From Bacteroidia bacterium (GTDB taxonomy: Bacteria > Bacteroidota > Bacteroidia > UKL13-3), in assembly GCA_044239605.1 (NCBI GenBank), contig JBIIBC010000002.1, forward strand, positions 135,441-199,440: a stretch of DNA of 64,000 bases, given 5' to 3'. Of this stretch, positions 1-64,000 are shown piece by piece; position 1 is the stretch's first letter; the number at the start of each line of letters is the position of its first letter. Both the position numbers and the translations under genes were made by a program. The notes under the pieces were generated by a model that did not search any database, was not told the origin of the DNA, and was given only the letters and a program-made list of their open reading frames with translations.

Positions 1-24
1 CCCAATATCATCAATAGTGCAAAT

Positions 25-3000
25 ATGGAAATTGTAGAAAAATATACTCCTGTAAATAAAATAAGAATTGTAACCGCTGCTGCTTTGTTCGATGGACATG
101 ATGCTGCCATAAACATTATGCGCAGAATTATCCAATCAACTGGTGCTGAGGTAATACATTTAGGACACGACAGAAGTGCGGAAGAAGTAGTAGATACTGC
201 CATTCAGGAAGATGCCAATGCAATAGCCATGACTAGTTACCAAGGTGGACACGTGGAGTATTTTAAGTTTATGCACGATTTACTGCAAGAAAAAGGTTGC
301 GGACATATAAAAATATTTGGAGGTGGCGGAGGTGTAATTTTACCTACCGAAATTGCTGAACTTCATGCTTACGGAATTTCAAGAATTTACTCTCCTGATG
401 ATGGGCGTGCTATGGGATTGCAAGGCATGATTAACGATATGCTTCAGCAATCTGATTTTGCCACTGGCGCAAATTTACTAGCCGATGCAAAAGAAATTAA
501 CCAAAAAGTAAAAGAACAAGATTATAAATCGATTGCTAAATTAATCTCCGCAGCCGAAAATTTCCCTGACGAATTTCACAAGGTATTCAACGTAGAGACG
601 TTGCATGCAACGTCTGTTCAAACCCCAATTCTTGGTATTACCGGAACAGGTGGTGCAGGAAAATCATCATTGGTAGATGAATTGGTGCGTAGGTTTTTGA
701 TGGATTTTGAAGATAAAAGCATTGCAATTATTTCTGTTGACCCTAGTAAACGTAAAACTGGTGGTGCATTGTTAGGCGATAGAATTAGAATGAACGCAAT
801 CAAAAATCCTCGTGTTTATATGCGTTCATTGGCTACTCGTCAAAGTAATTTGGCGTTATCAAAATATGTAAAAGAAGCCATTGATGTAATCAAAGCTGCA
901 CAATTTGATTTGATTATTTTAGAAACTTCGGGCATTGGCCAAAGCGATACTGAAATAATTGAACACAGCGATATGAGTTTGTATGTAATGACACCTGAAT
1001 ATGGTGCTGCTACACAACTTGAAAAAATTGATATGCTTGATTTTGCCGACATCATTGCATTAAATAAATTTGATAAAAAAGGTTCGTTAGACGCATTGAG
1101 AGATGTAAAAAAACAATACCAACGAAACCATCAGTTGTTTGATAAAAACCCTGATGATATGCCTGTTTTTGGTACTATTGCTTCGCAGTTTAACGACCCC
1201 GGAATGAATAGATTGTATAAATCTATCATGAATAAATTGGTGGAGAAAACGGGTGCTAATTTGAAATCAGATTACCACATCAGCGAGGAAATGAGTGAAA
1301 AGATTTACATCATTCCGCCTGCAAGAAACCGTTACTTATCTGAAATTTCAGAGAACAACCGTAACTATGATAAATGGGTTGCTAAACAATCTGAAATTGC
1401 TGATAAATTATTTGGTTTAAAATCATCAATCGAAACCATTGCGGCCTCTAAAATGGATAATAAAGACCGTTTATTAAAAGGTTTAGAAGAAGCATATCAA
1501 ACAGTAAACTTAGATTTAGATCCTCGTAATAAAATATTGCTTGAAACTTGGAGCGAAAAAATTGCTCAATACCAAAACGAGTTTTATATTTTTAAAGTGC
1601 GTGATAAAGAAATCAAAATTAAAACACATTCTGAATCCTTATCGCATTTGCAAATACCAAAAGTTGCTGTACCTAAATTTAAAGGTTGGGGCGATATTTT
1701 GCGTTGGTCGTTGCAAGAAAATTTCCCTGGCGAATTTCCATACACTGCGGGTATTTATCCGTTTAAGCGAGAAGGCGAAGACCCAACTAGAATGTTTGCC
1801 GGTGAAGGCGGACCAGAAAGAACCAACAAACGTTTTCATTATGTGAGTAAAGGCATGCCAGCAAAACGTTTAAGTACTGCCTTTGATTCGGTTACTTTAT
1901 ACGGACAAGACCCTGACCACAGACCAGATATTTATGGAAAAGTAGGTAATTCAGGTGTGAGTGTTTGGAGTTTAGATGCAGCTAAAAAATTGTATTCAGG
2001 CTTTAATCTTGCTGACCCTAAAACTTCGGTATCCATGACCATTAATGGGCCTGCGGCAATTATTTGTGCATTTTTCATGAATGCTGCCATTGATCAACAA
2101 TGCGAGATTTACATCAGACAAAATGGTTTGGAAGCTGAAGTAAATGAAAAATTAGAAGCCATTTTTAAAGCAAGAGGAACAGCAAGACCAACTTATAACG
2201 AAGAAATTCCAGAAGGAAATGATGGCCTAGGTTTAATGCTTTTAGGCGTTACAGGCGATATGGTTTTGCCAGCCGATGTATATCAAAAAATTAAGGTAGA
2301 AACTTTAAAACAAGTTCGCGGAACGGTTCAAGCTGATATTTTAAAAGAAGACCAAGCACAAAATACTTGTATATTCTCAACCGAGTTCTCATTACGCGTA
2401 ATGGGCGATGTACAGCAATATTTTATCAATAATGCAGTGCGTAATTTTTATTCGGTTTCTATAAGTGGATACCACATTGCCGAGGCAGGTGCAAACCCAA
2501 TTACGCAATTGGCTTTAACGCTTTCAAACGGATTTACTTTTGTAGAATATTACCTAAGCCGTGGAATGAATATTGATGATTTTGCGCCAAATCTTTCATT
2601 CTTCTTTAGTAATGGAATTGACCCTGAATATTCAGTAATTGGAAGGGTAAGTCGTAGAATTTGGGCCAAAGCCATGAAGTTAAAATATGGTGGAAACGAA
2701 CGCAGCCAAATGATGAAATACCATATTCAAACAAGTGGTAGAAGTTTGCATGCGCAAGAAATTGACTTTAACGATATTCGTACAACCTTACAAGCACTTT
2801 ACGCCATTTACGACAACTGTAATTCGTTACACACCAATGCGTATGATGAAGCCATCACAACGCCAACGGAAGAATCTGTGCGTAGGGCAATGGCTATTCA
2901 GTTAATCATTAACCGTGAGTTAGGTTTGGCTAAAAACGAGAATCCTTTGCAAGGTTCGTTTATCATTGAAGAATTAACTGATTTGGTAGAAGAAGCTGTA

Positions 3001-3417
3001 TTGGCTGAGTTTGATAAAATTAACGAGCGTGGTGGTGTGTTAGGTGCCATGGAAACCATGTACCAACGCAATAAAATACAAGAAGAAAGTATGTATTACG
3101 AAATGTTAAAACATACGGGCGAATATCCAATTATTGGGGTAAATACTTTTTTAAGTTCAAAAGGTTCACCAACAGTTATTCCGCAAGAAGTAATTCGTTC
3201 AACCACTGAAGAGAAAGAATTCCAAATAACAATGTTGAATCAATTAAAGCAAAGCAACGAAGAAAAAGGAAAAGAAATGTTGGCTAAAATTCAACAAGTA
3301 GCAATCCATAACGGAAACATATTTGAAGCCTTAATGGAAACAGTAAAATACTGCTCATTAGGACAAATTACCAACGCCTTATTTGAAGTAGGCGGGCAGT
3401 ACAGAAGGAATATGTAA
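25..3417 (+). CDS. icmF: Fused isobutyryl-CoA mutase IcmF: B12-binding domain, MeaB-like G-protein and mutase barrel in one chain
   Basis: N-terminal B12-binding region ([11 protein letters not shown]...HLGHD). Central MeaB/ArgK P-loop [13 protein letters not shown]-terminal mutase substrate-barrel motifs ([22 protein letters not shown]). The 1130-aa length fits fused IcmF. Confidence 0.85.
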
Positions 3418-3418
3418 G
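3331..3418 (+). repeat. Direct repeat copy 1 (88 bp): the in-frame 3' end of icmF, attL-like
   Basis: Matches 5607..5694. The first 44 nt are identical. The remaining differences are 8 substitutions, all synonymous for the IcmF C-terminus [27 protein letters not shown]. Confidence 0.8.
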
Positions 3419-3432
3419 CGGAGATTTCGATA

Positions 3433-5559
3433 TTGTCCCAAATGAGTATGACTTATAGAATACTTGAAATCAAAGAATTATTAGATGTAAAAACTATGAA
3501 AAGAAATTTAAAGTTAAAAAAAGCAATATTTATTGTTTTTATAATATACGCTGATATAGTATTTTCTCAAAATTACATTTTACCAAAAACATTGGTAATT
3601 GAAAAAAACAATTTATCTCAGAAACATATCAAAGAACAGTTAGTTCTTTTTAAAAACAATAATGAATTTAAAACTGAGGATTATTTTAAAATAGAAAATA
3701 CAATTTATAATTGTAACTTATTAGTAAATGAAAAATTAAAACATTGTGATTTAGAGTTTGAAAATTATAATAATAAAAAGAAGGATTTAATTAGATACGG
3801 GGATATTAAAAAATTAAAAGAACAAATTTTAGAACTTGAAAAAAGCAAGGAGAAAATCAAGATTCAATTAGACAATGAACTTGAAAATGTAAATATTAAA
3901 GGCCTTTTTTTATTTTTTGTTCAAGGGATGAATCCATATGAAAAACCCTCTGATCCAGAGATAAACTCAATTGCAATAAGAGAAATATCCCCTATTGCAA
4001 TTGAAGATTTGAATGGAATTTTTATTAATTCGTTTACGGAAATTTTTAAAAGCGAAAAAAGCAGTTTATATCAAAAATATATTATAGCTAAAGTTAGTGG
4101 AGTACTAAAAATTGAGGAAGTTAGGTTTAGTCAATTTGTAAATAAATTTTCTGGTTTTTTTATTATTGTAAAATGTAATGTTTCTCCATTAAAATCAAAC
4201 ATAATTACATCAAATAAAATTTATAATAATTTGCAAAAAAAGTATACAGTTGTTAATTTGTTGAAATGTGATTCAATTTATGAAAAAATAAGTATGTTTG
4301 ATTTGTCAGATAATGATATTTCAATAATAAACTCATACATTAAGAGTAATTTAGAAATTATTAATCACGAAAATTTGATATCAAAAGAAGATCAGAAAAG
4401 AATAATTAGATATACAAATCAAAAATTAGAGGAAATTGAAGAGGAAATATTATTACTTCAAAAGAAATTAGATTTTAAAATATTTAATATAAAACAAATT
4501 ATTAATACTAATTCTGAAATAAAATATAGTTTAAATAATATAGAAGATGCTATTGAGAATACTCTTAAATTTTTTAACATAAAATTAAAAGAAAATAGAC
4601 TTGAATATTATTCAATAAAGGAGAATGAACTTGTTTCAGTTTATGATGTAAAAATAACTAGTCATAACGATTTTAATGACGATATTTCTAATCAAACATT
4701 AGAAATTTTAGAAAATATAAAAGAAAAATATTCTTTTGTTGAAGAATATTTAAAAGAGCAAGTGATGTATAATAGTGAAATGACACTTAATAACGAGGGA
4801 CTAACAAAGAAGAAATATCGTGAAATTGAGAAAATTTGGCTTTATATTATACCGGATAATGGAGTATATAGGATAACAGTAGTAGCGAAATTTAATTTTA
4901 TAGCAAAATTAAAAATTACAGATAAAGATAAGTTTAATTTAATTTGTAGTAAAGAGTCATTTGTTAAAAATGATTTAATTGGACTAACAGAAGGTTTAAT
5001 AAGCTTAAGTTATAATTTACAAAATATTGAAGATGAAATTACTTCAAGTTATTTAGATGAGATTCCGAGAGGTGATTATTATATAAAAAGCGATTATCGT
5101 GATAAAAAATCATTTCGAAAAGTTATAAATGTAACCTTCAATAAAAACAGCTTACTGCGAGTTCAGTCAGTGAAAGACTCAAACTCAAATTCACAAACAA
5201 CAGAATTAACCCGAATAATTTTCTCAAATGTATTATATGGTTTAAATTCATTTGATACTTTACAATATTACAAAAGTTGTAATATTTCTGAACAAACTCA
5301 AAATTTTAAGTTTATATTCAATAATATAGAAATCTTGGAACCTTTCGAAAAGATTGCTGTAGGTCACATTTATGATTTATTATTTAATGTAGTTTATTCT
5401 AATGAATTGTTAGATTCAACTAAAAATAACATAAAGTTTTGCCAAAGCAATCAAAGCATTAAAGAAAATTTAGTAGATAAAATTAATAAATTTGGATCTA
5501 TTTATGATAAAGAAAAATTCAACAATTGTGTTAATAAAGTTTTAGGAAAATATAATTAA
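3433..5559 (+). CDS. Hypothetical secreted, Asn/Lys/Ile/Glu-rich coiled-coil protein. Probable true start is ATG at 3496 (signal peptide MKRNLKLKKAIFIVFIIYADIVFSQ). Cargo of the insertion in the icmF 3' end.
   Basis: Long ORF with AT content far above neighbouring icmF. Signal-peptide-like N-terminus after an internal Met. No recognisable catalytic motifs. Bounded by 88-bp direct repeats. Confidence 0.55.
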   Translation: MSQMSMTYRILEIKELLDVKTMKRNLKLKKAIFIVFIIYADIVFSQNYILPKTLVIEKNNLSQKHIKEQLVLFKNNNEFKTEDYFKIENTIYNCNLLVNEKLKHCDLEFENYNNKKKDLIRYGDIKKLKEQILELEKSKEKIKIQLDNELENVNIKGLFLFFVQGMNPYEKPSDPEINSIAIREISPIAIEDLNGIFINSFTEIFKSEKSSLYQKYIIAKVSGVLKIEEVRFSQFVNKFSGFFIIVKCNVSPLKSNIITSNKIYNNLQKKYTVVNLLKCDSIYEKISMFDLSDNDISIINSYIKSNLEIINHENLISKEDQKRIIRYTNQKLEEIEEEILLLQKKLDFKIFNIKQIINTNSEIKYSLNNIEDAIENTLKFFNIKLKENRLEYYSIKENELVSVYDVKITSHNDFNDDISNQTLEILENIKEKYSFVEEYLKEQVMYNSEMTLNNEGLTKKKYREIEKIWLYIIPDNGVYRITVVAKFNFIAKLKITDKDKFNLICSKESFVKNDLIGLTEGLISLSYNLQNIEDEITSSYLDEIPRGDYYIKSDYRDKKSFRKVINVTFNKNSLLRVQSVKDSNSNSQTTELTRIIFSNVLYGLNSFDTLQYYKSCNISEQTQNFKFIFNNIEILEPFEKIAVGHIYDLLFNVVYSNELLDSTKNNIKFCQSNQSIKENLVDKINKFGSIYDKEKFNNCVNKVLGKYN

Positions 5560-5606
5560 TTCAAACTTTTTATTTTAACAAATATAATATTTGTAATCAT
5601 TAATGT

Positions 5607-5694
5607 TTAATGGAAACAGTAAAATACTGCTCATTAGGACAAATTACCAATGCCTTATTTGAAGTTGGTGGACAGTATAGAAGAAACATGTAAG
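5607..5694 (+). repeat. Direct repeat copy 2 (88 bp): displaced, untranslated duplicate of the icmF 3' end, attR-like
   Basis: Encodes the same 27 aa plus stop as 3337..3417 using different synonymous codons. Followed by the hairpin at 5780..5807 that looks like the original icmF terminator. Confidence 0.8.
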
Positions 5695-5779
5695 GATTTG
5701 TGATTTTTGAATGATGCTTTTTGAATGATGGTTGCGGAGCTTGTCGAGGCATGAATGATTTTCGAACAGATGAGAAGGT

Positions 5780-5807
5780 GTAGAGACGTTTAATTAAACG
5801 TCTCTAC
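5780..5807 (+). terminator. Perfect 12-bp-stem hairpin (gtagagacgttt-aatt-aaacgtctctac), probable ancestral icmF terminator
   Basis: Perfect inverted repeat seen directly, about 85 bp after repeat copy 2. It lacks a strong T-tract, so function as a terminator is inferred. Confidence 0.45.
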
Positions 5808-5943
5808 AGAAGCAGAATCAATCAAATTTTGAATGGCAACCTCGATTTTGCTAAAATAATATTGAAATGAATTTATTGGAAATGTATTAGCCATTACAAC
5901 AATAAAAATTTTCTATTATTATTGAATTGTGATTTAAAAAATT

Positions 5944-6402
5944 ATGCTTGAAGAAAATTTATCATTTACCAATAAATCAGTTAAAAGTAAATTCAATTTA
6001 ATTATAGGTTTAGCAATTGTATTAATAGTTGGTGGAATCGGTAGTTTATTATACAATTTTATAGATAAAGGACTCTTTATTCCTGTTTGTATTGGTGGAT
6101 TTATCAGTGCTTATATTTTCAATTACAATAGTTTTAATAAAATAACTATTACACCAAATGGTATTGTTTTTTTAAACACGTTTTTCAAAAGGAAACATTA
6201 TTTTGGGTTTTCAGAAATAACCAAATTCAAAAGCAATATCAGCACAAATACCATTACTAACGAGAAGAGTTTTACTATAATTGAACTTGAGTTTGGAGAC
6301 AAATTATCAATAAACCTCAATGAACAAGATTTTGATGATTTTGAATTATTAAAACATACCATTCATTCAAAAATAATAACAGAAAGAAGTATTTCTAATT
6401 AA
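5944..6402 (+). CDS. Hypothetical membrane protein: two N-terminal TM helices plus a small soluble domain (bacterial PH-like?)
   Basis: Hydrophobic segments LIIGLAIVLIVGGIGSLLY and IPVCIGGFISAYIF. No catalytic motif. Confidence 0.4.
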   Translation: MLEENLSFTNKSVKSKFNLIIGLAIVLIVGGIGSLLYNFIDKGLFIPVCIGGFISAYIFNYNSFNKITITPNGIVFLNTFFKRKHYFGFSEITKFKSNISTNTITNEKSFTIIELEFGDKLSINLNEQDFDDFELLKHTIHSKIITERSISN

Positions 6403-6428
6403 ACTCAATCAATTATTCTAAAAGACTT

Positions 6429-6875
6429 TTACCTTCTCCTGGTATCACAAACTTGAATAATTTTCCAGTTTCCGTTTTCATAAAATAGTTGAAAAGCATC
6501 TACTCCTTTATGCGAGAATTTACCATTTACATAAAATTCATAATCAGCCCAAACACTTGCCATGGGGTAATCTACTTTTATATCAAATTGAGTAATGCGT
6601 TCTTCTATTTGTAAGTTACGTTTTTTTATAGTTAACACTTGTAGTAAAAAACTATCTACAGATTCGTTTTCAAGCGCAGTAATATTTGTTTTATTGTTTA
6701 AAAGGGCAGTTTGAAATCTTGCAGTTTTATGCAAACATTTGTTAATTATACTGGTATCGCTTTTTTGCATTCCTTCAAAAAATAACAAAATGGTTTCTTT
6801 AATGTTGGTTTTGTATGTTTGTGTAAAACCCGAATAAGGAACTACAAATAATAAAAGTACCCAAAAATTTCTCAT
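6429..6875 (-). CDS. Secreted NTF2-like/SnoaL-like (DUF4440-like) protein
   Basis: Signal peptide MRNFWVLLLFVVPYSGFTQ. Short alpha+beta cone-like C-terminus (YEFYVNGKFSHKGVDAFQLFYENGNWKI). Confidence 0.35.
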   Translation of the reverse strand: MRNFWVLLLFVVPYSGFTQTYKTNIKETILLFFEGMQKSDTSIINKCLHKTARFQTALLNNKTNITALENESVDSFLLQVLTIKKRNLQIEERITQFDIKVDYPMASVWADYEFYVNGKFSHKGVDAFQLFYENGNWKIIQVCDTRRR

Positions 6876-7004
6876 AATTTTTAAAATTAAATTTTTTCAA
6901 TAATAGATAAAACCAGAAATTATAAATCATTGCATATATTGAGTGGCGTCATGTTTTATAAAAATCAAAAAAATCAATTTGCACCTTAATAAAATACCTG
7001 TATT

Positions 7005-7775
7005 ATGATACGTTTTGATTTTATAGAAGCCAATAAAGAAAAGTACCGTGAAAAATTTTTAACTGCAAAACCATTTCCTCATATTGCTATTGATGGACTT
7101 TGCGATGTAGTTAAATTAACTGAATTATATAATAATATTCCAGAAATTGAAACTTCGAGTGCTGATTATGTTTTTGCGAAAAATAAGTTTGAAAAATCAA
7201 AGTTTAAGGAATTAGGTGGCGTATTTGAAGAACTTTACAACGATTTAACCAGTTTGAGATTTAAAATTTGGATTTCATATATTACCAATGAAAATGTTTT
7301 TATAGATGATACTTTTTATGGTGGAGGAATTCACCAAGGGCGTGAAGGCAGTTTTTTAGATATGCATGCTGACTTTAACTATCATCCATTGGTTGAAACT
7401 TGGTATCGTAATTTAAACTTATTGCTTTATATCAATAAAGATTGGCAAGAAAACTATGGCGGGCATTTACGTTTGGAAGATGAACGCACTGGAGTAAAAA
7501 CCGAAGTTGGAGTTCCCTTTAACCGTTTGGCTATCATGCATTGCAGGTCTTACACCTTACATGGTTATGATCCAATCAATTTTCCAAAAGGAACTGCTCG
7601 CACTTCCATAGCGGCTTATGCTTATACGGTTCATGAAAATAATTTTGAAGCTCCACGAACTACTGTTTGGCATGTTAAAAAAGACAATCCAATAAAATAT
7701 GCTTTATCAAAAATTTGGGTTCCAGCAGTAAAACTAAAAAGTATGTTTTTGAAAAGCAACACTGCTAATCACTAA
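7005..7775 (+). CDS. Putative 2OG-Fe(II) oxygenase superfamily protein
   Basis: HxD...H arrangement (LDMHADFNYH ... HLRLEDE ... MHCRSYTLHGYD). Size about 250 aa. Confidence 0.35.
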   Translation: MIRFDFIEANKEKYREKFLTAKPFPHIAIDGLCDVVKLTELYNNIPEIETSSADYVFAKNKFEKSKFKELGGVFEELYNDLTSLRFKIWISYITNENVFIDDTFYGGGIHQGREGSFLDMHADFNYHPLVETWYRNLNLLLYINKDWQENYGGHLRLEDERTGVKTEVGVPFNRLAIMHCRSYTLHGYDPINFPKGTARTSIAAYAYTVHENNFEAPRTTVWHVKKDNPIKYALSKIWVPAVKLKSMFLKSNTANH

Positions 7776-7794
7776 TAATTAACTAATTAACAAA

Positions 7795-7825
7795 AAGCTG
7801 TTGTAAAATATACCAGCTTTTTTTG
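7795..7825 (+). terminator. Hairpin flanked by A/T runs (aaaaagctg ... cagcttttttt)
   Basis: Inverted repeat with a T-tract directly downstream of the 7005..7775 CDS. Confidence 0.45.
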
Positions 7826-7876
7826 TTGGTAAACTTTACAACAAAACACTTTTAGTTTTTATAAGTTTGTACCGTT

Positions 7877-8215
7877 ATGGAATGGAATAAATTAAATGAA
7901 CTAGAGCAATTAGAAGAAATAAATAAAGCTTCATTTGAAGCCCCAGTAATGATTTTTAAACACAGTACACGTTGCAGTATCAGTTCAAGTGCACTAAATA
8001 GAGTTGAGCGTAATTGGAATAATGAACAAGATGATATTAAAGTAAAACCTTATTACCTTGATTTAATTTCGTATCGTAATGTTTCGAACGAAATTGCTAA
8101 AAAATGGAATATTGAACATCAATCGCCTCAAGTATTGATTATTAAAAATGGAACTTGTATTTATACTGAAACTCATATGGCTATAAATTATGATGAAATA
8201 ATAAATTTAAAATGA
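7877..8215 (+). CDS. ytxJ: YtxJ-like thioredoxin-fold protein (DUF2847, bacillithiol-system associated)
   Basis: About 110 aa with a single-Cys motif TRCSIS, comparable to the YtxJ TCPIS motif. Confidence 0.5.
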   Translation: MEWNKLNELEQLEEINKASFEAPVMIFKHSTRCSISSSALNRVERNWNNEQDDIKVKPYYLDLISYRNVSNEIAKKWNIEHQSPQVLIIKNGTCIYTETHMAINYDEIINLK

Positions 8216-8266
8216 TTTAAATATACTATAAAATAGCTTAATATTGAACTACCAAAAAATTTAAAA

Positions 8267-10363
8267 ATGCAAATAGATATAGCTACACTTAAATTAGTAT
8301 TATGTTTAATAAATATTTTAAATTTATGTATTTTATTTATTCAGTATTTATCTAACAAAGAATATAAAGGCATTCTTCATTGGATTGCTGGTTTTGGCTT
8401 TATTGCCTTATCGCAAATAATTACATTAGAATTTGTTTTTCCTCCACATAAGTTCACCCCTTTATTTTCCGACTTATCCATTGTTTTCGGATTCTCCATA
8501 GTTTTAGTTGGTATCAACTACTTTATTTCTGCAAAGTACAATAATACTTTTCATCTAATTTCGGCAACCTTAGTACTGGTTATTATTGCTACTCTATACC
8601 TTAATGATTTATTACTTATAGAAAAAATATTTCTTTCCCTCATAAAATCAATCATTTGCTTTCAAATTGTAGCCACCTTATGGTGCGCAAAAATTACAAC
8701 CATAAAAAGAACTACCAATTTTATAGGAATACTATTTTTCACCTACGCAAGTGTATTCTTATTACAATCAATTTCTATTTTAATTAATGGCATAAATACC
8801 AACCTAAACTCCCCTATTTTCATTGTAATTTATTTATTCTCCATCATAGTTGGTATCATTTCAACTTTTGGATTTACCTTTTTGGTAAATCAGCGATTAA
8901 TAGGAGAAAGAGAAAAGGTAGAAAATAATGCACAGCTAGTTCAGTATGCTGTAAACAATACCTTAGATGCAGTATATTGGGTAAAAAAAGATGGTACTTT
9001 TTTAGAATTAAATAAATCAGCTCATAATATTTTAGGATATACATACAAAGAACTAATGAACTTATCTGTTCCTGAAATTGACCCAGAATATGATAAGGAA
9101 ATTTGGCCAAAACACTGGGATGAATTAAAAGAAAAAAAATCAATGACATTTCACAGTCAGCATGTTACTAAAGATGGAAAGATTATTCCTACAGAAGTAA
9201 ATGCTAATTATATTTTTTTTAATGGACAAGAAATTAATTGTGCCTTTGTTAGAGATATTTCGGAGAGAAAAAAAGCAGAACAAAATTTAATTGCAACAAA
9301 AAATCACCTAAAGGCTGTTTTAGACTCTGAGCCAGAATGTATAAAACTACTCAGTAGAGAAATGATACTTTTAGATATGAATCCTGCAGGGCTTGAAATG
9401 ATAGGTGCAGATAATTTAGAACAAGTGTTAGGAAAAAGTGTTCTTGGTGTTGTTAAAAACGAATACCAAGATGCTTTTAAAAAACAAACCGAAAATGTTT
9501 TTAATGGTAAAAGTGGAGTAATAGAGTTTGAAATAATTGGTTTAAAAGGCGAGCACAAATGGTTAGAAACACACTCAGTTCCTATGAAAGACAATTCAGG
9601 GAAAATAATTTCACTATTAGCCATTACAAGAGATATTACCGAACGTAAAAAATCTGAACAAAAAATGAATGAATTGATGGTTGATACCATTGATAAAAAT
9701 AATCGTTTGCAAAATTTCGCACATATTGTTTCACATAATATTAGGTCGCATGCAGCAAATTTTAGCGGTTTGCTTGAAATTATAAAAGATGCAAAAAATG
9801 AAGACGAAAAGAAACTATACTTTGAATATTTAAATTCAAGTAGTGTAAAACTATCTGAAACTATAGATAATTTAAATGAAATTATTACGATTCAATCAAA
9901 TAATTCATTGCCGATAGAACAATTAGAATTAAAAAAAGAAATTGATAAAACGATTAAATCGCTAAATTTTAGTATCCTAGAACATCATGTATTAATTGAA
10001 AATAATATTTCATACAACGTAGTAATAAATTCTATTCCTGCTTATTTTGATAGCATTATATTAAATTTGATAACCAATGCCATAAAATATAGAGCAACGA
10101 ACAGAACACCCATTATAAAAATTTCAAGCAAGGTAGAAAAAGATTACACTATTTTATTTATTGAAGATAATGGATTAGGTATAGACCTAGAAAAAAATGG
10201 AGGCAAGTTGTTTGGAATGTATAAAACTTTTAATGGCAATAGCGATGCAAAAGGAATTGGTTTGTTTATCACAAAAAATCAAATTGAAGCCATGAAAGGA
10301 AAAATAGAGGTAAGTAGCAAATTGGACGTGGGAACTACTTTTATTATTTATTTTAAAAATTAG
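8267..10363 (+). CDS. Membrane sensor histidine kinase: N-terminal polytopic TM region, two PAS domains, HisKA, HATPase_c
   Basis: About 6 TM helices at the N-terminus. PAS-like segments. H-box FAHIVSHNIRSHAAN. N/G-box motifs (ITNAIKY, DNGLGID, GIGLFI). No response regulator adjacent. Confidence 0.8.
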   Translation: MQIDIATLKLVLCLINILNLCILFIQYLSNKEYKGILHWIAGFGFIALSQIITLEFVFPPHKFTPLFSDLSIVFGFSIVLVGINYFISAKYNNTFHLISATLVLVIIATLYLNDLLLIEKIFLSLIKSIICFQIVATLWCAKITTIKRTTNFIGILFFTYASVFLLQSISILINGINTNLNSPIFIVIYLFSIIVGIISTFGFTFLVNQRLIGEREKVENNAQLVQYAVNNTLDAVYWVKKDGTFLELNKSAHNILGYTYKELMNLSVPEIDPEYDKEIWPKHWDELKEKKSMTFHSQHVTKDGKIIPTEVNANYIFFNGQEINCAFVRDISERKKAEQNLIATKNHLKAVLDSEPECIKLLSREMILLDMNPAGLEMIGADNLEQVLGKSVLGVVKNEYQDAFKKQTENVFNGKSGVIEFEIIGLKGEHKWLETHSVPMKDNSGKIISLLAITRDITERKKSEQKMNELMVDTIDKNNRLQNFAHIVSHNIRSHAANFSGLLEIIKDAKNEDEKKLYFEYLNSSSVKLSETIDNLNEIITIQSNNSLPIEQLELKKEIDKTIKSLNFSILEHHVLIENNISYNVVINSIPAYFDSIILNLITNAIKYRATNRTPIIKISSKVEKDYTILFIEDNGLGIDLEKNGGKLFGMYKTFNGNSDAKGIGLFITKNQIEAMKGKIEVSSKLDVGTTFIIYFKN

Positions 10364-10395
10364 TTAAACATTTACTCAAATCGTAAATGTTTAAC
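10363..10395. terminator. Bidirectional terminator: perfect 13-bp inverted repeat (gttaaacatttac / gtaaatgtttaac) spanning both convergent stop codons
   Basis: Seen directly between the convergent genes 8267..10363 (+) and 10372..11145 (-). Confidence 0.55.
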
Positions 10396-11145
10396 TGATT
10401 CGCCAGAATCACGCAATTCAATTAAGGCATCAATTCCAATTTCAATATGTCGTTTTACATATTGAGCAGTAACTGCACTATCGCTTTTTGATGTTTTTAC
10501 ACCATCAGGTGTCATTGGGTTATCACTAACCAAAAGTAAAGCTCCTTTGGGTATGCTATTCACGAAACCTACAATAAAAATAGTAGCAGTTTCCATATCA
10601 ATAGCCATGGCCCTAGTTTTCTTTAGGTAATCCTTAAATTCATCATCATGCTCCCAAACCCTACGGTTAGTAGTATAAACAGTTCCTGTCCAATAGTCAA
10701 CATCATGTTTAACAATGGTGGTAGATACCGCTTTTTGCATTCTAAATGAAGGTAAAGCAGGTATTTCAGGCATTATATAATCGTTACTTGTGCCTTCGCC
10801 TCTTATTGCAGCAATGGGTAAAATTAAATCGCCTAGTTTAGTTATCTTTTTTAAGCCTCCACATTTACCTAAAAACAAAACAGCTTTTGGAGTGATGGCC
10901 GATAGTAAATCCATGATGGTAGCTGCCATTGCACTTCCCATTCCAAAGTTAATAATGGTGATATTCTCAGCTGTAGCCGACTGCATAGGCTTGTCGGTAC
11001 CCATAATATTTACATTAAATTTTTGTGCGAAAATTTCAACATAGTTAAAAAAATTGGTAAGTAGAATGTATTCACCAAATTTATCAAGCTCTACGCCTGT
11101 ATAGCGCGGAAGCCAATCATTTACAATATCTTTTTTAGTTTTCAT
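10372..11145 (-). CDS. amn: Short-form AMP nucleosidase / PNP_UDP_1 family nucleoside phosphorylase
   Basis: PNP_UDP_1-like motifs (GKCGGL, AIDMETATI, LLLVSDNPMTPDG). 257 aa. Confidence 0.55.
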   Translation of the reverse strand: MKTKKDIVNDWLPRYTGVELDKFGEYILLTNFFNYVEIFAQKFNVNIMGTDKPMQSATAENITIINFGMGSAMAATIMDLLSAITPKAVLFLGKCGGLKKITKLGDLILPIAAIRGEGTSNDYIMPEIPALPSFRMQKAVSTTIVKHDVDYWTGTVYTTNRRVWEHDDEFKDYLKKTRAMAIDMETATIFIVGFVNSIPKGALLLVSDNPMTPDGVKTSKSDSAVTAQYVKRHIEIGIDALIELRDSGESVKHLRFE

Positions 11146-11300
11146 TTAAACAATATTTTAATTTGCAATATTTAGCATTAATTATGCAAAAGCAATATTA
11201 AAAATTTATTTTTACCCAACCATAACCATATACCATCGTATTAAGGTAAAAAATAACTCATTATTTAATTGCCTAACGAAAATAAATTTACTTAACTTTA

Positions 11301-11879
11301 ATGAAAATAGAGCTAGATCAGCTTATAAGTTTATGTTTAAAACAAGATCGCAAGGCCGAAAGTGCTTTGTATAAATATTGTTTTACTAAACTTATGCCTA
11401 TTTGCCATAAGTATTATAAAAGTAAAGACGATACCTTAGCACAAATAAATAAAGCGTTTTTAAAAATATTGAATAATTTAAGCAGTTTTGATGGTAATAA
11501 ATCGTTTGATGCTTGGATAAAAACAATAATGGTAAATACTATTATTGATGAATTTAGGGTAAATAAAAAACGTAATGCCTTGTTTATAGATAACAACAAT
11601 GAACAAGTAGACCTTGATTTCCATCCATTTAATTTAAACGAGGCTGAAGCTAAGTTAACTGCTGCCGATATTCAAATTCATATTCAGCAGTTACCTGAAT
11701 CGAGTAAAATGGTATTTAACCTTTTTACAGTTGATGGTTATAACCACAAAGAAATTGGTGAAATGCTAGGAATAAATGAAGGAACAAGCAAATGGCATTT
11801 AAATAATGCCAGAAAAATATTAAAGAAAAAACTGATTGAAATGTTTCCTCAACTTAAAGAAAGGGAAAAACAAGCATGA
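11301..11879 (+). CDS. ECF-type RNA polymerase sigma-70 factor
   Basis: Region 2 (WIKTIMVNTIIDEFR) and region 4 helix-turn-helix (HKEIGEMLGINEGTSKWHLNNARKILKKKL). Confidence 0.85.
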   Translation: MKIELDQLISLCLKQDRKAESALYKYCFTKLMPICHKYYKSKDDTLAQINKAFLKILNNLSSFDGNKSFDAWIKTIMVNTIIDEFRVNKKRNALFIDNNNEQVDLDFHPFNLNEAEAKLTAADIQIHIQQLPESSKMVFNLFTVDGYNHKEIGEMLGINEGTSKWHLNNARKILKKKLIEMFPQLKEREKQA

Positions 11880-13084
11880 CAGATAACGAATTAGATAATT
11901 TAATTAAAAACAAACTCAATAACCAAACTTTTGAGTATGAAGATACTTATTGGCAGCAAGCCGAAAAGATGATTGATGCTCAGCGTTTTGAAAATAAAAA
12001 ATTGGTTTGGTATAAATCGGCATTTTATGTTGCTGTAGCTACCGTTTTTGCATTATTGGGATGGTTTTTAGTAGAAAATAATAAAATTACTTCTCCTAAA
12101 ACATCTTTAAATGGTAATAATAAAAATGCTCAAATGCCGCAAATTGAATTAAACAGTTCGGCTATATCTAGTCAACCTAAAGCATCTGAATCTAAACTGT
12201 CTGTTAACTCAAATAGTATTAATAATAAAGAAAATTCAATATTAGTTGAATCAAATAATAATACTAAAACTTTAAGAACAGCTAAAGATAAATTACAAAA
12301 CATTGAAACTTTTTTGGGTGAAGAATTATCAATTAAAAATGAAGCTATGACTACTGAAAATATTGTTATTAATAACGAAGTTATGGTGGATGTTTTGCAA
12401 GGTAAAAACGCACAAAAAATCAGCTTAAATTTATTAGCTCCATCTTTCGATTTTACTCAAATTGATTTTATTAAATCGCCAATTAACTATAAAAACAGTT
12501 CAAAATTAAACAGTTATTTTAACGCAAGTTTGGAAGCAGGAACCAATTCGTTTAATAATACATTTTCGACTAATTCATTTGGTTATTATGTTGGAGGTAG
12601 ATTGTATTTTGATATCGGTAAATTCTCGCTAAATACCAATTTGCATTACGAAAATATAAATCAAAATTTGGCTCCTCGTGAAATTATAAATAAAACTTAC
12701 GATTTTACATCAAACACCACCAAAACTTCTATTAAAAACCAATCTATTGATTATGCAATCATTGGGTTAAATGCTATGTACCCTGTATATAAAAACCATA
12801 GTATTGGCATGGGTTTTCAATATGTTCAATTAATTAAAACCAATGATTTGTTTACCACCCAAAATTTAGAAAACAATACCATCATAAATAAAAGTACCAA
12901 TAATTACAGCAATGGTATAAATAAATCTGATATTCAATTTACTTTAAATTACCAATATAGATTTGCCAAACATTTAGCTGTAAATGCTACCTACGTTTAT
13001 GGTCTAAATGATGTTTCAACCAATGAAACGGCTAATTATAAAAACAGAGGAGTTAAATTAGGTTTACAATACATTATAAAATAA
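11876..13084 (+). CDS. Putative anti-sigma factor-like membrane protein with C-terminal outer-membrane beta-barrel-like domain
   Basis: Start overlaps the sigma gene stop (ATGA). Short cytoplasmic N-terminus, one TM helix (AFYVAVATVFALLGWFLV), Ser/Asn-rich linker. Alternating-hydrophobic C-terminus ending YIIK. Confidence 0.45.
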   Translation: MTDNELDNLIKNKLNNQTFEYEDTYWQQAEKMIDAQRFENKKLVWYKSAFYVAVATVFALLGWFLVENNKITSPKTSLNGNNKNAQMPQIELNSSAISSQPKASESKLSVNSNSINNKENSILVESNNNTKTLRTAKDKLQNIETFLGEELSIKNEAMTTENIVINNEVMVDVLQGKNAQKISLNLLAPSFDFTQIDFIKSPINYKNSSKLNSYFNASLEAGTNSFNNTFSTNSFGYYVGGRLYFDIGKFSLNTNLHYENINQNLAPREIINKTYDFTSNTTKTSIKNQSIDYAIIGLNAMYPVYKNHSIGMGFQYVQLIKTNDLFTTQNLENNTIINKSTNNYSNGINKSDIQFTLNYQYRFAKHLAVNATYVYGLNDVSTNETANYKNRGVKLGLQYIIK

Positions 13085-13090
13085 AATTTC

Positions 13091-14203
13091 ATGCGTTCAA
13101 TAATATATTTCATTATCAGTTTTGCTATTATAACAACAGGTTGTAAAACCAATGAAGATCCAATAGGATATATTGGAACTGCTGAGTTTTATGCCAAAGG
13201 AATAATCAATAATAAATCTGTTTTAATTGAAGCTGGCAACAATAATTTCATTATGCAAACTGATAATGGAAAAGACAGTTTAAATATAAATACATACACA
13301 GGTTCATTGGTTAGCACATGTGCTAATTGCAAGGAAAAATTGAGTATTACTGTTCGTAATTTTGAAATAGGAAATACCAGCAATTGGCTTTTAGATTCAG
13401 TATTTAAGCAAGGCATTATTTATAGTTATTACAAAGATGAATTACCACCAAGTGCCTATAAAATTGTATTAAAAAATGAATCCAAAGGTGTCGGTAATGT
13501 AAATTATAAATGGGATTTTGGTGATGGGTTTGGCAGTTTATCAACTGATCCTGAATTTATATTTAAAACGGATGGTAAGAAAAACATAAAACTAACGGCA
13601 GATTTTAAAGATGTTAATTGCTCTTCAACCATTGAAACACCTGTATACATAGATGGTAACAATTTAAATGGCTATATCGACTATAATTATCAAAACATAG
13701 GTAATAATGTATTTAGATGCAATGTAATTAACGCAGATTCAAGCACACATAAATTTGTTTGGCAATATTTAAATCAAACCAATTCATTTCCGAAAGGCAA
13801 TTATTTTGATTTACCAGCATTTGCTAATGAAGGAGTATATAAAGTAGATTTATTGGCTATAAATAAAATTACAAATGATACAACACTTGTATCAAAAAAT
13901 TTAGCTACATCAGCTAATAAGAATTGTGTTTCAAATTTTTCTTACAGTTTAATACCTATTCGAGATACACTTCAGTTTAACAAGGTAATTATTGATTATA
14001 CTGCTCCTGATGGAACTTATTATTCTTCAAAGTATTTAGAGCAGTTTACAGGTTTTGTTATCCAGGAAATTACTAATTACAAAGACATGGTTACCGGTAA
14101 AAAAACAATTAAAGTAAAGGTATTATTTACATGTAATGTTAGCAACGGAACCACTACTATTGAGTTAAAAGACATCAATGCTGTATTTGCATTTTCTTAT
14201 TAA
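13091..14203 (+). CDS. Lipoprotein with PKD domain
   Basis: Lipobox ITTGC. PKD signature YKWDFGDGF. Third gene of the ECF sigma/anti-sigma cluster. Confidence 0.6.
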   Translation: MRSIIYFIISFAIITTGCKTNEDPIGYIGTAEFYAKGIINNKSVLIEAGNNNFIMQTDNGKDSLNINTYTGSLVSTCANCKEKLSITVRNFEIGNTSNWLLDSVFKQGIIYSYYKDELPPSAYKIVLKNESKGVGNVNYKWDFGDGFGSLSTDPEFIFKTDGKKNIKLTADFKDVNCSSTIETPVYIDGNNLNGYIDYNYQNIGNNVFRCNVINADSSTHKFVWQYLNQTNSFPKGNYFDLPAFANEGVYKVDLLAINKITNDTTLVSKNLATSANKNCVSNFSYSLIPIRDTLQFNKVIIDYTAPDGTYYSSKYLEQFTGFVIQEITNYKDMVTGKKTIKVKVLFTCNVSNGTTTIELKDINAVFAFSY

Positions 14204-14212
14204 TTTTTAAGT

Positions 14213-14599
14213 TTACTTTTCATAAAACTCAATGGGTAAACCATCGGGGTCGGCTATGAAAGTAAATTTTTTATCAGTGAATTCATCTATTCTTATAGGT
14301 TCAATACTAATGTTTAGTGAATTCATTTTTAGAACTACCTCCTCAAAATTATCTACCTCGAAAGCCAAATGCCTGAGTCCTGTGGCTTCAGGCCTGCTAG
14401 GTCTTTTGGGCGGATTAGGAAACGAAAAAAGTTCAATTACATAATTTCCGTTTAAAGCCAAATCAAGCTTATAGGAATCTCGCTCTGCCCTGTAAGTTTC
14501 ATTCAAAATTTCTAAACCAATAACTGCTGTATAAAACTGCTTCGAAACAGCGTAATTACTACAAATAATAGCGATATGATGTATTTTATTAATAATCAA
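14213..14599 (-). CDS. VOC (glyoxalase/bleomycin resistance/dioxygenase) family protein
   Basis: HHIAIICSNYAVSKQFY...GLRHLAFEV motif pattern. 128 aa. Confidence 0.7.
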   Translation of the reverse strand: MIINKIHHIAIICSNYAVSKQFYTAVIGLEILNETYRAERDSYKLDLALNGNYVIELFSFPNPPKRPSRPEATGLRHLAFEVDNFEEVVLKMNSLNISIEPIRIDEFTDKKFTFIADPDGLPIEFYEK

Positions 14600-14605
14600 A
14601 TTATA

Positions 14606-15883
14606 CTACGTTTTTAACTTTTTCTTTTTAGCACTTGGGAACAATATATTATTTAAAATAAGTCTGTAACCTGGCGAGTTTGGATGAAGGTTTAAATCGG
14701 TTGGTGGTTCGCCAACCATATGCTGATAATCTTCAGGGTCATGTCCTCCATAAAAAGTCCAAGTACCTTTACCTAAACTACCATGTATATATTTTGCTTC
14801 TTTCAGTTGTTTACTTTCACCTAGTATCAATACATCACTTTTAATAAACTGTTTTCTGAAAGCAGTAGTTTGCCCCATAAAACCTTTAACTGTGCTGGTA
14901 TGGTTTTGGCATAACATAGTTGGTACTAAATCCCATTTTGCTGAAAATTCAAATAAAGAAAATACATCGTTTTCTTCATTTACTGGTCTAGTATCAGGTG
15001 TTGCGTCTATGTATGAATATTCGTACTCATAAGGATTCATTACTAAGTTAAAATCTTTAAACGCAATAGTTTTGCTAAAATCAAGTTTTGCATTAGCATC
15101 ATGGTCGGCAGGATCGCCATCAAAAATACTTTCGCAAATATCAATTCCATCGGCTGCCATGGCAATATCGTAGGTGTCTGTTGCGCTGCACATAGCAAAT
15201 AAAAATCCGCCACCTAAAGTAAAATCTCTAATTTTTTTTGCTACTGCTAATTTAAGTTCTGATACTTTTTTAAAACCATGTTTAGCTGCCATTGATTCAT
15301 TTTCTTTTACTTCAGCCTGATACCAAGCAGTGTTGGCAAACTGCGCATAAAACTTACCATATTGACCAGTAAAATCCTCGTGATGCAAGTGAAGCCAATC
15401 GTACTTTACTAATTTATCGCTCAATAATTCATCATCAAAAACAACTTCGTAAGGAATTTCTGCGTAAGTTAAAACCATGGTTACAGCATCATCCCAAGGT
15501 TGTTTGGTTTTAGGAGAATAAACAGCAATTTTAGGAGCTTTATAAAGTTTCACTAACTCCATATTAACATCGGGTTTGGCTATTTGTAATAATATTTCTG
15601 AAACTTGAGCTTCGCTAATAATTTCATAACTAATGCCTCTAATCTTTAATTCTCGTTCATAAACTTGGTCGTAACCAAACATAAAACTGCCTGCTTTATA
15701 GTTTAAAAGCCAATCCACTTCAATGTCTTTTTGTAAAATCCAAAATGCCAATCCGTAGGCTTTCAAATGGTTCTTTTGTCCTTCGTCCATTGGAATTAGT
15801 ATTCGGCCGGCAAAACTAGATAAAGAACAAAGTAAGAATAGTAAGATAAAAAGTTTACGCATGGTTGTTCTGTTAAAATTCAA
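14606..15883 (-). CDS. Hypothetical secreted protein
   Basis: Signal peptide MRKLFILLFLLCSLSSFA. No motif recognised. Overlaps the next gene by 11 bp, so probably an operon. Confidence 0.5.
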   Translation of the reverse strand: MNFNRTTMRKLFILLFLLCSLSSFAGRILIPMDEGQKNHLKAYGLAFWILQKDIEVDWLLNYKAGSFMFGYDQVYERELKIRGISYEIISEAQVSEILLQIAKPDVNMELVKLYKAPKIAVYSPKTKQPWDDAVTMVLTYAEIPYEVVFDDELLSDKLVKYDWLHLHHEDFTGQYGKFYAQFANTAWYQAEVKENESMAAKHGFKKVSELKLAVAKKIRDFTLGGGFLFAMCSATDTYDIAMAADGIDICESIFDGDPADHDANAKLDFSKTIAFKDFNLVMNPYEYEYSYIDATPDTRPVNEENDVFSLFEFSAKWDLVPTMLCQNHTSTVKGFMGQTTAFRKQFIKSDVLILGESKQLKEAKYIHGSLGKGTWTFYGGHDPEDYQHMVGEPPTDLNLHPNSPGYRLILNNILFPSAKKKKLKT

Positions 15884-16628
15884 ATATACTTTTACTCATT
15901 AATTCATACAAATCTTTTGTGTTGGTGTTTTGTAGTAGACTTAAATGTTTTTGCATGGTGCTTATATCGTTTCTTATTGCTGGTCCTGTTTGAATTTTAC
16001 TAGGTTCAAAATTAAACGAATTATTGATTGCTTTAGTTAACAAATGTTGTAAAATGGTGTAATCTAATTGCTGTAAATCTAACTCTTGTTTTGCCAAAGC
16101 AATTAAGTGATTACTAAAATTATTGGTAATGGTAGCTGCCAAGTGCAAATATTGACGTTCTGCACTGCTTATTTTATTTACATTTTTTGAAAGCCTGTCT
16201 GCAAATGCTTCAATTATTCTATAATTTTCTTCGCTATTTGCTTCAATACAAATAGGAGTGTTTTTAAAATCGGTAAATGAATTTTTATTGATACTTTCAA
16301 TTGGCCAAAAAACAGCTTGGTTAATTTGATTATTAAGTTCCGACATAGGTTTTAAGCCAGAACAATGCACAACCAAACCATCTAATATTGGTAAATTATT
16401 AGCTACTTCTTTTATTGCATCATCATTTACACAAATCAAATATAAATCAGCATTGGTAGGAATTTCAGTTATGTTTTCAAAACAATTGGTCTCCAACTGT
16501 TTCGCAAGTTCAAATGCTTTCAAAACATTCCTGCCAAAAATTCCAAGTATATCTAAATCCTTATTTGAACAAGACTTCATTATTGCTTGTGCAATATTTC
16601 CACTACCAATTATTACAATTCGAATCAC
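15873..16628 (-). CDS. Rossmann-like and DUF2520 domain protein (ProC/F420 reductase-like NAD(P)-binding)
   Basis: N-terminal MIRIVIIGSGNIAQAI dinucleotide-binding motif. About 250 aa, typical of DUF2520 proteins. Confidence 0.6.
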   Translation of the reverse strand: MIRIVIIGSGNIAQAIMKSCSNKDLDILGIFGRNVLKAFELAKQLETNCFENITEIPTNADLYLICVNDDAIKEVANNLPILDGLVVHCSGLKPMSELNNQINQAVFWPIESINKNSFTDFKNTPICIEANSEENYRIIEAFADRLSKNVNKISSAERQYLHLAATITNNFSNHLIALAKQELDLQQLDYTILQHLLTKAINNSFNFEPSKIQTGPAIRNDISTMQKHLSLLQNTNTKDLYELMSKSIFEF

Positions 16629-16772
16629 CTTAATATTTTAAAAACTTTTATTCAAATCAAAATAAAAAAAACCACACCTTTTTAAAATAATGAAAAAAAT
16701 GACATTGAAAATATATTTTGCTTACAAACTGATTAATTCTAAATTGCACCCAATAAAAAGTAAAAGTAATCT

Positions 16773-18332
16773 ATGAAAAAAATTTTATTAGCAGTATTAT
16801 TATTAACTTCAATAAGCTACACAAAAGCTCAAACAAAAGACATGCCATGGCAAATTGGATTGGGTATTGGTATTTCAGAATATTCGGGCGATTTAGGCAA
16901 TGGTTTTTTTAAGTTTGACCTTACTCCACACAACGTGTCGAATAATGGTGGTGGCAAAACAGAAAACACACCAGGAATAGGTTATTTAACCATAACCAGG
17001 TATTTAAGTAACCAATTTGACATTTCGGCAAGAGGATATCTTGGAGAATGGGGATATTTTGACAAAGTAAACGTAATAGGTAGCGCTACAATAGGTAATT
17101 TTTACCGTCAAACTTTAGGATTTGAAGTTACCCCTCGTTGGAAGTTTTTAGAAAAGGATAATGCTATGTTTACTCCTTATGTTACTTTAGGTATAGGCGC
17201 AAGAAGAATAAACATGCCAAAAAACAGAATGGAAGATTTTGGGATTTTTGGTACAGACAAAGATGGTTTATATGAATTTACTGTTCCGGCTGGTTTAGGG
17301 GTAAATGTTAAATTAACTGAAAAATTTGGCATGAATATCCAATCAAATTACATGTGGACAAATAATGATAAAACAGAAGGCTTAGCTTTATACGAACAAT
17401 TAACATATGACCAAGCATGGTTCCATACTATTGGTGTAACCATGAATTTAGGTAAAATAATTGACACTGATGGTGATGGTGTTGGTGACAAAAGAGATAA
17501 ATGTCCAAATACACCAGCAGGTGATTTAGTAAACCCAACTACAGGTTGTTCAATTGACACCGATAAGGATGGAATAGCAGATAATAAAGATGCTTGTCCA
17601 TTAGTAGCTGGTGTTGTTAATTTTAAAGGCTGCCCTGATTCTGATAATGATGGAGTTCAGGATAGTGAAGACAAATGTCCAACTGTTGCGGGTGTTGTTA
17701 AATTTAAAGGTTGCCCTGATTCTGATAATGATGGAACACAAGATAGCGAAGATGCATGTCCTACCGTTGCTGGAATAGCTAAATTTAATGGTTGCCCAGA
17801 CACTGATAATGACGGTATACAAGATAGTGAAGATGCATGTCCAGCTGTAGCAGGTATTGCAGCATTCAAAGGTTGTCCTGATACTGATAATGATGGCATT
17901 GAAGATAAATTAGACAATTGCCCTAAAGTAGCAGGTGTAGCCTCAAATAATGGTTGCCCAGAAATTAAAGCTTCAGTTAAACAATTATTTGAAAAAGCAT
18001 TACAAGGTGTTCAGTTTGAAACTGGAAAATCAGTAATAAAATCTAATTCATTTGCTATTTTAAACAACGTGGCTAAAATAATGGCAGAAAATCCAACTTA
18101 TAAACTATATATTTTAGGTCATACAGATAACGTTGGAGATGCGGCTAAAAACTTAAAATTATCTCAAGACAGAGCAGCGGCTGTTGAAAAATACTTAGAA
18201 AGTAAAGGTGTAAAAACTGAAAGAGTGCGTTCGGAAGGTTTTGGAGATACAAAACCTGCTTATGATAATGCTACAAAAGAAGGAAAAACTAAAAATCGCA
18301 GAGTTGAATTCAAAGTTGAATTTGAACAATAA
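16773..18332 (+). CDS. OmpA-family outer membrane protein with thrombospondin type-3 (TSP3) calcium-binding repeats
   Basis: Signal peptide. N-terminal beta-barrel region. Repeated D-x-D-x-D-G...D...C-P motifs. C-terminal OmpA domain (ILGHTDNVGDAAKNLKLSQDRAAAV...NRRVEF). Confidence 0.85.
   Translation: MKKILLAVLLLTSISYTKAQTKDMPWQIGLGIGISEYSGDLGNGFFKFDLTPHNVSNNGGGKTENTPGIGYLTITRYLSNQFDISARGYLGEWGYFDKVNVIGSATIGNFYRQTLGFEVTPRWKFLEKDNAMFTPYVTLGIGARRINMPKNRMEDFGIFGTDKDGLYEFTVPAGLGVNVKLTEKFGMNIQSNYMWTNNDKTEGLALYEQLTYDQAWFHTIGVTMNLGKIIDTDGDGVGDKRDKCPNTPAGDLVNPTTGCSIDTDKDGIADNKDACPLVAGVVNFKGCPDSDNDGVQDSEDKCPTVAGVVKFKGCPDSDNDGTQDSEDACPTVAGIAKFNGCPDTDNDGIQDSEDACPAVAGIAAFKGCPDTDNDGIEDKLDNCPKVAGVASNNGCPEIKASVKQLFEKALQGVQFETGKSVIKSNSFAILNNVAKIMAENPTYKLYILGHTDNVGDAAKNLKLSQDRAAAVEKYLESKGVKTERVRSEGFGDTKPAYDNATKEGKTKNRRVEFKVEFEQ
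17598..17921 (+). repeat. Four tandem 81-bp (27-aa) repeats encoding TSP3 motifs inside the OmpA gene
   Basis: Copies start at 17598, 17679, 17760 and 17841, with a partial fifth copy following. Protein repeat is AG(V/I)xKFKGCPD(S/T)DNDGxQDSED(K/A)CPxV. Confidence 0.8.
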
Positions 18333-18350
18333 TTGATTTTTTAATAAGGT

Positions 18351-18386
18351 AAAAAGGGGAATAAACAATTGTTGTTCCCCTTTTTC
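18351..18386 (+). terminator. Rho-independent terminator (aaaaaggggaa...ttcccctttttc)
   Basis: G/C stem followed by a T-tract, directly after the ompA-like gene. Confidence 0.6.
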
Positions 18387-18422
18387 TATTTTCAATTATT
18401 ACAATAATTTTATATATACTAA

Positions 18423-19544
18423 ATGAAACTATCAAAAATAGTATTAATAATTTTTAGTTTGTTTATTTATAAAACCAATGCACAAGTAAGCAATACGGGT
18501 ATGGTAGAACAAATGGATAGTACCGAAAATGGAAAGTTAAATGTTTCGGGCTATATAGATGTATATTATGGCTTTGATTTTAACCAACCAAAGACTTTTG
18601 ATAGAGATTATGCTGTTTCATCGTCAAGGCATAACGAGGTAAATATTAACCTAGTTTATGTTGATCTAAAATATAAAAACGATAAGGTTAGGGCAAGAAT
18701 AATTCCTGGTTTTGGTAGTTATGTAAATTCAAATTATGTAAACGAAAGTGGTTCTTTAAAAAATTTGATAGAAGCCAATGTAGGTTTAAAATTATTTAAG
18801 AATAAAGAAATTTGGGTTGATGCAGGCGTAATTGGTTCTCCTTACACCAACGAGTCGGCCATATCAAAAGATCATTTCATGTACACACGTTCTTTTGCCC
18901 CTGAGTATGTGCCTTATTACCTTTCTGGAGCCAAAGTTACGGTTCCATTTAGTAAAAAAATAATGGCCTATTTTTATTTGCTTAATGGCTGGCAGCAAAT
19001 ATCAGATGTAAACAATCCACTTTCATTTGGAACTCAAATTGAATACCGACCTAACAATAAACTTTTACTTAATTGGAATACTTATGTGGGTGATGAAAGT
19101 TCACAGTTAAATCCTAACTATGGTAACAGGTATTTTACCGATTTATATGCCATTTATAATCCTGATGGTAAGTTTTCGTTTACCAGCTGTGTTTATTTAG
19201 GCTATCAACAATGCAATGATTCCATAACTGGAAATAAATATTTTAATAATTGGTGGCAAGCCAATTTTATAGCAAAAGTTAAGTATAATAAAAACGCATT
19301 TTTTGCGGGAAGATTGGAATATTTTAAAGATAATAACGAGGTAATGATTAAATCAATTACTGGCATTAAGGGATTTAGTACTTTTAGTTCGGCTATTTGT
19401 TTTACTAAAAAAGTTAGCCAAAATGCATTGTTTAGATTAGAGGCACGAAATTACTTATCGGAAAGCAATGTTTATATAAATGCTGATAGTAAGCCAAGCA
19501 ATACAAGTAATTTACTAATCACCAATATTACAATTTGGTTTTAA
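18423..19544 (+). CDS. Putative outer-membrane beta-barrel (porin-like) protein
   Basis: Signal peptide. Alternating amphipathic strands. Aromatic C-terminus (ITIWF). Confidence 0.5.
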   Translation: MKLSKIVLIIFSLFIYKTNAQVSNTGMVEQMDSTENGKLNVSGYIDVYYGFDFNQPKTFDRDYAVSSSRHNEVNINLVYVDLKYKNDKVRARIIPGFGSYVNSNYVNESGSLKNLIEANVGLKLFKNKEIWVDAGVIGSPYTNESAISKDHFMYTRSFAPEYVPYYLSGAKVTVPFSKKIMAYFYLLNGWQQISDVNNPLSFGTQIEYRPNNKLLLNWNTYVGDESSQLNPNYGNRYFTDLYAIYNPDGKFSFTSCVYLGYQQCNDSITGNKYFNNWWQANFIAKVKYNKNAFFAGRLEYFKDNNEVMIKSITGIKGFSTFSSAICFTKKVSQNALFRLEARNYLSESNVYINADSKPSNTSNLLITNITIWF

Positions 19545-19583
19545 TTTGTGGTATAGTTTTAGATAAGCATTCAAAAAAATAAA

Positions 19584-20375
19584 TTGATGAAATTTTTAAT
19601 AACAGTTTTTTTAAACTTGATTTTAGCCTCATTATTTGCGCAGCGTAACCCAAACACTAATGCAGGCAAAATAAATCCAAATTACAAAAGCGATACAATC
19701 ATAAATAACCAAACAAACTCTGCCGTATCTTCACCTAACCAAGCAGTGCCTCCTATAGCTATTGATGACAACAACAGTATTCAATTAGGAGCTTCATTAA
19801 ATTATGGAACCACTTTAAACCAAAGCGATATCATGGAAAATGGTTTTGGATTTGGGTTCAAATTAGGATTTAACTTAATAAAAGATGCGCCCATTGCACT
19901 TTATACTGGTTTAGGTTTTGATTACTTATATTTTGGGGGTAAAAAAATTAGTCAAGCAAACAATGTTGATGTAGCCATTAACAGCAATGCATACGGTTGG
20001 TATCCTTATGCGGATTTGGAGTTAGGACCTAATTGGCCAATCACCTTTTTTGGAACTGCATTTTGGGGTGGAAGATTCTTTTACACCCGCCAAAATATAA
20101 CCTTCTTTGATGCTCAAAATAACAAACAGACAAACACTAAAAACTTAGAAGGAGATGCAACACAAATTTATGGTTATGGAGGTGGTGTAAAATTGAATTT
20201 TTCAAAAGGTATAAAAATGGAATTACGTTACCTAAAAAATTATGGCAATAACTCAAAAGTAGTTGATCCAAATACTATTGAATTTGATAGTTTTGGAAAC
20301 CTAAAATCTTATCAAAACAAATATACGGATACTGATTTAGGAGTTTTTTCTATTGGATTAATTCTTAATTTTTAA
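19584..20375 (+). CDS. Outer-membrane beta-barrel protein (possibly PorP/SprF-like)
   Basis: Signal peptide MMKFLITVFLNLILASLFAQ. Gly/aromatic-rich strands. C-terminal Phe (LILNF). Confidence 0.45.
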   Translation: MMKFLITVFLNLILASLFAQRNPNTNAGKINPNYKSDTIINNQTNSAVSSPNQAVPPIAIDDNNSIQLGASLNYGTTLNQSDIMENGFGFGFKLGFNLIKDAPIALYTGLGFDYLYFGGKKISQANNVDVAINSNAYGWYPYADLELGPNWPITFFGTAFWGGRFFYTRQNITFFDAQNNKQTNTKNLEGDATQIYGYGGGVKLNFSKGIKMELRYLKNYGNNSKVVDPNTIEFDSFGNLKSYQNKYTDTDLGVFSIGLILNF

Positions 20376-20378
20376 ATA

Positions 20379-23300
20379 TTATTTCAAAACAGTAAAATTT
20401 CCTTTTAAAGTGTTGCTTTCGCCATTCCATCCATTGTATTCAATTAAATAAACATACACATCATTGGCTATAATTTGAGTACCAATATTTAAATTAAATG
20501 GTTTGTTTTTATCATTTGTTTCAAAAATCAATTGGCCCCAACGGTTATAAATTTTTAAATTATATTCTTTTACAAATGCATGCGATACTTTCCAAACATC
20601 ATTTAGGTTATCGCCATTCGCAGTGTAGGCATTTGGTGCGTATAAATATGGTGCTTGTAACAATTCAATAATATTTGATTCGCTCGTTGCATTACCAATA
20701 TTAGGATTTTGATGCGCCACAGTTTGGTAATAATATAAACCTACATTGTAATCTAACTTGGTATCTTGAACTACCAATTGTTTGGTACTATTAGGTAAGA
20801 TATTAACAAAAGTTGGGTCGTAAGCATTGGCACGCAATAAATCAAATTTTTGAGTGCCTAATGTCCAATAATTATAGTCTTGCCACTCAAGTGTATGAGC
20901 TAATTTTTCAGAAACACCTTTAAGCAATATACTGCAAGCTGAATCGTTATTAATACTTTCAATCCCGCATGCATTTGAATTGGTTACTTTGTAACAATAC
21001 GAATGGTCGTCTACTTTTACATCATTATCAATAAATGTGGTATCGCTTATTTTATTAACTGTTCCAATAAAATTAAAACCTTTGCCATTTCTATCTTGCA
21101 TTTTATAAATTGAATAATTTAAAAATGCTTTACTATCATTTTTCGATTTATTCCAAACCAATTTTACCTCTTTGTCATCTTTAACAGTTACCGTGTACCA
21201 AGTTAATTTCTCAGGATAATTGCCATCAGTTATTTGCATACAAACCCTATTAGAGCTATCAACAGGATGATCACACACATCGTAACTAATGGTTTGGTAA
21301 CAATAATTGATGACTCTATTATTAGTAGCATTATTGTCGGTAATAATTAAGTCGGTAGGTAAGGTAGGATACTCCCCTACTATGGTAGCAAAATTACTTT
21401 CGTTATACCTTACTAATTTCAATTTTTTAAAATATTTAGTACTACTAAATTGTGGTAAAGTTACTTTTACTGATTGATTATTAATTCTTATTGGACAGTT
21501 AATATCAGGCACAGGCAAACCACTAATTGGCAACACATTGACTGTAATTACCTTTGTTTTCTCACGTGGTTGTGGGCATTGATTATCTCTTACTTTATAA
21601 TATAATACGTATGATTTTAACTCAGTATTGCAATCAGTAATCATTTTAAAACCAACTATAGACTGTCCTAACCCATTTAATTTGGTAAAAGCTATATTAC
21701 TAAAATCTAATAAAGAACCCGAAAGCGATAAAAACATTGAGTCTTTTTGGTCGATAGAAGAAACTAAAAATTGAGCATCTAAAGTATCGGTTTGGATAAT
21801 ATTAATGACAGTATCAGCAACATCTAAAAAGCTGGGATTACTAATGGTATCACCAACATATATGCTGCTAATTATTCTACTTGTATCTCCAATAATCCCG
21901 CAATTATTTACACTTACTAGTTTGTATTGAGTTTGCAAAATCTTATGGTTCAAGGCATTTAAATCTAACCTATTTATTGTTTGCCAATTGGCAATGGTAT
22001 CAATTTGAATAAACGGACTACTATTTACACTTTTTATTAATTTTAAATGTCCAAATGTGGCGGGTTTACTAGCATAAGGATTCCATTTAATATTTACGGT
22101 ATTGTCATCAATTGAATAAAGGCAAGCTAAAAATGGACTTGAAATAGGAGGTGATAACACAATAATTTTTATTCTACCAGAACCTGTTTTTGAAAGAGGA
22201 CAAGCATCATCCATTAAACTTAAATCAACAATAAAAGTATCGCTCACAAAGTCTTTACATAAAGTAGCCCATTTTAACCTAGCTTGAGTTAAACCTTTTG
22301 ATCGACTTTCAACAGTAAAAATAGCAGGATTAATACCCGGCAATAATATTTTCCCATTGGCTAAAACTGAGATAGAATCATTGTCTTTATCAATAATATT
22401 GGCTAAAAAATCGAGCGTATCACCTGCATTCACATATAATAAAGTATCTCTAAATTCTGGTGGATAAATAGAAGCGTCCAAATTAAATTTAAATACCCCA
22501 ATATTACAACCAGCGCTGCCAATAAACTTATTATTTCTACCCGGATTAGTATTACTCCAAGCACCTGCAGTAGTAGGAAAATCGTTATTACCCCAACAGC
22601 CTGCACAAACAGTTTGGTAAATAATAAAGTTTTTATCAAAATGACTAGTGCCCCCATCTACATGTTCAGCACTTAAAGCACCTCCATAAAAACTAGCATA
22701 AGAAAGTTCCTTTAAGCCATCGCCTAAAATCATTAAATAAAAATCGCTGCCATCTGTAGTACGTTGAAATGCATTGGTAGTGGTAGGCAATCCATTGGTA
22801 TTATCCAAATTGGGATTGTTAATCAAATTTACACTTCCACCCCAACCACTAAAATAAAGTCTATCACACTTATCAATTACAAATGCAGTTGGAGATAAAC
22901 TTGGAAATGCAGCCGATTTACCAAAGGTAGTGGATACTATTTCGGTTGATAAATTGCGGTTAAATCCTTTCACAAATTGTTTGCCATTGGGCACACTATA
23001 AACACCAGGGGTTACATTGATGGCACCAGTAGTTTGCCCAATAACATAAACATCGCCCCTATCATTTACCTGAATTAAAAATGATTGGTCGTACGAAGGC
23101 GTGCCAACATAAACCGTAGTAGGTGTTCCAGAGCCACTTGTATTCGTTTTTAAAATATAACCATCTACACCACCATTATAAGGATAAATAATTGATGCTC
23201 CCGGTAAATTACTAGAAGTAGTTCCACCTGTTACGTATAAATTATTCAATACATCAATGATAATGGCATAACAAGCATCATCGCCCGAACCACCTACATA

Positions 23301-24767
23301 AGTGCAAAAATTTAAATTGGAAAGCGAATTATTAAATCTTGCTATCAAACCATCTATTGTTCCACCACCATAAGTTGGTTGAAAAGCATTTGGCAATGGT
23401 AATAAATCGGAATTTTTTGATGAGGTAACGCTTGAAATATAAATGTTATCAAACATGTCAACAATTACCTCTCCCCTGTACCAATCAGCATAATTATAAC
23501 ACAATATACCATTGGCTGTTGGGTAACCATGTTCTTCAGTTCCTGAAATACCATCGCGAGCAGCACCACCTAAAAAAGTAGAACCTATAAGCGATATGCC
23601 ATCGCTACTAAGTTTACTGATAAAAATATCGGTTATACCATTAAAACTTCTATCATAGCCACTACTTGTTACAGGAAAATTGGATGAATAAGTTGAACCC
23701 ATTACTACTAACTCACCAACACTATTGGCGCTCATGCTATGAGGCTGTTCATTATTACTTCCTCCTAAATAAGTAGCCCAAATCATATTGGTACCATCAG
23801 GCGAAAACTTAGCAACAATACAATCGCGCGCATATTCGTTGCCTATTCCATTTCCACCTGCAAAACTAGCTTGAAACCTACCAGCAGTTTTAGGGAAACT
23901 AGCTCCATAAATGGTTCCACCAGCAAAAGCATTTCCATTTAAATCAAAGGCAGAACAAAAACCAAAATTATCGGAAACAGAACCAACATAAGTTCCAAAA
24001 ATTAAAGTAGGGTCAATAATTAATTCTCTGTCTTTTTGGTACTCGCCTATGTTAAAACTGAGTATATTTTTGTCTAATTGATACGATGAATATATACTAG
24101 TTGAAATATTATTTAAACGTTGAAACGATTCAGGCTTTTGTTCTAAAATGGTTCCAACCCATGTTTTAACTACCAAATCTTGGTTTTCTTTAAAAATAGA
24201 ATCCGCACCTTCGTACCTTAATTTTATTTGATTGGGGTTAATGTTTGGCTTTACAATAAAATTAGATTTAGCATAATAACCATTGCTATTTATTTCTAAA
24301 TCAATGCCTTTATACACATTTTTTAAAATAATTTGACCATAAGCTCTCACCTTGCTGCGCCAATTATCTTGACTGCCATTAAAAAAATTATAATACTCTG
24401 CAAAAGGCATATTGGCCTCTATGGTTACATTTTCCGGAGTACCATTATCAAAAAAAACCTTTACTACCTGTGCATTGGCTTGGTTAATTTTATGTCCATG
24501 TTGATGATCGTGAACGGCTTTTTTATCAATTAAGTAATAGGTTAAACAGTTTTTTGAAACAAATAAATGCCCTCCTGGAATATCGGCTTTATATAAAACT
24601 TCAGGTGTCCATTGACCTTTATTTTCAATAAATTTTATTTGAAATTTAGTATCACCTATTGCCCATGAAGCAAAACTAAAACTGCTCAATAACAGCACTA
24701 TTAGTAAGCTTTTAAGTAAAGCATTGATAGTTTTATTAATTGACTTATTTAGTAGAGTTAGCACCAA
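20379..24767 (-). CDS. Large T9SS type-B cargo protein with the gliding-motility-associated C-terminal domain. Beta-propeller/SBBP-like repeats at the N-terminus, Ig-like middle region.
   Basis: C-terminus YLYAPNAYTANGDNLNDVWKV...YNLKIYNRWGQLIFET is the classic type-B CTD. Signal peptide present. 1462 aa. Confidence 0.75.
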   Translation of the reverse strand: MVLTLLNKSINKTINALLKSLLIVLLLSSFSFASWAIGDTKFQIKFIENKGQWTPEVLYKADIPGGHLFVSKNCLTYYLIDKKAVHDHQHGHKINQANAQVVKVFFDNGTPENVTIEANMPFAEYYNFFNGSQDNWRSKVRAYGQIILKNVYKGIDLEINSNGYYAKSNFIVKPNINPNQIKLRYEGADSIFKENQDLVVKTWVGTILEQKPESFQRLNNISTSIYSSYQLDKNILSFNIGEYQKDRELIIDPTLIFGTYVGSVSDNFGFCSAFDLNGNAFAGGTIYGASFPKTAGRFQASFAGGNGIGNEYARDCIVAKFSPDGTNMIWATYLGGSNNEQPHSMSANSVGELVVMGSTYSSNFPVTSSGYDRSFNGITDIFISKLSSDGISLIGSTFLGGAARDGISGTEEHGYPTANGILCYNYADWYRGEVIVDMFDNIYISSVTSSKNSDLLPLPNAFQPTYGGGTIDGLIARFNNSLSNLNFCTYVGGSGDDACYAIIIDVLNNLYVTGGTTSSNLPGASIIYPYNGGVDGYILKTNTSGSGTPTTVYVGTPSYDQSFLIQVNDRGDVYVIGQTTGAINVTPGVYSVPNGKQFVKGFNRNLSTEIVSTTFGKSAAFPSLSPTAFVIDKCDRLYFSGWGGSVNLINNPNLDNTNGLPTTTNAFQRTTDGSDFYLMILGDGLKELSYASFYGGALSAEHVDGGTSHFDKNFIIYQTVCAGCWGNNDFPTTAGAWSNTNPGRNNKFIGSAGCNIGVFKFNLDASIYPPEFRDTLLYVNAGDTLDFLANIIDKDNDSISVLANGKILLPGINPAIFTVESRSKGLTQARLKWATLCKDFVSDTFIVDLSLMDDACPLSKTGSGRIKIIVLSPPISSPFLACLYSIDDNTVNIKWNPYASKPATFGHLKLIKSVNSSPFIQIDTIANWQTINRLDLNALNHKILQTQYKLVSVNNCGIIGDTSRIISSIYVGDTISNPSFLDVADTVINIIQTDTLDAQFLVSSIDQKDSMFLSLSGSLLDFSNIAFTKLNGLGQSIVGFKMITDCNTELKSYVLYYKVRDNQCPQPREKTKVITVNVLPISGLPVPDINCPIRINNQSVKVTLPQFSSTKYFKKLKLVRYNESNFATIVGEYPTLPTDLIITDNNATNNRVINYCYQTISYDVCDHPVDSSNRVCMQITDGNYPEKLTWYTVTVKDDKEVKLVWNKSKNDSKAFLNYSIYKMQDRNGKGFNFIGTVNKISDTTFIDNDVKVDDHSYCYKVTNSNACGIESINNDSACSILLKGVSEKLAHTLEWQDYNYWTLGTQKFDLLRANAYDPTFVNILPNSTKQLVVQDTKLDYNVGLYYYQTVAHQNPNIGNATSESNIIELLQAPYLYAPNAYTANGDNLNDVWKVSHAFVKEYNLKIYNRWGQLIFETNDKNKPFNLNIGTQIIANDVYVYLIEYNGWNGESNTLKGNFTVLK

Positions 24768-25026
24768 AGTTTAACCGTTAATGATGAGCAATCTACAAAT
24801 TTTAATTAGCTCTACATACTTAATTTATACTTAAACTAAAAAATTACAAATCTGGAAGAAATGTTGAATGTTAGATTTTGAATGTTGGATTACTTAATCG
24901 TCAAAATACAAAAGCTCCATAGGATGATGCTTCCCTCGCGATTAATTCAAATAGAATCAAACTTACACTGTGCTGAAACGTCATTGCGAACTTAGAGAAG
25001 CAATCTCAAGCAAGCATACACGGTGC

Positions 25027-25060
25027 GGGAAAAACTTTGTCAAAGTTTGAAACTTTGACA
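25027..25060. promoter_or_regulatory. Near-perfect 33-bp palindrome (aactttgtcaaagttt-g-aaactttgacaaagtt): tex terminator and/or an operator
   Basis: Seen directly. Preceded by ggg-aaaaa on the + strand, which gives a T-run after the hairpin on the - strand. Confidence 0.4.
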
Positions 25061-25193
25061 AAGTTAAACACAGCAACAATGCTAATGGAAAAGTATTTAT
25101 TAGTTAAGGAAGATGCCTACGGCATGACGTGCGTGACAAGAACAATCAATCTCCAAATCAAAAATCAACAAATCAATCACGCTTTGCGTGACA

Positions 25194-27332
25194 CTAAACC
25201 CCCTTCATACTCAAACTAATTCTTTTCCTTGCCAAATCAACTTCCATTACTTTTACTTGAACATGTTGTTGTAGTTTTACTACTTGGTTAGGATCTGAAA
25301 TATACTTATCGGCCATTTGCGATATATGAACCATTCCATCTTGTTTTACACCAATATCTACAAAACAACCAAACTTGGTAATATTAGTTACTATGCCTGG
25401 CAATATCATGCCTTCATTTAAATCTTCAGGTTTTTTAACATTAGCAAAAGTGAACGGTTTAAGGGTTTCCCTTGGGTCGCGGCCAGGTTTGGCTAACTCT
25501 TTTAAAATATCGTTGATGGTTAATAAACCTGCTGTTTGGGTTATATAATTTTCGGGCTTTATGTCCTTTCTTATCACTTCATTTTTTACCAAATCTTCTA
25601 CCTTACATCCATTTTGTTTGGCCATTTGCTCCACTATTACATAACTTTCAGGATGCACTGCACTGTTATCTAAGACATTTTTAGCATTAGGAATACGTAA
25701 AAAAGCTGCACATTGTTCAAACGTTTTTTCACCCAAACGTGGTATTTTTTTCAACTGACTGCGAGAGGTAAACGCCCCATGTTCATTCCTGAAATTAATA
25801 ATATTTTGAGCTGTTTGAGCACTTAAACCCGATACATAAGTAAGCAAACTTTTACTAGCAGTATTTAAGTTAACGCCCACTTGGTTTACACAACTTTGCA
25901 CCACCACATCCAAACTTTGTTTCAGTTTATTTTGATCTACATCGTGTTGGTACTGCCCCACTCCTATCGACTTAGCATCAATTTTTACCAACTCAGCTAA
26001 TGGATCGGCAAGCCTACGACCAATAGATACTGCACCGCGCACTGTTACATCTTTATCAGGAAATTCATCTCTGGCTACCTCGCTAGCTGAGTAAACCGAA
26101 GCACCATTTTCGTTCACCATAAAAAGTTGTGGTTCGTTTTTAAAATTGATGCCTCTTACCAAATCTTCTGTTTCGCGGCCCGCTGTTCCGTTGCCAATGG
26201 CAATAGCTTCTATATTGTATTTTTCAACCAAAAAAGTAAGCTTAGCTATGGCTTGTTGCGCATCGCGTTGCGGCTCGTGAGGATAAATAATATCATCGGC
26301 TAGTAACTTTCCTTCTTCATTTAAGCATACCACTTTACAGCCCGACCTAAAACCAGGATCTATGGCTAAAATACGCTTGCTACCCAAAGGTGCCGATAGT
26401 AATAATTGCTTTAAATTTTCGGCAAAAACCCTAATGGCTTCTTCATCGGCTTTGGCTTTGGCTAAGTTTCTAAACTCAGTTTCCATAGAAGGTGCCAACA
26501 ATCGTTTGTAAGCATCTTTCACCGCCAATTCTATTTGATAACTGCTATCGTTATTGCGTTTTATAAACTGAAAATCCAGTTTTTGAATAGCTATGTCTTC
26601 ATCAGGCTCAATATTCAATTTTAAAAAACCTTCTTCTTCGCCTCTAAACACCGCCAAAAGCCTGTGCGATGGACAACGATTCAAGGGTTCATCGTACTTA
26701 AAATAATCTTGGTATTTACTGCCTTCTGCTTCCTTGCCTTTAGCCACTTTGGTATAAACAATGGCATGTTTTTCAAACTGATTACGCACCAAGTTACGCG
26801 CTTTGGGATCTTCGTTTACCATTTCGGCTATAATATCTCTAGCGCCTTGCAATGCTTCGTCTTCGGTTTGCACCCCATTTTTTAAATAACGAGATGCCTC
26901 TATTTCTGCACTGTTGTAATTTTCTTTCAATAACCATAAAGCCAAAGGCTCCAAACCTTTTTCGCGGGCTATACTGGCCTTGGTTTTACGCTTAGGTTTA
27001 TAAGGTAAATATATATCCTCTAGCAAGTTCGTATCCCAACAATCTACAATACTTTTTTCCAAAGCAGGCGTTAGTTTTCCTTGCTCTTTTATGGTGTCTA
27101 TTATAGTGAGTTTGCGCTTAACTAACTCGGTATATTTTAAATTTAATAACCTGATGTTTTCAATATGTACTTCGTCTAAAGCCTGCGTAAGTTCCTTTCT
27201 GTATCGCGATATAAAAGGAACGGTGCTGCCTTCGTTTAATAATTTAATGGTAGCAGCTACTTGCCTAGCCTGAATACCAAGTTGCTGCGCAATAATGGCT
27301 ATAAAATCTGTTTCGTGCATAAAGAGGCACAA
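25194..27332 (-). CDS. tex: Transcription accessory protein Tex (HhH, YqgF and S1 domains)
   Basis: Tex-specific N-terminus, YqgF-like core, HhH region and C-terminal S1 domain (GMILPGIVTNITKFGCFVDIGVKQDGMVHISQMADKYISDPNQVVKLQQHVQVKVMEVDLARKRISLSMK). 712 aa. Confidence 0.9.
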   Translation of the reverse strand: MCLFMHETDFIAIIAQQLGIQARQVAATIKLLNEGSTVPFISRYRKELTQALDEVHIENIRLLNLKYTELVKRKLTIIDTIKEQGKLTPALEKSIVDCWDTNLLEDIYLPYKPKRKTKASIAREKGLEPLALWLLKENYNSAEIEASRYLKNGVQTEDEALQGARDIIAEMVNEDPKARNLVRNQFEKHAIVYTKVAKGKEAEGSKYQDYFKYDEPLNRCPSHRLLAVFRGEEEGFLKLNIEPDEDIAIQKLDFQFIKRNNDSSYQIELAVKDAYKRLLAPSMETEFRNLAKAKADEEAIRVFAENLKQLLLSAPLGSKRILAIDPGFRSGCKVVCLNEEGKLLADDIIYPHEPQRDAQQAIAKLTFLVEKYNIEAIAIGNGTAGRETEDLVRGINFKNEPQLFMVNENGASVYSASEVARDEFPDKDVTVRGAVSIGRRLADPLAELVKIDAKSIGVGQYQHDVDQNKLKQSLDVVVQSCVNQVGVNLNTASKSLLTYVSGLSAQTAQNIINFRNEHGAFTSRSQLKKIPRLGEKTFEQCAAFLRIPNAKNVLDNSAVHPESYVIVEQMAKQNGCKVEDLVKNEVIRKDIKPENYITQTAGLLTINDILKELAKPGRDPRETLKPFTFANVKKPEDLNEGMILPGIVTNITKFGCFVDIGVKQDGMVHISQMADKYISDPNQVVKLQQHVQVKVMEVDLARKRISLSMKGV

Positions 27333-27410
27333 TATAATTACAAATAAATAAAGGATAAAAATAATCTCTTTATATTAAGCGTAAATTATACAATCAATAA
27401 ATTAATTTAA

Positions 27411-28403
27411 TTAAAACAATGTATTAATTTCTGACAGACTAATGTTTTTTACATTATTTAAGTTTCTTTTAGAAACACCAAACAAATACGTTTTATCATA
27501 ATATAATAACATAGCCTCTGCCCAAGCTGATAAATTGTTTTCATCAAGCATTTGGATAGCTTGTCGAGTTCTCAAATCACCTAAACGTTTGTATAATTTT
27601 TGAGTAGATTGTTTCAATAATTCTTTATCAAAATGTCCATAATCATTAACAATATTTTGAACCCTTTGAACTAAGGGAACTTCTAAAAAGTAAAGTTTAT
27701 TATTACGTATTGCTTCATGAATTTTGGTTGGCACTTTACACCTACCTATAATATTACTTTCATCTTCCACCCAAATAGGTATTTGATTATTGAACAAATG
27801 AAGGGTTGTTGCAATTAAATTTTCAAACATCTCGTTTGTTGGTTGTTCGGGCATTCCCAAACTACCAAATGCTGAACCTCTATGATTGGCTATTCCTTCC
27901 AAGTCAAGAACTTGAATATTATTACTTTCTAATTTCTTTAAAATAGTTGTTTTACCACTTCCTGTATAACCACCTAATACATTGAATTTATAATCTGTTT
28001 CCAACTTATTTAAAACCCAATGTCTGAATTTTTTATAACCACCTTGCAATAAAAACACTTCAAAACCAGCAGTACTAAGAAGGTTTGCCATAATTTTACT
28101 TCTCAATCCTCCTCTATAACAATGAATAATTATCTTTTTGTTGGGAACTAATTTATAGGCTTGTTTTATGAGTAAATGAAATTGAGGGCCAATTAACTTA
28201 TAACCTAAAATAACAGCTGCCTCATGACCATTTTGTTTGTAACAAGTTCCTACTTCTTTGCGATGCTCGTTATTTAAAATTGGAAAATTAATAGCTCCTT
28301 GTATATGGCCTTGCTCAAACTCAATTGGTGCTCGCACATCAATTAAAGTGATTGTTTTTTTTAGTTCTAAAAGTGCTTCAATGCTATTAATAGGACTAAT
28401 CAT
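27411..28403 (-). CDS. mnmH: tRNA 2-selenouridine(34) synthase (rhodanese domain plus P-loop)
   Basis: N-terminal rhodanese with catalytic Cys (IIIHCYRGGLRS). Walker A motif GGYTGSGKT. Confidence 0.7.
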   Translation of the reverse strand: MISPINSIEALLELKKTITLIDVRAPIEFEQGHIQGAINFPILNNEHRKEVGTCYKQNGHEAAVILGYKLIGPQFHLLIKQAYKLVPNKKIIIHCYRGGLRSKIMANLLSTAGFEVFLLQGGYKKFRHWVLNKLETDYKFNVLGGYTGSGKTTILKKLESNNIQVLDLEGIANHRGSAFGSLGMPEQPTNEMFENLIATTLHLFNNQIPIWVEDESNIIGRCKVPTKIHEAIRNNKLYFLEVPLVQRVQNIVNDYGHFDKELLKQSTQKLYKRLGDLRTRQAIQMLDENNLSAWAEAMLLYYDKTYLFGVSKRNLNNVKNISLSEINTLF

Positions 28404-29058
28404 TTAATAAATAGGTTTTAGCTTGAGGACCTTGATTCATTAATAAATCAATGATGGATAAATTAGGTTGAAATGGATACTTTTCGGCAAATACTTGTAA
28501 ATACTTTTTTAAATTATTGCCTTCATTCTGCTCTTCCATATTTCTATTTTTTGCATCAAAAAAAATTCTCAAATCAATACCATTTTCTTTTACCACCTCA
28601 AAGTTTTGGGTATATAAAATTGGCTTTTCAACCTTAAGTAATTTTAGTACCAATACCAATAAATCACGGTTAAGTTCAAATAAATACTCATACTTTTTCT
28701 GGAAATAAAACGATTCAAAGTAATCTTTATAATGAAACCAAAAAGCTGACTTACCATAAGCTGATTGAAAGGCTAGCCAATGTTGTTTTTGCCAATCCTC
28801 TTCATAATTTATTATAACATCTTTAACTGCCTGTTTGGTATTATGAATTTTAACAACAGGAATACTCAATACTTGTATACCATTTGCACCTAATATTTTA
28901 CATCTATTGGTGTATGTTTGTTTTATATAGTTTTGACAAATTTCAACCACTATTTCATCAGCCAAAAGTACTTGTTTTATGTATGTTAAGTTGGGCAAAT
29001 AATTGCAAGGGAGAATTATGGACGAATTCAGGCTTTTAGCTCCTAGCTGCAGGCTCAT
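28396..29058 (-). CDS. WbqC-like family protein
   Basis: About 220 aa. Overall WbqC-like pattern, assigned by family recollection only. Overlaps mnmH by 8 bp. Confidence 0.4.
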   Translation of the reverse strand: MSLQLGAKSLNSSIILPCNYLPNLTYIKQVLLADEIVVEICQNYIKQTYTNRCKILGANGIQVLSIPVVKIHNTKQAVKDVIINYEEDWQKQHWLAFQSAYGKSAFWFHYKDYFESFYFQKKYEYLFELNRDLLVLVLKLLKVEKPILYTQNFEVVKENGIDLRIFFDAKNRNMEEQNEGNNLKKYLQVFAEKYPFQPNLSIIDLLMNQGPQAKTYLLND

Positions 29059-29139
29059 TGGTAAAAAAAATTAAGTTAAAAATTATACTTCGCAAAAATA
29101 AAATTGAAGAAATAAATAAGGCAATAAAAAGAAACTAAC

Positions 29140-29862
29140 TTAACCTAATAATTCGCCAACTTTATCCCAATTCAATACACTCCAAAACGCAGCTACATAA
29201 TCAGCTCGTTTATTTTGGTATTTTAAATAATAGGCATGTTCCCATATATCAAGAGCTATAATTGGAGTACCTAAATCTTTGATGATTCCTTTCATTAGCG
29301 GATTATCTTGATTTGGAGTACTTACTATTTTTAGTTTACCATCTTGTTTTATTAACCAAACCCAACCACTCCCAAAAGTACCCATTGCTGCTTTTGAAAA
29401 TTGTTGCTTAAAGTTTTCTAGGCTTTCAAAGTTTTCGTTAATTGCTTTTAGTGTTTTTTCACTAGGCTGAGTGTTGGTTTTTAAAAGACTCCAAAATAAA
29501 GTATGGTTATAATGACCACCTGCATTATTGCGCACTGCCGCTTTCAAATCGTTTGTAATTGTATTCAAATTTCCTAATACATCTTCTATGTTTTTAAATT
29601 TCCATGAAGTGATTTTTGCCTTAGCTTCATTCAATTTGGTTACATAAGCATTGTGATGCTTGGTGTAATGAATTTCCATGGTTTGTTTATCAATAAATGG
29701 CTCCAAGGCATCAAAACTATAGCCAAGTGGCATTAACATAAAATCGTTATTAAGCTGTGCTAAAACATTATTTATTTTTGCTTCAGTTTTTTCAGAATTT
29801 AACAAGGTAGCACCTGCCAATAATGCTGCCGATTTTACAAATGATTTACGTGATAATTTCAT
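29140..29862 (-). CDS. sodA: Fe/Mn superoxide dismutase with N-terminal export signal
   Basis: HYTKHH and DIWEHAYYL metal-ligand motifs. N-terminal SRKSFVKSAALLAGATLL looks like an RK-variant Tat or Sec signal. Confidence 0.85.
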   Translation of the reverse strand: MKLSRKSFVKSAALLAGATLLNSEKTEAKINNVLAQLNNDFMLMPLGYSFDALEPFIDKQTMEIHYTKHHNAYVTKLNEAKAKITSWKFKNIEDVLGNLNTITNDLKAAVRNNAGGHYNHTLFWSLLKTNTQPSEKTLKAINENFESLENFKQQFSKAAMGTFGSGWVWLIKQDGKLKIVSTPNQDNPLMKGIIKDLGTPIIALDIWEHAYYLKYQNKRADYVAAFWSVLNWDKVGELLG

Positions 29863-29913
29863 AATAATAAAAAAACGAATGTATTGTTATTTGAAGAATA
29901 AAAATTAAAAAAA

Positions 29914-31170
29914 TTATTTACTTCTAATTGCATCTACAGGATTTAACTTACTAGCACTTAATGCGGGCAAAAAGCCTGAAATAACGCCTATACAAATACT
30001 TGTTAAAACTCCAATTATGATATTTTTTAAACTTAAAAAAAACACCACCTGAAAAACTGCTCCCAATACAGCTATGATACCCCAAACCAATAACAAACCT
30101 ATGATACAGCCTAATAAGCACAAGATAACTGCTTCAATTAAAAATTCGATGAGAATAAAATAATTTTTAGCCCCTAAACTTTTTTGTATGCCTATTTGAT
30201 TGGTGCGTTCCTTAACACTTACAAACATAATATTGGCTATACCAAAACCACCCACTAGCATAGCAAATAAACCAATAATCCAACCCGCTATATTTACCGT
30301 TTTAAATGTTTGATCAAGTTGTTGGGTTATGAGTGTAATTTTATTCAATGCAAAATTTTCTTCTTGTCCTGGTCGTAACTTACGCTGGCTGCGCATGATT
30401 CCATTTAGCTCTTGCTCTAAGGCAGGAACTCCTGCCATACCTGCTTTTACATGTATTTTACTATTTACATCATCACTATTAATTCTAACAAATTTTGCGG
30501 CTGCATTTATTGGAATGATGATGGCATTATCCAAACTGTTTCCTATTAAACTTTCTCCCTCTTTGGCAAAAACACCAACCACACCAAATTTAGTTCCTGA
30601 AATTTTAATACTTTTATTTACGGCACCTACATTTGGAAACAATGTTTGAGCCAAGTTATATCCTATTAAACATATTAAATTTCCATTTTCCGATTCATTT
30701 TCGGTAAAATAACGACCATCAAATAAATTAAAGTTACGTACCAAATAATAATCATGAGTAACTCCTTGAATATCTATTCCTGTAGCGCTATTCAGTCCAT
30801 TTTTTATAGTTTTACCGCCAATGGTTATGGTTAACATTTCAGCACTCGACAATACCGATTTTTGTTCTATTGATTTTAACTCACTTAATGAAGCATTAGG
30901 GCGGCTAATGTATTTCCACCATTTATAACCTGGACCAAATGTCCAAGGCATTTTTTCAATAAATACCACATCATTTCCCAAACTTTCTACACTTTGATGT
31001 AAGTTATTTTCAAAACTTTCAACTACTGCTAATACTGCTATGATACAAAAAATTCCGATAGTTATACCTAAGGTAGAAAGCAACGTGCGAACCTTATTTA
31101 CATACATAGTATGCAGCGCAGCTATGGCACTTTCTTTTATTTGCGTAAATATTATCCTAAAGTTTTTCAT
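29914..31170 (-). CDS. ABC transporter permease (MacB/FtsX family)
   Basis: MacB_PCD-like periplasmic domain between TM1 and a C-terminal FtsX 3-TM bundle. Confidence 0.8.
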   Translation of the reverse strand: MKNFRIIFTQIKESAIAALHTMYVNKVRTLLSTLGITIGIFCIIAVLAVVESFENNLHQSVESLGNDVVFIEKMPWTFGPGYKWWKYISRPNASLSELKSIEQKSVLSSAEMLTITIGGKTIKNGLNSATGIDIQGVTHDYYLVRNFNLFDGRYFTENESENGNLICLIGYNLAQTLFPNVGAVNKSIKISGTKFGVVGVFAKEGESLIGNSLDNAIIIPINAAAKFVRINSDDVNSKIHVKAGMAGVPALEQELNGIMRSQRKLRPGQEENFALNKITLITQQLDQTFKTVNIAGWIIGLFAMLVGGFGIANIMFVSVKERTNQIGIQKSLGAKNYFILIEFLIEAVILCLLGCIIGLLLVWGIIAVLGAVFQVVFFLSLKNIIIGVLTSICIGVISGFLPALSASKLNPVDAIRSK

Positions 31171-31243
31171 TTAAATGTATTGTCAAAAATGAACTTTATA
31201 TAATCAATAAAAAAGTTATTTTGATAAAAGGAAATTTTAAGAG

Positions 31244-31420
31244 CTATTTTCCAATACTATCTTCTATGTTTCTTAGTTTTACTTCGCATAACTTTACTAA
31301 AGCCTTGGCTTCTATTAATTTTTGCGAAAGTGTTTCTAAATCTATTTCATTGTTTTCCATTTGCGCTACCATTTCCTCTAATTTCTGTTGCGCTTGGCTG
31401 TATGTTATTTCTTGTGACAT
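31244..31420 (-). CDS. xseB: Exodeoxyribonuclease VII small subunit. This ORF is absent from the supplied ORF track because it is only 58 aa.
   Basis: Reverse-strand translation MSQEITYSQAQQKLEEMVAQMENNEIDLETLSQKLIEAKALVKLCEVKLRNIEDSIGK matches the XseB pattern (TYEEA..LE.IV..ENNE.DLE.L...L..AK.L...C..KLR..E). Confidence 0.75.
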   Translation of the reverse strand: MSQEITYSQAQQKLEEMVAQMENNEIDLETLSQKLIEAKALVKLCEVKLRNIEDSIGK

Positions 31421-31575
31421 TGTTTATTTATTGATTTTTGATTTGGTGATTTATTGATTTTATTGTTGGATGGTTGAATTGTTTTATTGCTGAATTGTCG
31501 ATTCCTTATTGTCGATTGCTAATTACCTTTTGTTTATTACTAATTGCCTATTGTCAATTGCTTATTGCTTATTGA

Positions 31576-31746
31576 CTATTTAACATCCGAAACTACATTC
31601 ACAATTTTGGTATCTTTAATAAAAGTTTCTACTTTATCCGCTGGTTTGGATTTGTAATCCAAATCATTTACTGTAAGGATTTGTAATCCGCTTTTTACCG
31701 TGCTTAGAATAAAGCAAATATATAAATTGAAATTATATTTTTCGCA
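31576..31746 (-). pseudogene. xseA: Possible C-terminal remnant of exodeoxyribonuclease VII large subunit (xseA) lacking a start codon
   Basis: Reverse frame reads ...ILSTVKSGLQILTVNDLDYKSKPADKVETFIKDTKIVNVVSDVK*. An in-frame stop lies at 31747..31749 and there is no Met. This sits where xseA should precede xseB. The similarity call rests on the XseA C-terminal pattern only. Confidence 0.3.
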
Positions 31747-31768
31747 TTACAAATGCTTATAATACAAA

Positions 31769-31789
31769 GTGCGGTTTGCAAAACCGCAC
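31769..31789. other. GC-rich perfect hairpin gtgcggttt-gcaa-aaccgcac
   Basis: Seen directly. Unusual GC content for this genome. Confidence 0.6.
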
Positions 31790-31849
31790 CAGCTCGCAAG
31801 GTTAGCATATCTGCACAGGCTGGGCTTCAGATTTTCGCATTAACTAAAA

Positions 31850-31871
31850 CGGTCGGTAAAAATACCGACCG
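31850..31871. other. GC-rich perfect hairpin cggtcggta-aaaa-taccgaccg
   Basis: Seen directly. Confidence 0.6.
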
Positions 31872-31887
31872 CAGGCAAAATATACTT

Positions 31888-31980
31888 AGCATAAAGTATA
31901 TTATAATTAGCATAAAGCAAAATATACTTGGCATAAAGCCTTTTATATTGAGCATAAAGCAAAAAACACTCAGCATAAAG
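31888..31980 (+). repeat. Iteron-like array: five copies of (A/G)GCATAAAG at exact 21-bp spacing (31888, 31909, 31930, 31951, 31972)
   Basis: Seen directly. The spacers alternate as well, giving a 42-bp super-period (caaaatatactt / caaaaaacactc alternating with tatattataatt / ccttttatattg). Confidence 0.8.
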
Positions 31981-32141
31981 TAAATTTATATAAATGCTTG
32001 CCACTATTTAATAAGCCGTAATAGTACCTCCCCTATTTATGGTATAATTTATTTGATTTTTACTCATTAATTAACCATAAAACTAAAATCCAATATTTTA
32101 CAGTTTTTTTTATTGCCTCACAATTATAATATTGCAATCGC

Positions 32142-33824
32142 ATGAAAAAAGTACTACTTACTCTATCTAGTTACATGGTTTGCCTAACGTTTATTAGCGC
32201 TCAGGAGGGCGATAATAAAAAAGACAAGGGCGAATTTTCGGGGAACTTTCAAAACACCAACCAATTTTATGTAAACGATCCTAAAATTGGAACCAACACT
32301 ACTCAGTATAAACGCGAATTATCAAGTTCTGATGCTTGGCTTTATTTAAACTATAAATTGAAAGGGTTTAATTTTAACTTGCGATATGATGTGTTTAACA
32401 ACTCGCCATTATTTAACCCAAGCGAGGCTTTCACTAAAAGTGGAATTGGAATATGGAGCGTTAGCAAAGACATTGATAAATTCAATATAACAGTTGGTTA
32501 TTTTTACGACCAGTTTGGTACAGGAATGGTTTTTAGGGCTTTTGAAGATAGAAACTTAGGTTTAGATTTTGCCATAAATGGTGCAAGGGTTATATACACA
32601 CCCAATGAAAACACGCAAATTAAAGCCTTTACAGGTTTACAAAAATTTAGGTTTGATGTTCGTCCAGAGGTTATTAAAGGGTTAAATATTGAACATAGAA
32701 TTGAAGTAAACGATAACTTAAATTTTCAATTAGGTGCAAGTGCCGTAAATAGAACCATTGATCAGAATACCATGAATACTATAGTAGGCGCTATTAATAA
32801 TTATGAATTAAAGAATAGATTTATACCAACTTATAATGTGTATTTGGGAAATATTTACAATACGTTAAGCTATAAAAAATTCAGCTTATACACTGAGTAT
32901 TGCCAAAAAAGCCAAGAAGCAATATTTAATCCAATATTAGACAGAATGGAGCTAAGAGATGGCCGTGTTTATTATACTAGTTTATCTTATTCAACCAAAG
33001 GTTTAGGTATCAATGCACAATACAAACGCATCGAAAGTTTTTCACTTAGAACATCGCCATTAGAAAACTTAAACTTAGGTATGATTGCTTATTTACCAAG
33101 TTTAACCCGTCAGAATACTTATCGATTATTGGCTCGTTACAATGCAGTGGTTCAGGAGTTAGGCGAAAATGCAATAGGAATGGAGTTTACTATTAAACCA
33201 CAAGGAGCTTATTTTAAAAAGCATCAAACCACTATCAATATTAATACCAGTGTAGTTACAGCCAAAGATAATTTCGATTCAAAAAGTTTAAATCCTTTTG
33301 ATTTTGAAAAAGATACTGCTCGTTATTTTAGAGAGCATTATATTGATGTATCACATAAGTTCAATAAAAAGTTCAAAGCCATGTTGGGTTTTCAATACAT
33401 AAACTATAACCAACAATTATTTGAATTAAAACCTAAAAACTATGATTATGTAACTGCCAAAACATATTTTGGAGAAATTACTTATAAACTAACTTCTACT
33501 CGGTCACTAAGAGTAGAAGCACAATACCTTGAAACCAAACAAGATTTAGGAAGTTTTATAAATGGAACAGTGGAGTTAAATATTGCTCCTCATTACTCAT
33601 TTAGTGTAGGCGATATGGTAAATGTAAATAGGGTTATTAGAGATGCCAATGCTAGCCAAGATTTAATTCATTATTGGAATGTATTTGGAAGCTACACTTA
33701 CAAAACCACAAGGTTAACAGGTGGCTATATAAAACAAGTAGAGGGGGTGAATTGTACAGGTGGTGTTTGCCGCGTAGAGCCAGCATTTAGCGGAGTTAGG
33801 GTTACTTTACAAACTAATTTTTAA
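32142..33824 (+). CDS. Putative outer-membrane beta-barrel protein
   Basis: Signal peptide MKKVLLTLSSYMVCLTFISAQ. Alternating strands. C-terminal LQTNF. Confidence 0.5.
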   Translation: MKKVLLTLSSYMVCLTFISAQEGDNKKDKGEFSGNFQNTNQFYVNDPKIGTNTTQYKRELSSSDAWLYLNYKLKGFNFNLRYDVFNNSPLFNPSEAFTKSGIGIWSVSKDIDKFNITVGYFYDQFGTGMVFRAFEDRNLGLDFAINGARVIYTPNENTQIKAFTGLQKFRFDVRPEVIKGLNIEHRIEVNDNLNFQLGASAVNRTIDQNTMNTIVGAINNYELKNRFIPTYNVYLGNIYNTLSYKKFSLYTEYCQKSQEAIFNPILDRMELRDGRVYYTSLSYSTKGLGINAQYKRIESFSLRTSPLENLNLGMIAYLPSLTRQNTYRLLARYNAVVQELGENAIGMEFTIKPQGAYFKKHQTTININTSVVTAKDNFDSKSLNPFDFEKDTARYFREHYIDVSHKFNKKFKAMLGFQYINYNQQLFELKPKNYDYVTAKTYFGEITYKLTSTRSLRVEAQYLETKQDLGSFINGTVELNIAPHYSFSVGDMVNVNRVIRDANASQDLIHYWNVFGSYTYKTTRLTGGYIKQVEGVNCTGGVCRVEPAFSGVRVTLQTNF

Positions 33825-33834
33825 GATTCAAATT

Positions 33835-34746
33835 ATGAAAAATATAATTAAAATTTTTGTTGCAAGTTTATTTTTACTTTCAGCATGTAAAGAAGAAATT
33901 CCTACTGGGTTAAATTTAACGCCTGAACGAAGTGTATTCGATACCACTTATATTACCAATACCATTCCTGCACCTCAGCCTGCAAATGTTTATATTGAAG
34001 ATTTTACAGGCGTTAAATGTCCAAATTGTCCCAGAGCCCAAGCCACTGCAAAAAACATAGCTAATGCAAATCCTAATAGAGTTGTGGTAATGGCTATTCA
34101 TCCTGGGCCAAATATTCTCAATTTTTTTGTAAGCCCTTTTAAAACTCCTGGCGATGACCACGACAGTAAATATGACTTTAGAAGCAAAGAAGGTGGTGAT
34201 ATTTTTAATATTTTAGGAAGCTCAAGCTCTTTGCCTATTGGAGCCATTAATAGAATAAAATTTTCAGGTGAAAATGTATTGATTGATGACACTAAATGGA
34301 ACAATTACACCAATTCTATTTTGGCAAGTAATTCAAAAGTAAATATTGATACATTTGGTACTAAAGGCGTATATTTTGTAGAAGCTAATAAAATTAGAAT
34401 AAATACTAAAGTTACCTTCACTACCAATATAATTGATTCGCAATATGTAAGTATAGCAATTATTGAAAATGGTTTAATTGATTTTCAGAAAAGTGGTGGA
34501 AAAGTAATTGAAGATTACGAACACGAACATGTGCTAAGAAGAATGATTACACCTTCGACTGGAAGCCAATTAAAAGCACAAATTATAGCAGGTAGGGTTT
34601 TTGAGAAAACTTTTGATTATGAAATAGCAATTGAAGAAAAGTGGAATTCGAAAAATTTAAAGGTAATTATTTTTGTACATAATGGACCCGGAGGAACAGA
34701 ACCGTATAAAGTTTTACAAGTTAAAGAATATAAAATTAACGAATGA
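33835..34746 (+). CDS. Lipoprotein with CxxC motif (Omp28-related?)
   Basis: Lipobox LLSAC. CPNCP motif. About 300 aa. Confidence 0.4.
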   Translation: MKNIIKIFVASLFLLSACKEEIPTGLNLTPERSVFDTTYITNTIPAPQPANVYIEDFTGVKCPNCPRAQATAKNIANANPNRVVVMAIHPGPNILNFFVSPFKTPGDDHDSKYDFRSKEGGDIFNILGSSSSLPIGAINRIKFSGENVLIDDTKWNNYTNSILASNSKVNIDTFGTKGVYFVEANKIRINTKVTFTTNIIDSQYVSIAIIENGLIDFQKSGGKVIEDYEHEHVLRRMITPSTGSQLKAQIIAGRVFEKTFDYEIAIEEKWNSKNLKVIIFVHNGPGGTEPYKVLQVKEYKINE

Positions 34747-35333
34747 AAATAAGAAGTTTTGTTATTTTATACTTATTGGTATTATGCTCTTGTAATGGAA
34801 TTGATCAAGCTTATTTAGATTCCATTTTAGCGCATAGAAACAGCGCCAACCACACTTTTTTTGATGCTCAAACCACCCCACTTGATACCAATAAATTGAA
34901 AACATTTACTGGTTTAAAGTTTTTTGAAGTAAACCCAAATTATAAGGTTACTGCTACTTTAACTAAGTATGCCGATATGCCTCATTTTGAATTGCCTCAT
35001 TCGCACAATAGCACAAAACCTTACACGCAATATGGTAAAATCAATTTTACTTTAAATGGTAATAATTGTGAACTTACTGTACTAGAAGCCGTAAATAAAA
35101 AAGAAGAATATAAAAACTACTTGCTTATTTGTTTTACCGATTTAACCACCGGTACCGAAACTTATGGTGGAGGCCGTTATTTAGATATAGAAATACCTAA
35201 AAACAACTTGGTGGATATTGATTTTAACTTGGCTTATCATCCGTACTGTTTGTACAATAGCAATTTTACTTGCCCAATTCCTCCTAAAGAAAATTTTATA
35301 AATACTAGAATTGAAGCTGGCGAAAAACTTTAA
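34743..35333 (+). CDS. DUF1684 domain protein
   Basis: C-terminal motif LAYHPYCLYNSNFTCPIPPKENFINTRIEAGEK characteristic of DUF1684. Start overlaps the previous gene by 4 bp. Confidence 0.65.
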   Translation: MKIRSFVILYLLVLCSCNGIDQAYLDSILAHRNSANHTFFDAQTTPLDTNKLKTFTGLKFFEVNPNYKVTATLTKYADMPHFELPHSHNSTKPYTQYGKINFTLNGNNCELTVLEAVNKKEEYKNYLLICFTDLTTGTETYGGGRYLDIEIPKNNLVDIDFNLAYHPYCLYNSNFTCPIPPKENFINTRIEAGEKL

Positions 35334-35369
35334 CATAAAAAAGTTTTTCGCCTACAAATAATTATTACA

Positions 35370-37469
35370 CTAATCTTTTAAATACTTACCTAACCATTCA
35401 AAGAATACACGTTGCCAAAGCACACTATTTTGAGGCTTGGTAACCCAATGGTTTTCATCGGGGAAGTATAAAAATCTACTTGGAACTCCTTTTATTTGTG
35501 CAGCAGTAAATGCTTCCATTCCTTGTCCTAGCGGTACTCTAAAGTCCTTTTCATTATGTATTACTAAAATGGGTGAATCCCAGTTTTGAACAAACTTATG
35601 CGGAGAGGCATTAAAATTATTAGGGTTATCAGTTTGACTCCAATACGGTCCTTTATTGTCGTTATTGGCAAAATACATTTCTTCGGTGGTTCCATACCAA
35701 CTTTCCATGTTAAACATGCCACAATGAGCTATAAATGTTTTAAATCTTTTGTTATGATTACCTGCTAACCAATAAACTGAAAAGCCACCAAAGCTTGCTC
35801 CTACTGCGCCTAACTTATCTTTATTTACGTATGGCTCATTACTAATATCATCAATGGCACTAAAATAATCTTTCATACATTGTCCACCATAATCGCCTGT
35901 AATGGCATCGTTCCATTCACTTCCATGTCCTGGCATTCCGCGTCTGTTAGGTGCAATAACAATATAACCATTAGCGGCCATTAATTGAAAATTCCATCGG
36001 TAACTAAAAAACTGAGTCAAGGCACTTTGAGGTCCGCCTTGACAATAAAGTAATGTTGGATATTTTTTAGTGGCATCAAAGTTTGGCGGATAAATAACCC
36101 AACTTAGCAAGTCTTTTCCATCAGTAGTTTTAGTGATTCTTTTTTCTACTTTACCCATTTTAACTTCATCTAAAATAGCCTTGTTGGTAAAAGTAATTTG
36201 CTTTTCTGTTTTACTTTTTGGATCAATAATAAATAGTTCGGTAGGCATGCTAATCGACATTCTTGAACCTAATAGCATTGTTTTTTTACCAATTTTATAA
36301 ACTGAAACTGAAGTGTAATCATGATCACCATTAGTAATTTTTTCAGGATATTTATTGTTTGCAATTCTAAAATCATTGGTATAATAAATTTGCTTAGTAC
36401 CTTTATCAATAACGATGTAATAAAAACTTAAATCACTGTCAAATTCAAAGTTTTCAATATGTAAATCTTTAACTGGTGAACCTGTCAATTCAAATCTAAT
36501 CACTGGTGTTTTCTCTCCTCTTATCATTTCATAATTTGTATCAATTGGTAAATCCAACACACAAATTCTCTGATTGTCACTTTCATTTCCTGCTCCAATC
36601 ATTTGCAGCCAAGCTATTTTATTACCACTTGGCGAATATTTAGGATTGCGATCATAGCCTTTATTGCTTGCTGAAAGATTCAAAGTTTTTTGTGTCAATA
36701 AGTCATATTCGTAAATATCGCTATTGGTTGAAATGGCCTCGGCAGTTCCAGATAATTTCCTGCTATTGTAAGCTAATTTTGTTCCATCAGGACTCCAATT
36801 AAATTCATCATCATCGCCATGTGGTTGTAAAGGACAATCAAATTTTTCATCCTTCATAATATCTAATGCATAGCCATTAGTTTCTCCATTTGAATAAGGT
36901 ATAATAAACAAATGACTGTACGCATAATCGTGCCAACTATCCCAGTGGCGGTAAAATAATCCATCAATAATTCTTGCATTGCATTTATCCAAATCAGGGT
37001 AAATTTCTTTTACTTCTTTATCCAGTTTCACATCTGCCGTAAAAGCTATGTGTTTCATTATTGGTGAATACTTATAACCACTTATTCCTCCATTAAAATT
37101 AGTAACTTTGGTTTTATTGCTTCCGTCCAAATTCATTTCCCAAAGTTGCACATCACCGCTTTTAGCACTCAAAAAACTAATTTTATTTCCAATGGGTGTG
37201 AATCGTGCACCAAATGCATTTAAATCCCCATCAGTCAATACAGTTTTATTTTCACCATTGATGGTAATACTGTAAATAATGTTAGTGCTTTTATTGGTTT
37301 TAATACTGTAATTTCTTACACTATAAATAACGGTTTTTCCATCATTCGAAACTTGAGCATCAGCCACGCGGCCTAGCTGCCAAAGGTTATCAATAGTAAG
37401 GTTTTGTTGTGCCATAGCAGTATATAAGCTACAAAAAAGAAATAAAAATTTAAAAATAGATTTTATCAT
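35370..37469 (-). CDS. S9 family serine peptidase (prolyl oligopeptidase / DPP-like) with N-terminal beta-propeller
   Basis: Signal peptide. Propeller repeats. Catalytic GASFGGFSV (G-x-S-x-G-G). Catalytic Asp/His present in the C-terminal alpha/beta-hydrolase region. Confidence 0.85.
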   Translation of the reverse strand: MIKSIFKFLFLFCSLYTAMAQQNLTIDNLWQLGRVADAQVSNDGKTVIYSVRNYSIKTNKSTNIIYSITINGENKTVLTDGDLNAFGARFTPIGNKISFLSAKSGDVQLWEMNLDGSNKTKVTNFNGGISGYKYSPIMKHIAFTADVKLDKEVKEIYPDLDKCNARIIDGLFYRHWDSWHDYAYSHLFIIPYSNGETNGYALDIMKDEKFDCPLQPHGDDDEFNWSPDGTKLAYNSRKLSGTAEAISTNSDIYEYDLLTQKTLNLSASNKGYDRNPKYSPSGNKIAWLQMIGAGNESDNQRICVLDLPIDTNYEMIRGEKTPVIRFELTGSPVKDLHIENFEFDSDLSFYYIVIDKGTKQIYYTNDFRIANNKYPEKITNGDHDYTSVSVYKIGKKTMLLGSRMSISMPTELFIIDPKSKTEKQITFTNKAILDEVKMGKVEKRITKTTDGKDLLSWVIYPPNFDATKKYPTLLYCQGGPQSALTQFFSYRWNFQLMAANGYIVIAPNRRGMPGHGSEWNDAITGDYGGQCMKDYFSAIDDISNEPYVNKDKLGAVGASFGGFSVYWLAGNHNKRFKTFIAHCGMFNMESWYGTTEEMYFANNDNKGPYWSQTDNPNNFNASPHKFVQNWDSPILVIHNEKDFRVPLGQGMEAFTAAQIKGVPSRFLYFPDENHWVTKPQNSVLWQRVFFEWLGKYLKD

Positions 37470-37495
37470 AATGTGAATTTATTTATAAAAAAACA

Positions 37496-37557
37496 AACCG
37501 CTTAATAACAAAATACTCAATACTTGAACAGTATTTATTTGATGTTATTAAGCGGTT
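37496..37557 (-). terminator. 15-bp perfect inverted repeat (aaccgcttaataaca ... tgttattaagcggtt) followed on the - strand by a T-run
   Basis: Seen directly downstream of the 37583..37999 gene. Confidence 0.55.
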
Positions 37558-37582
37558 TAAAATTAATAATTTGGCCTTTTAT

Positions 37583-37999
37583 TTACCAAACATATTGTGA
37601 TTTATTCATTAACAAGGCCTCTCCTACCAATGTATCTGCGCCTGTAGCCACATCAACAATTTTGGTTTCGTAAAGTACACGGTTTTTTTCAGGAAAAATT
37701 TCTTTTACAGTAATTACAGCTTGGTAATCTGTATCAACAAACATTGGTTTTAAAAAAGTATTATTTTGTTTCATGTAAATATGTCCTTCGGCATAATACA
37801 ATGCGCCAAATATTTTAGTAAACACACTTGCACTAAAATGCCCATGAATAATATTACGTCCAAAAATACTTGCTTTTCCTGCCTCAGGGTTGGTGTGTAA
37901 TGGATTGGTATCTCCACTAATTTGTGCATATAAATTTACTTGCTCTTGGGTGTATTTAATATTGTGTGTAAATACATCGCCTACATTTGGTGCTGCCAT
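37583..37999 (-). CDS. MaoC-like (R)-specific enoyl-CoA hydratase / hotdog-fold dehydratase
   Basis: 138-aa hotdog pattern (TNPLHTNPEAGKASIFGRNIIHG). Confidence 0.6.
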   Translation of the reverse strand: MAAPNVGDVFTHNIKYTQEQVNLYAQISGDTNPLHTNPEAGKASIFGRNIIHGHFSASVFTKIFGALYYAEGHIYMKQNNTFLKPMFVDTDYQAVITVKEIFPEKNRVLYETKIVDVATGADTLVGEALLMNKSQYVW

Positions 38000-38119
38000 A
38001 ATTTTGAATATTTTTAGTTAAATTTTGTACTGCAAAATATTTATTTTTTTGAAATAACAAACCTGTAAATAATTTATTTCTTTACAAGTTTTGATTTAAA
38101 CTTTTATTTAATCGTTCAA

Positions 38120-39364
38120 TTATTTGCTAAGCCTATGTTTAGACAAGGTTTTGAAAGCAAAATAACCGCTAATTAAAATTAATAAAGCTGCTAAAAAAAA
38201 TGGAGCTCCAGGCAAAAAGAACAAAGAATCATTAGCGGTGGTATAGGCAAACAAATTGGTCATAACCAAAGGACCAATAATTGAAGTTAAACTAATCAAA
38301 CTGGTTAATGCACCTTGTAATTCACCTTGTTCGGTAGGTGGAACTTGGTTTGAAATTAAGCCTTGTAAAGCAGGACCGGCAATTCCACCTAAACAATATG
38401 GAATTAAAAAAACAAACATCATCCATTCTTTCCAAGCTATACCAAATAAGACCAAACCAAGTGCATATAAAAACAATCCTAAATAAATAGACTTATTCTG
38501 ACCTAATTTGGGGTTTATTATCCTAATTAAATAGCCTTGAACTAATGAAACCAATATACCGACAAATGCAAATGAATAGCCAACCATTTGTGCATCCCAA
38601 TTAAACTTATAAATGGTAAAATAGCTCCAATTTGACTGAACAGCATGAGAAGCTATGTAAATTAATACCAAAGAAACAATTAATCCTGAAACAACTGGAT
38701 ATTTACGCAAATGCTTTAATGAACCAATTGGGTTGGCTCTCTTCCATTCAAATTTTCTGCGATTTTCCTTTAGTAAAGATTCAGGTAATACAAAATAACC
38801 GTATAACAAATTCAACAGAGTTAAGGCAGCAGCTACTAAAAAAGGAACATTTGCTCCCCACTGAGCAGATAAGCCGCCAATTACTGGACCAATAATAAAT
38901 CCTAATCCAAAAGCCGCCCCTATTAATCCAAAATTTTGAGCACGTTTTTCAGGTGTACTGATATCTGCTATGTATGCGGTAGCTGTGGTAATGCTTGCGC
39001 CCATCACTCCAGCAATTAATCTTCCAATAAAAAGCCAAGTTATAGAAGGAGCATAAGCATGCAAAATATAATCTAAACCCAAACCTAAAAGAGAAATTAA
39101 TAAAACTGGTCTTCGGCCAAATTTGTCGCTTAATCCGCCTAAAACAGGTGAAAACAAAAATTGCATAATAGCAAAACAAAAAACCAACCATCCACCATAA
39201 CGCGATGCTTCTGAAATTCCTTCACCTGTTAATTGTTCAATGAGTTTAGGAACAACTGGAATAATAATTCCAAGGCCAATTACATCAACAAGTATAGTTA
39301 TAAAAATAAATCCTAAGGCCGCATTGCGTTTTACTGTCATATTTGAGTATAGTATAAAAAGCAA
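38120..39364 (-). CDS. MFS transporter (DHA1/TetA-like)
   Basis: 12 predicted TM helices. Motif [11 protein letters not shown] in loop 2-3. Confidence 0.85.
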
Positions 39365-39482
39365 ACATAATTGTAAATATCAGTTAATAAAATAAACAAA
39401 TTCAGTTTAATGATTTACTCGAAAATTTGACTTGAAAAATCAATTTTGATGCGTACATTTGCGGCTCAAAATTTTATAAAAA

Positions 39483-40418
39483 ATGAAAAATACATTTAAA
39501 TTATTAAGCGCATTTATTGTTGCAAGTATCATTGCATTGACTTCATCTTGTTCAAAAGATGATACAGCCACAACAGTTGACGCAACCTCTATTACTTTAA
39601 CAGACAGTTTAGGTAAAAATGAAATTGGTAACAAAAACGCTATTGCTTATGTAAAAATTAACATAAAACTTGCTACTGGAACCACCGTTAAAACTGCTAA
39701 ATTAGAAAGAAAAATTGGTACTGCTACAAGTGAAGTATTAATTGAAAATAACAAAATTGATACAGTTACTGACTTTACTTTATCTGATTTATTTACAGAT
39801 GAAATTGTTTCGAGTGATTTAACTATGGGTACCAAAGTAGTTTATACAGCTACTATTACTGATTCAAAATCGAAAACAGCAACAGGAAGTGTAACATATA
39901 CAGTAGTTAGAGGAAATGGAATCTTAGTATCTGAAATTATTGAATTAGGTGCACAATCTGATACAATAAGAGAATACAAGTTTTTAGGACTAGCTAACAG
40001 TTTCGCTACTTATACTGCAGGCGATAAAGGTACTGCAAGAACTAATTCTGAAAAAATTGACTTTGTTTATTACTATGGACAAAATGATAAAAACACTTTT
40101 GCATCTCCAAGTAATACAGATGGTGCTCAAGTTATTTGGGGTAACGAAATTACAAGTTGGACAACTAAAAATGTAACTTTATTCAGCACTAATGTAATAA
40201 ATGCAGCTACTTTTGAAACAATTAAAGCTTCTAAAGTAGATGATGCATTTTACAACATTGATTTTACAAAAAACACCACTGAGAAATACATCAACTTTGG
40301 TGTTAACAAAGTGGTGGCATTTAAAACTGCTGGTGGTAAAATTGGTTTAGCTAGATTTTTACTTGGTGCAAATTCAGCATCCGAGTCAATGAAAGTACAA
40401 ATTATTTGTCAAGACTAA
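39483..40418 (+). CDS. Hypothetical lipoprotein
   Basis: Signal plus lipobox LTSSC. Thr/Ser-rich. No motif recognised. Confidence 0.45.
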   Translation: MKNTFKLLSAFIVASIIALTSSCSKDDTATTVDATSITLTDSLGKNEIGNKNAIAYVKINIKLATGTTVKTAKLERKIGTATSEVLIENNKIDTVTDFTLSDLFTDEIVSSDLTMGTKVVYTATITDSKSKTATGSVTYTVVRGNGILVSEIIELGAQSDTIREYKFLGLANSFATYTAGDKGTARTNSEKIDFVYYYGQNDKNTFASPSNTDGAQVIWGNEITSWTTKNVTLFSTNVINAATFETIKASKVDDAFYNIDFTKNTTEKYINFGVNKVVAFKTAGGKIGLARFLLGANSASESMKVQIICQD

Positions 40419-40456
40419 AAGTATAACTAAGTAAATTAACATTTAGAATACCAAAT

Positions 40457-40490
40457 AAAAGCCATTTCAAAATACTTTGAAATGGCTTTT
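40457..40490. terminator. Bidirectional terminator (aaaagccatttcaaa-atac-tttgaaatggctttt)
   Basis: Perfect 15-bp stem flanked by A and T runs between convergent genes. Confidence 0.65.
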
Positions 40491-40513
40491 TTGTTTATAA
40501 ATTTTTAAAATAC

Positions 40514-43500
40514 TTATTGCTTAACAAACTTTCTTGTTAAGCTATAACCTTTATTATCAGTTACCTTTATTAAGTAAATTCCGCTAGTTAAATCATCAAT
40601 AACTATTGTGTTATTGGTTAATACCGCATTTTTAACCAAAGCACCTGATAGTGCAAATATTTGAATATCTGTAATATCTGTATTACTTTCAATACTTAAT
40701 GTTTTAGTAGCAGGATTAGGATAAATTGTAAATGTTAATGGATTAATAGTTTCTAAACCCACATTCTGAATTACCAATGTATTGCTAGTTGCTTCGCAAT
40801 TGGTAGCATCTTTTACTTTTACAGTATAATCGCCATTGGCTACCGCAGTATGAGTTGCATTAATAGCTCCTGCAATTATTACATTATTTAAATACCATTG
40901 GTAATTGCTAAAGCCAGCCGTTGCAGTTAATGTATTTTGATTGTTACTTATACTAACTGTTAATGGTGCATTTACTGTTAAGTTTAAAGTTATTATTGAA
41001 TCGCATCCTACAGCATTACTTGTAGTATCAAAGTAAATTCCTGATTGGCTTAAAGCATTGCCTTTAAAGGTAAATGTTTCGCCATTACAAATGGTTTTGT
41101 TAAAGTTAAAAACCGATTTTGCCTTAACCGAAACAGCTGCAATAGCTGAATTTACTGTTCCGCAGCTTGATGTAACTTCACAAATATAGTTACCTGCATC
41201 GCTGTTTGATAAACTATTAAAGTACAGCGTATCATTATTTGAATTAGCCACAGCAGTCCCATTTTTAAACCAATTATAATTATTGTTATTGCCAGAGGCA
41301 ACCAAACTTAAATAAGAAACTGAGCCTTGGCATGAATTAACTGCACTTGGCTGAGTTAAAATATTTATACTATTAACTATGCTTAATTTAGCTACAGATG
41401 AATTTTGGCTACCGCAAGTTCCTGAAATTGAAACTGTATAATTACCAGAATCGGCAGCACTAACTAAAGTTTTGCTAAAAGTGCTGCTGTTTGCTCCAGC
41501 AATACTATTGCCATTTAACTTCCATTGATATTGTAAACTATCGCCCGTGGCTATTACACTAAAGTTAAAACCTTGGCTTGTGCATACCGTTTGTGAAACT
41601 GGCTGTGAAGTAATTTGGGTAGAATTACTTATTGATAAAGTTACTGTATTAGAAATAACATTTCCACACGTATAATTCATAATTACCCTATAGTTAGCTG
41701 CATCGGCAGTAGTAACATTGGTTAATAACAAAGAATCATTATTACTATTTGGAATACTTACCCCATTTTTTTGCCAAACATAAGTTACATTTTGTCCATT
41801 TGTTTTTATTACAAAAAGTGCATTTGTATTTGTACATACATATAGATTAGTAGGCTGACTTGTTATTTGAAGTGCATCAATAAATTTCACCAAAGCAACA
41901 TTTGACAATATACTAGAACAACCATTTGAAACCATCACTGTAAATGAATCATTATTGACTACATTAGCAATATTTACACTATATATTGAGTTAAAAGCAT
42001 TTGGTATATTTATTCCATTTTTTTTCCATTGGTAAGTTAAATTTGAACCAGTGGCATTTACTTGAAATGTGATAAATTGATTTTCTTGAAGTGGGCAAAT
42101 GTTTTGATTCGTAGGATGCGAGGTAATAGCTAAATTACTCTGAATAATACTTAAATTAATATTGGTAGAATATACACCTGCACAAGCTGTAGACAAACCA
42201 ATTAAACATGAATAGCTTCCGGTATCAGTGGCCTGCACATTATTAACGGTATATGTAGCAGCATTTGCACCTTGAATTGGACTACCATTTTTTAGCCATT
42301 GGTAAGTTACATTTGGTCCTGCGGTAACGTTAACAGTAGCCGAAGCAGTACTTCCTAAACACACAGCTCCAAAACCCGAAATACTATTAAATTCAGCCAT
42401 TTGGAATAAAGCACTAACTTGAGTGGCTGTTAAAACTGAACTGTAAATACGTATTTCATCAAAAGTTCCCTTGGCACCATTGGTATTATAAATGGGTGCA
42501 GTATTACCAAAACGATTGATTTGAGTATTGCTAGCGCCACTTCCCATAACTGGTGGAGCTACTATAGTAGTTGGAATGGTAATATTATTTCCATCAACAT
42601 AAATTTTGGTAGTAGTTCCGGCTTTGGTTACTACAAAATGATGCCAACCATTGGTAATAGTAACTCCTAAAGATTGAAAACCAGAACCACCAACTTGATA
42701 ACCTAAAACACCAGAAGCATTGATAAATAGCATATCGCCATAATTGGCGCTATTACTTCCAATAATGGCTTCACCAGCAAAATTCGCTACACGTTTATAC
42801 CATAATGATACCGAAATATTATCTGTAGTTACAGGACTGGTTAAAGCCAATGCATTATTTGTTGTTGTTAACACAACTGCTTTGTTGGCAATATTTGCTC
42901 TATCGGTTGTAAACGAATAGCTGGTATTTGTAGGTGTGAATGTATTTGTGCCAACCGTTGGTGTTAAATTATTATCAAACTTCCAATAGCTAACTAAATT
43001 ATTAGTAGCAAAATTAGTTGTAATACTAAAAGTACTAGCATTACTTACAAGTACATTGTTTGAACAACCTGTAATTTCGCAAGTATAATTGCCTGCATCA
43101 CTGCTTTGAACAGCACTAATCATTAAGGTGTCGTTATTTGTATTCGGAATGTTTACATTGTTCTTTTTCCATTGATATGATGCAGCATTTTGAGCACCCA
43201 CAAAAAAATAAACACTGCTACCCAAACAAACCAAACTATTTGAAACTGTGGTATTAGTTGTAATAGTTGCTGCTGCTGCTGTTAATGTTGCTGCATTTGA
43301 ATTAATTATAACACTGTTACAACCTGTAACTTCACAAGTATAGCTTGTAAAATCAGAAGTGGTAATATTTGTTAAAATTAATGTATCGTTATTTGAATTT
43401 GGAATAACCACCCCATTTTTTTTCCAAACATAACTTTGTCCTCCTGCTACATTAATAGTAAACATGGCTGTTTCTCCAACACATGCAGCTTGATTTACTG

Positions 43501-46243
43501 GTTGGCTTACTATAGTACTATTTATAATACCAGTCAAATAAATGTTGTAATCTACTGAATTACAAAAGTTATCTGAAATAGAATTACGCAAATACAAGTC
43601 GGTTGAAGGCATTGAGTTAATAGTTAAAGCATTGGTTTTAACGCCTGCGTAACTTGCGCCATTTACCAAAGCACTAAAGGTTCCTTTTGTTACTTCATTA
43701 AACCATTGATAACTTAAACCACTATTACCAGCTATAACTTGCACTGTGGTTGAAACACCAGCGCAAATGGGCACTGCACCTAAACTGCTGGCCGCAGGTA
43801 ATTGCCCATAAATTTTTATATCGTTGTATAATTGAAGTACATTTCCAGCTTTTAAAGTTGAAGTTATTCTTACATCATCTATTAAACCTTCAAAAAACTG
43901 GTTATTTCCTGTAAAGTTAACATTAGCTAAAGTGGTATTTAAATAACCATTTCCAATTTTAAAAATATTAGATGTACCTATTTGCAATGCTGCTGAGGTC
44001 ATACTTCCCACTTCTACTCCATCAAGGTAAATAATTTGTTTGCCCAAAGCAGCACTATATGTCCAAACTGCATGATGCCAATTGGTATCCATAACAATCC
44101 CCGATGAATAAATTGGTAAGCCACTTCCTGGATAAACATAACCCGATAAACGACCTGTTGAATCTAAGTATAAAATTGGATTCCACGAACCAGGACTTGC
44201 TACTTGAAAACCAATCAAGCTCATAGCTTTTCGATTTAAATTAGCTCTTTTAAACCAAACCGACACACCATTATTGTTGCCTGAAATCATACTTCCAGTA
44301 ACATCAATTACTGATGAAGTTCCATTAAAAACAGCCGCTTTGTTATTTACTCCATACCTATCTTTTCCGTAAGTAATAGCGGTTGCCACACCATTTTGGG
44401 TAGTAGCAAGTTCATTTAAAGTATTACCATCTAATGGATAACTATAGTTTGAAGTAAAACTAGTTAAGGTAGTTAATGTTATTTTCTTTGACCATTTTTC
44501 ACCGCAATTATTTGAAACTTTGCATTGGTAAATTCCGGCTGTAGTGTTAATTATATTTGCAAAAGTATCGGCTGTTAATAATACACCATTTCTATACCAT
44601 TGGTATTTTAAAGGCATGGTTAAAGATGAAGCTACTGCAGTTACATTTATTTTACAGCTTTCAATATTATCGGCACTATTAATGTTTAAATTAATAATGC
44701 AAGGTTCTCCCACATATTTAGCCAATACAGTATTAGTAGCAGTGGCATTTAATAAAGGCAAATTAGGACTCAATTTTGTGCTATCTGTATTATGCGTGTT
44801 AACATATGTACCTGCTACAAAAATTGAGCTAGAATCGGTAACAGCAATTCCTGTAAAACCATCGCTACTATTGGCAGTATTGGTTAAAACAGCTGCATAA
44901 TCCAAATTTAAATTAGCGTTATATTTTGCATAATAAGAATCGAAAGTATTTGATGTACTGCGCAGGTAAGTTGAAGTTGGATTCCTATCAAAATCAAAAG
45001 TTCCATTGGCAGCACCAGAAAAGAAATAATTGCCTTTTTTATCAATATAGAAACCATTTACATACATGTTAGGAAAACCGTCAATGGTGTCAATAACCAT
45101 TCTAGGTTCTTTATTGCCAGTTATTAATGTTCCATTGGTTGCATTATAATGAGCTAAATACAGGCTATACAATCCTGTAGGCAAACGTTTTGAAATAAAA
45201 TTATAAACCCCAGTAGCGTTAGGATTTAAATCAACTGTGCTAGCCCAATTTGATTGATAAGCCACAGCTAGCTCATTATTACTGTTAAATGCTAAACGCA
45301 TGTTTGAATTAGTAGTTCCTACAGCAATTGGACAAGTCCATAATACGTTAAAGTTTGTAGCATTATAAGCTACTATACATTGAGGACCAGTTTCGTTAAA
45401 AGCAGTGCTATTGCCTTGGTTAAAGTTTGTTGAACCATTTAAATCGACTGCCCAATATAAAGTATCATTACGCATTTTCATATCCCATGAGCTTCCAATT
45501 AAGCCGCCATTTATAAATCTATGGTTTAGGTAGGTTAAGTTTGCGGTAAGTCTAACCAAATAGTCAGCAGTTCCGCTTGAAGAACTATAGGTAGTTGGTG
45601 CTTGAAAACCAGGTGCGGGATCTAAATCAATACTCCGTAAGATAGAACCAGTTACTCCATAACGTCCACGAACAACCACATTTTCATTTTTATCAAACAC
45701 ACAACTTAGCATATCATTAGCTACTGAACCTCCGTTATTTCCATCGTTAGCTAAACCATGAGATCCCAATAAAGTGCCATTATTATTAATGGTTGCCATA
45801 TAAGCTCCACCTGAATTACCAAACAATGTACTTGTTGAATAACCTCCTACTAAAACGACTTTTCCGCCTGCGGACACATCAAAAAAATTACAAGTACCTG
45901 CCGAAATAGAAGTAACCCAAACCAATTCTTTATTGGGAGTGTATTTAGCAATGTAAACTCCTACTGACGTATTTGAAGTTGCTGCACCTGGATCAAAATC
46001 TGCATTTCCGCCCGTTTGTCCAACCAAGTAAAGATTGCCTAAACTATCGGTTTTCACACCTTTGTTTAAGGCATTGGTAAGACCAAAACTCCACGCATGT
46101 TGAGGCGTTTTTGATTGTGCTATTAAACCATTAAAGTTAAAAATAGCATAAAGTATAAAGGCAACCTTTATGGCTTCATACTTTATTTTTAGTTTAAAAT
46201 TTGTTTTGTTTATATTGTTCATAATATTTGTATTACTGCACAA
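40514..46243 (-). CDS. Giant T9SS type-A cargo protein with multiple Ig-like domains and two LamG-like (concanavalin A-like lectin) domains. Adhesin-like.
   Basis: C-terminal Por_Secre_tail (IYPNPATKTLSIE...GIYLIKVTDNKGYSLTRKFVKQ). About eight Ig-like repeats (YQWKKNG...SGNYTCEV). LamG_3 signatures (LIDDVRITSTLKAGNVLQLY, FDEIRIYSSVLTATQVSALF). Confidence 0.8.
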   Translation of the reverse strand: MCSNTNIMNNINKTNFKLKIKYEAIKVAFILYAIFNFNGLIAQSKTPQHAWSFGLTNALNKGVKTDSLGNLYLVGQTGGNADFDPGAATSNTSVGVYIAKYTPNKELVWVTSISAGTCNFFDVSAGGKVVLVGGYSTSTLFGNSGGAYMATINNNGTLLGSHGLANDGNNGGSVANDMLSCVFDKNENVVVRGRYGVTGSILRSIDLDPAPGFQAPTTYSSSSGTADYLVRLTANLTYLNHRFINGGLIGSSWDMKMRNDTLYWAVDLNGSTNFNQGNSTAFNETGPQCIVAYNATNFNVLWTCPIAVGTTNSNMRLAFNSNNELAVAYQSNWASTVDLNPNATGVYNFISKRLPTGLYSLYLAHYNATNGTLITGNKEPRMVIDTIDGFPNMYVNGFYIDKKGNYFFSGAANGTFDFDRNPTSTYLRSTSNTFDSYYAKYNANLNLDYAAVLTNTANSSDGFTGIAVTDSSSIFVAGTYVNTHNTDSTKLSPNLPLLNATATNTVLAKYVGEPCIINLNINSADNIESCKINVTAVASSLTMPLKYQWYRNGVLLTADTFANIINTTAGIYQCKVSNNCGEKWSKKITLTTLTSFTSNYSYPLDGNTLNELATTQNGVATAITYGKDRYGVNNKAAVFNGTSSVIDVTGSMISGNNNGVSVWFKRANLNRKAMSLIGFQVASPGSWNPILYLDSTGRLSGYVYPGSGLPIYSSGIVMDTNWHHAVWTYSAALGKQIIYLDGVEVGSMTSAALQIGTSNIFKIGNGYLNTTLANVNFTGNNQFFEGLIDDVRITSTLKAGNVLQLYNDIKIYGQLPAASSLGAVPICAGVSTTVQVIAGNSGLSYQWFNEVTKGTFSALVNGASYAGVKTNALTINSMPSTDLYLRNSISDNFCNSVDYNIYLTGIINSTIVSQPVNQAACVGETAMFTINVAGGQSYVWKKNGVVIPNSNNDTLILTNITTSDFTSYTCEVTGCNSVIINSNAATLTAAAATITTNTTVSNSLVCLGSSVYFFVGAQNAASYQWKKNNVNIPNTNNDTLMISAVQSSDAGNYTCEITGCSNNVLVSNASTFSITTNFATNNLVSYWKFDNNLTPTVGTNTFTPTNTSYSFTTDRANIANKAVVLTTTNNALALTSPVTTDNISVSLWYKRVANFAGEAIIGSNSANYGDMLFINASGVLGYQVGGSGFQSLGVTITNGWHHFVVTKAGTTTKIYVDGNNITIPTTIVAPPVMGSGASNTQINRFGNTAPIYNTNGAKGTFDEIRIYSSVLTATQVSALFQMAEFNSISGFGAVCLGSTASATVNVTAGPNVTYQWLKNGSPIQGANAATYTVNNVQATDTGSYSCLIGLSTACAGVYSTNINLSIIQSNLAITSHPTNQNICPLQENQFITFQVNATGSNLTYQWKKNGINIPNAFNSIYSVNIANVVNNDSFTVMVSNGCSSILSNVALVKFIDALQITSQPTNLYVCTNTNALFVIKTNGQNVTYVWQKNGVSIPNSNNDSLLLTNVTTADAANYRVIMNYTCGNVISNTVTLSISNSTQITSQPVSQTVCTSQGFNFSVIATGDSLQYQWKLNGNSIAGANSSTFSKTLVSAADSGNYTVSISGTCGSQNSSVAKLSIVNSINILTQPSAVNSCQGSVSYLSLVASGNNNNYNWFKNGTAVANSNNDTLYFNSLSNSDAGNYICEVTSSCGTVNSAIAAVSVKAKSVFNFNKTICNGETFTFKGNALSQSGIYFDTTSNAVGCDSIITLNLTVNAPLTVSISNNQNTLTATAGFSNYQWYLNNVIIAGAINATHTAVANGDYTVKVKDATNCEATSNTLVIQNVGLETINPLTFTIYPNPATKTLSIESNTDITDIQIFALSGALVKNAVLTNNTIVIDDLTSGIYLIKVTDNKGYSLTRKFVKQ

Positions 46244-46295
46244 ATATTTATGGTTAGCATATTTATTTATTAGTAGTTTATACTAACTCCATTTT

Positions 46296-46453
46296 TGATT
46301 TGACAAAAACCTAATTTTTAAGTTTTACTAATACTAACTACCTATAAAAACAATGCATAACAACAATACTTACAATTAACTAAACTTAAAATAAAAACAA
46401 AAAAAGCCCAACCTTTCGGTTGAGCCTCCTATATGAAAACGAACTACTAACTT
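46296..46453 (-). repeat. Shared 3'-flank/terminator module, copy a. Includes the terminator hairpin at 46392..46425.
   Basis: About 155 bp, nearly identical to 47521..47671. Contains ggctcaaccgaaaggttgggc followed by a T-run on the - strand. Confidence 0.75.
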
Positions 46454-47446
46454 TTATTCTTTTATAAATTTATTGGTGTATAAATTTCCTTTTTCATCTT
46501 TAATTTGAATGGTGTATATTCCTATTGGTAAAGTGCTAATATCAATTGAGTTGTTTATGATATCAAACTCAGAAGTTTGTCCCATACAATTTATGGTAAT
46601 TACTTCTTTAATTTTAACATCACTTTTTATATTTAATTTATTTTGGGTTGGGTTTGGAAATACATTTATCATGCTAGTTTTTATGTTTTCAATGCTAGAA
46701 GAATTGCCATTATGAATATTTGCTACCTCTAGCTGACTTAGCTCTCTATTATAAAGATACAATTCATCCATAAAAGAATTGTATTGCGATTGCCCATTTT
46801 CAAATAATCCTCCTACCATTAAATAGTCTTTGTTAAAATATGTGCCATTACCATAAGTATTTATAGTGGCAGGAAAACTGGTATTTGTACCTTCTAATAT
46901 GCCATTTACATATATCTTACCTACCCCATTATTATAGCTAACAGCTATGTGGTACCAGTTATAGTTTTGAGTTAATGTAGTGGACGATACAATTACATCA
47001 TTACAAGTAAAATGGATTTTTCTATCAATATTCGATATCCATAGTGCATAATTATTGTATATAGAAACACCTCCATTACCATTAGATATATTGGCTCTAT
47101 TTACAAATATAAAACCATTTTGAAGCATATTTGCCGTTGGCTGTGCCCATACACTAGCAGAAAATGTATTGGTAAAATTAAAATCATTTGATGGATGATA
47201 TAATGCCGAAAAAATATCTTTATCAAAAGCTGCTAATGATTTACCAATTTTACTGGTATCGGACAACCTAAAACTTTGATCAGAGCTAGTTTTTGATACA
47301 TAAATTAAATGTCGGTTATTACCCGATGCATCGTTAAAATTTTCATCGAAAGAGTATCTTCCAACTAAACCATTGGTTGGAACTGTTTGTCCAAAAAGGC
47401 TTGCTGATGCACAAATTGCAAATACTGTTGTAATTATTTTTTTCAT
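46454..47446 (-). CDS. T9SS type-A cargo protein with LamG-like (Laminin_G_3) lectin domain, paralog 1
   Basis: True start MKKIITTVFAICASASLFGQ at 47446. The ORF-track N-terminal extension METGYCVNF... is a conserved 5' leader. LamG pattern (WYHIAVSYNNGVGKIYVNG...MDELYLYNRELS). CTD VFPNPTQNKLNIKS...YTIQIKDEKGNLYTNKFIKE. Confidence 0.75.
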   Translation of the reverse strand: MKKIITTVFAICASASLFGQTVPTNGLVGRYSFDENFNDASGNNRHLIYVSKTSSDQSFRLSDTSKIGKSLAAFDKDIFSALYHPSNDFNFTNTFSASVWAQPTANMLQNGFIFVNRANISNGNGGVSIYNNYALWISNIDRKIHFTCNDVIVSSTTLTQNYNWYHIAVSYNNGVGKIYVNGILEGTNTSFPATINTYGNGTYFNKDYLMVGGLFENGQSQYNSFMDELYLYNRELSQLEVANIHNGNSSSIENIKTSMINVFPNPTQNKLNIKSDVKIKEVITINCMGQTSEFDIINNSIDISTLPIGIYTIQIKDEKGNLYTNKFIKE

Positions 47447-47520
47447 TTTTCTGTTATTGAATGCAGCAAAGTTGACACAATAGCCCGTCTCCATTTTTAT
47501 ATAATTTACCTACGCCTTTT

Positions 47521-47671
47521 TTGATTTGACAAAAACCTAAATTTTTAAGTTTTACTAATACTAACTACCTACAAAAACAATGCATAACACCAATACTTAA
47601 AATTAACTAAACTTAAAATAAAAAAAAAACTTTTCGGTTGAGCCTTCTATATGAAAACGAACTACTAACTT
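47521..47671 (-). repeat. Shared 3'-flank/terminator module, copy b (terminator partly degraded)
   Basis: Near-identical to 46296..46453. A third partial copy begins at 48704. Confidence 0.75.
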
Positions 47672-48628
47672 TTACTCTTTTATAAATTTATTGGAATACA
47701 CATTTCCAAAAGTATCTTTTGTTTGAATGTTATAAACTCCACTTGCCAAATTACCAATTGCTATCGTGTTATTTATAATATTTACCTCAAAACTTTGGCC
47801 CAAGTTATTTACGATTAAGGCAGATTGTACATCTTTTAAACCAACAATTTGCAAAATATGTTGCGCTGGATTTGGGTATATCGCTAGATTTAAGTTTGCT
47901 TTAACATTTTTAAGATTAGTTGATGGAGCTGTGCCAGTATATAAATGTGTTACTTCAGATTTATTTAAGCCTCTGTTATAAATGGCTAAATCATCAAAAG
48001 ATCCTGTATAATCACTACCATAGACTTGAGCAATATTTGCTTTTGAAAAATCAATTGCACCTGTTACGGCTTTGGTACCAATTAAGGTATCGTTCATATA
48101 TAAATTAATATCTTTTCCATTATATGTCAAAACAACATGTGTCCAAACTTCATCAATGGATTTTAAACTTATATTTTTACCAACTTTTACCATTGTATCA
48201 TTAATTCCTATTTGGCAGTAAACTTCTGAGTTATTATTATCTTCAGAGTTAACCAATCCAATTGCAAAGGCATTAAAGGAATTTGCTTTGTTACCCTGTT
48301 TGGCTAAAATAGGATAAAAGCCAAGATTAAGTAGATTTGGTTTAAACCATAGACTAATAGAAATATTGTTTGGTCGCAATTCTTGACGACTGCCATCCAA
48401 AGTTAATTGTTGTCTCTGACTGCATGCAAAAGCACCAGATTGCTTGTTTTTTCTGTCGCGTTCAAACTCGATATTATCAATATCAGTAGGAACCATTGAA
48501 ATGTTGGTATTTGAAAAGAAGTTACCATCAAATTCCCAAAAGCCTACTAAACCATTGGTTGGAACTGTTTGCCCAAAAAGGCTTGCTGATGCACAAATTG
48601 CAAATACTGTGGTAATTATTTTTTTCAT
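47672..48628 (-). CDS. T9SS type-A cargo protein with LamG-like lectin domain, paralog 2
   Basis: True start at 48628. Identical signal peptide and 5' leader to paralog 1 (48542..48703 matches 47360..47520). Divergent LamG core (VWTHVVLTYNGKDINLYMND...FDDLAIYNRGLNKSEV). Related CTD. Confidence 0.75.
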   Translation of the reverse strand: MKKIITTVFAICASASLFGQTVPTNGLVGFWEFDGNFFSNTNISMVPTDIDNIEFERDRKNKQSGAFACSQRQQLTLDGSRQELRPNNISISLWFKPNLLNLGFYPILAKQGNKANSFNAFAIGLVNSEDNNNSEVYCQIGINDTMVKVGKNISLKSIDEVWTHVVLTYNGKDINLYMNDTLIGTKAVTGAIDFSKANIAQVYGSDYTGSFDDLAIYNRGLNKSEVTHLYTGTAPSTNLKNVKANLNLAIYPNPAQHILQIVGLKDVQSALIVNNLGQSFEVNIINNTIAIGNLASGVYNIQTKDTFGNVYSNKFIKE

Positions 48629-48902
48629 TTTTCTGTTATTGAATGCAGCAAAGTTGACACAACAGCCCGTCTCCATTTTTATACAATTTACTTACGCCTT
48701 TTTTGATTTGACAAAAACCTAATTGATTTTACTAAAGAAAAACAATGAACAATTAATCTAAAATGTTAATTTATTAACTATTTAAAAAATTACTTTACAA
48801 TTAACTATATCTACTTTTGCAATATACATTTTACTAAAGTAACTTTTTATTTTACCAAATATTATGCTAATAGTAAACAAATTGTAATTTTGAACATACC
48901 AA

Positions 48903-51803
48903 ATGAATATTAAGCACTACTTACTTTTGGCATTTTGTTTATTAACTAAAATAAACTTTGCTCAGCAACCCGTTTATAGGCATATAAACAAATACAATGG
49001 ACTTCCTTCAAATACCATTTACGATATGAAAGAAGATAAAAATGGATTTATTTGGCTAGGAACCGAAAAGGGTTTGGTACGTTTTGATGGGAAAAACACG
49101 GTAGTTTATACCCATGCCAAAATGAATGGAACTGCTGTTTCTAATATTATAATTGATGGTATTGGACGTATTTGGTGTCAAAATTTTACTGGCCAACATT
49201 TTTATGTTTTAAACGATTCAATGTTTTATCCTGAATTAAAAAATACAGGAACTTTTAACATAACTTATATAAATAACCAAGACGAAATCTTTATCGTTTC
49301 AAATAGCATGTTGTATATTTACAATAAACAGCTTATTTTAAAAGATAGTATTGGTATAAAAGATTTTGTAAACTCATTTATTTTCAAAAACAACTATTAC
49401 GTAATTGAAAACAATAAATTAAGTAAAATAGTTAATGGCAAAAAAATATTGAATAACACTTTTGATAATAAAAATAATAAGTCAGGAGCTGTATTTGCCA
49501 TTAATAAAAGCCATGTTTTTTTTATAAATAAATCAAGTGCTGACGCAGTTTTATTTCAATTATTCCCAACCTTTACCGAAACAAAATTATTCAAGCAAAC
49601 AACCTTAATTCAGACCTTGAATATTACAAAAGATTCATTGCTTTGGATTAATACTACAGCGGGCTGTTTTATTTATAATATCCAGTTAAAACCCATGCAA
49701 TTTGAACAACCATTATTTAAAAACAATAGCATATCGGCAGTTATTAAAGATAGGAATGGTGCCTATTGGGTTAGCACCACCAATAACGGAATTTATATTA
49801 TAGAAGATTTACATAGCAAACAAATTAACTTTAATAATGAAAACATTACTGCTATTAATAATATAAACCATCAAATTGTTGCAGGAACAAGTTCAGGAGA
49901 AGTTGGCCAACTGAATTCAAGTCACAACGAGTTTAAGCAAATATTTAAAACAGATATTTTACACAGAGTAAATTTTATAAAATTCGATTCATTTAACAAT
50001 CGTTATATAATTGGAGCAGATAAGGTATATGGATTGAAAAATAAAAAAAAGGAATTCAATTTTAACATAGCAGCCAAAGATGTTTGCTTAGGTGATCATA
50101 ATGAATATTTATTGGCAGCATCCTCTTCGTTGGCCAATATTATAAAGCATAACCAGCAAAGTAATTGGAGTAATTTTTACAGTACTAAAAATACAAGCAA
50201 TTCATTTTGTTGTAATATTTTTGATTTAAAAGAGTTTTCTTCTCGCACAAAAGCCATTGAAACTTCAACTGATTTTTCAACCTTATATGTTGCTAGTGCA
50301 AAAGGTCTTGTAAGTATATCACAAAATAAAATTCTAGAAATACAATTAAATAATGCATCTATATCTGCAAGCGATTTATTTATTCATAAAGATACTTTAT
50401 ACGCAAGCACTTATAACCAAGGAGTGTTAATGATTGTAAATAAAAAAGTAGTAAAAATTTGGGATAAAAGCAATAGCATTATTAACCAAACTATTAGTAA
50501 AATAAGGTATTGGCAAGGTAAAATATGGCTAATAAGCGATAATAATTTATACACCATTAAACTATCTAATTTTGAACTTAAAAATCACTTCAAATCAAAT
50601 TCATTTTTTTACAATGAACTAAACGACATAGCTTTTAATAACAATTTTTTATATGTAGCCAGCAATGAAGGTGTTATACAATCACCCATTAATCAAGAAC
50701 TTACAATACACAAAGTACCCAATTTATTTATTGAAAGCATAAAAGTTAACGATAAAATACTAACTCAAAATGTATTGAATGATTTAAATTACAACCAAAA
50801 TAATATAACCATTAACTTTGCTACACCTTGGTTTTTTGGCGAAAACAAACTCCAAATATTATATAAAATTAACAATAGTGATTGGCAATTGTTTGAAAAA
50901 GGTGCACGCATGCTATCACTTTCATCATTATCTCCAGGTAATTATTTTATACAGTTTAAAACTTGTATTGATGGTCAATATTACTCACCTATTGCCTATG
51001 TATCGTTCCAAATTTCTTATCCTATTTGGCAGCAAGTATGGTTTTTACTCATTGTGTTTTTATTACTAGCTGCATTATTTTTTGCTATTTATAAATACCG
51101 TTTAAAACTTATCAATAAACAAAGTAAACTGTTAATTGAAAAAAATAAATTAGAAACCGATTTACAAAAATCAATGCTTTCTTCCATTAAATCGCAAATG
51201 AATCCTCATTTTATATTCAATGCGTTAAACACCATTCAATCGTATATCTACCTAAACGATAAAGAAAATGCTTCTAATTATTTGGCTCAATTCTCCATGT
51301 TAACTCGCAAAATATTAGATATGAGCAATAGTGAAACAGTAACTTTAGCCGATGAAATTGAAACACTTCAACTTTATTTATCGCTCGAAAAAATGCGTTT
51401 TGAAGATAGCTTAAACTATGAAATAACCATTGCACCAAATTTAAAAGTTAATGATGTAAAAATCCCTTCTATGTTAATTCAGCCTTATGTAGAAAACGCA
51501 TTAAAACATGGATTACTGCATAAAAAAACGAATAGAACCTTAGGTATTGTATTTGAACAAGATTCCCAATTTTTAATAATAAAAATTGATGACAATGGTG
51601 TTGGACGAAAAAAAGCCAATGAACTTAACTCAATTAAAGACCATAAATTCAATTCCTTTTCTACTGAAGCCAACCAAAAACGATTAACCTTATTAAATAA
51701 ACAAACTACTGAAATTGGAGTAAACACCATTGATAAATTTGATAAAAATAGCATTGCAGAAGGTACTTTGGTAGTTCTAAAAATACCATTAAGTGTTTTG
51801 TAA
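48903..51803 (+). CDS. LytS/YehU-type sensor histidine kinase with periplasmic two-component-regulator beta-propeller repeats and Y_Y_Y domain
   Basis: Signal peptide. Repeated propeller blades (GLPSNTIYDMKEDKNGFIWLGT). Single TM (VWFLLIVFLLLAALFFAIY). His_kinase H-box NPHFIFNALNTIQ. HATPase region. Confidence 0.85.
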   Translation: MNIKHYLLLAFCLLTKINFAQQPVYRHINKYNGLPSNTIYDMKEDKNGFIWLGTEKGLVRFDGKNTVVYTHAKMNGTAVSNIIIDGIGRIWCQNFTGQHFYVLNDSMFYPELKNTGTFNITYINNQDEIFIVSNSMLYIYNKQLILKDSIGIKDFVNSFIFKNNYYVIENNKLSKIVNGKKILNNTFDNKNNKSGAVFAINKSHVFFINKSSADAVLFQLFPTFTETKLFKQTTLIQTLNITKDSLLWINTTAGCFIYNIQLKPMQFEQPLFKNNSISAVIKDRNGAYWVSTTNNGIYIIEDLHSKQINFNNENITAINNINHQIVAGTSSGEVGQLNSSHNEFKQIFKTDILHRVNFIKFDSFNNRYIIGADKVYGLKNKKKEFNFNIAAKDVCLGDHNEYLLAASSSLANIIKHNQQSNWSNFYSTKNTSNSFCCNIFDLKEFSSRTKAIETSTDFSTLYVASAKGLVSISQNKILEIQLNNASISASDLFIHKDTLYASTYNQGVLMIVNKKVVKIWDKSNSIINQTISKIRYWQGKIWLISDNNLYTIKLSNFELKNHFKSNSFFYNELNDIAFNNNFLYVASNEGVIQSPINQELTIHKVPNLFIESIKVNDKILTQNVLNDLNYNQNNITINFATPWFFGENKLQILYKINNSDWQLFEKGARMLSLSSLSPGNYFIQFKTCIDGQYYSPIAYVSFQISYPIWQQVWFLLIVFLLLAALFFAIYKYRLKLINKQSKLLIEKNKLETDLQKSMLSSIKSQMNPHFIFNALNTIQSYIYLNDKENASNYLAQFSMLTRKILDMSNSETVTLADEIETLQLYLSLEKMRFEDSLNYEITIAPNLKVNDVKIPSMLIQPYVENALKHGLLHKKTNRTLGIVFEQDSQFLIIKIDDNGVGRKKANELNSIKDHKFNSFSTEANQKRLTLLNKQTTEIGVNTIDKFDKNSIAEGTLVVLKIPLSVL

Positions 51804-51870
51804 AATCAAAGAACACTTAAGTAAAACATGTCTAAATTTTAATATACTTTGATTTTATATTTGAAACCTA

Positions 51871-52611
51871 ATGAAAGCCATAATAATTGACGATGAAAAC
51901 AAAGCAAGACAATTGCTAACAGCTATGCTTGCTAATTACTGCGCAGATGTAGAAATTTTGGCTGTTTGCGATGATTTACCTAATGGTGTAAAAGCCATAA
52001 AAAAACACCAACCAGAATTGGTATTTTTAGATATAGAAATGCCAGGACATAGTGGATTAGAATTAATTGATTTTTTTGAAGCAGATGAGATAAATTTTGA
52101 TATAATTTTTACCACTGCCTATAATCAATATGCCATTGATGCCTTTAAATTACAAGCGGTTGATTATATTTTAAAACCCATTATGTTTCAGCACTTAATT
52201 GATGCTGTAAACAGGGCAAAAAGTAAGCAAGAAAAAAATAATTATACCTACCAATTACTAAAACATCAATTAAGCAAAGAGGGTGCAAAAAAAATTGGTA
52301 TTCCTCAATTGAATGGAATTAGGTTTTTAGAACCTACTGAAGTTATTTATTTTAAAGGTGATAGAGCTTATACCGAAATATATTTAAAAGATGGTTCTCA
52401 AATTTTAGCTAGTCGAAATTTAAAATATTTTGAAGATGTGTTAGCCAATCATTTAATGTTTTTTAGATGCCATAAATCGTATATAGTTAATACCAATTAT
52501 ATAACAGAATACATCAAGTCGGATGGTGGTTATTTAGTAGTAAATAAAAACATACAAATAGGTGTATCAGGCGAAAAAATTAGTACTTTACTAGAAATGA
52601 TTAATGCCTAA
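51871..52611 (+). CDS. LytTR-family response regulator (REC plus LytTR DNA-binding domain)
   Basis: REC domain with phospho-acceptor Asp (FLDIEMPG). C-terminal LytTR (IYFKGDRAYTEIYLKDGS...FRCHKSYIVN). Confidence 0.85.
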   Translation: MKAIIIDDENKARQLLTAMLANYCADVEILAVCDDLPNGVKAIKKHQPELVFLDIEMPGHSGLELIDFFEADEINFDIIFTTAYNQYAIDAFKLQAVDYILKPIMFQHLIDAVNRAKSKQEKNNYTYQLLKHQLSKEGAKKIGIPQLNGIRFLEPTEVIYFKGDRAYTEIYLKDGSQILASRNLKYFEDVLANHLMFFRCHKSYIVNTNYITEYIKSDGGYLVVNKNIQIGVSGEKISTLLEMINA

Positions 52612-52991
52612 CAACTAAAAAACTAAAAGTATCTATTTTATATTAGCCATAAAACAATGTACATTTGCCCTTGAAAGGTCGGTGTAATATTTGAAAAAAA
52701 TTAATACTAATTTTATTACAGCTGAACCGCTTTGCCAAAACCAGGCTTTTTTACCCTAGTGGGATTTTTAGTAACTTGTTATTAAAGACGTTAGAAGGTT
52801 GCGGCTCCTGTGGAGGCTAAATCCTATTCATTTACGGATTTTTATCAAAAGCCGGCCTTTCTATTTCGTCAGTCCAAGCAAAGTCAAGAACTACCATAAT
52901 ATTGAAAAAATTAAATTTTAATCTTATGATGCACTTTTAATATTAACTAGTTTTTGAATTCGCTGGTTCCTTCATCAATATTAAAACATTA

Positions 52992-53426
52992 TCATTGTAA
53001 CTTACCCATTTCCCTTAATTTTTGGGCTAATTCCTCGCCATACATATCAAAATTAGAAGAATCTAATGAAATTATTTTACTTTGAGTTAGGTAAAATCTT
53101 AAGTATACCCTGCGTTGAAGTTTAAGCATATTTAATTCTCTAACAGATTTAATTTTACTAATTTGTTCCCATTTAAAACTGCCATATTGGTATAATTTAA
53201 TTTGTTCATCATCTGCCTCAATCGCATATTTCTCTGACTTGATGTATCTTACAAGTGCCAAAACAATCAACACATAAACCAAACATGTAATTACAACTCC
53301 CCATACATAGCCACAATAATTACTAAAAAACATAAATATGAATGGAAACATGGCTATCAATAAAAACAATGCCACGTAATTTGAAGTGTCCTTAACTTGA
53401 ATTTTATTTGTCGTCATTTTATACAA
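52992..53426 (-). CDS. Hypothetical membrane protein: two TM helices plus a small PH-like soluble domain. Same architecture as 5944..6402.
   Basis: TM helices ALFLLIAMFPFIFMFF and VVITCLVYVLIVLALV. Confidence 0.4.
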   Translation of the reverse strand: MYKMTTNKIQVKDTSNYVALFLLIAMFPFIFMFFSNYCGYVWGVVITCLVYVLIVLALVRYIKSEKYAIEADDEQIKLYQYGSFKWEQISKIKSVRELNMLKLQRRVYLRFYLTQSKIISLDSSNFDMYGEELAQKLREMGKLQ

Positions 53427-53478
53427 AAAAAGCTACTCCAATAATTGAAGTAGCTTTAGTTTATAAGGTAATTAAATT

Positions 53479-54624
53479 TTAGTCTTTTAATACACTTCTT
53501 GCAATAACTAGTTTTTGAATTTCGCTAGTTCCCTCGCCAATGGTACATAATTTTGAATCGCGGTAAAATTTCTCTACAGGGAAATCTTTAGTATATCCAT
53601 AGCCACCAAATATTTGTATAGCCTCAGTAGCTGCCCATACGCATACTTCCGATGCATAGTATTTAGCCATAGCACTTTCTTTGGTCATTGGTAAACCACG
53701 CATTTTTAAATCGGCTGCTTGTAAAGTTAATAACTCAGCTGCTTCAATTTTTACAGCCATATCGGCTAATTTAAATGCAATGGCTTGAAAATTAGAAATT
53801 GGTTGACCAAACTGATGACGCTCTTTTGAGTATTTTAAAGCAGCTTCGTAACTTCCTTTAGCTATTCCTAAACTTAATGAAGCAATTGAAATTCTACCAC
53901 CATCTAATATTTTCATGGCTTGTTTAAAACCATCACCTACATTTCCTAAAACTTGGTCTTTGTGTATGCGGCAATCTTCAAAAATCATTTCAGCAGTTTC
54001 GCTAGCGCGCATACCTAATTTGTTTTCTTTTTTACCACCTTTAAAACCCGGAGTTCCACGTTCTACCACAAAAGCAGTAATTCCATGCGAATCTAATAAT
54101 TCGCCAGTACGCGCTAAAACTACAGCTACATCGCCAGTAATACCATGAGTAATCCAGTTTTTCGAACCGTTTAATACCCAATAATCACCATCTTGTTTAG
54201 CTACACATTGCATACGCATAGCATCACTACCAGTATTGGCTTCGGTTAAACCCCAAGCACCTATCCACTCGCCAGTAGCTAATTTAGGCAACCAACGCTT
54301 TTTTTGTTCTTCGTTTCCAAATTGTAGAATATGGCCTGTACATAAACTGTTATGAGCAGCCATACTTAATCCTACCGAACTACAAACTTTAGTAATTTCA
54401 ACTATAGCAGTTATGTATTCAAAATAACCTAATCCAGCTCCACCATATTCTTCAGGTACCAACACTCCCAATAAACCCAGTTTACCCATTTCTTGCATGG
54501 TTTCTTTTGGGAAAATTTGCGCTTCGTCCCATTCCATTACGTAAGGGCGAATGTGTTTTTCTGCGAAATCGCGCGCCATTTGCGCTACCATTGTTTGATT
54601 TTCTGTTGGCTCAAAATTAAGCAT
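53479..54624 (-). CDS. Acyl-CoA dehydrogenase (short/branched-chain type)
   Basis: ACAD N-terminal, middle and C-terminal domain motifs ([14 protein letters not shown], catalytic Glu near GEGTSEIQ). Confidence 0.9.
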
Positions 54625-54936
54625 AAGTAATTATTATTTAGTTTTTAAGTTTTGGCAATGATACTTAATTAAAGTATAAATTAGAATGATTTTTAGTTTA
54701 AGAGCAACCAATATAAAAAAAATCATTTATAAAAACTTCAAAAAGGTTAAATAAGCGTTTAAAACATAAAACAAACTAATTCAATCAATAAAATTTATTA
54801 ACACAATATTGTTATTTAAATGAATTGAAAACCGAATTAAATAAAATAAATTGCAACCTAGATAAATTTTTTTTACAAATAAAGAAAACAAAGTAGTTAC
54901 GGAATTAGTTAGTACCACTATTAAACAAAGTTATTT

Positions 54937-56103
54937 ATGTTTACCAATCAGGACGTTAACTTAACAATTTTACAAAAAAGAGCATTTAATTTACGTTGGG
55001 CTTCAGTACCTGAAGGTGTAATTCCATTAACTGCCGCTGATCCAGATTTTCCATGTGCCCCTCAGATAGGCGAAGCAATTAGTAAATATGCCAAAGAAAG
55101 ATATTTTTCATATGCTCCCTCCGAAGGGTTTGATTATTTTAGAGAAGCTGTAGCTAATTTCCACTCTTTAAAACGTAATGTAATCACTAATCCTGATTTA
55201 GTTTTAGCTGTTGATAGCGCTGCTTATGGTATTTACATGGTTTGTAAAACATTTTTGAAGCCAAATGAGGAGGCAATTGTATTTAATCCAGTTGATTTTT
55301 TATTTAAATATTCAGTAGAGGCCATGCAGGGGAGAGCAGTACCTTTTGCAGTTCCGTTAAATCCAAATGAAGGTTTAAACACTGCTGAATTTGAAAAATT
55401 AATAACACCACAAACTAAACTAATTTGTTTGTGCAATCCTATCAATCCAACCGGACGTGTTTTAACTAAAGAGGAACTTACAATAATTGGCAACATTGCA
55501 GTAAAACATAATATCATAATTCTCTCAGATGAAATTTGGAGTGATATTATATTTGAACCAAATACATATACCAGCATTGCTTCTATAAATGAAAGTATTG
55601 CTCAACAAACGATTATAGTCACAGGTTACAGTAAATCATATGGCTTGGCAGGATTAAGAGTAGGCTCAGTGATTGCACCCAATCAAACTTTATATAACTT
55701 ACTTTTATTAAAATCCGAACATCTTTCAACTGTTCATGGCTGCAATGTTTTAGCTCAAGTTGCAGTTACAACTGCTTTAAATGAATGTCAAGATTGGTTA
55801 TCAAATTTTGTAACCCACCTTACAAAAATGAGGGATTTGTGTGTTACTGAATTAAATAAAATAAATGGTATTGAATGCCTTGTTCCACAAGGTTGTTATT
55901 TAGTTTTTCCTGATATTTCTAAAACAGGTATGGATGCGCAAACTTTACAAACAATTTTATTAGAAAAAGCAAAAGTAGCTGTGGTACCTGGGCTTGGTAA
56001 ATGGTTTGGAGAAAGAGCTCAAGGCCATATAAGATTAAGTTTTGCAACTTCTGAAGATATTTTAAAAGACGGTTTATTTAGAATTTCAAAAGCATTGAAC
56101 TAA
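54937..56103 (+). CDS. PLP-dependent aminotransferase, class I/II fold
   Basis: PLP-lysine motif SKSYGLAGLRVG. About 390 aa. Confidence 0.8.
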   Translation: MFTNQDVNLTILQKRAFNLRWASVPEGVIPLTAADPDFPCAPQIGEAISKYAKERYFSYAPSEGFDYFREAVANFHSLKRNVITNPDLVLAVDSAAYGIYMVCKTFLKPNEEAIVFNPVDFLFKYSVEAMQGRAVPFAVPLNPNEGLNTAEFEKLITPQTKLICLCNPINPTGRVLTKEELTIIGNIAVKHNIIILSDEIWSDIIFEPNTYTSIASINESIAQQTIIVTGYSKSYGLAGLRVGSVIAPNQTLYNLLLLKSEHLSTVHGCNVLAQVAVTTALNECQDWLSNFVTHLTKMRDLCVTELNKINGIECLVPQGCYLVFPDISKTGMDAQTLQTILLEKAKVAVVPGLGKWFGERAQGHIRLSFATSEDILKDGLFRISKALN

Positions 56104-56105
56104 TT

Positions 56106-58034
56106 ATGAAAGTGGTAATAATTGGTAGTGGTATTGCTGGTTTAGCATTAGGAACTATTTTAAGTCAAAATGGATATACTGTTTCCATAAATGAGAGAGA
56201 TAGCGAACTGATTAGAAATGGTCATGCCTTTTTAATGCATCCTGACGCAATGGATGTATTGAATATCATTTCAAACTACCAACCACAATTCGAAATACCA
56301 GGTCAGGTTATTGATAAAATTGTATTGAAACGTCCTGATGATAGCATCATCCAATCTACTGAATTAGAATCTTGGATCTGCATGAAGAGGGTGGATATTA
56401 TCAAATACTTAAGTTCATTTCTAAAGGAAAACGAACTTCATTACAATAGAAATTTTTCGCATTTTATTTATGAAAATGATAAAGCCATAGCTGTACAATT
56501 TTTAAATGGAGATATTGAATATGGAGATATTTTTATAGGTGCAGATGGCGCTAAATCAAATGTAAGGAAAGCCCTTTTTGGAGAAGTAACTTTTACTTCA
56601 GTAGAAGTTAAAGAAATTGTTGGAGTTATTACCAATCCTTCCTTAGTAGCCAAACTACCAAGTACATTTACAAAATATATGAGTGTTGATAAAGGCTTAG
56701 CTGTTGGGCTTATTCCTTGTTCGGATACCGAAATGGTTTGGTTCATGCAGTATGACGTAAAACTTCAAACACAAAAAGAATTTTCGCCAGAATGCTTAAA
56801 AGCACTAAGTTTTGATTTATTACAAAACTTCCCAGAAGAGGTACAAGAAGTGCTTCAATCTAATAATTTCGCCAATAATTTTGTGTGGTATTCAACCGAC
56901 TTTGATTTGATGCCATCTTTTCATAAAGGCAATGTAGCGTTGATTGGAGATGCAGCACATGTTGCATTACCTTTTACAAGTGCAGGCACAACCAATGCCT
57001 TAATTGATGCGCATAAAATGGCAGAATTACTTTTAGAAAACGCTAATTTTGATTTTGTATGCAATATGTTTTACAATGACAGGGCAAAACAGTTAAAGGA
57101 ACATATCAATTTAGGTAGGGAAATTAAAAATAATTTTTTGAACGCATCAAAACATAAAATTAAATTACCTCTAATCAAACAGTTAAAGGAAGCAGGTAAA
57201 ATAATTGAACCTAAAATAGAAATTCTTTATTTTACTGATCCTATCTGTTCAACATGTTGGTTAGTGCAGCCACAGTTAAGAAAACTTTCATTAAAGTATG
57301 GCAAATATTTTGAAATAAAATATCACATGGGCGGATTACTTCCAAATTGGGAGGTTTTAAAAAACAAAAAGGGCAAAATTACACAACCCAGTGAAGCTGC
57401 AGAACATTGGCAAGAAATTTCTGAAACTCACGATATGCCCATTTCACCAAATGTATGGTTAAACTCGCCTTTAGCCTCCTCTTTTCCTCCTTCTATTGCT
57501 ATTAAAGCTGCACAAATGCAAAACAAAATTAAAGCTTTTCATTACCATAGAAGAATTAAAGAACTCTTATTTATAGAAAGTAAAAACATCACAGATATAG
57601 AGCTACTTTTTAATACCGCCAAAGAGGTGGGACTTGATGTAGAAAAACTTAAAAACGATATCAATAAAAGTGCAATTGTTAAATTTGAAGAGGATTTACA
57701 ATATGCTGCACAATTAAATATTACGGTACTTCCGACATTTATTTTATCAAACGAATTCAACGAAAAAATAATACTGAATGGTTATCAAGAATATGATATT
57801 ATGGAAAAAGCCATTTTGGATTTATACCCACTTGCTCAAAAGGATAATACTGTCAGAAAACCACTTGATCTTTTTAAAATATACCAAAGTATGACAACTC
57901 ACGAATTTTCGTATTTGATGGAAATAGATAAAATGGAGGCAGAAAATATTTTAGAGAATTTGGCTCATTCAGGATTAGTTAATAGAAAAAAGAATAATAC
58001 TGGCACTATTTGGAAACTAAATTACAGTAACTGA
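56106..58034 (+). CDS. Fusion protein: FAD-dependent monooxygenase (N-terminus) plus DsbA/FrnE-like thioredoxin-fold domain with CxxC, plus a small C-terminal helical (winged-helix-like?) domain
   Basis: Dinucleotide motif MKVVIIGSGIAGLALG. The DG and GDAAH motifs of flavin monooxygenases. Then a CSTC active site and a cis-Pro loop (ITVLPTF). Starts 2 bp after the aminotransferase stop. Confidence 0.65.
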   Translation: MKVVIIGSGIAGLALGTILSQNGYTVSINERDSELIRNGHAFLMHPDAMDVLNIISNYQPQFEIPGQVIDKIVLKRPDDSIIQSTELESWICMKRVDIIKYLSSFLKENELHYNRNFSHFIYENDKAIAVQFLNGDIEYGDIFIGADGAKSNVRKALFGEVTFTSVEVKEIVGVITNPSLVAKLPSTFTKYMSVDKGLAVGLIPCSDTEMVWFMQYDVKLQTQKEFSPECLKALSFDLLQNFPEEVQEVLQSNNFANNFVWYSTDFDLMPSFHKGNVALIGDAAHVALPFTSAGTTNALIDAHKMAELLLENANFDFVCNMFYNDRAKQLKEHINLGREIKNNFLNASKHKIKLPLIKQLKEAGKIIEPKIEILYFTDPICSTCWLVQPQLRKLSLKYGKYFEIKYHMGGLLPNWEVLKNKKGKITQPSEAAEHWQEISETHDMPISPNVWLNSPLASSFPPSIAIKAAQMQNKIKAFHYHRRIKELLFIESKNITDIELLFNTAKEVGLDVEKLKNDINKSAIVKFEEDLQYAAQLNITVLPTFILSNEFNEKIILNGYQEYDIMEKAILDLYPLAQKDNTVRKPLDLFKIYQSMTTHEFSYLMEIDKMEAENILENLAHSGLVNRKKNNTGTIWKLNYSN

Positions 58035-58069
58035 TAATGAGGTAATGTTCAGTTACTAAAGGTAAATAA

Positions 58070-58963
58070 TTATTCTATTACACCATAAATTTTTATAAGG
58101 TTTAATATCGAATCATTAATTACTTTAATTTTTAACAAGTCATTAAAATTAGTATACTTACCATGTTGGTTTCTATAATTCACCAAAATACGAGCCAGTT
58201 TGTATTTAAAATATGGATGCGTTTTAAGTTCGTTTTCTGTTACAGTATTGAGGTTAATACGCTTGGCCTTATTGGCATCTACATATATTTTACCTTGTAA
58301 ATCGTATAAAATATCTTCATCAAAACCCCAAATTTCGGTTAATTGATTTAAGTTTAAAAAACCACCTAATTGTTTTCTGTAAACAATAATTTTAGAGGCC
58401 AATTTTGGACCAATTCTATACAATTTAACCAAGGAAGCAGAATCAGCAGCATTCAATTCCAATGGTTCAACTGTTTTTTTCTTTGCTACTTTCGCAGAAT
58501 CAGCAAACGATTTTTTGCTTTGAAAACTATTTTCAATTTGAATAAAACTGGATAGCTTATTGACTAAACTAGTATCTAGTCCATATATTTTTTTCAGGCC
58601 TTCAATTGATTTTATTTTACCACCTTTACTCAAATAGTTTTTAAGCGTGGCAATATTATTTTTAGAAAAACCCAATTGCATTAATTCATTTTCAGTTGCA
58701 TTATTTGGATCAAAGACAAAAGGTTCTTCAGTAATATTTTCAGATACACTAAATCCAACATTTTTATTTAATGAATCAAGTTCAGCTAGCTGATTGATGG
58801 TTATTTTTAAATCATTTTTAGGCTTAAAATAACGATATAAACTTGGGGCAAAAATTATTAAAACCAATATTCCGGATAGCAGAATAATTCCTTTACGTTC
58901 ACTTGGTGAAAAGTAAAAGTACATTTTAATAAATTTTTCAAGCCTATGTTTAGAATTCTTCAT
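58070..58963 (-). CDS. comEA: ComEA-like helix-hairpin-helix DNA-binding protein with N-terminal TM anchor
   Basis: TM helix GIILLSGILVLIIF. Three or more HhH-like segments (LNAADSASLVKLYRIGPKLASKII; NLNTVTENELKTHPY...LARILVNYR). Confidence 0.5.
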   Translation of the reverse strand: MKNSKHRLEKFIKMYFYFSPSERKGIILLSGILVLIIFAPSLYRYFKPKNDLKITINQLAELDSLNKNVGFSVSENITEEPFVFDPNNATENELMQLGFSKNNIATLKNYLSKGGKIKSIEGLKKIYGLDTSLVNKLSSFIQIENSFQSKKSFADSAKVAKKKTVEPLELNAADSASLVKLYRIGPKLASKIIVYRKQLGGFLNLNQLTEIWGFDEDILYDLQGKIYVDANKAKRINLNTVTENELKTHPYFKYKLARILVNYRNQHGKYTNFNDLLKIKVINDSILNLIKIYGVIE

Positions 58964-59153
58964 CTCGCCTGCGTTGACGTGGGGGATTTATTTTAGGGTT
59001 TTTTATAAAAAAAATATAAAGCATTAGAAAAACAAATGCTGCACCAAATGTTTCACAAATAAACCAAAACCAAAAACTTGACTGTTCTGGTTCTGAAGCT
59101 AATTTAGGAACTTCGGCTTGTAATAAAATCAAGAAATTTAGCATCTGTTCAAT

Positions 59154-60062
59154 TTAATTAATCTGTTGTTTTAACTGTTCATTTAATAATGCCAAGCCTT
59201 GTTCAAAAGTGTGCGGATTATAACCAAGTTCTTTGCGTGCTTTATCTAAAATAAAACCAGTTATAGGTGGACGTTTAGCGGGTTGTTTAATACCCTCACT
59301 CGTACTCATGTTTAGCAAATTTTTATCTAATTTCCAAAAATCAGCTACTTTATATACCAAGTCATAAATACTCATAAAATCACTTCCACTGATATTAAAT
59401 ACACCTTGTGCTTTTTTATCAGCAGCTAATTTACAACCCATTGCTAAATCTTCAGCCAAAGTTGGTGTTCTAAATTGATCAGACACTACATTAATTGGTT
59501 TACCACTTTCTAATGCTCCTTTAGCCCAAAGTACTATATTACTTCTGCTCATATCACTCACTATTCCATATACCAAAACAGTACGTAAAATACTCCAGCT
59601 TTTTGCATTATTTATTACCTCTTCTTCTCCCCTTAACTTCGACAAGCCATAATAACTAACAGGATTAGGTTTTTCCGTTTCTAGTAATGGCCCATGAGTT
59701 CCATCAAAAATAAAATCAGTCGAAACCTGCACAAAGTGAACATTATAAATATTACATGCGTTTACCAAATATTTAACCGCATCAATATTTAATTGATCAC
59801 AAGCCACTTTTTCACTTTCACAAATATCCACATTGGTCATAGCTGCAGTATTAATTACTACTTCAGGTTGATGCTTGGCAATAATTTGAGCCACTTCATC
59901 AGCATTAGTAATATCTAAACTTTCGTATGTATATCCATTCTTATCTGAATACCTATTATCTCCTCGTGCAGTTGCAATCAACTCATATTCGCTATTGTTT
60001 TTATATAAATCAATTAACTTTTGACCTAATAAACCATTGCTTCCTGTTATTAATATTTTCAT
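59154..60062 (-). CDS. NAD(P)-dependent SDR-fold oxidoreductase, dTDP-4-dehydrorhamnose reductase (RmlD)-like
   Basis: MKILITGSNGLLGQKL Rossmann motif. YxxxK (YGLSK). About 300 aa. Confidence 0.6.
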   Translation of the reverse strand: MKILITGSNGLLGQKLIDLYKNNSEYELIATARGDNRYSDKNGYTYESLDITNADEVAQIIAKHQPEVVINTAAMTNVDICESEKVACDQLNIDAVKYLVNACNIYNVHFVQVSTDFIFDGTHGPLLETEKPNPVSYYGLSKLRGEEEVINNAKSWSILRTVLVYGIVSDMSRSNIVLWAKGALESGKPINVVSDQFRTPTLAEDLAMGCKLAADKKAQGVFNISGSDFMSIYDLVYKVADFWKLDKNLLNMSTSEGIKQPAKRPPITGFILDKARKELGYNPHTFEQGLALLNEQLKQQIN

Positions 60063-60083
60063 TTGTATAATTGTTAGTTATAA

Positions 60084-61568
60084 TTAATAAGCTTTTGCAA
60101 ACAATACTCTTTGTGTAGAAGGTTTGCCTGTTAATACACACACACCATCTTCTTGAACATTATTTAATGGCACACAACGGATAGTGGCTTTGCTTAAGTC
60201 TTTAATTTTTTCTTCAGTTTCGCCAGTTCCATCCCAATGCGCGCTTACAAAACCAGTTTTATTTTCAATGGCATCCATAAATTCATCCCAATTATTTACG
60301 CTATGAATATGTGAATTTCTATATTCCAATGCTTTATTATAAATGCTATTTTGAATTTCTTCTAATAAATTGCTGATAGTTTCAGATAAATTTTCTGCAC
60401 TTATAATTTCTTTTGTTTTGGTATCGCGTCTGGCTAATTCTACATTGCCTGCAGCCACATCTCTTGGGCCAATTGCTATGCGCAAAGGCACACCTTTTAA
60501 CTCATAATCTGCAAATTTATAACCAGGAGAAATTCCATCTCTATCGTCTAATTTTACTAAAATGCCTTTGGCTTTTAATGCCGTAAAATATTCACGAGCT
60601 TTATCTAAAACCAATGCTTTTTCGTCTTCTTTTTTACCTGTAATTGGCACAATTACAACTTGTATTGGAGCTAATTTTGGAGGTAAAACCAATCCTTCAT
60701 CATCGCTATGGCTCATAATTAATGCGCCCATTAAGCGGGTAGAAACGCCCCAACTGGTAGCCCAAACGTAATCTTTAACGTTTTCTTTGCTCACAAATTT
60801 TACATCAAATGCTTTGGCAAAATTTTGGCCTAAAAAGTGACTGGTTCCCATTTGTAATGCTTTTCCATCTTGCATCAATCCTTCAATACAAAAAGTTTCA
60901 TCAGCACCAGCAAAACGTTCGTTTTCGGTTTTTACACCTTTTACCACAGGCACCGCCATGATGTTTTCAGCAAAATCAGCATACACTTCAAGCATTTGCT
61001 TGGTTTCAGCCAATGCTTCTTCTTTGGTAGCATGTGCGGTGTGTCCTTCTTGCCATAAAAACTCTGCTGTGCGTAAAAACAAACGTGTGCGCATTTCCCA
61101 ACGCACCACATTAGCCCATTGGTTAATTAAAATAGGTAAATCGCGGTAGCTTTGAATCCAATCACGGTAGGTATTCCAAATAATAGCCTCACTTGTTGGG
61201 CGAACAATTAGTTCTTCTTCTAATTTTGCTTCAGGATCAACCATTAATTTACCTGGTCTTTCTGGATCAGTTTTTAAACGATAATGGGTAACAATGGCAC
61301 ATTCTTTAGCAAAACCTTCTGCATTTTTTTCTTCCGCCTCAAATAAACTTTTGGGTACAAATAATGGGAAATAAGCATTTTGATGACCAGTTTCCTTAAA
61401 CCTTCTATCTAATTCAGCTTGCATTTTTTCCCAAATGGCATAACCATAAGGCTTAATTACCATACAGCCTTTTACTGCTGAATGTTGCGCTAAATCTGCT
61501 TGTTCTACTAAATTATTATACCACGCTGAATAGTTTTCGCTGCGTTTTACTTTTTTAAATTCTGCCAT
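60084..61568 (-). CDS. proS: Proline--tRNA ligase, archaeal/eukaryotic-type
   Basis: Class II motifs (FRDE-like, [19 protein letters not shown]). C-terminal Zn-binding-like domain. 494 aa, typical of Bacteroidota ProS. Confidence 0.9.
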
Positions 61569-61661
61569 AATTATTAATCGTGCCGCGAATGTAAGGATTG
61601 AAACACGAAATATAAATTATGGAAGTAAAAAATTAAACCGAATAAAACAGTTTGGTAAAAA

Positions 61662-62801
61662 CTACCAATTTTTGTGTTGCTTTTTTAGTAAACCAATAGT
61701 TCCAAAGATGTAAATATAGCACACAAACAAAAAGTCCAATAGTATCAAAAACCAAGTTAAATTTTGGTATTTAAGTTTTTTAAATGCCATAAAATAAACT
61801 ACGGATTGGCAAATTAATTTAAACAAATAAACACCTAAAAGTATTTTCCAAAAATTGATATCATTAACTAACAATGCAATAATAGAGATGTAAAAAAATA
61901 AGTTTGATGCATAAAAACCACCTAACAATAATTTATGAATGGGTTTATAGAACTTCCCTGTGCTGTTGTGTCTCGATTTCTGGCGAGTCCACTCACTAAA
62001 TGTTTTTTTACTTTCTGTGTAAACAAAACTATCAGGGTTTAATTGAATAGCAACATTACTGGCATTAGCAGCTCTATTTACAAACAAATCATCATCACCA
62101 CTCAAAATATGTTGGTGCGAGGCAAAACCTTTTTGTTTAAAAAACAACTCGCGGGTGTATGCTAAATTACGGCCAACACCCATAAAAGTATTTTTATTGA
62201 TTGCTGCCGAAAAATAAAACATACCCGTAATGGCACTTTCAAAACGAGCCAATAAGTTTACAAATCCTTTTTGAGCTACATAAGGCGAAAATCCTAATAC
62301 CAGTTGTTTGTTATTTTCAAACTTACTAGCCATCAAACTCAACCATTGATTACTCGCAGGTTTACAGTCGGCATCTGTAAATAGCATATTTTCAAATTGA
62401 GCTGCTTTAATACCAATTGTTAATGCAAATTTTTTACCTGTTGGATATTTTTCTTGCTCTTTAAGTTGGCTAATTTTTAGATGAGGATATACTTCTTGGT
62501 AATATTCTAACAGCTTTTGACTTTCATCCCAACTGCAATCATTAACTACAATTACTTCAAAATTAGGATAATCTTGCTCTAGTATTGATTTCAAGTTTTT
62601 CTCTAAATTTTTGTATTCATTTCTTGCAGCAATAATTATTGATACATTTGGTTTAATATTATTAACAAATGTAACAGGCTTATATGTTCCTAACTTTAGA
62701 AAGTAAAAAAAGTAATAATACAAAAGCACACAAGTGCTTAGTAACAAAATGATTAGTATTAATATATTGATGTAGTTGAATGTAATATTCATAAAGCGCA
62801 A
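61662..62801 (-). CDS. Family 2 glycosyltransferase, membrane-associated
   Basis: VSIIIAARNEYKNL...VIVVNDCSWDES...TDADC (DxD). C-terminal TM helices. Confidence 0.8.
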   Translation of the reverse strand: MRFMNITFNYINILILIILLLSTCVLLYYYFFYFLKLGTYKPVTFVNNIKPNVSIIIAARNEYKNLEKNLKSILEQDYPNFEVIVVNDCSWDESQKLLEYYQEVYPHLKISQLKEQEKYPTGKKFALTIGIKAAQFENMLFTDADCKPASNQWLSLMASKFENNKQLVLGFSPYVAQKGFVNLLARFESAITGMFYFSAAINKNTFMGVGRNLAYTRELFFKQKGFASHQHILSGDDDLFVNRAANASNVAIQLNPDSFVYTESKKTFSEWTRQKSRHNSTGKFYKPIHKLLLGGFYASNLFFYISIIALLVNDINFWKILLGVYLFKLICQSVVYFMAFKKLKYQNLTWFLILLDFLFVCYIYIFGTIGLLKKQHKNW

Positions 62802-62873
62802 ATGTAATGGTGCACAAATCCAAATACATTCTAATTTTTAAACAATGTGTTGATTGTTCTTTTTGTTTAAAAT

Positions 62874-62911
62874 AAAAAACACCACTTCAAATAAATGAAA
62901 TGGTGTTTTTT
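62874..62911 (-). terminator. Hairpin with 11-bp stem (aaaaaacacca/tggtgtttttt) flanked by T-runs on both strands
   Basis: Seen directly downstream of the 63000.. gene. Confidence 0.5.
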
Positions 62912-62999
62912 TATTAAGTCAGTTCTCGTCCGATAGCTTTTGAGTTTCGCTCGAACTGATCTAATTCAATCGAACTAACTTTAATTTAATTGGCAAAAA

Positions 63000-64000
63000 T
63001 TAGTAACCAAAAATATCGGTAATGCTTACTTCTACCAATTTACCATATTTGGTTAAGTCTTCCATTTTTACTTTATCTTTTGATGCTACAATCGAATAAA
63101 AATAAGGCTTGCCGGTATAATTGGTTTTATAAAAATTATTGATGCTTTCAAAATTTAAATTGTCAATTTGTTCGTATACATCTTTTCTTAAATCGTGGTG
63201 AACACCCAATTTTTGATTGTTTACATAATTAAAAATAATTGACTCATCGTTGATACGCTCAGTTTCAATGCTGTTTTTAATTGAAGCTTTTGCGTTATCA
63301 ATATTGGCTTCGTTTTTAGGTAACAAAGTTAACAATTCATTCATGGCAGGAATGGCTTCATTTATTTTATCGGCTTGTGTGCCTACATATGCTATGGTGT
63401 AGTATGGGTCAGTATTCTTGCTTGGTGTTTGATAATACGAGTAAGTTGAATAAGCTAAAGCTTTACTCTCGCGAATGGTTTGAAACACAATACTACTCAT
63501 ACCACCACCAAAATATTCATTAAACAATTGCAAGGTTGGAACCGAGGTTGAATCAAAGTTTTTATCCGACTTGTTAATCCACGAAACTTCAGCTTGAACC
63601 ATTTTATAATCAGTAAAATAAACGGTATTTTCTTTGGTTTCGTTTCTGGTAAATTTAACCGCAGCAGGATATGCTAACTGTTTTGAAGGCAATTTATGAA
63701 ACTGCGCTAATGATTTTTTGAAATCAGCTACAAGACGTGGACCAAAGTAATAAATGGTGTGTTTGTATTGGTTAATTTTTTTGATGTAATTATCTACTAA
63801 ATCTTTTGCATTTAAAGCACGTAACTCAACTTCGGTTAAATTATAAGTAGTAGGATTTTTTGCACCATACATGGCATAAGCCATCAATGCACTTCTAATA
63901 GCACCTTTGCTTAATTTTGCATCGGCTCTTCCTTTTAAAATACGCTCAACCAAATTGTTCAATGCATCAGCATCGGGTTTTGCATTTGCTAATAATGTTT
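63000..64000 (-). CDS. M16 (insulinase/pitrilysin) family peptidase, C-terminal part. The gene continues past the window end.
   Basis: Reading frame is open to position 64000. The reported Met is actually a TTG codon. M16 C-terminal-domain-like sequence. Confidence 0.45.
   Translation of the reverse strand, partial: TLLANAKPDADALNNLVERILKGRADAKLSKGAIRSALMAYAMYGAKNPTTYNLTEVELRALNAKDLVDNYIKKINQYKHTIYYFGPRLVADFKKSLAQFHKLPSKQLAYPAAVKFTRNETKENTVYFTDYKMVQAEVSWINKSDKNFDSTSVPTLQLFNEYFGGGMSSIVFQTIRESKALAYSTYSYYQTPSKNTDPYYTIAYVGTQADKINEAIPAMNELLTLLPKNEANIDNAKASIKNSIETERINDESIIFNYVNNQKLGVHHDLRKDVYEQIDNLNFESINNFYKTNYTGKPYFYSIVASKDKVKMEDLTKYGKLVEVSITDIFGY

Follow-up and report, generated by a model that had tools for sequence, protein, structure and literature searches.

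The elements e14 and phage 21 in icd, as well as ICESt1/3 and the integrase-less CIMEs at fda, restore the 3' end of the gene that they target. Gene pieces also accumulate downstream of intact genes in loci for which no recombinase has been invoked. The Rhs arrays of the Enterobacteriaceae consist of an intact gene and, behind it, a series of fragments, each combining a conserved-gene piece of variable length with variable DNA of different GC content; a newly arrived piece becomes the active one and shifts its predecessor downstream. Homologous recombination via a circular intermediate, with no recombinase, was proposed for these arrays (Jackson et al. 2009, PMC2935791). [quoted passage not shown] 2017, PMC5361080). 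In the tycheposons and tRNA-island arrays of Prochlorococcus, whose elements carry tyrosine recombinases, each new integration at a conserved site moves the earlier ones further inward, and incomplete target copies end up dispersed through the island (bioRxiv 10.1101/2020.12.28.424599). A literature search on icmF as an integration site returned nothing relevant.

Here we report that the window, i.e. the whole 64-kb stretch of DNA that was analysed, carries an insertion at the 3' end of icmF relative to the related genome L001, and that remnants of this gene end recur behind icmF across at least six Bacteroidota lineages. The features of the window locus are listed below.

25..3417, plus strand: icmF, fused isobutyryl-CoA mutase, 1,130 aa, with Pfam domains B12-binding, MeaB and MM_CoA_mutase; the anchor gene, with the putative docking site at its 3' end
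3331..3418, plus strand: repeat copy 1, the last 28 codons plus stop of icmF, in frame and active
3331..3374 (partner 5607-5650), plus strand: block of 44 nt identical in both repeat copies
3419..5606, plus strand: unique inserted DNA, 2,188 nt, AT-rich, absent from L001
3496..5559, plus strand: cargo gene, 687 aa, with a signal-peptide-like N-terminal segment and an uncharacterised domain at residues 1-470
5607..5694, plus strand: repeat copy 2, an untranslated icmF 3' end with frame and stop intact
5695..5772, plus strand: native downstream sequence, which directly follows the icmF stop in L001
5780..5807, no strand assigned: REP-like perfect palindrome GTAGAGACG...CGTCTCTAC, 28 nt, outside the insert

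Because of its B12-binding, MeaB and MM_CoA_mutase domains, icmF is the gene of the fused isobutyryl-CoA mutase and not that of the T6SS protein IcmF. The gene has a GC content of 36.9% and is 92% identical to its L001 counterpart at the nucleotide level, uniformly over the full length; an exact-sequence look-up of the protein gave no match. Its 3' end is present twice, as a direct repeat of 88 nt with 92% identity and seven mismatches. All seven fall on codon position 3 in the icmF frame (chance ~5e-4) and are synonymous, so both copies encode the same 28-residue peptide followed by a stop. All seven also lie distal to the 44-nt identical block, the chance of all being in the distal half being ~0.008. 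Copy 2 is located outside any long open reading frame (ORF), and its frame opens just one codon upstream. The earlier note on this DNA, which had reported an 88-bp repeat with synonymous changes only, was thus right about the coordinates, the position-3 changes, the 44-nt block and the untranslated state of copy 2, while its count of eight substitutions has to be corrected to seven; none of the seven is of the non-synonymous kind that it had named as incompatible with its account. The 44-nt block was likely the site of homologous exchange or conversion. Homologous exchange presupposes such an identical block in the proximal part, which is not a product of the crossover position.

Two other sources of such a repeat were considered and rejected. 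A diversity-generating retroelement is dismissed because the differences are not adenine-specific, with only two of the seven differing bases in the downstream copy being A, and because no reverse transcriptase domain was found. A target-site duplication made by a transposon is dismissed because of the length of the repeat (88 nt), its 8% divergence, confined to synonymous sites, and the fact that copy 2 is the native one; neither transposase nor terminal inverted repeats accompany it. Folding of both strands of both copies gave no attC-like structure, the values being close to those of shuffled sequences (z -1.0 to -1.3).

The empty site that the earlier note predicted, with icmF running directly into a copy-2-type end and its flank, is present in L001, which is 92-95% identical to the window at the nucleotide level. 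Window positions 5607-5772 align to L001 10814-10979 at 94%. It follows that the insert, 2,276 bp in total when one repeat unit is counted, is real, and that copy 2 is the displaced resident end of icmF, still joined to its native flank. Copy 2 is 96.6% identical to the L001 gene end, compared with 93.1% for copy 1, and shares the L001 base at five of the seven variable sites. Copy 1, the active end, thus appears to have arrived together with the insert. The earlier proposal of an element that carries its own diverged version of the gene end is therefore retained in so far as the in-frame copy is the more foreign one, and revised as regards the attL/attR route discussed below. We attempted to delimit a foreign tract within the window icmF by comparison with L001, which was uninformative: since the divergence is uniform at ~92%, no such tract can be delimited at this locus. 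Neither L001 nor any of the 160 icmF loci contains a match to the window insert, and with no donor genome found for the cargo the incoming fragment cannot be reconstructed. The arrangement itself is supported by an independent Logan unitig (L081), which is 100% identical to window positions 3390-5636 and spans both junctions, and by a separate 5.7-kb JGI contig with icmF followed by the cargo gene.

The palindrome at 5780..5807, previously described as the terminator hairpin of the host gene, is indeed a hairpin, namely a perfect 28-nt palindrome; the terminator role is unsupported, as the T tail is absent and the palindrome does not score as a terminator. It is REP-like instead, with a member of the same palindrome family inside icmF at window position 592, and the same family flanks an L001 gene that we consider RAYT-like (REP-associated transposase), a label that comes from our own reading of its sequence and not from a family-library scan. 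Downstream of icmF the two genomes differ by many indels, the segment with the RAYT-like gene and a gene read as a GNAT acetyltransferase being found only in L001.

The inserted DNA has a GC content of 17-25%, and the single ORF that occupies nearly all of it, with no gene debris around it, has the lowest value among the 41 window ORFs (21.7% vs 36.9% for icmF; mean 31.3%, z=-3.2), in line with the earlier description of an AT-rich insert with a single secreted protein. The cargo is no mobility gene, and its product, with the signal-peptide-like N-terminus, is a secreted protein of an uncharacterised family. A Pfam scan and an exact-sequence look-up of the 687-aa protein gave no match, and a word search of 5.8e9 proteins recovered only the cargo itself; a 705-aa call of the same gene (P0001) is present only on two short contigs with the same arrangement. 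Remote homologues of residues ~8-470 number 143, at 20-31% identity. Of ten homologues scanned against Pfam, eight end in a Fib_succ_major or FGE-sulfatase domain and one has a PEGA domain, with no match for the tenth. An AF2 model of the cargo reaches a pLDDT of ~90 over residues 1-487, and a fold search of this model against the PDB found no significant match (best E=0.067).

Remnants of the icmF 3' end were identified downstream of an intact icmF in eight of 158 loci (~5%), namely the window, L002, L007, L062, L077, L114, L128 and L152; the species represented by L162-169 carries them in addition. The remaining ORFs of these loci that are 200 aa or longer number ~1,100, and only ~2 of them have such remnants (Fisher p=1.9e-6). 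An SDR oxidoreductase gene in L092 is one example of this pattern at a gene other than icmF. The array-bearing loci are mostly MAGs or metagenome contigs, and L007 (Hymenobacter terrenus), with the same architecture, is the sole isolate among those obtained from collection scans. The left boundaries of the remnants lie 73, 74, ~80, 88, 93-100, 105, 125, 177, ~220, 346 and 1,067 nt before the stop; many of them cluster at 73-125 nt, and remnant length differs ~15-fold overall and even within a single genome. The array in L077 comprises 8-9 remnants spaced by 296-1,270 nt, with one ORF coming 0-10 nt behind each of them. Several of these remnants have in common their left boundary, a deletion of 2 nt and a hairpin insertion of 20 nt, and their right halves keep the icmF coding. 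The cargo of the arrays includes toxin-antitoxin pairs, nuclease-like proteins, and membrane, secreted and surface proteins, and the cassettes have a GC content below that of the host in L002, L007 and L062. One cargo, the DUF4160/DUF2442 pair, has a remnant on both sides in L077 and L162 and an upstream remnant only in L114, and is located elsewhere, without remnants, in L170-177. Across hosts of 31-61% GC, the icmF-end site is conserved at the protein level only.

The synonymous bias seen in the window is repeated at other loci. In L152, 87 of the 110 differences over 1,065 nt are at codon position 3, with four amino-acid changes and no stops; L128, whose alignment is one nucleotide out of register, was left out of the position-3 count. 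With their frames and stops intact and mostly position-3 differences, the remnants look like formerly functional alleles. In L114, the identity of the active icmF to its relatives falls from 92-99% to 57-80% over the last ~190-315 nt, and this foreign tract begins upstream of the 125-nt remnant boundary, ~70 nt before the duplicated segment; the L114 remnant matches the second copy of L152 at 113 of 125 positions. In L162, the remnant is nearer to the relatives than the active end is, and a 346-nt remnant is accompanied by just ~50 nt of "cargo". By these comparisons, the active icmF end is the foreign one and the downstream fragment the resident one in both L114 and L162, and the window is consistent with the same polarity.

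In agreement with the earlier report that the insert contains no integrase or transposase, Pfam found no recombinase in the window cargo, in the scanned ORFs of L002, L007 and L062, or in one L077 cassette pair, nor was any found within ~21 kb downstream of the window insert. Up to 24.8 kb, the window contains ordinary chromosomal genes, and the neighbouring ORFs scanned have no recombinase or transposase domain in Pfam, two of them being without any match. For 80 loci, a Pfam summary of 137 ORFs located behind icmF names the 25 families with the most members, each matched by at least two; no recombinase family is among them, although a single match could escape such a summary. A six-frame scan for tyrosine-recombinase motifs (HxLRH-type) gave no hit near any array or in the 64-kb window; the sole match among all loci is in L014, 7.8 kb from an icmF that has no remnant. 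Finally, a profile of the IcmF C-terminus yielded no confirmed match, and hence no icmF-end mimic, among 2.9 million viral contigs.

We consider it somewhat more probable than the contrary (roughly 55%) that the window locus arose by homology-driven gene-end displacement, an insertion without an element-encoded recombinase. The recombination route and the mode of transfer, which we infer, would be as follows. DNA from a related lineage would bring its own last part of icmF together with a cargo gene and recombine with the resident icmF via sequence homology, the joining being done by host homologous recombination. Copy 1, the incoming end, would then complete icmF, with the cargo immediately after its stop codon, and the final 88 nt of the resident gene (copy 2) would be pushed downstream as a silent remnant on the native flank. 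This could proceed by single-crossover insertion of a circle with an icmF-end fragment and the cargo, as in the "C-terminal displacement" model for Rhs; by a homologous crossover in the upstream part of icmF combined with another join at or within the gene end, through homology-facilitated illegitimate recombination; or by a double crossover with the remnant as the right-hand arm. Repeated rounds would generate arrays of units made of a remnant and its cargo, with the newest unit adjoining icmF. In favour of displacement are the empty site in L001, the recurrence at this gene, the array in L077, the variable remnant lengths, the foreign active ends, the allele-like remnants, the lack of recombinases near the arrays and of an icmF-end mimic in the viral contigs, the presence of the DUF4160/DUF2442 cassette between remnants in two lineages, and the published precedents for both the architecture and the two recombination models in Rhs and V. 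cholerae. Some observations sit uneasily with such displacement: a repeat of 88 nt, 44 of them identical, is a short substrate for RecA-dependent exchange, and the window offers neither a donor for its cargo nor a delimitable foreign tract in its icmF.

The repeats had originally been read as an attL/attR-like pair with the crossover inside the identical 44-bp core. A fixed core of this kind is a poorer fit, as the duplicated piece ranges from 73 to 1,067 nt across loci, the foreign tract of the active gene in L114 starts ~70 nt upstream of the duplicated segment, and no viral contig searched carries an icmF-end mimic. The same observations weigh against a minimal island mobilised in trans, which we regard as possible though rather unlikely. 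Here a site-specific recombinase, encoded at another place in the genome or by a helper element, would recognise the icmF 3' end and a mimic of it on the cassette, and would insert circular cassettes at the active gene end in a CIME-like or integron-like manner. Such an enzyme would explain the strong specificity for one gene end, a preference not fully accounted for by homology alone, and the 44-nt identical block common to the window repeats; in L077 each remnant adjoins a lone ORF without a promoter, an arrangement known from integron cassettes. The common boundary and left-half indels of the L077 remnants, together with their coding right halves, are what is expected of a cassette-borne site, and speak to that extent against displacement; they suit its circular variant and, equally, a site-specific system. 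The clustering of many left boundaries 73-125 nt before the stop likewise favours the trans-acting enzyme over displacement. On the other side, remnant lengths vary even within genomes, the 346-nt remnant of L162 comes with just ~50 nt of "cargo", the tyrosine-recombinase motif is absent near the arrays and from the 64-kb window, the repeat lacks an attC-like fold (z ~-1), and hosts of 31-61% GC have the site in common as protein sequence only. No icmF-end mimic is present in the viral contigs searched. Between the two options that the earlier note left standing, a minimal or trans-mobilised island and a recombination plug-in from a related lineage, the evidence therefore favours something nearer the plug-in.

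A prophage or ICE with its own integrase, once integrated at the icmF 3' end with a replacement end and then reduced by deletions that spared one cargo gene, is an improbable source. Repeats and a restored gene end are what such elements generally leave, and the composition of the insert is foreign, yet an integrase is found beside icmF in none of ~160 loci, given that the lone match in L014 is 7.8 kb away and without a remnant. Arrays of tiny units, such as those spaced by 296-1,270 nt in L077, are hard to obtain by repeated decay, the cargo ORF fills nearly all of the insert with no gene debris, and no viral contig has the icmF-end site. We give equally little credence to the import of a ready-made insertion from a close strain by double crossover, with icmF and the downstream flank as arms and the duplication formed earlier elsewhere. 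Both flanks are 90-95% identical to L001, the only other strain compared, and the two differ by many indels behind icmF; the import nevertheless leaves the first formation of the duplication unexplained, and as a transfer route it is compatible with any model of origin. An assembly artefact, in which two strain variants would have been fused into a chimera via the icmF end, is the least credible reading. Repeats with 44 identical nt can mislead assemblers, and many of the related loci are MAGs; against this stand the unitig that is 100% identical across both junctions, the separate JGI contig with icmF and then the cargo gene, and the same architecture in the Hymenobacter terrenus isolate.

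If gene-end displacement is the correct reading, its implications may extend beyond the window. Tentatively, and with a probability that we place well below even, the icmF 3' end may be the docking site of a phylum-wide, recombinase-free cassette system of Bacteroidota, an "integron without an integrase", or else the footprint of a still unknown dedicated trans-acting recombinase. In the former case, portable homology would be provided by the duplicated end of one ultra-conserved housekeeping gene, which every insertion would restore, and small cargo units, such as toxin-antitoxin pairs, nuclease-like and surface proteins, would be captured, stacked, excised and passed between genera. The presence of this architecture at a housekeeping gene in at least six Bacteroidota lineages suggests that gene-end duplication may be a general recombinase-free way to capture and stack foreign genes, in which case the remnants could be a simple sequence signature for hotspots of gene flow in genomes without recognisable mobile elements, as is the case for many MAGs of uncultured aquatic and soil Bacteroidota. 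The icmF site provides a concrete test case for the roles of short homology, illegitimate joining and anchor-gene selection in gene acquisition, and L001 and the window form a natural empty/occupied pair for testing it.

Among the characteristics of integrative elements, the window locus has border repeats of the target 3' end and an empty site in a relative, and lacks a recombinase in or near the element and a fixed att core. As in e14, phage 21 and ICESt, the repeats derive from the target 3' end and the replacement end is diverged at synonymous positions, and both tandem accretion and integrase-less att-flanked derivatives are also known for such systems. Those elements possess a cognate integrase as well as a fixed att core, whereas no integrase was found for icmF and the duplicated length varies 15-fold. 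The tycheposons differ in having a tRNA target, tyrosine recombinases of their own and remnants of fixed att length. With integrons, the icmF arrays share mostly single promoterless ORFs, a repeated site between them, insertion in the promoter-proximal position, and a cargo in which toxin-antitoxin pairs and functionally uncharacterised proteins abound; unlike integrons, they have no intI that we could find and no attC hairpin, and what serves as their "site" is the end of a coding gene, in pieces of varying length. The T6SS arrays have a clear selective logic in their retained immunity genes, whereas the cargo of the icmF arrays is heterogeneous and the anchor is metabolic. The likeness to Rhs is in the intact gene followed by variable-length 3' fragments, each with non-homologous DNA of different composition, although the Rhs arrays belong to the Enterobacteriaceae and the icmF arrays to the Bacteroidota. 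Where Rhs has a toxin tip, part of the same protein, with its immunity gene, the icmF arrays have a cargo of unrelated, separate genes, and their conserved piece extends through the stop codon of a gene for a housekeeping enzyme. The C-terminus of that enzyme stays the same, and this metabolic anchor is thus distinct from that of a polymorphic toxin. Displacement arrays, previously described for polymorphic toxin loci, in which they serve to exchange the toxin tip, are thus found here at the gene of a housekeeping enzyme and with unrelated cargo.

The 3' end of icmF occurs twice in the window, as an 88-nt direct repeat with 92% identity, with one long ORF between the repeats. The gene carries B12-binding, MeaB GTPase, and methylmalonyl-CoA-mutase domains (Pfam), which identifies it as a fused isobutyryl-CoA mutase that shares no more than its name with the IcmF of type VI secretion.

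Features of the icmF region (window coordinates)
25-3417, plus strand: icmF
592-615 (position 8075 in the related locus L001): palindrome GTAGAGACGTTGCATGCAACGTCT, in frame inside icmF before the MeaB domain, same family as 5780-5807
3331-3418: copy 1, the in-frame end of icmF
3496-5559: cargo ORF, 687 aa
5607-5694: copy 2, the downstream untranslated end
5701-5728: 14-nt tandem repeat, TGATTTTTGAATGA / TGCTTTTTGAATGA, directly past the displaced icmF end
5780-5807: perfect 28-nt palindrome

The earlier note had described synonymous-only differences between the copies, which was borne out except for their count (7, not 8): each mismatch lies at a third codon position of the icmF frame (p ~5e-4 for 7/7 by chance), and both copies encode the same 28-codon peptide plus stop. 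Their initial 44 nt are identical, with all seven differences in the distal half (p ~0.008 by chance), and no attC-like fold of the 88-nt repeat was detected. When species-representative genomes were scanned with the C-terminus of IcmF, 80 loci of more than 600 matches were listed; the closest among the loci listed is L001, from a freshwater Bacteroidetes MAG, whose nucleotide identity to the window is 92-95%. This locus is collinear with window 1-3418, after which its icmF end runs straight into window 5607-5772. Therefore, 2,276 bp have been inserted in the window, and the resident sequence is that of copy 2 and its flank, as the earlier note had anticipated both in predicting such an empty site and in regarding the downstream copy as the displaced host end. 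Over 87 nt, copy 2 is 96.6% and copy 1 93.1% identical to L001, which agrees with copy 2 at five of the seven variable sites and with copy 1 at two. The divergence from L001 is even along icmF (~92% identity), so that no foreign tract can be delimited within the window's own icmF. No donor of the window's cargo came to light. The Logan unitig L081, independent of the window assembly, is 100% identical to window 3390-5636, spanning both junctions, and icmF with this cargo gene behind it is also present on a separate JGI contig. Given this agreement, the structure is not an assembly artefact, an explanation that retains hardly any probability. A real insertion, with the resident end displaced, is close to certain; taken alone, this single insertion is an ordinary strain-level indel.

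The region downstream of icmF shows further indel differences between the window and L001. The 14-nt tandem repeat belongs to the native flank, since it is also present in L001. The palindrome at 5780-5807, previously taken for a terminator hairpin, has no T tail and did not score as a terminator; the most fitting description is a REP-like element without relation to the insert. An extra 1.5-kb segment of L001 (L001 10980-12510) is placed exactly between window 5772 and 5780 and is flanked by REP-like hairpins of this motif family; only one of these flanking hairpins is kept in the window. The segment carries a gene read as a putative REP-associated (RAYT-like, IS200-type) transposase and a small ORF that looks TPR-like. 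L001 also has an ORF at 13560-14183, read as a probable GNAT-type acetyltransferase, where the window has ~110 nt instead (6828-6937). Elsewhere in the window, diverged tandem repeats with a period of ~81 nt (17556-17962) within the OmpA-family ORF 16773-18332 correspond to its thrombospondin type 3 repeats.

For the cargo ORF, the ATG at 3496 is the best-supported start, since the alignments with remote homologues begin at it. The GC content of the ORF, 21.7%, is the lowest of the 41 window ORFs (mean 31.3%, z=-3.2) and that of icmF, 36.9%, is among the highest, in agreement with the AT-rich character ascribed to the insert earlier. The 687-aa product has a signal-peptide-like N-terminal segment (MKRNLKLKKAIFIVFIIYADIVFSQ) and no Pfam match, and a word-indexed search of 5.8 billion proteins matched it to itself only. 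Searched exhaustively with HMMER, 1.84 billion representatives yielded 143 remote homologues (20-31% identity), all aligning to cargo residues ~8-470. Ten of these were scanned with Pfam: eight have a Fib_succ_major or FGE-sulfatase-like C-terminus, one has PEGA, and one has no match. The N-terminal 470 residues define an uncharacterised family, whose scanned members mostly end in interchangeable domains (Fib_succ_major, FGE-sulfatase, PEGA). An AlphaFold model built with 60 homologue sequences is confident at residues 1-487 (pLDDT ~90) and predicts a coiled-coil hairpin plus an alpha/beta unit, repeated twice, for which a PDB search gave no significant match. From the signal-like segment and the homologue, Pfam, and fold results, we conclude that the cargo is no mobility gene but encodes a surface or secreted protein whose family is uncharacterised.

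Each locus was searched for additional copies of its own icmF end, and silent icmF 3' fragments downstream of an intact icmF (remnants) were found in several genomes. A second set of 80 metagenome loci, listed of more than 600 matches, added L114, L128, and L152, and context look-ups for a cassette protein added the further remnant-bearing species L162-L169.

Remnants at icmF loci and comparison of the active end with the remnant
L002, MAG: one extra remnant; 105 nt compared, 12 differences, 10 at position 3
L007, Hymenobacter terrenus, isolate: two extra remnants
L062, MAG: one extra remnant; 72 nt compared, 2 differences, both at position 3
L077, Flavobacteriales MAG: eight or nine extra remnants
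L152, metagenome locus: 1,065 nt compared, 110 differences, 87 at position 3; 4 amino-acid changes, no stops
L162-L169 (6344-6739), several Flavobacteriales MAGs: 346-nt icmF 3' fragment, ~50 nt past the icmF stop

Remnants occur in 8 of 158 icmF loci, the window included, and the identical test on ~1,100 further ORFs of these loci, each at least 200 aa long, gave one clear and one doubtful case (Fisher p = 1.9e-6); the icmF frequency of ~5% is a rough estimate, because it comes from the best 80 of more than 600 matches per scan. Since L077, L114, L152, and L162 group as one clade by icmF similarity, the pattern has arisen or been kept in six or more lineages, whose icmF GC ranges from ~37% to 61%. 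The arrays come mostly from MAGs or metagenome contigs. The clear control case is a minus-strand oxidoreductase gene of locus L092 (17127-18128), read as a likely SDR-family member, whose last 204 nt are duplicated (14560-14763 and 17128-17331; 92% identity, 2.4 kb apart) around an outer-membrane beta-barrel-like gene, a RAYT-like gene, and REP-like repeats. As L092 shows, icmF is not the only gene with a duplicated end.

An array unit consists of a remnant closing with the icmF stop codon and then the cargo; in L077, the next ORF begins 0-10 nt past the stop of each remnant. Recognisable cargo includes DUF4160/DUF2442, ParE with an upstream partner, a DUF2283 pair, a PD-(D/E)XK 'transposase-like' nuclease, a REase-like protein, and DUF6000, the remainder being small membrane or secreted proteins without a Pfam match. 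In L002, L007, L062, and the window, the cassettes have a lower GC content than the host. Active ends and remnants differ mainly at third positions, and remnant frames and stops are intact; therefore, the synonymous signature noted for the window generalises to L152, L062, and L002. Both copies seem to descend from functional icmF alleles. The DUF4160/DUF2442 pair has remnants on both sides in L077 and L162 and an upstream remnant only in L114; in L170-L177 it is located elsewhere, with homology limited to the two genes. The L162-L169 fragment, annotated by gene callers as a 131-aa MM_CoA_mutase-like ORF, is a displacement with almost no cargo. In L062, two tandem, partly palindromic 164-nt units (3262-3587) lie in frame within icmF, adding proline- and glycine-rich repeats to IcmF, and look like a REP/MITE-type insertion.

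We conclude that the window represents gene-end displacement: incoming DNA from a related lineage, bearing its own icmF end and cargo, would have recombined with the resident gene by homology, the incoming end assuming the active position and the resident 88 nt being pushed downstream. We assign this homology-driven route a probability of about 0.55. Counted back from the stop, the left edges of the remnants lie at 73, 74, ~80, 88, 93-100, 105, 125, 177, ~220, 346, and 1,067 nt; remnant length differs even within single genomes. Through its body, the active icmF of L114 shares 92-99% identity with the related L152 and L077, and its last ~190 nt are of a different allele type. This switch lies ~70 nt upstream of the point where the 125-nt remnant starts; the remnant agrees with the second L152 copy at 113 of its 125 positions. 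A similar picture is seen in L162, whose active end is more foreign than the adjoining 346-nt remnant, with ~50 nt between them. The variable lengths and these tracts fit a crossover in icmF homology with a second join at a variable position and are not what exchange at a single att core would give; the attL/attR-like crossover in the 44-bp core proposed in the earlier note fits less well. They likewise speak against a trans-acting site-specific recombinase, either integron-like or acting as on a CIME (an integrase-less att-flanked derivative element), which we consider rather unlikely, although it is compatible with four L077 remnants that share a left boundary and a 2-nt deletion, three of them also having a 20-nt hairpin insertion. 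All these changes are in the left halves, and the right halves retain icmF coding; therefore, the left halves move with the cassettes and never enter the active gene, a pattern explained by circle-insertion and equally by the site-specific model.

Decay of a larger integrase-bearing element is improbable. By Pfam, no recombinase or transposase was found inside the insert or in the scanned neighbouring ORFs up to 24.8 kb, and no tyrosine recombinase turned up in a motif scan across all 64 kb, consistent with the absence of integrase and transposase reported earlier. Recognisable neighbours (histidine kinase, ECF sigma factor, OmpA-type proteins, type IX secretion substrates) are ordinary chromosomal genes, and two scanned ORFs lack any Pfam match. 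Near the arrays, where recombinases were searched by sequence motif and Pfam summaries, no tyrosine-recombinase motif was seen, and 2.9 million viral contigs contained no icmF-end mimic. There is also a small chance that a pre-formed arrangement was imported by ordinary flanking recombination, which is compatible with any origin.

Incoming elements that restore the 3' end of their target gene are already known, and so are displacement arrays without recombinases; judged by the literature searched, the recurrence at the icmF end in Bacteroidota, with single genes of heterogeneous kind as cargo, adds a new form to these. The recurrence and the arrays are noteworthy to specialists, and the locus provides a testable case of recombinase-free gene capture. 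The same architecture has been described for the Rhs C-terminal tips, with homologous recombination via a circular intermediate as the proposed mechanism (PMC2935791), and for the T6SS effector-immunity arrays of V. cholerae, with homology-facilitated illegitimate recombination proposed (PMC5361080). In contrast to both systems, the icmF anchor is a housekeeping enzyme gene, its repeat includes the stop codon, thus leaving the IcmF protein unchanged, and its variable part is a set of independent genes.

Follow-up and report, generated by a model that had tools for sequence, protein, structure and literature searches.

Results

Genes and features at the xseB locus

The window, that is, the whole 64,000-nucleotide stretch of DNA analysed here (Bacteroidia bacterium, GCA_044239605.1, JBIIBC010000002.1:135441-199440), carries xseB, which encodes the small subunit of exonuclease VII, and a three-gene envelope cluster on opposite strands. 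The DNA between them comprises a low-complexity spacer, a remnant of xseA, a palindrome-rich element (referred to as element E), two GC-rich hairpins and an array of 21-bp repeats (Table 1). Homologous loci in other assemblies are denoted L001, L002 and so on, and those with the order xseB, E, array and DUF6029 are referred to as scar contigs or scar haplotypes.

Table 1. Positions of the features at and around the xseB locus (coordinates refer to the window)
Feature	Position	Strand	Basis or remark
SelU-WbqC-SOD-MacB permease-xseB with spacer and xseA 3' end	27463..31638	-	collinear with relatives having an intact xseAB
xseB, exonuclease VII small subunit, intact, 58 aa	31244..31420	-	Pfam PF02609 Exonuc_VII_S
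xseA-xseB spacer, low-complexity, CAAT-rich, 7/21-bp periodicity	31421..31575	-	repeat families D2, D3
xseA remnant, last 23 codons and stop	31576..31647	-	tblastn, XseA residues 354-376 of 376
Element E, ~155 bp, palindrome-rich, inverted-repeat ends	31640..31793	.	left end, proposed breakpoint; right end, hairpin 1
Two GGATTTGTAATCC palindromes in E	31648-60 and 31677-89		sequence
Hairpin 1, terminator-like stem-loop followed by TTTGTATT	31769..31789	-	9-bp perfect arms 31769-77/31781-89
Hairpin 2, strong terminator-like stem-loop followed by TTTTAGTT	31850..31871	-	9-bp perfect arms 31850-58/31863-71
Minisatellite, five AGCATAAAG cores with 12-bp spacers, ending in AGCATAAAGTAAATTTATATAAATGCTT	31875..31999	.	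21-bp units
Proximal upstream region of the DUF6029 operon	32084..32141	+	100% identical over 58-63 bp to L030 and L075
DUF6029 outer-membrane protein, Omp28-like lipoprotein, DUF1684	32142..35333	+	Pfam; proposed non-inverted side of the junction

The xseB product matches its Pfam family with an E value of 1.3e-10 (41.5 bits, cut-off 24), in agreement with an earlier note on this DNA, made from the sequence alone, in which the gene was read as intact. The protein is identical in L005 and L008, two relatives with an intact xseA, and the window xseB is identical to that of L005 also at the nucleotide level. Compared with the sister MAG GCA_049240025.1 (L075), eight nucleotide differences are located in synonymous and two in non-synonymous codons, and xseB is intact and conserved in both of the putatively inverted lineages (see below).

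To search for xseA, four XseA proteins (three close and one distant) were used as tblastn queries against the whole window. The three close queries matched only 31647..31579, corresponding to residues 354-376 (best E value 1.3e-4, 70% identity), and the distant query gave nothing significant. The lack of xseA beside xseB, which the earlier note had pointed out, consequently applies to all 64 kb except for this remnant. There are 56 in-frame codons between the stops at 31747-31749 and 31576-31578; as described before, an in-frame stop is located at 31747 and a start codon is lacking. The 56-residue translation has no Pfam match (the XseA families being PF02601/PF13742), and a functional full-length xseA, which requires the OB-fold, catalytic, helical XseB-binding and C-terminal domains, is not present at the locus. 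The earlier estimate of an approximately 45-codon XseA-like remnant is correct in that the XseA C-terminus is genuine, but it covers 23 codons only (31579..31647) and the rest belongs to element E; the possibility that the remnant bears no similarity to XseA can be dismissed given the match over these last 23 codons. As had been proposed, the locus represents a genuine rearrangement junction; xseA is gone beside an intact xseB, and a true 3' remnant is in place.

At the DNA level, homology to the intact xseA of relatives stops at ~31638-31647. Over 62 bp, the remnant has 91.9% identity with the xseA 3' end of L074, and it falls inside a block of 96% identity common to the window and the intact-operon contig L014, while remnant and spacer together are 79% identical to L073 over 111 bp. 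The L014 block extends over 27463..31638 (96.15% identity over 4182 bp), with 96-99% identity in most 300-bp intervals and 86% in the last, which covers the spacer; in 11 of the 14 intervals the window is closer to L014 than to the scar haplotype L001. No synteny with L014 was detected beyond this block on either side. Since synteny with the intact-operon relatives also stops inside the 3' end of selU, at ~27463, at least one further rearrangement is required, and the history of the region involves more than a single inversion. The spacer, in which TRF reports periods of 7, 14 and 21, is kept, with indels, in intact-operon relatives, and its xseB-distal part also follows the intact xseA in L073. 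Upstream of xseB it extends to ~69 bp in L075, and at the L073 junction the boundary lies at ~42 bp.

Element E

Element E has an inverted repeat (I1) with 51-nt arms and 71% complementarity, and a direct repeat (D7); its core is AT-rich and includes a TAnnTTTG box at 31722..31715 (-). When folded as a single strand, E is predicted to form a series of stem-loops (-40.8 kcal/mol, z -4.8). Only one copy is present in the window. Homologues are located ~200-350 bp upstream of the intact xseA in L013 and L014, and in L030 a copy that is inverted relative to the window lies beside a longer version of the array upstream of DUF6029; part-copies were found in L073 and L082, those in L082 being fragments upstream of DUF6029. 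Upstream of xseA in L074 and L073, E is absent and other hairpin-rich sequence is found in its place, and intergenic palindrome clusters therefore appear to turn over fast. Comparing L014/L013 (E present) with L074/L073 (E absent) indicates replacement of a whole segment, not a clean insertion, with no target-site duplication that can be defined, and no transposase or rep gene was found among the neighbours of E. E may be regarded as a REP/MITE-like palindrome cluster, and its occurrence upstream of DUF6029 in L030 and L082 indicates that it is native and not imported.

The Bacteroidetes -7 consensus is TAnnTTTG. A candidate box of this type, TATATTTG at 31722..31715 (-) inside E, is the sole canonical match in the 760 bp searched, and as one match in 760 nt is close to the chance rate it constitutes a weak promoter lead. 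On reading the aligned sequences by eye, the box was also seen in the E copies of L030 and L014 and was absent from the L013 copy.

GC-rich hairpins

The two hairpins are at the positions given by the earlier note and are unusual in this DNA: across the whole window, just four perfect hairpins contain GC and have stems of 8 bp or more, and these are two of them. Predicted folding energies are -14.4 kcal/mol (z -2.6) for hairpin 1 and -17.6 kcal/mol (z -5.9) for hairpin 2, which is predicted to be much more stable than shuffled sequence. On the minus strand a T-run follows each of them, a feature that the earlier note had missed, and both were flagged on that strand in a search that gave three terminator-like sites in 1.2 kb (0.6 expected). 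In L073, hairpin 1 recurs ~110 bp past the 3' end of a CHU_C gene on the minus strand, and in the other scar haplotypes it is weakened by a 1-nt deletion. At the top of the hairpin 2 stem the window has an A-T pair, which is replaced by G-C in L001, L002, L004, L006 and L007, i.e., a compensatory change; in L075 this hairpin is 95% identical and located ~155 bp past the stop codon of a minus-strand DUF4114/DUF4842 gene. In the window there is no gene upstream of either hairpin on their strand.

We therefore regard both as predicted intrinsic terminators, native to intergenic DNA and now positioned upstream of xseB on its strand, where they may be orphaned or may insulate xseB from upstream transcription. 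With terminator-like hairpins in this position, it would follow that xseB requires a separate promoter downstream of both. Presumably, transcription of xseB starts from a promoter inside or downstream of E, with TATATTTG as the candidate -7 box.

The 21-bp array

The five cores of the array were described earlier as identical copies with 21-bp phasing. The exact 21-bp spacing (31888..31980) holds, but the third core is GGCATAAAG and not AGCATAAAG. The two-core phased pattern has four matches (0.03 expected), and the 9-mer core occurs five times in the window (1.1 expected), with four of the five occurrences in the array. TRF reports periods of 21 and 42. Two overlapping minus-strand ORFs run through the array and are repeat artefacts; likewise, a 58-aa ORF predicted in four scar contigs was rejected as a gene, three of the six frames being open merely because the unit is repeated. 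The array is 100% identical in all scar haplotypes; this was not taken as a sign of special conservation, as the locus is a mosaic with other 100% identical blocks.

The search for other copies that the earlier note had suggested was conducted across genomes. A scan for three phased GCATAAAG cores, using one genome per prokaryotic species, gave 55 loci, of which 52 were discarded as unrelated, being (GCATAAA)n microsatellites or 21-bp repeats of another kind. The only true relatives of the array among them are L030, L045 and L069, with 10, 10 and 12 units, respectively. L030 (upstream of DUF6029) and L045 (upstream of a gene for a small secreted protein) belong to MAG D4_MAG_00032, and L069 (upstream of an amino-acid permease gene) to MAG RE-27jun17-99, such that the family comprises 37 units at four loci in three genomes, window included. 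The arrays of L030, L045 and L069 have spacer classes in common with the window; three or four such classes recur in a set order in each, TRF periods in L030 being 21, 42 and 84, and all four arrays end in the motif AGCATAAAGTAAATTTATATnnATGCTT. Three of the four loci have a conserved right flank (~130-180 bp in L045 and L069, shorter in L030), which the window lacks. A scan of metagenomes for the terminal motif and two scans of viruses gave no matches. Upstream of DUF6029 in other relatives there are unrelated tandem arrays (L082, 14/28 bp; L086, 43 bp x 9; L090, 114 bp x 3.3). In Segatella copri (L049), GGATTGCAAATCC hairpins located close to a 21-bp array resemble a tRNA-Cys anticodon arm and were taken as coincidental.

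The label "iteron" is not supported. Phased repeats are present, but there is no rep gene near the array (its neighbours are xseB, MacB, DUF6029, Omp28 and DUF1684) and no DnaA box TTATCCACA with at most one mismatch between 30536 and 36984; with 31% GC in the window overall, the AT-richness beside the array is not distinctive. Since, in addition, a longer array lies upstream of DUF6029 in L030, the earlier suggestion that an iteron or regulatory module had been brought in is not upheld. The description that fits best is a dispersed minisatellite family with variable copy number, of which the array is one member and which appears native to promoter-upstream regions, in this case to the region upstream of DUF6029. 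A search of the region against Rfam 15 gave a best score of 25.4 bits (cut-off 46), and nothing was found for L069. It is rather unlikely, but conceivable, that the AGCATAAAG arrays represent a previously undescribed dispersed cis-element of an uncultured freshwater Bacteroidia lineage, which might offer phased binding sites upstream of promoters to a DNA-binding protein particular to this lineage, or else might encode a minus-strand small RNA with a repeated motif, ended by hairpin 2.

Scar contigs and a sister genome

The xseB, E, array and DUF6029 architecture is present in contigs from six samples processed with different pipelines, at 94-100% identity, and identity across the locus among the haplotypes is mosaic with several 100% blocks. 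The sister MAG L075 is ~94% identical to the window on both flanks, and here also xseB faces DUF6029 without xseA. Between the two genes L075 has a 671-aa DUF4114/DUF4842 gene on the minus strand, hairpin 2 and a collapsed E, and it has neither the xseA remnant nor the array; homology with the window resumes at 32084. These differences indicate that the junction has been remodelled since the proposed inversion. The comparison of synteny, which the earlier note had recommended, thus revealed an arrangement common to many independent assemblies and to a ~94% identical sister MAG. The earlier note had also considered that an intact xseA might exist at another locus with the region syntenic in relatives, and this is essentially what was found, as an intact xseA was seen in the same samples as scar contigs.

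Ancestral and derived gene adjacencies

Comparing separate contigs, all four adjacencies of an inversion, two ancestral and two reciprocal derived, are present with flipped orientation. The first ancestral junction (a|b), with an intact xseA-xseB-MacB-SOD-WbqC-SelU order and an xseA of 376 aa, is found in L013, L014, L015 and L074 and is partly visible in L005 and L008. The second (c|d) is represented by L086 and, in part, by L084. Here, an inversion predicts uvrB directly 5' of DUF6029 on the same strand, and this is the order that was observed. A query of metagenomes with the DUF6029 protein gave 15 loci, and in all of them the DUF6029-Omp28-DUF1684 cluster is conserved as far as the contigs reach; the three-gene envelope cluster of the earlier note is confirmed by the Pfam matches of its members.

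In the first derived junction (a|c') an intact 376-aa xseA (P0013) is followed by the spacer and by uvrB on the opposite strand. It was found in L072, L073, L077 and L078, and none of these xseA loci has an xseB. The DNA 5' of xseA in L073 matches the same region of the intact operon in L074, the uvrB proteins of L086 and L073 are 94.5% identical, and TPR-LpoB-AhpC-uvrB of L086 is collinear with L072 but inverted. The second derived junction (b'|d) is that of the window and of L001-L004, L006 and L007 (94-100% identity), together with L075. P0013 was read in four samples, three of which (3300045490, ERR5954490 and SRR27421862) also have scar contigs; for L003, the contig from SRR27421862, a comparison with the window over 1,300 bp gave 100% identity. 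Approximately 190 bp, equivalent to 31460..31647 in the window (xseA codons 354-376 and most of the spacer), are present at both derived junctions. The uvrB-DUF6029 intergenic DNA of L086 and L084 is too diverged from the window and L073 for mapping the breakpoint at the base level. A GC-skew switch at the junction was considered and is uninformative, since the skew tracks the coding strand.

With all four junction types present, an inversion best explains the event. We propose that the ancestral chromosome had the order CHU_C< xseA> xseB> MacB> SOD> WbqC> SelU> and, elsewhere, TPR-LpoB-AhpC-uvrB> (intergenic terminators/repeats) DUF6029> Omp28> DUF1684>. Inversion of the segment from xseB to uvrB would then have generated two new junctions, xseA>|<uvrB at the end opposite from the window (L072/L073) and MacB< xseB<|>DUF6029, which is the window. 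On the xse side the break would be near the xseA 3' end and the xseA-xseB spacer, and on the other side at the left end of E. The ~190 bp now at both junctions (beginning at xseA codon 354 and reaching a point ~42 bp upstream of xseB) might have been duplicated through staggered breaks at the inversion or through a later recombination tract from an intact-operon strain. The scar beside xseB would accordingly mark one end of a chromosomal inversion by which the xseAB operon was split and which segregates as a polymorphism within an uncultured, AT-rich (31% GC) freshwater Bacteroidia population; we put the probability of this reading at about 0.78. Given the 96% identical L014 block, the closer relationship to L014 than to L001 in most intervals, and the xseB shared with L005, intact and rearranged forms appear to coexist in one recombining population.

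Alternative explanations

The most serious competitor retains the inversion and differs as to when the remnant arrived. According to this explanation, which we consider possible but less probable, no more than ~45-70 bp of spacer stayed at the junction at first, a state resembling that of L075, and the remnant was imported later with a tract from an intact-operon strain that was anchored by xseB-SelU homology and ended illegitimately at E. The spacer limits in L075 and L073 (~69 and ~42 bp upstream of xseB) would correspond to a nearly conservative break, and the closeness of the block to L014 relative to other inverted haplotypes, the xseB identity with L005, and the higher identity of the remnant to L074 (92% over 62 bp) and L014 than of remnant and spacer to L073 all point in the same direction; the latter pattern is not predicted by a simple duplication at the event unless gene flow followed. 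However, an extra illegitimate join is required, the same similarities would arise if the remnant dates from the inversion and was subsequently homogenised by homologous exchange with intact strains, and L075 may have lost its remnant on gaining the 671-aa gene. The earlier note had instead proposed a deletion or insertion that removed xseA, in which case xseB would be a decaying relic beside a scar. We regard true gene loss as improbable: the 64-kb window has no xseA apart from the 23 codons, but an intact xseA without xseB adjoins the inverted uvrB at the reciprocal junction (L072/L073) in the same samples, the orientation of the uvrB side is precisely that expected from an inversion, and xseB is intact with mostly synonymous differences across both inverted lineages.

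Disruption of xseA by a mobile element, either E acting as a MITE or a larger unit including the array and the envelope genes, is very unlikely, even though E has inverted-repeat ends, sits exactly at the breakpoint and occurs, in either orientation, at several loci. Such an insert would be expected to have the 5' part of xseA at its far end, and tblastn detected no such piece in the 32 kb to the right; xseA at the other junction is full length and not truncated, E and the array are native upstream of DUF6029 in other genomes, and there is no transposase or rep gene among the neighbours, a single copy of E in the window and no definable target-site duplication. Nor do we favour E as an invertible promoter switch that drives xseB or the DUF6029 operon by phase variation, an idea slightly less probable still. 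It could draw on the inverted-repeat ends, on the opposite orientations of E to DUF6029 in the window and L030 and on the -7-like box (in the window and, by reading, in the L030 and L014 copies), yet E has one and the same orientation in the window and in the five scar contigs aligned with it, no recombinase gene is nearby, and the flanks of E differ between L030 and the window, which is not compatible with a simple flip. As repeats and hairpins do occupy the junction, a chimeric assembly join was also considered; its probability is negligible, given the same junction in at least seven independent assemblies from different pipelines (JGI, ENA, Logan). Among these explanations, the inversion that split xseAB is the one we prefer.

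Discussion

Exonuclease VII requires both subunits, and the E. coli enzyme has the composition XseA4.XseB24 (PMC10835039). In the organism studied here, the data suggest that xseA was relocated and not lost; because the reciprocal junction and the scar contigs occur in the same samples, and because the one junction of an inversion entails the other, an intact copy very probably survives in the same genome. Exonuclease VII would then probably still be produced, from two unlinked genes. In E. coli K-12, xseA and xseB are unlinked, with xseB in the xseB-ispA-dxs operon and xseA elsewhere, and a split arrangement is therefore workable. The likeness to E. coli K-12 lies in the separate loci of the two subunit genes; the separation here, however, appears recent and polymorphic, relatives that are 96-99% identical in most of the block keep the operon, and a 23-codon xseA stub persists.

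The staggered-break model for Drosophila inversions accounts for inverted duplications at the breakpoints. As in inversions of this kind and in those that split operons, there are two reciprocal junctions, flipped genes and ~190 bp that are present at both junctions in inverted orientation. In contrast to such inversions, the breakpoints showed neither long inverted repeats nor IS elements or rRNA operons, and the duplication may stem from later recombination.

The hairpins, E and the array each have counterparts among known elements. With a GC-rich perfect stem, a short loop and a T-run the hairpins resemble Rho-independent terminators, which usually follow a gene; in the window there is no same-strand gene upstream, whereas hairpin 2 is downstream of a gene in L075. 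E, being ~155 bp in size with stem-loops and inverted-repeat ends, is similar to REP/BIME or to the Correia elements of Neisseria (about 100-160 bp), which have inverted-repeat ends and carry terminators or promoters, and like REP/BIME and MITEs it is dispersed intergenically in both orientations and found at rearrangement boundaries. It differs in that only a handful of copies was seen, with one in 64 kb, and in that neither a target-site duplication nor a partner transposase was identified. The array shares with plasmid and phage iterons the direct repeats of ~21 bp, the exact spacing of two helical turns and the conserved core, but it is chromosomal, has no rep gene or DnaA box and reaches up to 12 units upstream of unrelated genes, and its spacers give higher-order periods of 42/63/84 bp that are typical of minisatellite expansion. 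The import of a module, as suggested in the earlier note, does not agree with hairpin 2 being common to the sister L075 and E being native to the DUF6029 side elsewhere. As judged from sequence comparisons, the hairpins and repeats are probably ordinary native intergenic features and not an imported module.

Taken together, the locus appears to represent an ordinary rearrangement that is now well resolved. Some potential for novelty is confined to the family of dispersed 21-bp arrays, the rest being ordinary biology. A lone xseB beside an xseA stub would be annotated as loss of exonuclease VII, while the comparison suggests that the enzyme is probably intact and encoded at two loci; reciprocal junctions in public metagenome assemblies can in this way resolve an apparent scar into what would be an inversion polymorphic in a natural population.

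Synteny breakpoints around the shared block

The alignment of the window with two relatives that carry an intact xseA-xseB operon, L014 and L074, ends ~45 bp short of the selU stop codon. SelU is 330 aa long in the window versus 338 aa in L014 and L074, and the gene that follows selU is Tex in the window versus a 317-aa gene and TGT in these two relatives. The selU 3' end is a second synteny breakpoint, which bounds the 4.2-kb block shared with the intact-operon relatives. In the sister MAG GCA_049240025.1 (L075) a 671-aa DUF4114/DUF4842 gene is present between xseB and DUF6029, in the place that is occupied by the ~155-bp palindrome-rich element E and the 21-bp array in the window; this junction region was remodelled independently.

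Positions of the features compared
Feature	Sequence	Position	Description
xseA-xseB spacer	window	31421-31575	CAAT-rich low-complexity tract, 7/21-bp periodicity
selU region	window	27332-27520	selU 3' end and junction with Tex
DUF4114/DUF4842 gene	L075	3963-5978
uvrB-DUF6029 intergenic region	L086	6320-6720	43-bp unit GTGCGGAATGGTATATCCAATTTTTGCTATAGGTATCTGCACA, ~9 copies
Spacer 3' of relocated xseA	L073	4300-4450	extra GC-rich palindromes, e.g. CCCGAAAGCTTTCGGG
Hairpin region	L049 (Segatella copri)	2350-2740	three, of form GCGGATTGCAAATCCGC
xseA-xseB and neighbouring genes	L009	2014-7489
xseA-xseB and neighbouring genes	L071	952-6639

Repeats and GC-rich hairpins in intergenic DNA

Relatives keep the CAAT-rich xseA-xseB spacer, with indels, and heptamer tracts like those of the spacer, e.g. 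(CTAAGAA)n, were also seen upstream of xseA in L013 and L014 (intact operons). Among the relatives carrying the DUF6029 locus, the tandem array that fills the region between uvrB and DUF6029 in L086 has its place taken by a 114-bp x 3.3 array in L090 and by a 14/28-bp array in L082.

The palindromes gained by the L073 spacer resemble a hairpin, TCCCGATAGCTATCGGGA, that precedes xseA in L013 and L014, and GC-rich hairpins form a small family dispersed across the intergenic DNA of the window's lineage. The Segatella copri hairpins look like a tRNA-Cys anticodon arm, and their palindrome core is similar to those of element E; ~230 bp from them is an unrelated 21-bp tandem array with GCATAAAG.

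Mosaic identity and variable xseAB surroundings

Comparison of window 33050-34900 and 36200-36650 with L001, a metagenome contig with the scar haplotype, revealed strongly mosaic identity: the DUF6029 3' part, Omp28 and DUF1684 are ~100% identical, while within the S9 peptidase gene identity is just 53-64% along ~450 bp. This mosaic pattern suggests that recombination is frequent and that one segment is hypervariable. In L001 (5239 region, corresponding to window 32142) DUF6029 starts with ATT rather than ATG, and the gene caller predicts a shorter product there, 549 aa versus 560 aa.

In the more distant relatives L009 and L071, a mutagenesis cassette encoding LexA-like (HTH/S24), ImuB-like (IMS) and DnaE2-like proteins is positioned directly upstream of xseA-xseB, and arginase, rpsP and rimM come after. 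The surroundings of xseAB are highly variable within the group.

Follow-up and report, generated by a model that had tools for sequence, protein, structure and literature searches.

The window analysed here, a 64,000-nucleotide stretch of DNA, comes from the genome of a freshwater representative of the Bacteroidia with a GC content of 31%; over positions 30431-37824 it is identical to the Logan contig SRR27421862_96972, and a 270-kb contig with the same product is present in the protein database. The repeat array under study lies in a 721-bp gap between xseB (31244..31420, minus strand), which encodes the 58-aa small subunit of exonuclease VII and was recognized by a Pfam mark on the gene called in L136, and the divergently oriented DUF6029 gene (32142-33824, plus strand; Pfam E = 9e-130). 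The latter is the first gene of an operon (32142..35333, plus strand) which, according to the annotation, continues with the Omp28 (33835-34746, plus strand) and DUF1684 (34743-35333, plus strand) genes, the trio being found together in all relatives. DUF6029 has been tied to the Wzi-like outer-membrane beta-barrels by one paper (PMC9603273). The genes that flank the array are housekeeping ones (xseB, a MacB/FtsX permease, sodA), and no transcription factor genes were found within 15 kb of it, the LytTR regulator of the window being 20 kb distant. From left to right, the gap contains a CAAT/ATTG-rich array, a 154-bp segment, a GC-rich hairpin (hairpin B below), the 21-bp array, an inverted partial copy of its core and, finally, the promoter region of the operon. 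The 21-bp array is situated 160-255 bp upstream of the operon, in agreement with the initial annotation, which had placed it about 165 bp upstream of an outer-membrane gene starting at 32142: the fifth core ends 162 bp before the ATG, and the gene is DUF6029.

The 63 bp directly preceding the operon (32079..32141, plus strand), which comprise its core promoter and leader, are 100% identical to those of L087, a pond Bacteroidetes MAG whose operon consists of the same DUF6029-Omp28-DUF1684 trio (89.5% identity of the DUF6029 proteins). No other upstream DNA is shared by all relatives, so the core promoter of the operon is self-sufficient. The border between the block that carries the array and the block that carries the operon can be placed at 32077..32078, where one relative leaves the window sequence and others join it: L167 departs from the window past 32077, and relatives without the 21-bp array (L154 to L160 and L174 to L178) rejoin it from about 32080-32085. 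The trio looks like a cassette, with which only about 63 bp of upstream DNA move; in relatives of 96-98% identity its left neighbour is xseB, a DUF4114/DUF4842 gene, or uvrB with a hypothetical gene, and the right side sometimes differs as well. In L167 (1-1330, reverse strand) the array block is joined at 32077 to GC-rich DNA that contains three copies of the motif TTTAGTACCCATT, followed by small ORFs. This foreign half, which matched neither phage DNA nor PHROG, could be either an element inserted there or a chimera of the assembly.

The whole tandem array (31875..31992, plus strand), supported by the repeat analysis and the alignments with L152 and L087, consists of five 21-bp units and a leading spacer. 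Motif counting bore out the five 9-bp direct repeats in exact 21-bp phase that the initial annotation had described: the cores, all on the plus strand, occupy positions 31888..31896, 31909..31917, 31930..31938, 31951..31959 and 31972..31980, the first, second, fourth and fifth reading AGCATAAAG and the third GGCATAAAG, so that RGCATAAAG is the common core motif of the five copies. The consensus of the unit is AGCATAAAG yAAAwtATAcTn. In the next 21-bp register there follows an inverted partial core, AATGCTTGC (31993..32001, plus strand; repeat pairs D13 and I2), whose ATGCT corresponds to AGCAT on the opposite strand; in L087 this place is taken by TATGCTTTT. The repetition is far above chance. 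There are six copies of the 9-mer in the window, where 1.72 would be expected, and none of 100 shuffles reached six (the sixth copy, at 46145, is intragenic), and the phased pair, with up to three mismatches, gives four overlapping matches in the 64-kb window against 0.31 expected, all of them within the array; no second phased site was found elsewhere in the 64 kb, even at three mismatches. Positions 31875-31986 are described by TRF as 5.3 copies of a 21-bp period (70% matches) and as 2.7 copies of a 42-bp period (80% matches). Exact phasing alone is weak evidence, since any tandem duplication yields an exact period.

The 42-bp super-period proposed in the initial annotation was supported only in part. 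One type of spacer does recur every 42 bp (CAAAATATACTT in the 12 nucleotides before core 1, CAAAATATACTT again, and then CAAAAAACACTC), whereas the intervening spacers have 3-7 of 12 bases in common pairwise, and the higher-order structure in L087 is that of 63-84 bp blocks. Intrinsic DNA curvature was rejected: in a wedge model, whose parameters are reportedly those of Bolshoy and Trifonov, the array is bent by 28 degrees, compared with 39 +/- 21 for shuffles and 127 for a phased A-tract control.

A search of 185,579 species genomes for the phased pair AGCATAAAG-N12-AGCATAAAG, of the kind the initial annotation had called for, returned at least 120 loci. It did find L087, where ten 21-bp-phased units stand upstream of the orthologous DUF6029 gene, but L087 was the only true relative among the matches listed; most of the others turned out to be coding repeats or heptamer runs of the type (AAAGCNN)n, the latter in Chitinophaga, Puia, Aquirufa and elsewhere. 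The array was thus found in two lineages only, that of the window and that of L087, among the matches listed and the orthologous operons retrieved via the protein databases. Within this set it is confined to them rather than being part of a widespread degenerate mobile-element remnant, with the caveat that simple arrays of the heptamer AAAGCAT, of which the 9-mer makes up 1.3 copies, are common among Bacteroidota. AAAGCNN runs (AAAGCAT, AAAGCTG, AAAGCAG and others; e.g., in L004, L049, L101, L111 and L057) are frequent between the genes of Chitinophaga, Puia, Aquirufa, Cytophagaceae and others; often they form the inverted arms around a GC-rich hairpin that follows a gene, or sit directly before a terminator.

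In both lineages the array stands upstream of DUF6029 and in the same orientation, despite different genes farther upstream (in L087 these are two genes for small secreted proteins). Within the lineage of the window, five identical units were found in 12 other contigs from different samples; since the ten population contigs examined were retrieved by the exact sequence of the product, a look-up that returns identical arrays only, they tell nothing about variation of the copy number. Many close relatives do without the array: it is missing from operons with an identity of 97-98% (L154, L155, L158-L160), 96% (L156), 91% (L161) and 85-90% (L138, L139, L163, L174-L178), in all of which the sequence becomes homologous to the window only about 60-65 bp ahead of the ATG. 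Some relatives have unrelated arrays at the same place upstream of the operon. In L141 (2366-2764) and at the start of L157 it is a 43-bp unit, with GGTAT[AC]T[CG]C every 21-22 bp, repeated 9.3 times in L141; in L137 (1-120) it is a 14-bp unit in 8.6 copies. According to our own reading of the sequences, the single-copy stretch 31800-31828 of the window resembles the 43-bp unit, so different pieces of one homologous region may have been amplified in different lineages.

These data bear on the view that the array is a minisatellite with no sequence-specific function, derived from the heptamers AGCATAA/AGCAAAA/TATACTT (3 x 7 = 21), amplified in a repeat-prone intergenic patchwork and persisting as harmless or as mere spacer DNA. 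Such an origin is consistent with the heptamer character of the 9-mer and of most of the phased-pair matches listed, with the amplification of other segments in relatives and the lack of the array in close ones, with the change from five to ten copies by block duplication, and with the presence of a second array, having 7-, 8- and 21-bp periods, in the same gap (31421-31600). The array resembles the (AAAGCNN)n arrays of Bacteroidota in the AAAGCAT word, in the relation 21 = 3 x 7 and in its position beside a hairpin, as those arrays often adjoin hairpins or terminators; it differs from them in that they are near-perfect 7-bp runs, often arranged as two arms of a palindrome, whereas here 1.3 heptamers are kept per 21 bp and there is no inverted partner array. 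Similar comparisons can be made with the heptad arrays of known promoters, i.e., the TTTTGAT heptads of Vibrio cholerae ctxAB (ToxR, H-NS) and the omega-repressor heptads of pSM19035, where short direct repeats also follow one another without gaps upstream of a promoter and vary in number by strain, the array being likewise of heptamer ancestry; but their period is 7 bp, while that of the array is 21 bp, with diverged and stable units. That the array is the top-scoring non-coding tandem repeat of the 64-kb window counts against a mere minisatellite.

The comparison of the two lineages also tells against such a minisatellite. The five units of the window are collinear orthologues of the last five units of L087, the additional units of which arose as block duplications of 63-84 bp. 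Between orthologous spacers, 8-11 of 12 positions agree (10-11 in four of the five pairs), compared with 3-9 of 12 for paralogous ones, which indicates that the units are old and have not been homogenized, as they would have been in an active VNTR. Identity between the orthologous units is 87.6% (13 differences in 105 positions), whereas at the four-fold degenerate sites of the adjacent gene it is only 57.8% between the window and L087 (96 of 166), and both immediate flanks of the array are unalignable. With L152, whose genes are about 96% identical and whose neighbouring DNA is 84-96% identical, the array shows no differences in 118 bp. None of the 15 units departs from the hexamer CATAAA, whereas identity among the spacers has dropped to 25-75% (0.1-1.65 bits per spacer position); a secondary conserved pattern, A16, A18 and T20, lies about one turn from the core. 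Within the orthologous units, CATAAA has 0 changes at 30 positions against 13 at 75 elsewhere (Fisher p = 0.018), but, as the core was defined post hoc and the units are about four independent ones, this contrast of core and spacer is borderline after correction (our own estimate is about p = 0.05). Judged by these alignments, the array is under purifying selection, dispensable and lineage-restricted, and a minisatellite without sequence-specific function seems somewhat unlikely to us, though it deserves serious consideration.

The other elements of the gap are of interest on their own. Directly upstream of xseB, positions 31421-31600 consist of about 180 bp of CAAT(A/T)(A/G)N repeats (sequence of the xseB strand); their period is 7-8 bp and, at 31507-31574, 21 bp; L152 has one additional 8-bp unit past 31464. 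The 154-bp segment (31640..31793), detected as inverted repeat I1, ends in hairpin-like inverted repeats GCTGG...CCAGC (in full, GCTGGTTTGGATTTGTAATCC ... GGTTTGCAAAACCGCACCAGC) and includes hairpins at 31642-31666, 31677-31689 (followed by TTTTT) and 31768-31790. The rest of the window and the loci retrieved contain neither REP- nor MITE-like copies of this hairpin segment. It also includes a degenerate solo unit, AGAATAAAG CAAATATATAAA (31706..31726, plus strand; repeat family D4), with counterparts in L137 and L087. In L087 (7172-7323) the segment has the opposite orientation, with 78% identity over 153 bp, the orientation of the adjacent array being unchanged.

The inverted-repeat ends and the inversion in L087, together with the different copy numbers of the array in the two lineages (five and ten), might be taken as signs of a contingency switch that operates either by changes in repeat number or by flipping of the 154-bp segment as an inverton. 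However, the ten population contigs from the lineage of the window, taken from different samples, all share the orientation seen in the window, and no recombinase is encoded by the annotated neighbours; hence an active inverton was rejected, the inversion being one between lineages only. As for the copy number, the units are diverged and, in contrast to tracts prone to slippage, have stayed stable while neutral sites diverged by about 40%, and steps of 21 bp preserve the helical phase. We therefore consider a switch of either kind very improbable.

Hairpin B (CGGTCGGTA-AAAA-TACCGACCG, followed by TTTT on the minus strand; 31850..31871, minus strand), found by hairpin search, looks like an intrinsic terminator of the minus strand and lies 16 bp to the left of core 1. 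In L152 its top base pair has undergone a compensatory change from A-T to G-C (31858 A>G, 31863 T>C). Considering that the 81 bp to the left of the array, which span the hairpin, are only 84% identical to L152, this paired change suggests that the stem itself has been selected. Hairpin B could mark the end of a minus-strand small RNA that contains five CUUUAUGCU motifs, terminates at 31871-31850 with UUUU and acts via the repeated motifs, for instance by titrating an RNA-binding protein or another RNA. Besides the terminator-like hairpin with its T-run directly downstream and the compensatory change in it, such an RNA would account for the conservation of the spacers alongside the cores and for the separability of the array block from both neighbouring genes. 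Both strands of the array also fold well below shuffles (z from -5.3 to -6.6), but any DNA with internal inverted repeats would give scores of this kind, which moreover are similar on the two strands. No promoter is recognizable, conservation with L087 on the right side of the array ends after about 20 bp, and hairpin B is absent from L087, where no terminator follows the array. Nor are the predicted hairpins of the array itself kept, GGC...GCC of unit 3 being replaced by AGC...TTC in L087. Taken together, these points make a small RNA rather unlikely. A known structured RNA family was ruled out by Rfam at both gathering and relaxed thresholds: nowhere in the window did a family of Rfam 15 reach its gathering score, the best sub-threshold hit having 25.4 bits against a cut-off of 46.

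Coding functions of the array were rejected in each of its three open frames in the window. The plus-strand frame (SIK) is interrupted by TAA stops in L087; the minus-strand LYA frame, which corresponds to the product of the gene caller, has no ORF of at least 20 aa in L087; and in the minus-strand FML frame, open in both lineages, those changes across the orthologous units that were translated are mostly non-synonymous. For the 54-aa ORF and for the 58-aa product of the gene caller, database relatives came from the same locus only. Another tandem repeat of the window, 4.4 copies of 81 bp at 17555-17907, is located inside an OmpA-family gene (16773-18332) and is probably an ordinary coding repeat, since this gene has a thrombospondin type 3 repeat match.

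The initial annotation had pointed to the binding arrays of LytTR-family regulators and to plasmid or phage iterons as the two systems with a matching geometry. Its reading of the region 48903-52611 proved correct: a LytS-type histidine kinase (PF06580) and a response regulator with a LytTR domain are encoded there. According to the LytTR proposal, this regulator (51871-52611) or another LytTR protein would bind the 9-bp repeats as dimers with 12-bp spacing. LytTR regulators are numerous in Bacteroidota, and 9-bp direct repeats with 12-bp A+T-rich spacers and a 21-bp period are the hallmark of AgrA-, ComE- and PlnC-type sites, so the geometry of the array, with all copies on one face of the helix, does fit. 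The known sites (AgrA P2/P3, ComE, PlnC/PlnD and BrsR, as well as YpdB and BtsR of Escherichia coli) resemble the array in having direct repeats of about 9 bp, A+T-rich spacers of 12 bp, centres 21 bp apart and same-face protomers upstream of a promoter. The remainder of the proposed match did not hold. The core AGCATAAAG fits six of the nine positions of the consensus, which reportedly goes back to Nikolskaya and Galperin in 2002 and reads [TA][AC][CA]GTTN[AG][TG]; it lacks the GTT centre, and the reverse strand fits worse. As known LytTR motifs are diverse, this mismatch excludes LytTR only weakly. Many LytTR systems autoregulate, but no motif pair, even with up to three mismatches, was found upstream of the LytS/LytTR genes or their neighbours (48600-48960 was read directly), and the array has no cognate regulator next to it, the pair being 17 kb and the regulator 20 kb away. 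LytTR sites are usually pairs, occasionally triplets, and a contiguous run of five to ten is atypical.

Moreover, spacings of 21-22 bp between direct repeats are also used by AraC/XylS-type regulators and by iteron-binding Rep proteins, so the geometry fails to single out LytTR. The half-sites of AraC/XylS regulators (araI1-araI2, XylS at Pm, MelR) are likewise direct repeats 21 bp apart upstream of a promoter, and MelR may have several sites, as in the array; they differ in being 15-18 bp long, usually two to five in number and not all contiguous. Among the annotated genes of the window there is none of the AraC type. Our literature search on LytTR sites in Bacteroidetes and on 21-bp repeats in Flavobacterium yielded nothing relevant. 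On balance, it is improbable that the array is a LytTR site. A near-identical motif, TTTGATTTGACAAAAACCTAATT, was noticed at 46290-46320 and 48695-48725, in two gaps among the three genes of Laminin_G_3/type IX secretion cargo proteins (40514-48676). One copy is upstream of the gene 40514-46243 and the other upstream of the gene 47672-48676, in the gap shared with the divergent LytS/LytTR pair, and these sites look like more natural targets of the regulator of that pair than the array does.

As to the iterons, the array might represent a plasmid or phage replication or partition site left in the chromosome. Iteron origins (those of R6K, RK2, P1, F and pSC101, and the origin of Vibrio chromosome 2) contain three to nine direct repeats with a period of about 21-23 bp, a conserved core with variable flanks, an A+T-rich setting and a varying copy number. 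The five to ten repeats of the array, their period, their conserved core and the variable junctions of the array block are in line with this, and A+T-richness spans the whole gap, just as it does the whole genome. Other results speak against it. A blastn search with 31600-32141 found no match in 72,556 plasmids and 50,697 phages, so that the presence of the array on such elements, raised in the initial annotation, received no support from the collections; the 15 pattern matches in viral contigs were coding repeats or heptamer runs, none of them a true relative. No rep, par or integrase gene is located nearby, the neighbours being housekeeping genes, and the conserved part of the unit is only 9 bp. 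The pseudo-protein that covers the array is confined to the lineage of the window. No DnaA box (TTATCCACA, up to one mismatch) was found in 30536-36984, and there is no switch of GC skew at the array; on these two grounds an origin or terminus of replication was rejected, too. An iteron remnant thus appears hardly credible.

We tentatively favour, as a reading with somewhat less than an even chance of being right, that the array is a same-face run of putative protein-binding sites which serves as an optional upstream regulatory module of the DUF6029 operon. The arguments are the invariant hexamer within diverged units, the conserved island between unalignable flanks, and the conserved position and orientation; in addition, coding, curvature, known RNA families and plasmid or phage elements were tested and weakened. 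On the other hand, the putative binder has no candidate gene within 15 kb and no second site in the 64 kb, the last core is 170 bp from the ATG in the window but 203 bp in L087, the difference of 33 bp being a non-integer number of helical turns, and operons of 90-98% identity do without the array. The unrelated 43-bp and 14-bp arrays at the same place in relatives mean that a repeat-prone region fits the data as well as regulation does.

If it is a protein-binding array, it would be a cis-acting DNA element with five sequence-specific docking sites, ten in the sister lineage, each consisting of the invariant CATAAA inside RGCATAAAG and lying exactly two helical turns from the next one. Such spacing would align the bound protomers on one face of the helix and could allow them to bind cooperatively. 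The array would then be an operator or an enhancer-like module added to the conserved 63-bp core promoter of the operon, and the protein bound to it might either activate or repress transcription. A more specific version of this scheme, which we consider improbable, is an iteron-like chromosomal platform on which a response regulator or another transcription factor polymerizes head-to-tail along one face of the DNA. Five protomers or dimers would be accommodated here and ten in the sister lineage, and phase-preserving block duplications in steps of 21 bp might set how strongly an operon for surface or polysaccharide-export functions is expressed, the platform being a portable module bolted onto a self-sufficient core promoter.

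In its general kind, that of direct-repeat operators or iteron-like arrays, the array is familiar and would not surprise a specialist. Its value lies rather in the natural variants with 0, 5 and 10 units on an otherwise identical promoter, which make it a convenient substrate for identification of the regulator and are suited to asking how the number of sites sets the output. Cis-regulatory DNA in Bacteroidota is poorly mapped, and we know of no binding sites for the many LytTR and hybrid AraC-type regulators of free-living Bacteroidota. If the array turns out to be only a tolerated minisatellite, it would serve as a caution against inferring the family of a regulator from repeat geometry alone.

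Follow-up and report, generated by a model that had tools for sequence, protein, structure and literature searches.

A putative LytTR regulon of predicted T9SS LamG genes in a recombining slot of an uncultured Bacteroidota genome

What kind of locus keeps neighbouring surface-protein genes with nearly identical ends around strongly diverged cores, and what do those ends do? The question is raised by a stretch of DNA of 64,000 nucleotides (64 kb), referred to here as the window, from an uncultured member of the Bacteroidota whose genome is AT-rich (31% GC). An initial annotation suggested that the conserved ends can drive recombination and swap variable lectin cores, which would make the array a candidate diversity-generating or phase-variable locus. 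The genes concerned are the following.

40514..46222, minus strand: giant T9SS protein gene (1902 aa; two LamG domains, multiple Ig-like domains and a type A sorting domain; Pfam, TIGR04183)
46454..47446, minus strand: cassette A gene (330 aa; putative signal peptide, LamG domain and T9SS type A sorting domain)
47672..48628, minus strand: cassette B gene (318 aa; putative signal peptide, LamG domain and T9SS type A sorting domain)
48903..51803, plus strand: sensor histidine kinase gene (966 aa; from Pfam and hydropathy), transcribed divergently from the array
51871..52611, plus strand: response regulator gene (246 aa; REC and LytTR DNA-binding domains, BtsR/LytR-like)

The head-to-tail array of LamG genes is upheld, and by their C-terminal sorting domains A, B and the giant protein are all predicted T9SS type A cargo. 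Laminin_G_3 (PF13385) is matched by A at 67.2 bits and by B at 58.8 bits (Pfam cutoff 27.6), and the TIGR04183 sorting domain by A, B and the giant protein at 29.7, 27.2 and 48.7 bits respectively (cutoff 23); for the PF18962 sorting domain A (34.2) and the giant protein (44.6) are above the cutoff of 27 and B (25.5) is just under it. The putative signal peptide MKKIITTVFAICASASLFGQ has an n-h-c layout as judged by eye, and the one encoded in the 5' module copy of cassette B is MKKIITTVFAICASASLFGQTVPTNGLVG. The LamG cores are as strongly diverged as had been claimed, since those of A and B align with ~43% nucleotide identity, which is the level of chance; the full-length proteins are 35% identical and the sorting domains (last 210 nt) share 63% nucleotide identity. 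An AF2 model is a beta-sandwich of moderate confidence (pLDDT 66), whose best Foldseek matches are clostridial neurotoxin Hc fragments (E 1e-9), a likeness that we take to lie in the LamG-like sub-domain of those fragments, and the PDB profile matches are to an arabinanase C-terminal domain, BoNT binding domains and pentraxin. The model and the Foldseek matches confirm only a generic LamG fold and nothing beyond it, and to call the cassette proteins lectins is an assumption made from that fold. The cassettes had also been described as feeding into the giant adhesin, but as donors they are ruled out by the 24-28% amino acid identity of their LamG domains to those of the giant protein and by the lack of any nucleotide similarity between them. 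The giant protein is 88-97% identical in amino acids across the six related loci compared, and an identical copy of the cassette B protein is found in two further JGI samples.

Two gene calls are flagged as annotation errors, both being N-terminal extensions that run through promoters. A 346-aa call of A starting METGYC carries a spurious upstream extension of 16 aa, and the length of 1909 aa first given for the giant protein depends on a TTG start at 46243 that falls inside the -7 promoter box; from the ATG at 46222 the protein has 1902 aa, and the 7-aa extension is spurious. A 'METGCCVNFAAFNNRK' reading frame is promoter DNA.

The repeated modules around the two paralogs are real, and their extents are as follows.

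48543..48722, minus strand: 5' module, cassette B copy (A-type promoter, ~16-nt inferred UTR and signal peptide, acquired via gene conversion)
47361..47540, minus strand: 5' module, cassette A copy (from sequence comparison)
47521..47700, minus strand: 3' module after cassette B (NKFIKE codons of the sorting domain, stop, conserved 27 nt, degenerate terminator, spacer, operator of A)
46281..46480, minus strand: 3' module after cassette A (end of the sorting domain, stop, conserved 27 nt, intact terminator, spacer, operator of the giant gene)
46401..46430, minus strand: intrinsic terminator hairpin of cassette A (13 pairs, then a T-run)

The 5' modules had been called nucleotide-identical; 48543-48722 and 47361-47540 in fact differ at 6 of 180 nt (97% identity), and the identity drops abruptly past the codons for PTNGLVG. 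The name 5' leader is also inapt, for most of the module is untranscribed promoter and operator, and the 5' UTR would be ~16 nt long, with the transcription start placed from consensus only. The 3' modules are 93% identical (46305-46402 against 47532-47629), and their homology reaches back into the final ~25 nt of the coding sequence. Of the repeated 3' flank with terminator that had been reported, the repeat stands and the terminator is intact in A only: the hairpin of cassette A has a folding energy of -18.3 kcal/mol (z -3.6) and its counterpart in B one of -4.6 (z +0.45), and a 9-nt deletion in the B copy takes out the 3' arm, so that the terminator is kept only by gene A. The partial third copy is present (48689-48734), and there is another (46281-46326) upstream of the giant gene. 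Both share the 23-nt TTAGGTTTTTGTCAAATCAAAAA with the full modules, the giant gene copy sharing the upstream spacer as well, and both are without the promoter-proximal part and the signal peptide; the module said to precede the giant gene is therefore there in part. It had been allowed that the modules might be a promoter or terminator consensus found genome-wide, but they do not occur elsewhere in the 64-kb window, where shuffles expect 0 matches. A structured RNA leader was considered and rejected, as positions 46000-49000 gave no Rfam match at E<=1 and the putative 5' end of the mRNA shows less structure than shuffled sequence (z +2.0).

The cassettes, the giant gene and the regulator gene each have a promoter of their own, and all of these promoters follow a single plan: a 9-bp imperfect direct repeat with a 12-bp spacer (TTTGTCAAA-N12-TTAGTAAAT) followed after 39 nt by the TTTG of a Bacteroidetes -7 box. 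It follows that the conserved cassette ends are in part functional elements. The units in the window are these.

51797..51863, plus strand: operator-promoter of the response-regulator gene (TTTGTAAAA-N12-TAAGTAAAA, 39 nt from the GT of the second repeat to a perfect TAnnTTTG (-7), TATATTTG)
48649..48715, minus strand: operator-promoter of cassette B (TTTGTCAAA-N12-TAAGTAAAT ... CAACTTTG)
47467..47533, minus strand: operator-promoter of cassette A (from the sequence pattern)
46241..46307, minus strand: operator-promoter of the giant gene (TTTGTCAAA-N12-TTAGTATAA ... AATATTTG)

The full 67-nt pattern occurs at exactly these four sites of the window and 0 times in 100 shuffles. The second half-site lies 21 nt downstream of the first, the ATG of cassette and giant genes stands 82-85 nt (once 92) from the repeat and that of the regulator gene 71 nt, and the stop codon of the kinase falls within the first repeat of the regulator unit. 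Across 10 loci the core GTCAAATCAAAA is present in 25/25 distinct cassette and giant promoters, all 25 of which also fit TTTGTCAAA-N12-T[TA][AT]GTA[AT]A with the TTTG of the -7 box at the fixed 39 nt. The exact 12-mer core was not found outside these promoters on the gene-sense strand of the 10 loci, and box-like matches with up to 2 mismatches are confined to the HK-RR junction, two sites in the window and one in locus L005. Conservation of the copy ahead of the regulator gene extends to 7 related loci; in the distant locus L014, where the regulator is substantially diverged, this operator has diverged too and keeps the 21-nt and 38-39-nt geometry, and the giant gene there is missing the first half-site (AC instead of GT). 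A search of a metagenome-contig collection with the operator pattern TTTNGTCAAATCAAAANNNNNNTNNGTNNA gave 35 single matches, none with a relative of any locus protein; these matches arose by chance, and that collection does not contain the lineage. A sigma-70 promoter scan returned 11 sites against 19.5 expected and is not informative for Bacteroidota, in which TAnnTTTG at -12..-5 has been described as the flavobacterial sigma-A box (PMC9723704).

[quoted passage not shown] The adjacent regulator matches PF00072 at 73.9 bits and PF04397 at 56.8 bits, and its best NCBIfam match is BtsR (E 1.5e-41), under the equivalog cutoff. The kinase has a signal-like N-terminus, an extracytoplasmic region of ~700 aa containing a Reg_prop beta-propeller repeat, one TM segment (~aa 707-733) and a His_kinase domain (PF06580), and the two genes keep their synteny with the array in every related locus. 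The repeat is therefore probably the operator of the adjacent LytTR regulator, though it could be bound by another factor instead, and the candidate site ahead of the regulator's own gene points to autoregulation. The sensor end of the kinase diverges along with the array, at which divergence is maximal. Positive selection on the kinase or the giant protein, considered because amino acid identity is close to nucleotide identity, was rejected, as their dN/dS of 0.09-0.14, compared with 0.01-0.04 for the regulator, is relaxed but still purifying.

The comparison genomes are all metagenome assemblies or short contigs. In these relatives the slot between the same kinase and giant gene holds 1-3 cassettes of four types (A-D), and the suggested comparison of strains does find their number, type and order to vary among close relatives. 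There are seven arrangements (B-A, D-A'-C, B', B''-C, C-A, A' and B'''-C'), and the giant gene follows in all but the last, which is that of L127; there the contig stops 50 nt beyond C', a cassette with the sorting domain and 3' flank of the giant gene. Along 3.4 kb of flank L005 and L008 share 98-100% identity (dS 0.012 for the aminotransferase), and their arrays differ, one being D-A'-C and the other B''-C, with divergence between them climbing toward the array (HK dS 0.78). Flanking genes are 84-100% identical in amino acids, whereas cassettes of the same type are only 45-57% identical. It had been asked whether the ligand-binding loops are the variable parts; allelic divergence affects the whole LamG core, the strands being 41-46% and the loops 35% identical. 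The operator is common to all cassettes and the leader to types A and B only, types C and D having a different sequence between operator and ATG and different signal peptides.

Cassette B of the window is a chimera. In a three-way informative-site analysis 31 of 33 informative sites from -93 to +74 follow A, and from +86 on the gene follows the B-type gene of another population, the 3' breakpoint of the 5' module lying at 48554..48543; the A/B 5' identity is, on sequence grounds, a gene-conversion tract of ~175 bp ending in the codons NGLV. The upstream region of the window's B is 98-99% identical to A-type promoters and 80% identical to that of the L127 B gene, with which its core is 91% identical. 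The A genes of L010 and the window have cores that are 98% identical and upstream regions that are 61% identical, those of L005 and L012 have sorting domains 99% and cores 82% identical, and the similarity matrices of promoter, core and sorting-domain segments are mutually discordant. A mosaic A allele from another sample has 0 differences over 1.6 kb, 19 over the following 756 bp and 1 over the 1.16 kb beyond, and 12/13 differences in the stretch covered by a third allele (L126) match L126. The varying cassette content and order, together with these discordant segment histories, support recombination at the conserved ends on an evolutionary scale, and to that extent, though not as programmed switching, the proposal made for the array holds.

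Might the array instead have arisen by plain tandem duplication and divergence, with the ends alike through purifying selection and recombination playing no role? In its favour, each conserved part could plausibly have a function, signal-peptide codons hardly vary from genome to genome, and the unusually unstructured mRNA 5' end could constrain synonymous sites. Types C and D, however, work with other operator-ATG sequences and signal peptides, so that function does not require 97-99% identity; the other population's B gene, despite a core 91% identical, has a 5' end only 80% identical to that of the window's B, which is 96% identical to the 5' end of A; and the discordant matrices and the changing cassette order (C-A as against A'-C) are hard to reconcile with this explanation, which we regard as unlikely. 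Programmed phase or antigenic variation, in which a clone would switch at high frequency by inversion, slipped-strand mispairing or silent-cassette copying, appears very improbable, for all that tandem homologous ends around variable cores look like such systems and that a recombinant A allele occurs in one sample and a B cassette interrupted by foreign DNA in another. Every cassette is a full gene with its own operator, -7 box, ATG and signal peptide, hence there are no silent donor cassettes, and the LamG domains of the giant gene are too dissimilar to serve as partners. Even the best inverted repeats, which are AT-rich, reach only 73-86% complementarity, and simple tracts grow no longer than A7 (at the start codon) and T10 (behind gene B). 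The recorded Pfam matches of called genes within 10 kb include no recombinase or invertase family, and the B-A-giant order is the same in the window and three other samples. Nor is there a sign of a diversity-generating retroelement, as no reverse-transcriptase family is among the recorded Pfam matches within 10 kb and no internal repeat matches the cores.

That the invariant repeat is a site-specific recombinase site, in an integron-like array or at the end of a mobile-element relic, would accord with each cassette being bounded by one copy and with the variable cassette content, but the repeat also precedes the regulator gene and the fixed giant gene, stands always at one fixed distance from the -7 box and ATG, and keeps its geometry in the diverged form of the distant locus. 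With no integrase or transposase on record within 10 kb, and breakpoints seen in the codons NGLV and inside the A core rather than at the repeat alone, the idea deserves scarcely any credence. Repeats of this kind break or mis-join assemblies, and thus some arrangements could be assembly products: several short contigs (L004, L126) begin or end exactly at module boundaries, and the fusion of C' to the giant gene's sorting domain is seen on a single 4.1-kb short-read contig. An explanation of the modules and arrangements as a whole by mis-joined metagenome contigs of mixed strains is nonetheless barely tenable, given that the window's arrangement recurs in independent samples with 0-20 differences over 2.6-3.5 kb, that the remaining arrangements lie on 49-124-kb contigs of different projects and that D-A' is found in three independent assemblies.

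The explanation that we consider probable is that of a small regulon whose recombining slot provides a population-level repertoire of co-regulated surface lectins, with no intracellular switching device. The kinase and the LytTR regulator adjoin a variable slot of one to three short LamG genes and a fixed gene for a 1902-aa LamG/Ig adhesin. An extracellular signal would lead to binding of the phosphorylated regulator to the repeat, and the regulator would turn on all the lectins, the giant adhesin and itself together. The conserved ends, comprising operator, -7 box, short unstructured leader, signal peptide, last sorting-domain strand and terminator, would also be the homology tracts at which homologous recombination breaks and joins, with the result that cassettes may be gained, lost, reordered or replaced by deeply diverged alleles, and promoter, core and sorting domain re-assorted. 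A more speculative and rather doubtful proposition is that the kinase/LytTR pair, the operator and the recombination-prone slot form one evolutionary unit, in which the invariant operator and the conserved motifs of the LamG N-terminus and the sorting domain, besides acting as control and export signals, double as homology anchors for new lectin cores; if it were true, any newly acquired core would come under the sensor's control as soon as it was inserted. In that case the specificity of the sensor might evolve in concert with the set of lectins; in free-living freshwater Bacteroidota the cause could be, among others, pressure from phages or grazers, or specialisation on particles or hosts.

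Literature searches brought up no specific account of a LytTR/T9SS/LamG system in Bacteroidota. The locus offers a testable regulon for one of the many uncharacterised beta-propeller kinase/LytTR pairs of the phylum, with a precise candidate operator, a fixed promoter geometry, putative autoregulation and targets that are all predicted T9SS cargo. It is also a nucleotide-level record of T9SS surface proteins being diversified in natural populations by recombination at export and regulatory signals. Near-identical strains hold different lectin sets, which is of relevance to strain-level ecology (attachment, phage receptors) and to the reading of 'hypervariable islets' in metagenome-assembled genomes.

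Among known systems, the ComDE, AgrCA, BlpRH and BtsSR/YpdAB pairs share with this locus a REC-LytTR regulator and, just ahead of the core promoter, repeats separated by a 12-bp linker, their own operon included. They differ in that their kinases have a polytopic peptide-sensing or LytS membrane domain, in place of the ~700-aa extracytoplasmic beta-propeller region found here, and the targets here, predicted T9SS lectins and an adhesin, are unlike the named LytTR regulons, the evidence in the present case being drawn from sequence only. The half-site TTnGTmAAw presumably also differs from those of AgrA, ComE and BtsR. In the vlp, vsa and vsp lipoprotein gene clusters of Mycoplasma, too, surface-protein genes stand in tandem, with divergent bodies behind 5' non-coding and signal-peptide sequence that is highly conserved; they switch at high frequency via poly-A promoter tracts or site-specific inversion, whereas the array has no such poly-A tract and no invertase family on record within 10 kb. 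Closer in phylogeny is Porphyromonas gingivalis, whose gingipains and HagA are T9SS cargo. Its surface virulence factors (the adhesin domains of Kgp/RgpA/HagA, FimA, RagAB and others), diversified through domain rearrangement and allelic exchange, exist as discrete variants in a mosaic unrelated to genome phylogeny, attributed to inter-strain recombination (PMC5266723). They are alike in being Bacteroidota surface proteins made mosaic by recombination, but lie at dispersed loci with no shared operator and no dedicated adjacent regulator, as opposed to a tandem slot, and have protease and hemagglutinin domains rather than LamG.

The erp (OspE/F-related) genes of Borrelia burgdorferi occupy allelic positions and have conserved promoter/operator DNA, leader peptide and first mature residues, with very diverse external parts; they are co-expressed via a shared operator, have BpaB as repressor, and are thought to derive from one promoter/leader unit joined to many bodies (PMC10016077). 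With this 'upstream homology box' the array shares a conserved promoter/operator and leader, diverse mature parts and mosaic evolution by recombination. The erp genes are carried on separate cp32 prophage plasmids, encode lipoproteins and are controlled by BpuR and EbfC as well as BpaB, whereas the array is a chromosomal tandem of genes for predicted T9SS cargo beside a two-component system; only its types A and B have the leader in common, and it has a conserved 3' module as well.

The most useful new result is a putative operator through which the adjoining LytTR two-component system would be tied to each cassette, to the giant adhesin and to the regulator gene. The cassettes lie in a slot between a divergent histidine kinase gene and the gene for the giant LamG/Ig adhesin, and the features concerned are listed below. 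The window has a GC content of 31% and a JGI metagenome counterpart, contig Ga0492785_0000043; the source samples are JGI 3300045490, 3300045366, 3300042397 and 3300042569.

48628..47672, minus strand: cassette B, 318 aa, with a signal-like N-terminal peptide, Laminin_G_3 and a T9SS type A sorting domain
47446..46454, minus strand: cassette A, 330 aa, with a signal-like N-terminal peptide, Laminin_G_3 and a T9SS type A sorting domain
46222..40514, minus strand: giant gene, 1902 aa, with a signal-like N-terminal peptide, two Laminin_G_3 domains and a T9SS type A sorting domain
48903-51803, divergent and upstream of the array: histidine kinase, 966 aa, with a PF06580 kinase domain
directly after the kinase gene: response regulator, 246 aa, REC and LytTR domains
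51797..51863: operator-promoter unit of the regulator gene, TTTGTAAAA-N12-TAAGTAAAA, 39 nt, TATATTTG

Cassettes B and A and the giant gene are consecutive. Laminin_G_3 scored 67.2 bits in A, 58.8 in B and 89.1 in the giant protein (two domains) against a cutoff of 27.6, and the T9SS type A sorting domain (TIGR04183) scored 29.7, 27.2 and 48.7 bits against a cutoff of 23; all four cassette types, A-D, encode a signal peptide, LamG and a sorting domain. The predicted structure (pLDDT 66) consists of a LamG sandwich and the sorting domain. The solved structures closest to the cassette model are clostridial neurotoxin Hc fragments, a match attributed to their LamG-like sub-domain, and profile matches include an arabinanase C-terminal domain and pentraxin. 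Ligand binding is plausible. The kinase has a signal-like N-terminus, an external region of ~700 aa with a Reg_prop repeat and one transmembrane segment at ~aa 707-733, ahead of PF06580. Two ORF lengths on record are artefacts in that they extend back through the promoter: that of the longer ORFs beginning METG(C/Y)CVNF, and that of a 1909-aa version of the giant protein, whose TTG start (46243) falls within the -7 box.

An alignment was made of the DNA upstream of every cassette and giant gene in the window and in related loci, the latter obtained via exact-protein look-ups and a genome scan. The 12-mer GTCAAATCAAAA was found in 25/25 distinct promoters from 10 loci, 82-85 nt (once 92) upstream of the ATG, and on the gene-sense strand it has no further exact match in these loci. 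Around this core lies an imperfect 9-bp direct repeat whose halves are 12 bp apart, TTTGTCAAA-N12-T[TA][AT]GTA[AT]A, with a GT-GT spacing of 21 nt. Exactly 39 nt past the second GT of the repeat is the TTTG of a (T/C)AnnTTTG box, which fits the flavobacterial sigma-A -7 box, located at -12..-5 (PMC9723704). Such a placement would put the transcription start ~5 nt past the TTTG and leave a 5' UTR of just ~16 nt, and the "leader" that the initial annotation had assigned to the 5' module would then be mostly promoter. The presumed 5' end of the mRNA has unusually little structure (z +2.0), and an Rfam search of 46000-49000 gave no family match.

A search allowing up to 2 mismatches revealed that the operator-promoter unit is also present upstream of the response-regulator gene, where the first repeat overlaps the stop codon of the kinase; this unit is kept in seven loci. 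In the window the full 67-nt pattern was found at four sites and no more, before B (48715..48649), A (47533..47467), the giant gene (46307..46241) and the regulator gene (51797..51863), and 100 shuffles gave none. At the distant locus L014 (CAZJHS010000046.1), in which the kinase has 979 aa and the regulator is substantially diverged, a diverged repeat, again with spacings of 21 nt and 38-39 nt, precedes both the regulator gene and a 565-aa LamG gene, and the second half-site alone is recognisable upstream of the giant gene. The published site for ComE, a LytTR protein, consists of a pair of imperfect 9-bp direct repeats joined by a 12-mer linker (PMC4005675), and AgrA binds direct repeats immediately upstream of its autoregulated promoters (PMC4227749). 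From the repeat before the regulator gene, the geometry at L014 and the likeness to the ComE and AgrA sites, we infer that the repeat serves the neighbouring LytTR regulator as its operator; the regulator would co-activate all cassettes, the giant adhesin and its own gene. L014 is a Bacteroidota-type T9SS locus on a contig of a MAG labelled uncultured Chitinophaga, and two further such loci are on contigs of MAGs labelled Candidatus Methylacidiphilales (L011, JBGSBN010000191.1) and uncultured Bifidobacterium (L012, CAZGVO010000016.1); the labels of these two look like mis-binning or mislabelling.

The near-copied cassette ends first described for this array were borne out by a repeat finder and pairwise alignment, with small corrections. 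The 5' modules (48722..48543 and 47540..47361) have 6 mismatches in 180 nt and the similarity stops sharply past the PTNGLVG codons, the cores of A and B being 43% identical in nucleotides, which is chance level. Similarity resumes in the sorting domain (63% in the last 210 nt) and reaches ~93% over a stretch that takes in the final ~25 nt of the CDS and ~170 nt of the 3' flank. The third partial copies have in common the 23-mer TTAGGTTTTTGTCAAATCAAAAA, of which the window has exactly three copies against a chance expectation of 0. A terminator had been proposed after both cassettes. The one after A is a strong hairpin (13 pairs, -18.3 kcal/mol, z -3.6), but the B copy (47621-47645, minus strand) lacks its 3' arm owing to a 9-nt deletion and fails to fold (z +0.45), so that B transcripts should run into the A promoter in the window strain; an intact B-side hairpin is kept in another population (L126). 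The ~100-nt spacer upstream of the A and giant operators (47543-47618, 46316-46391) contains a conserved imperfect inverted repeat around TTATGCATTG, with 25-nt arms 26 nt apart and 76% complementary, that could be a second regulatory site.

The origin of the near-identical 5' ends was addressed by a three-way comparison with a B-type gene from another population (L127, Logan SRR24908243_353040), the core of which is 91% identical to that of window B, whereas its upstream and signal-peptide region is only ~80% identical. Window B sides with A at 31/33 informative sites from -93 to +74 and from +86 on sides with the L127 gene at essentially every site. This site pattern makes the 5' module a ~175-bp gene-conversion tract, ending at the operator on one side and on the other in the NGLV codons (48554..48543), a motif conserved in every cassette type. 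A 10-pair palindrome, TTCCAACTAAACCATTGGTTGGAA (47359-47382), lies in the VPTNGLVG codons of cassette A exactly on the edge of the 5'-module homology; it is missing from the B copy and its position is probably coincidental.

Cassette content varies among strains, as had been anticipated, with seven arrangements found between the same kinase and giant genes.

B-A: the window and three other JGI samples
D-A'-C: GCA_049240025.1, with D-A' additionally in two further assemblies
B': one Logan contig
B''-C: GCA_013298895.1
C-A: one pond MAG
A': two MAGs
B'''-C': one Logan contig

The compared genomes share 84-100% identity in their flanking proteins, and cassettes of the "same type" are far less alike (A and A' only 45%, B and B'/B'' 56-57%). 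GCA_049240025.1 (L005) and GCA_013298895.1 (L008) are 98-100% identical across 3.4 kb of flank (aminotransferase dS 0.012) and yet their arrays differ. Identity decays steadily toward the array (L005:1-8560) through a small ORF, the regulator (~95%, dS 0.27) and the kinase (dS 0.78), which drops from 91% to 72% nucleotide identity at its 5' end, and is back to 96% from the terminator preceding cassette C. This gradient has the pattern of an old polymorphism that would be centred on the array and the sensor end of the kinase. The first region to lose identity is that of a 144-aa ORF with no family match (52992-53426, minus strand), between the regulator and acyl-CoA dehydrogenase genes. The kinase and the giant adhesin (40514-46222) have dN/dS values of 0.09-0.14, 3-10 times those of the regulator (0.01-0.04) and aminotransferase (0.04-0.09), and are under purifying, though relaxed, selection.

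The idea that the conserved ends serve as recombination anchors is supported by the chimeric window B and by the discordant histories of modules in other alleles. The A cassette of comparison locus L010 is 98% identical to window A in its core and 61% upstream, and those of L005 and L012 have sorting domains 99% identical and cores 82% identical. A recombinant A allele was seen in a second sample (L004), which has 0 differences from the window in 1.6 kb, 19 in the following 756 bp and 1 in the next 1.16 kb; of the 13 that fall inside the stretch covered by L126, 12 agree with the L126 allele. A 510-aa cassette at L127:2572-4154, known from one short-read contig, combines a C-type core (65-67% identity with other C cores) with the last ~70 aa and the 3' flank and terminator of the giant adhesin; the last 90 aa are 72% identical to the giant protein against 40% to other C sorting domains. 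The combination suggests recombination between sorting domains, and could have come from a deletion joining C to the end of the giant gene, or could be a mis-assembly. In JGI 3300042569 (Ga0454390_0052175, L125:1-107) cassette B breaks off near codon 45. In its place is foreign DNA built from four tandem units of ~24 nt, GGTCAATTTnnTCCGG..., resembling the multi-site end of a transposon or IS element, and the 64-kb window has no copy of this motif.

The evidence does not point to the phase-variable or diversity-generating mechanism that had been proposed. There are no silent cassettes, each being a complete gene with its own promoter; the best inverted repeats in a repeat search were ≤86% complementary; no recombinase, transposase or reverse-transcriptase families were among the recorded Pfam hits of called genes within 10 kb on each side; and no long simple-sequence tracts were seen. 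The cassettes are 24-28% identical to the LamG domains of the giant protein and no nucleotide similarity to its gene was found. Nor is variability confined to ligand-binding loops, since alleles have diverged across strands (41-46% identity) and loops (35%) alike. The initial observation is confirmed and its interpretation half right, and the sequence comparisons point to evolutionary-scale homologous recombination at what would be a co-regulated lectin slot. The nearest known analogues are the Borrelia erp family, in which a conserved promoter/operator and leader are combined with diverse bodies (PMC10016077), the surface-factor mosaics of P. gingivalis (PMC5266723) and autoregulated LytTR regulons.
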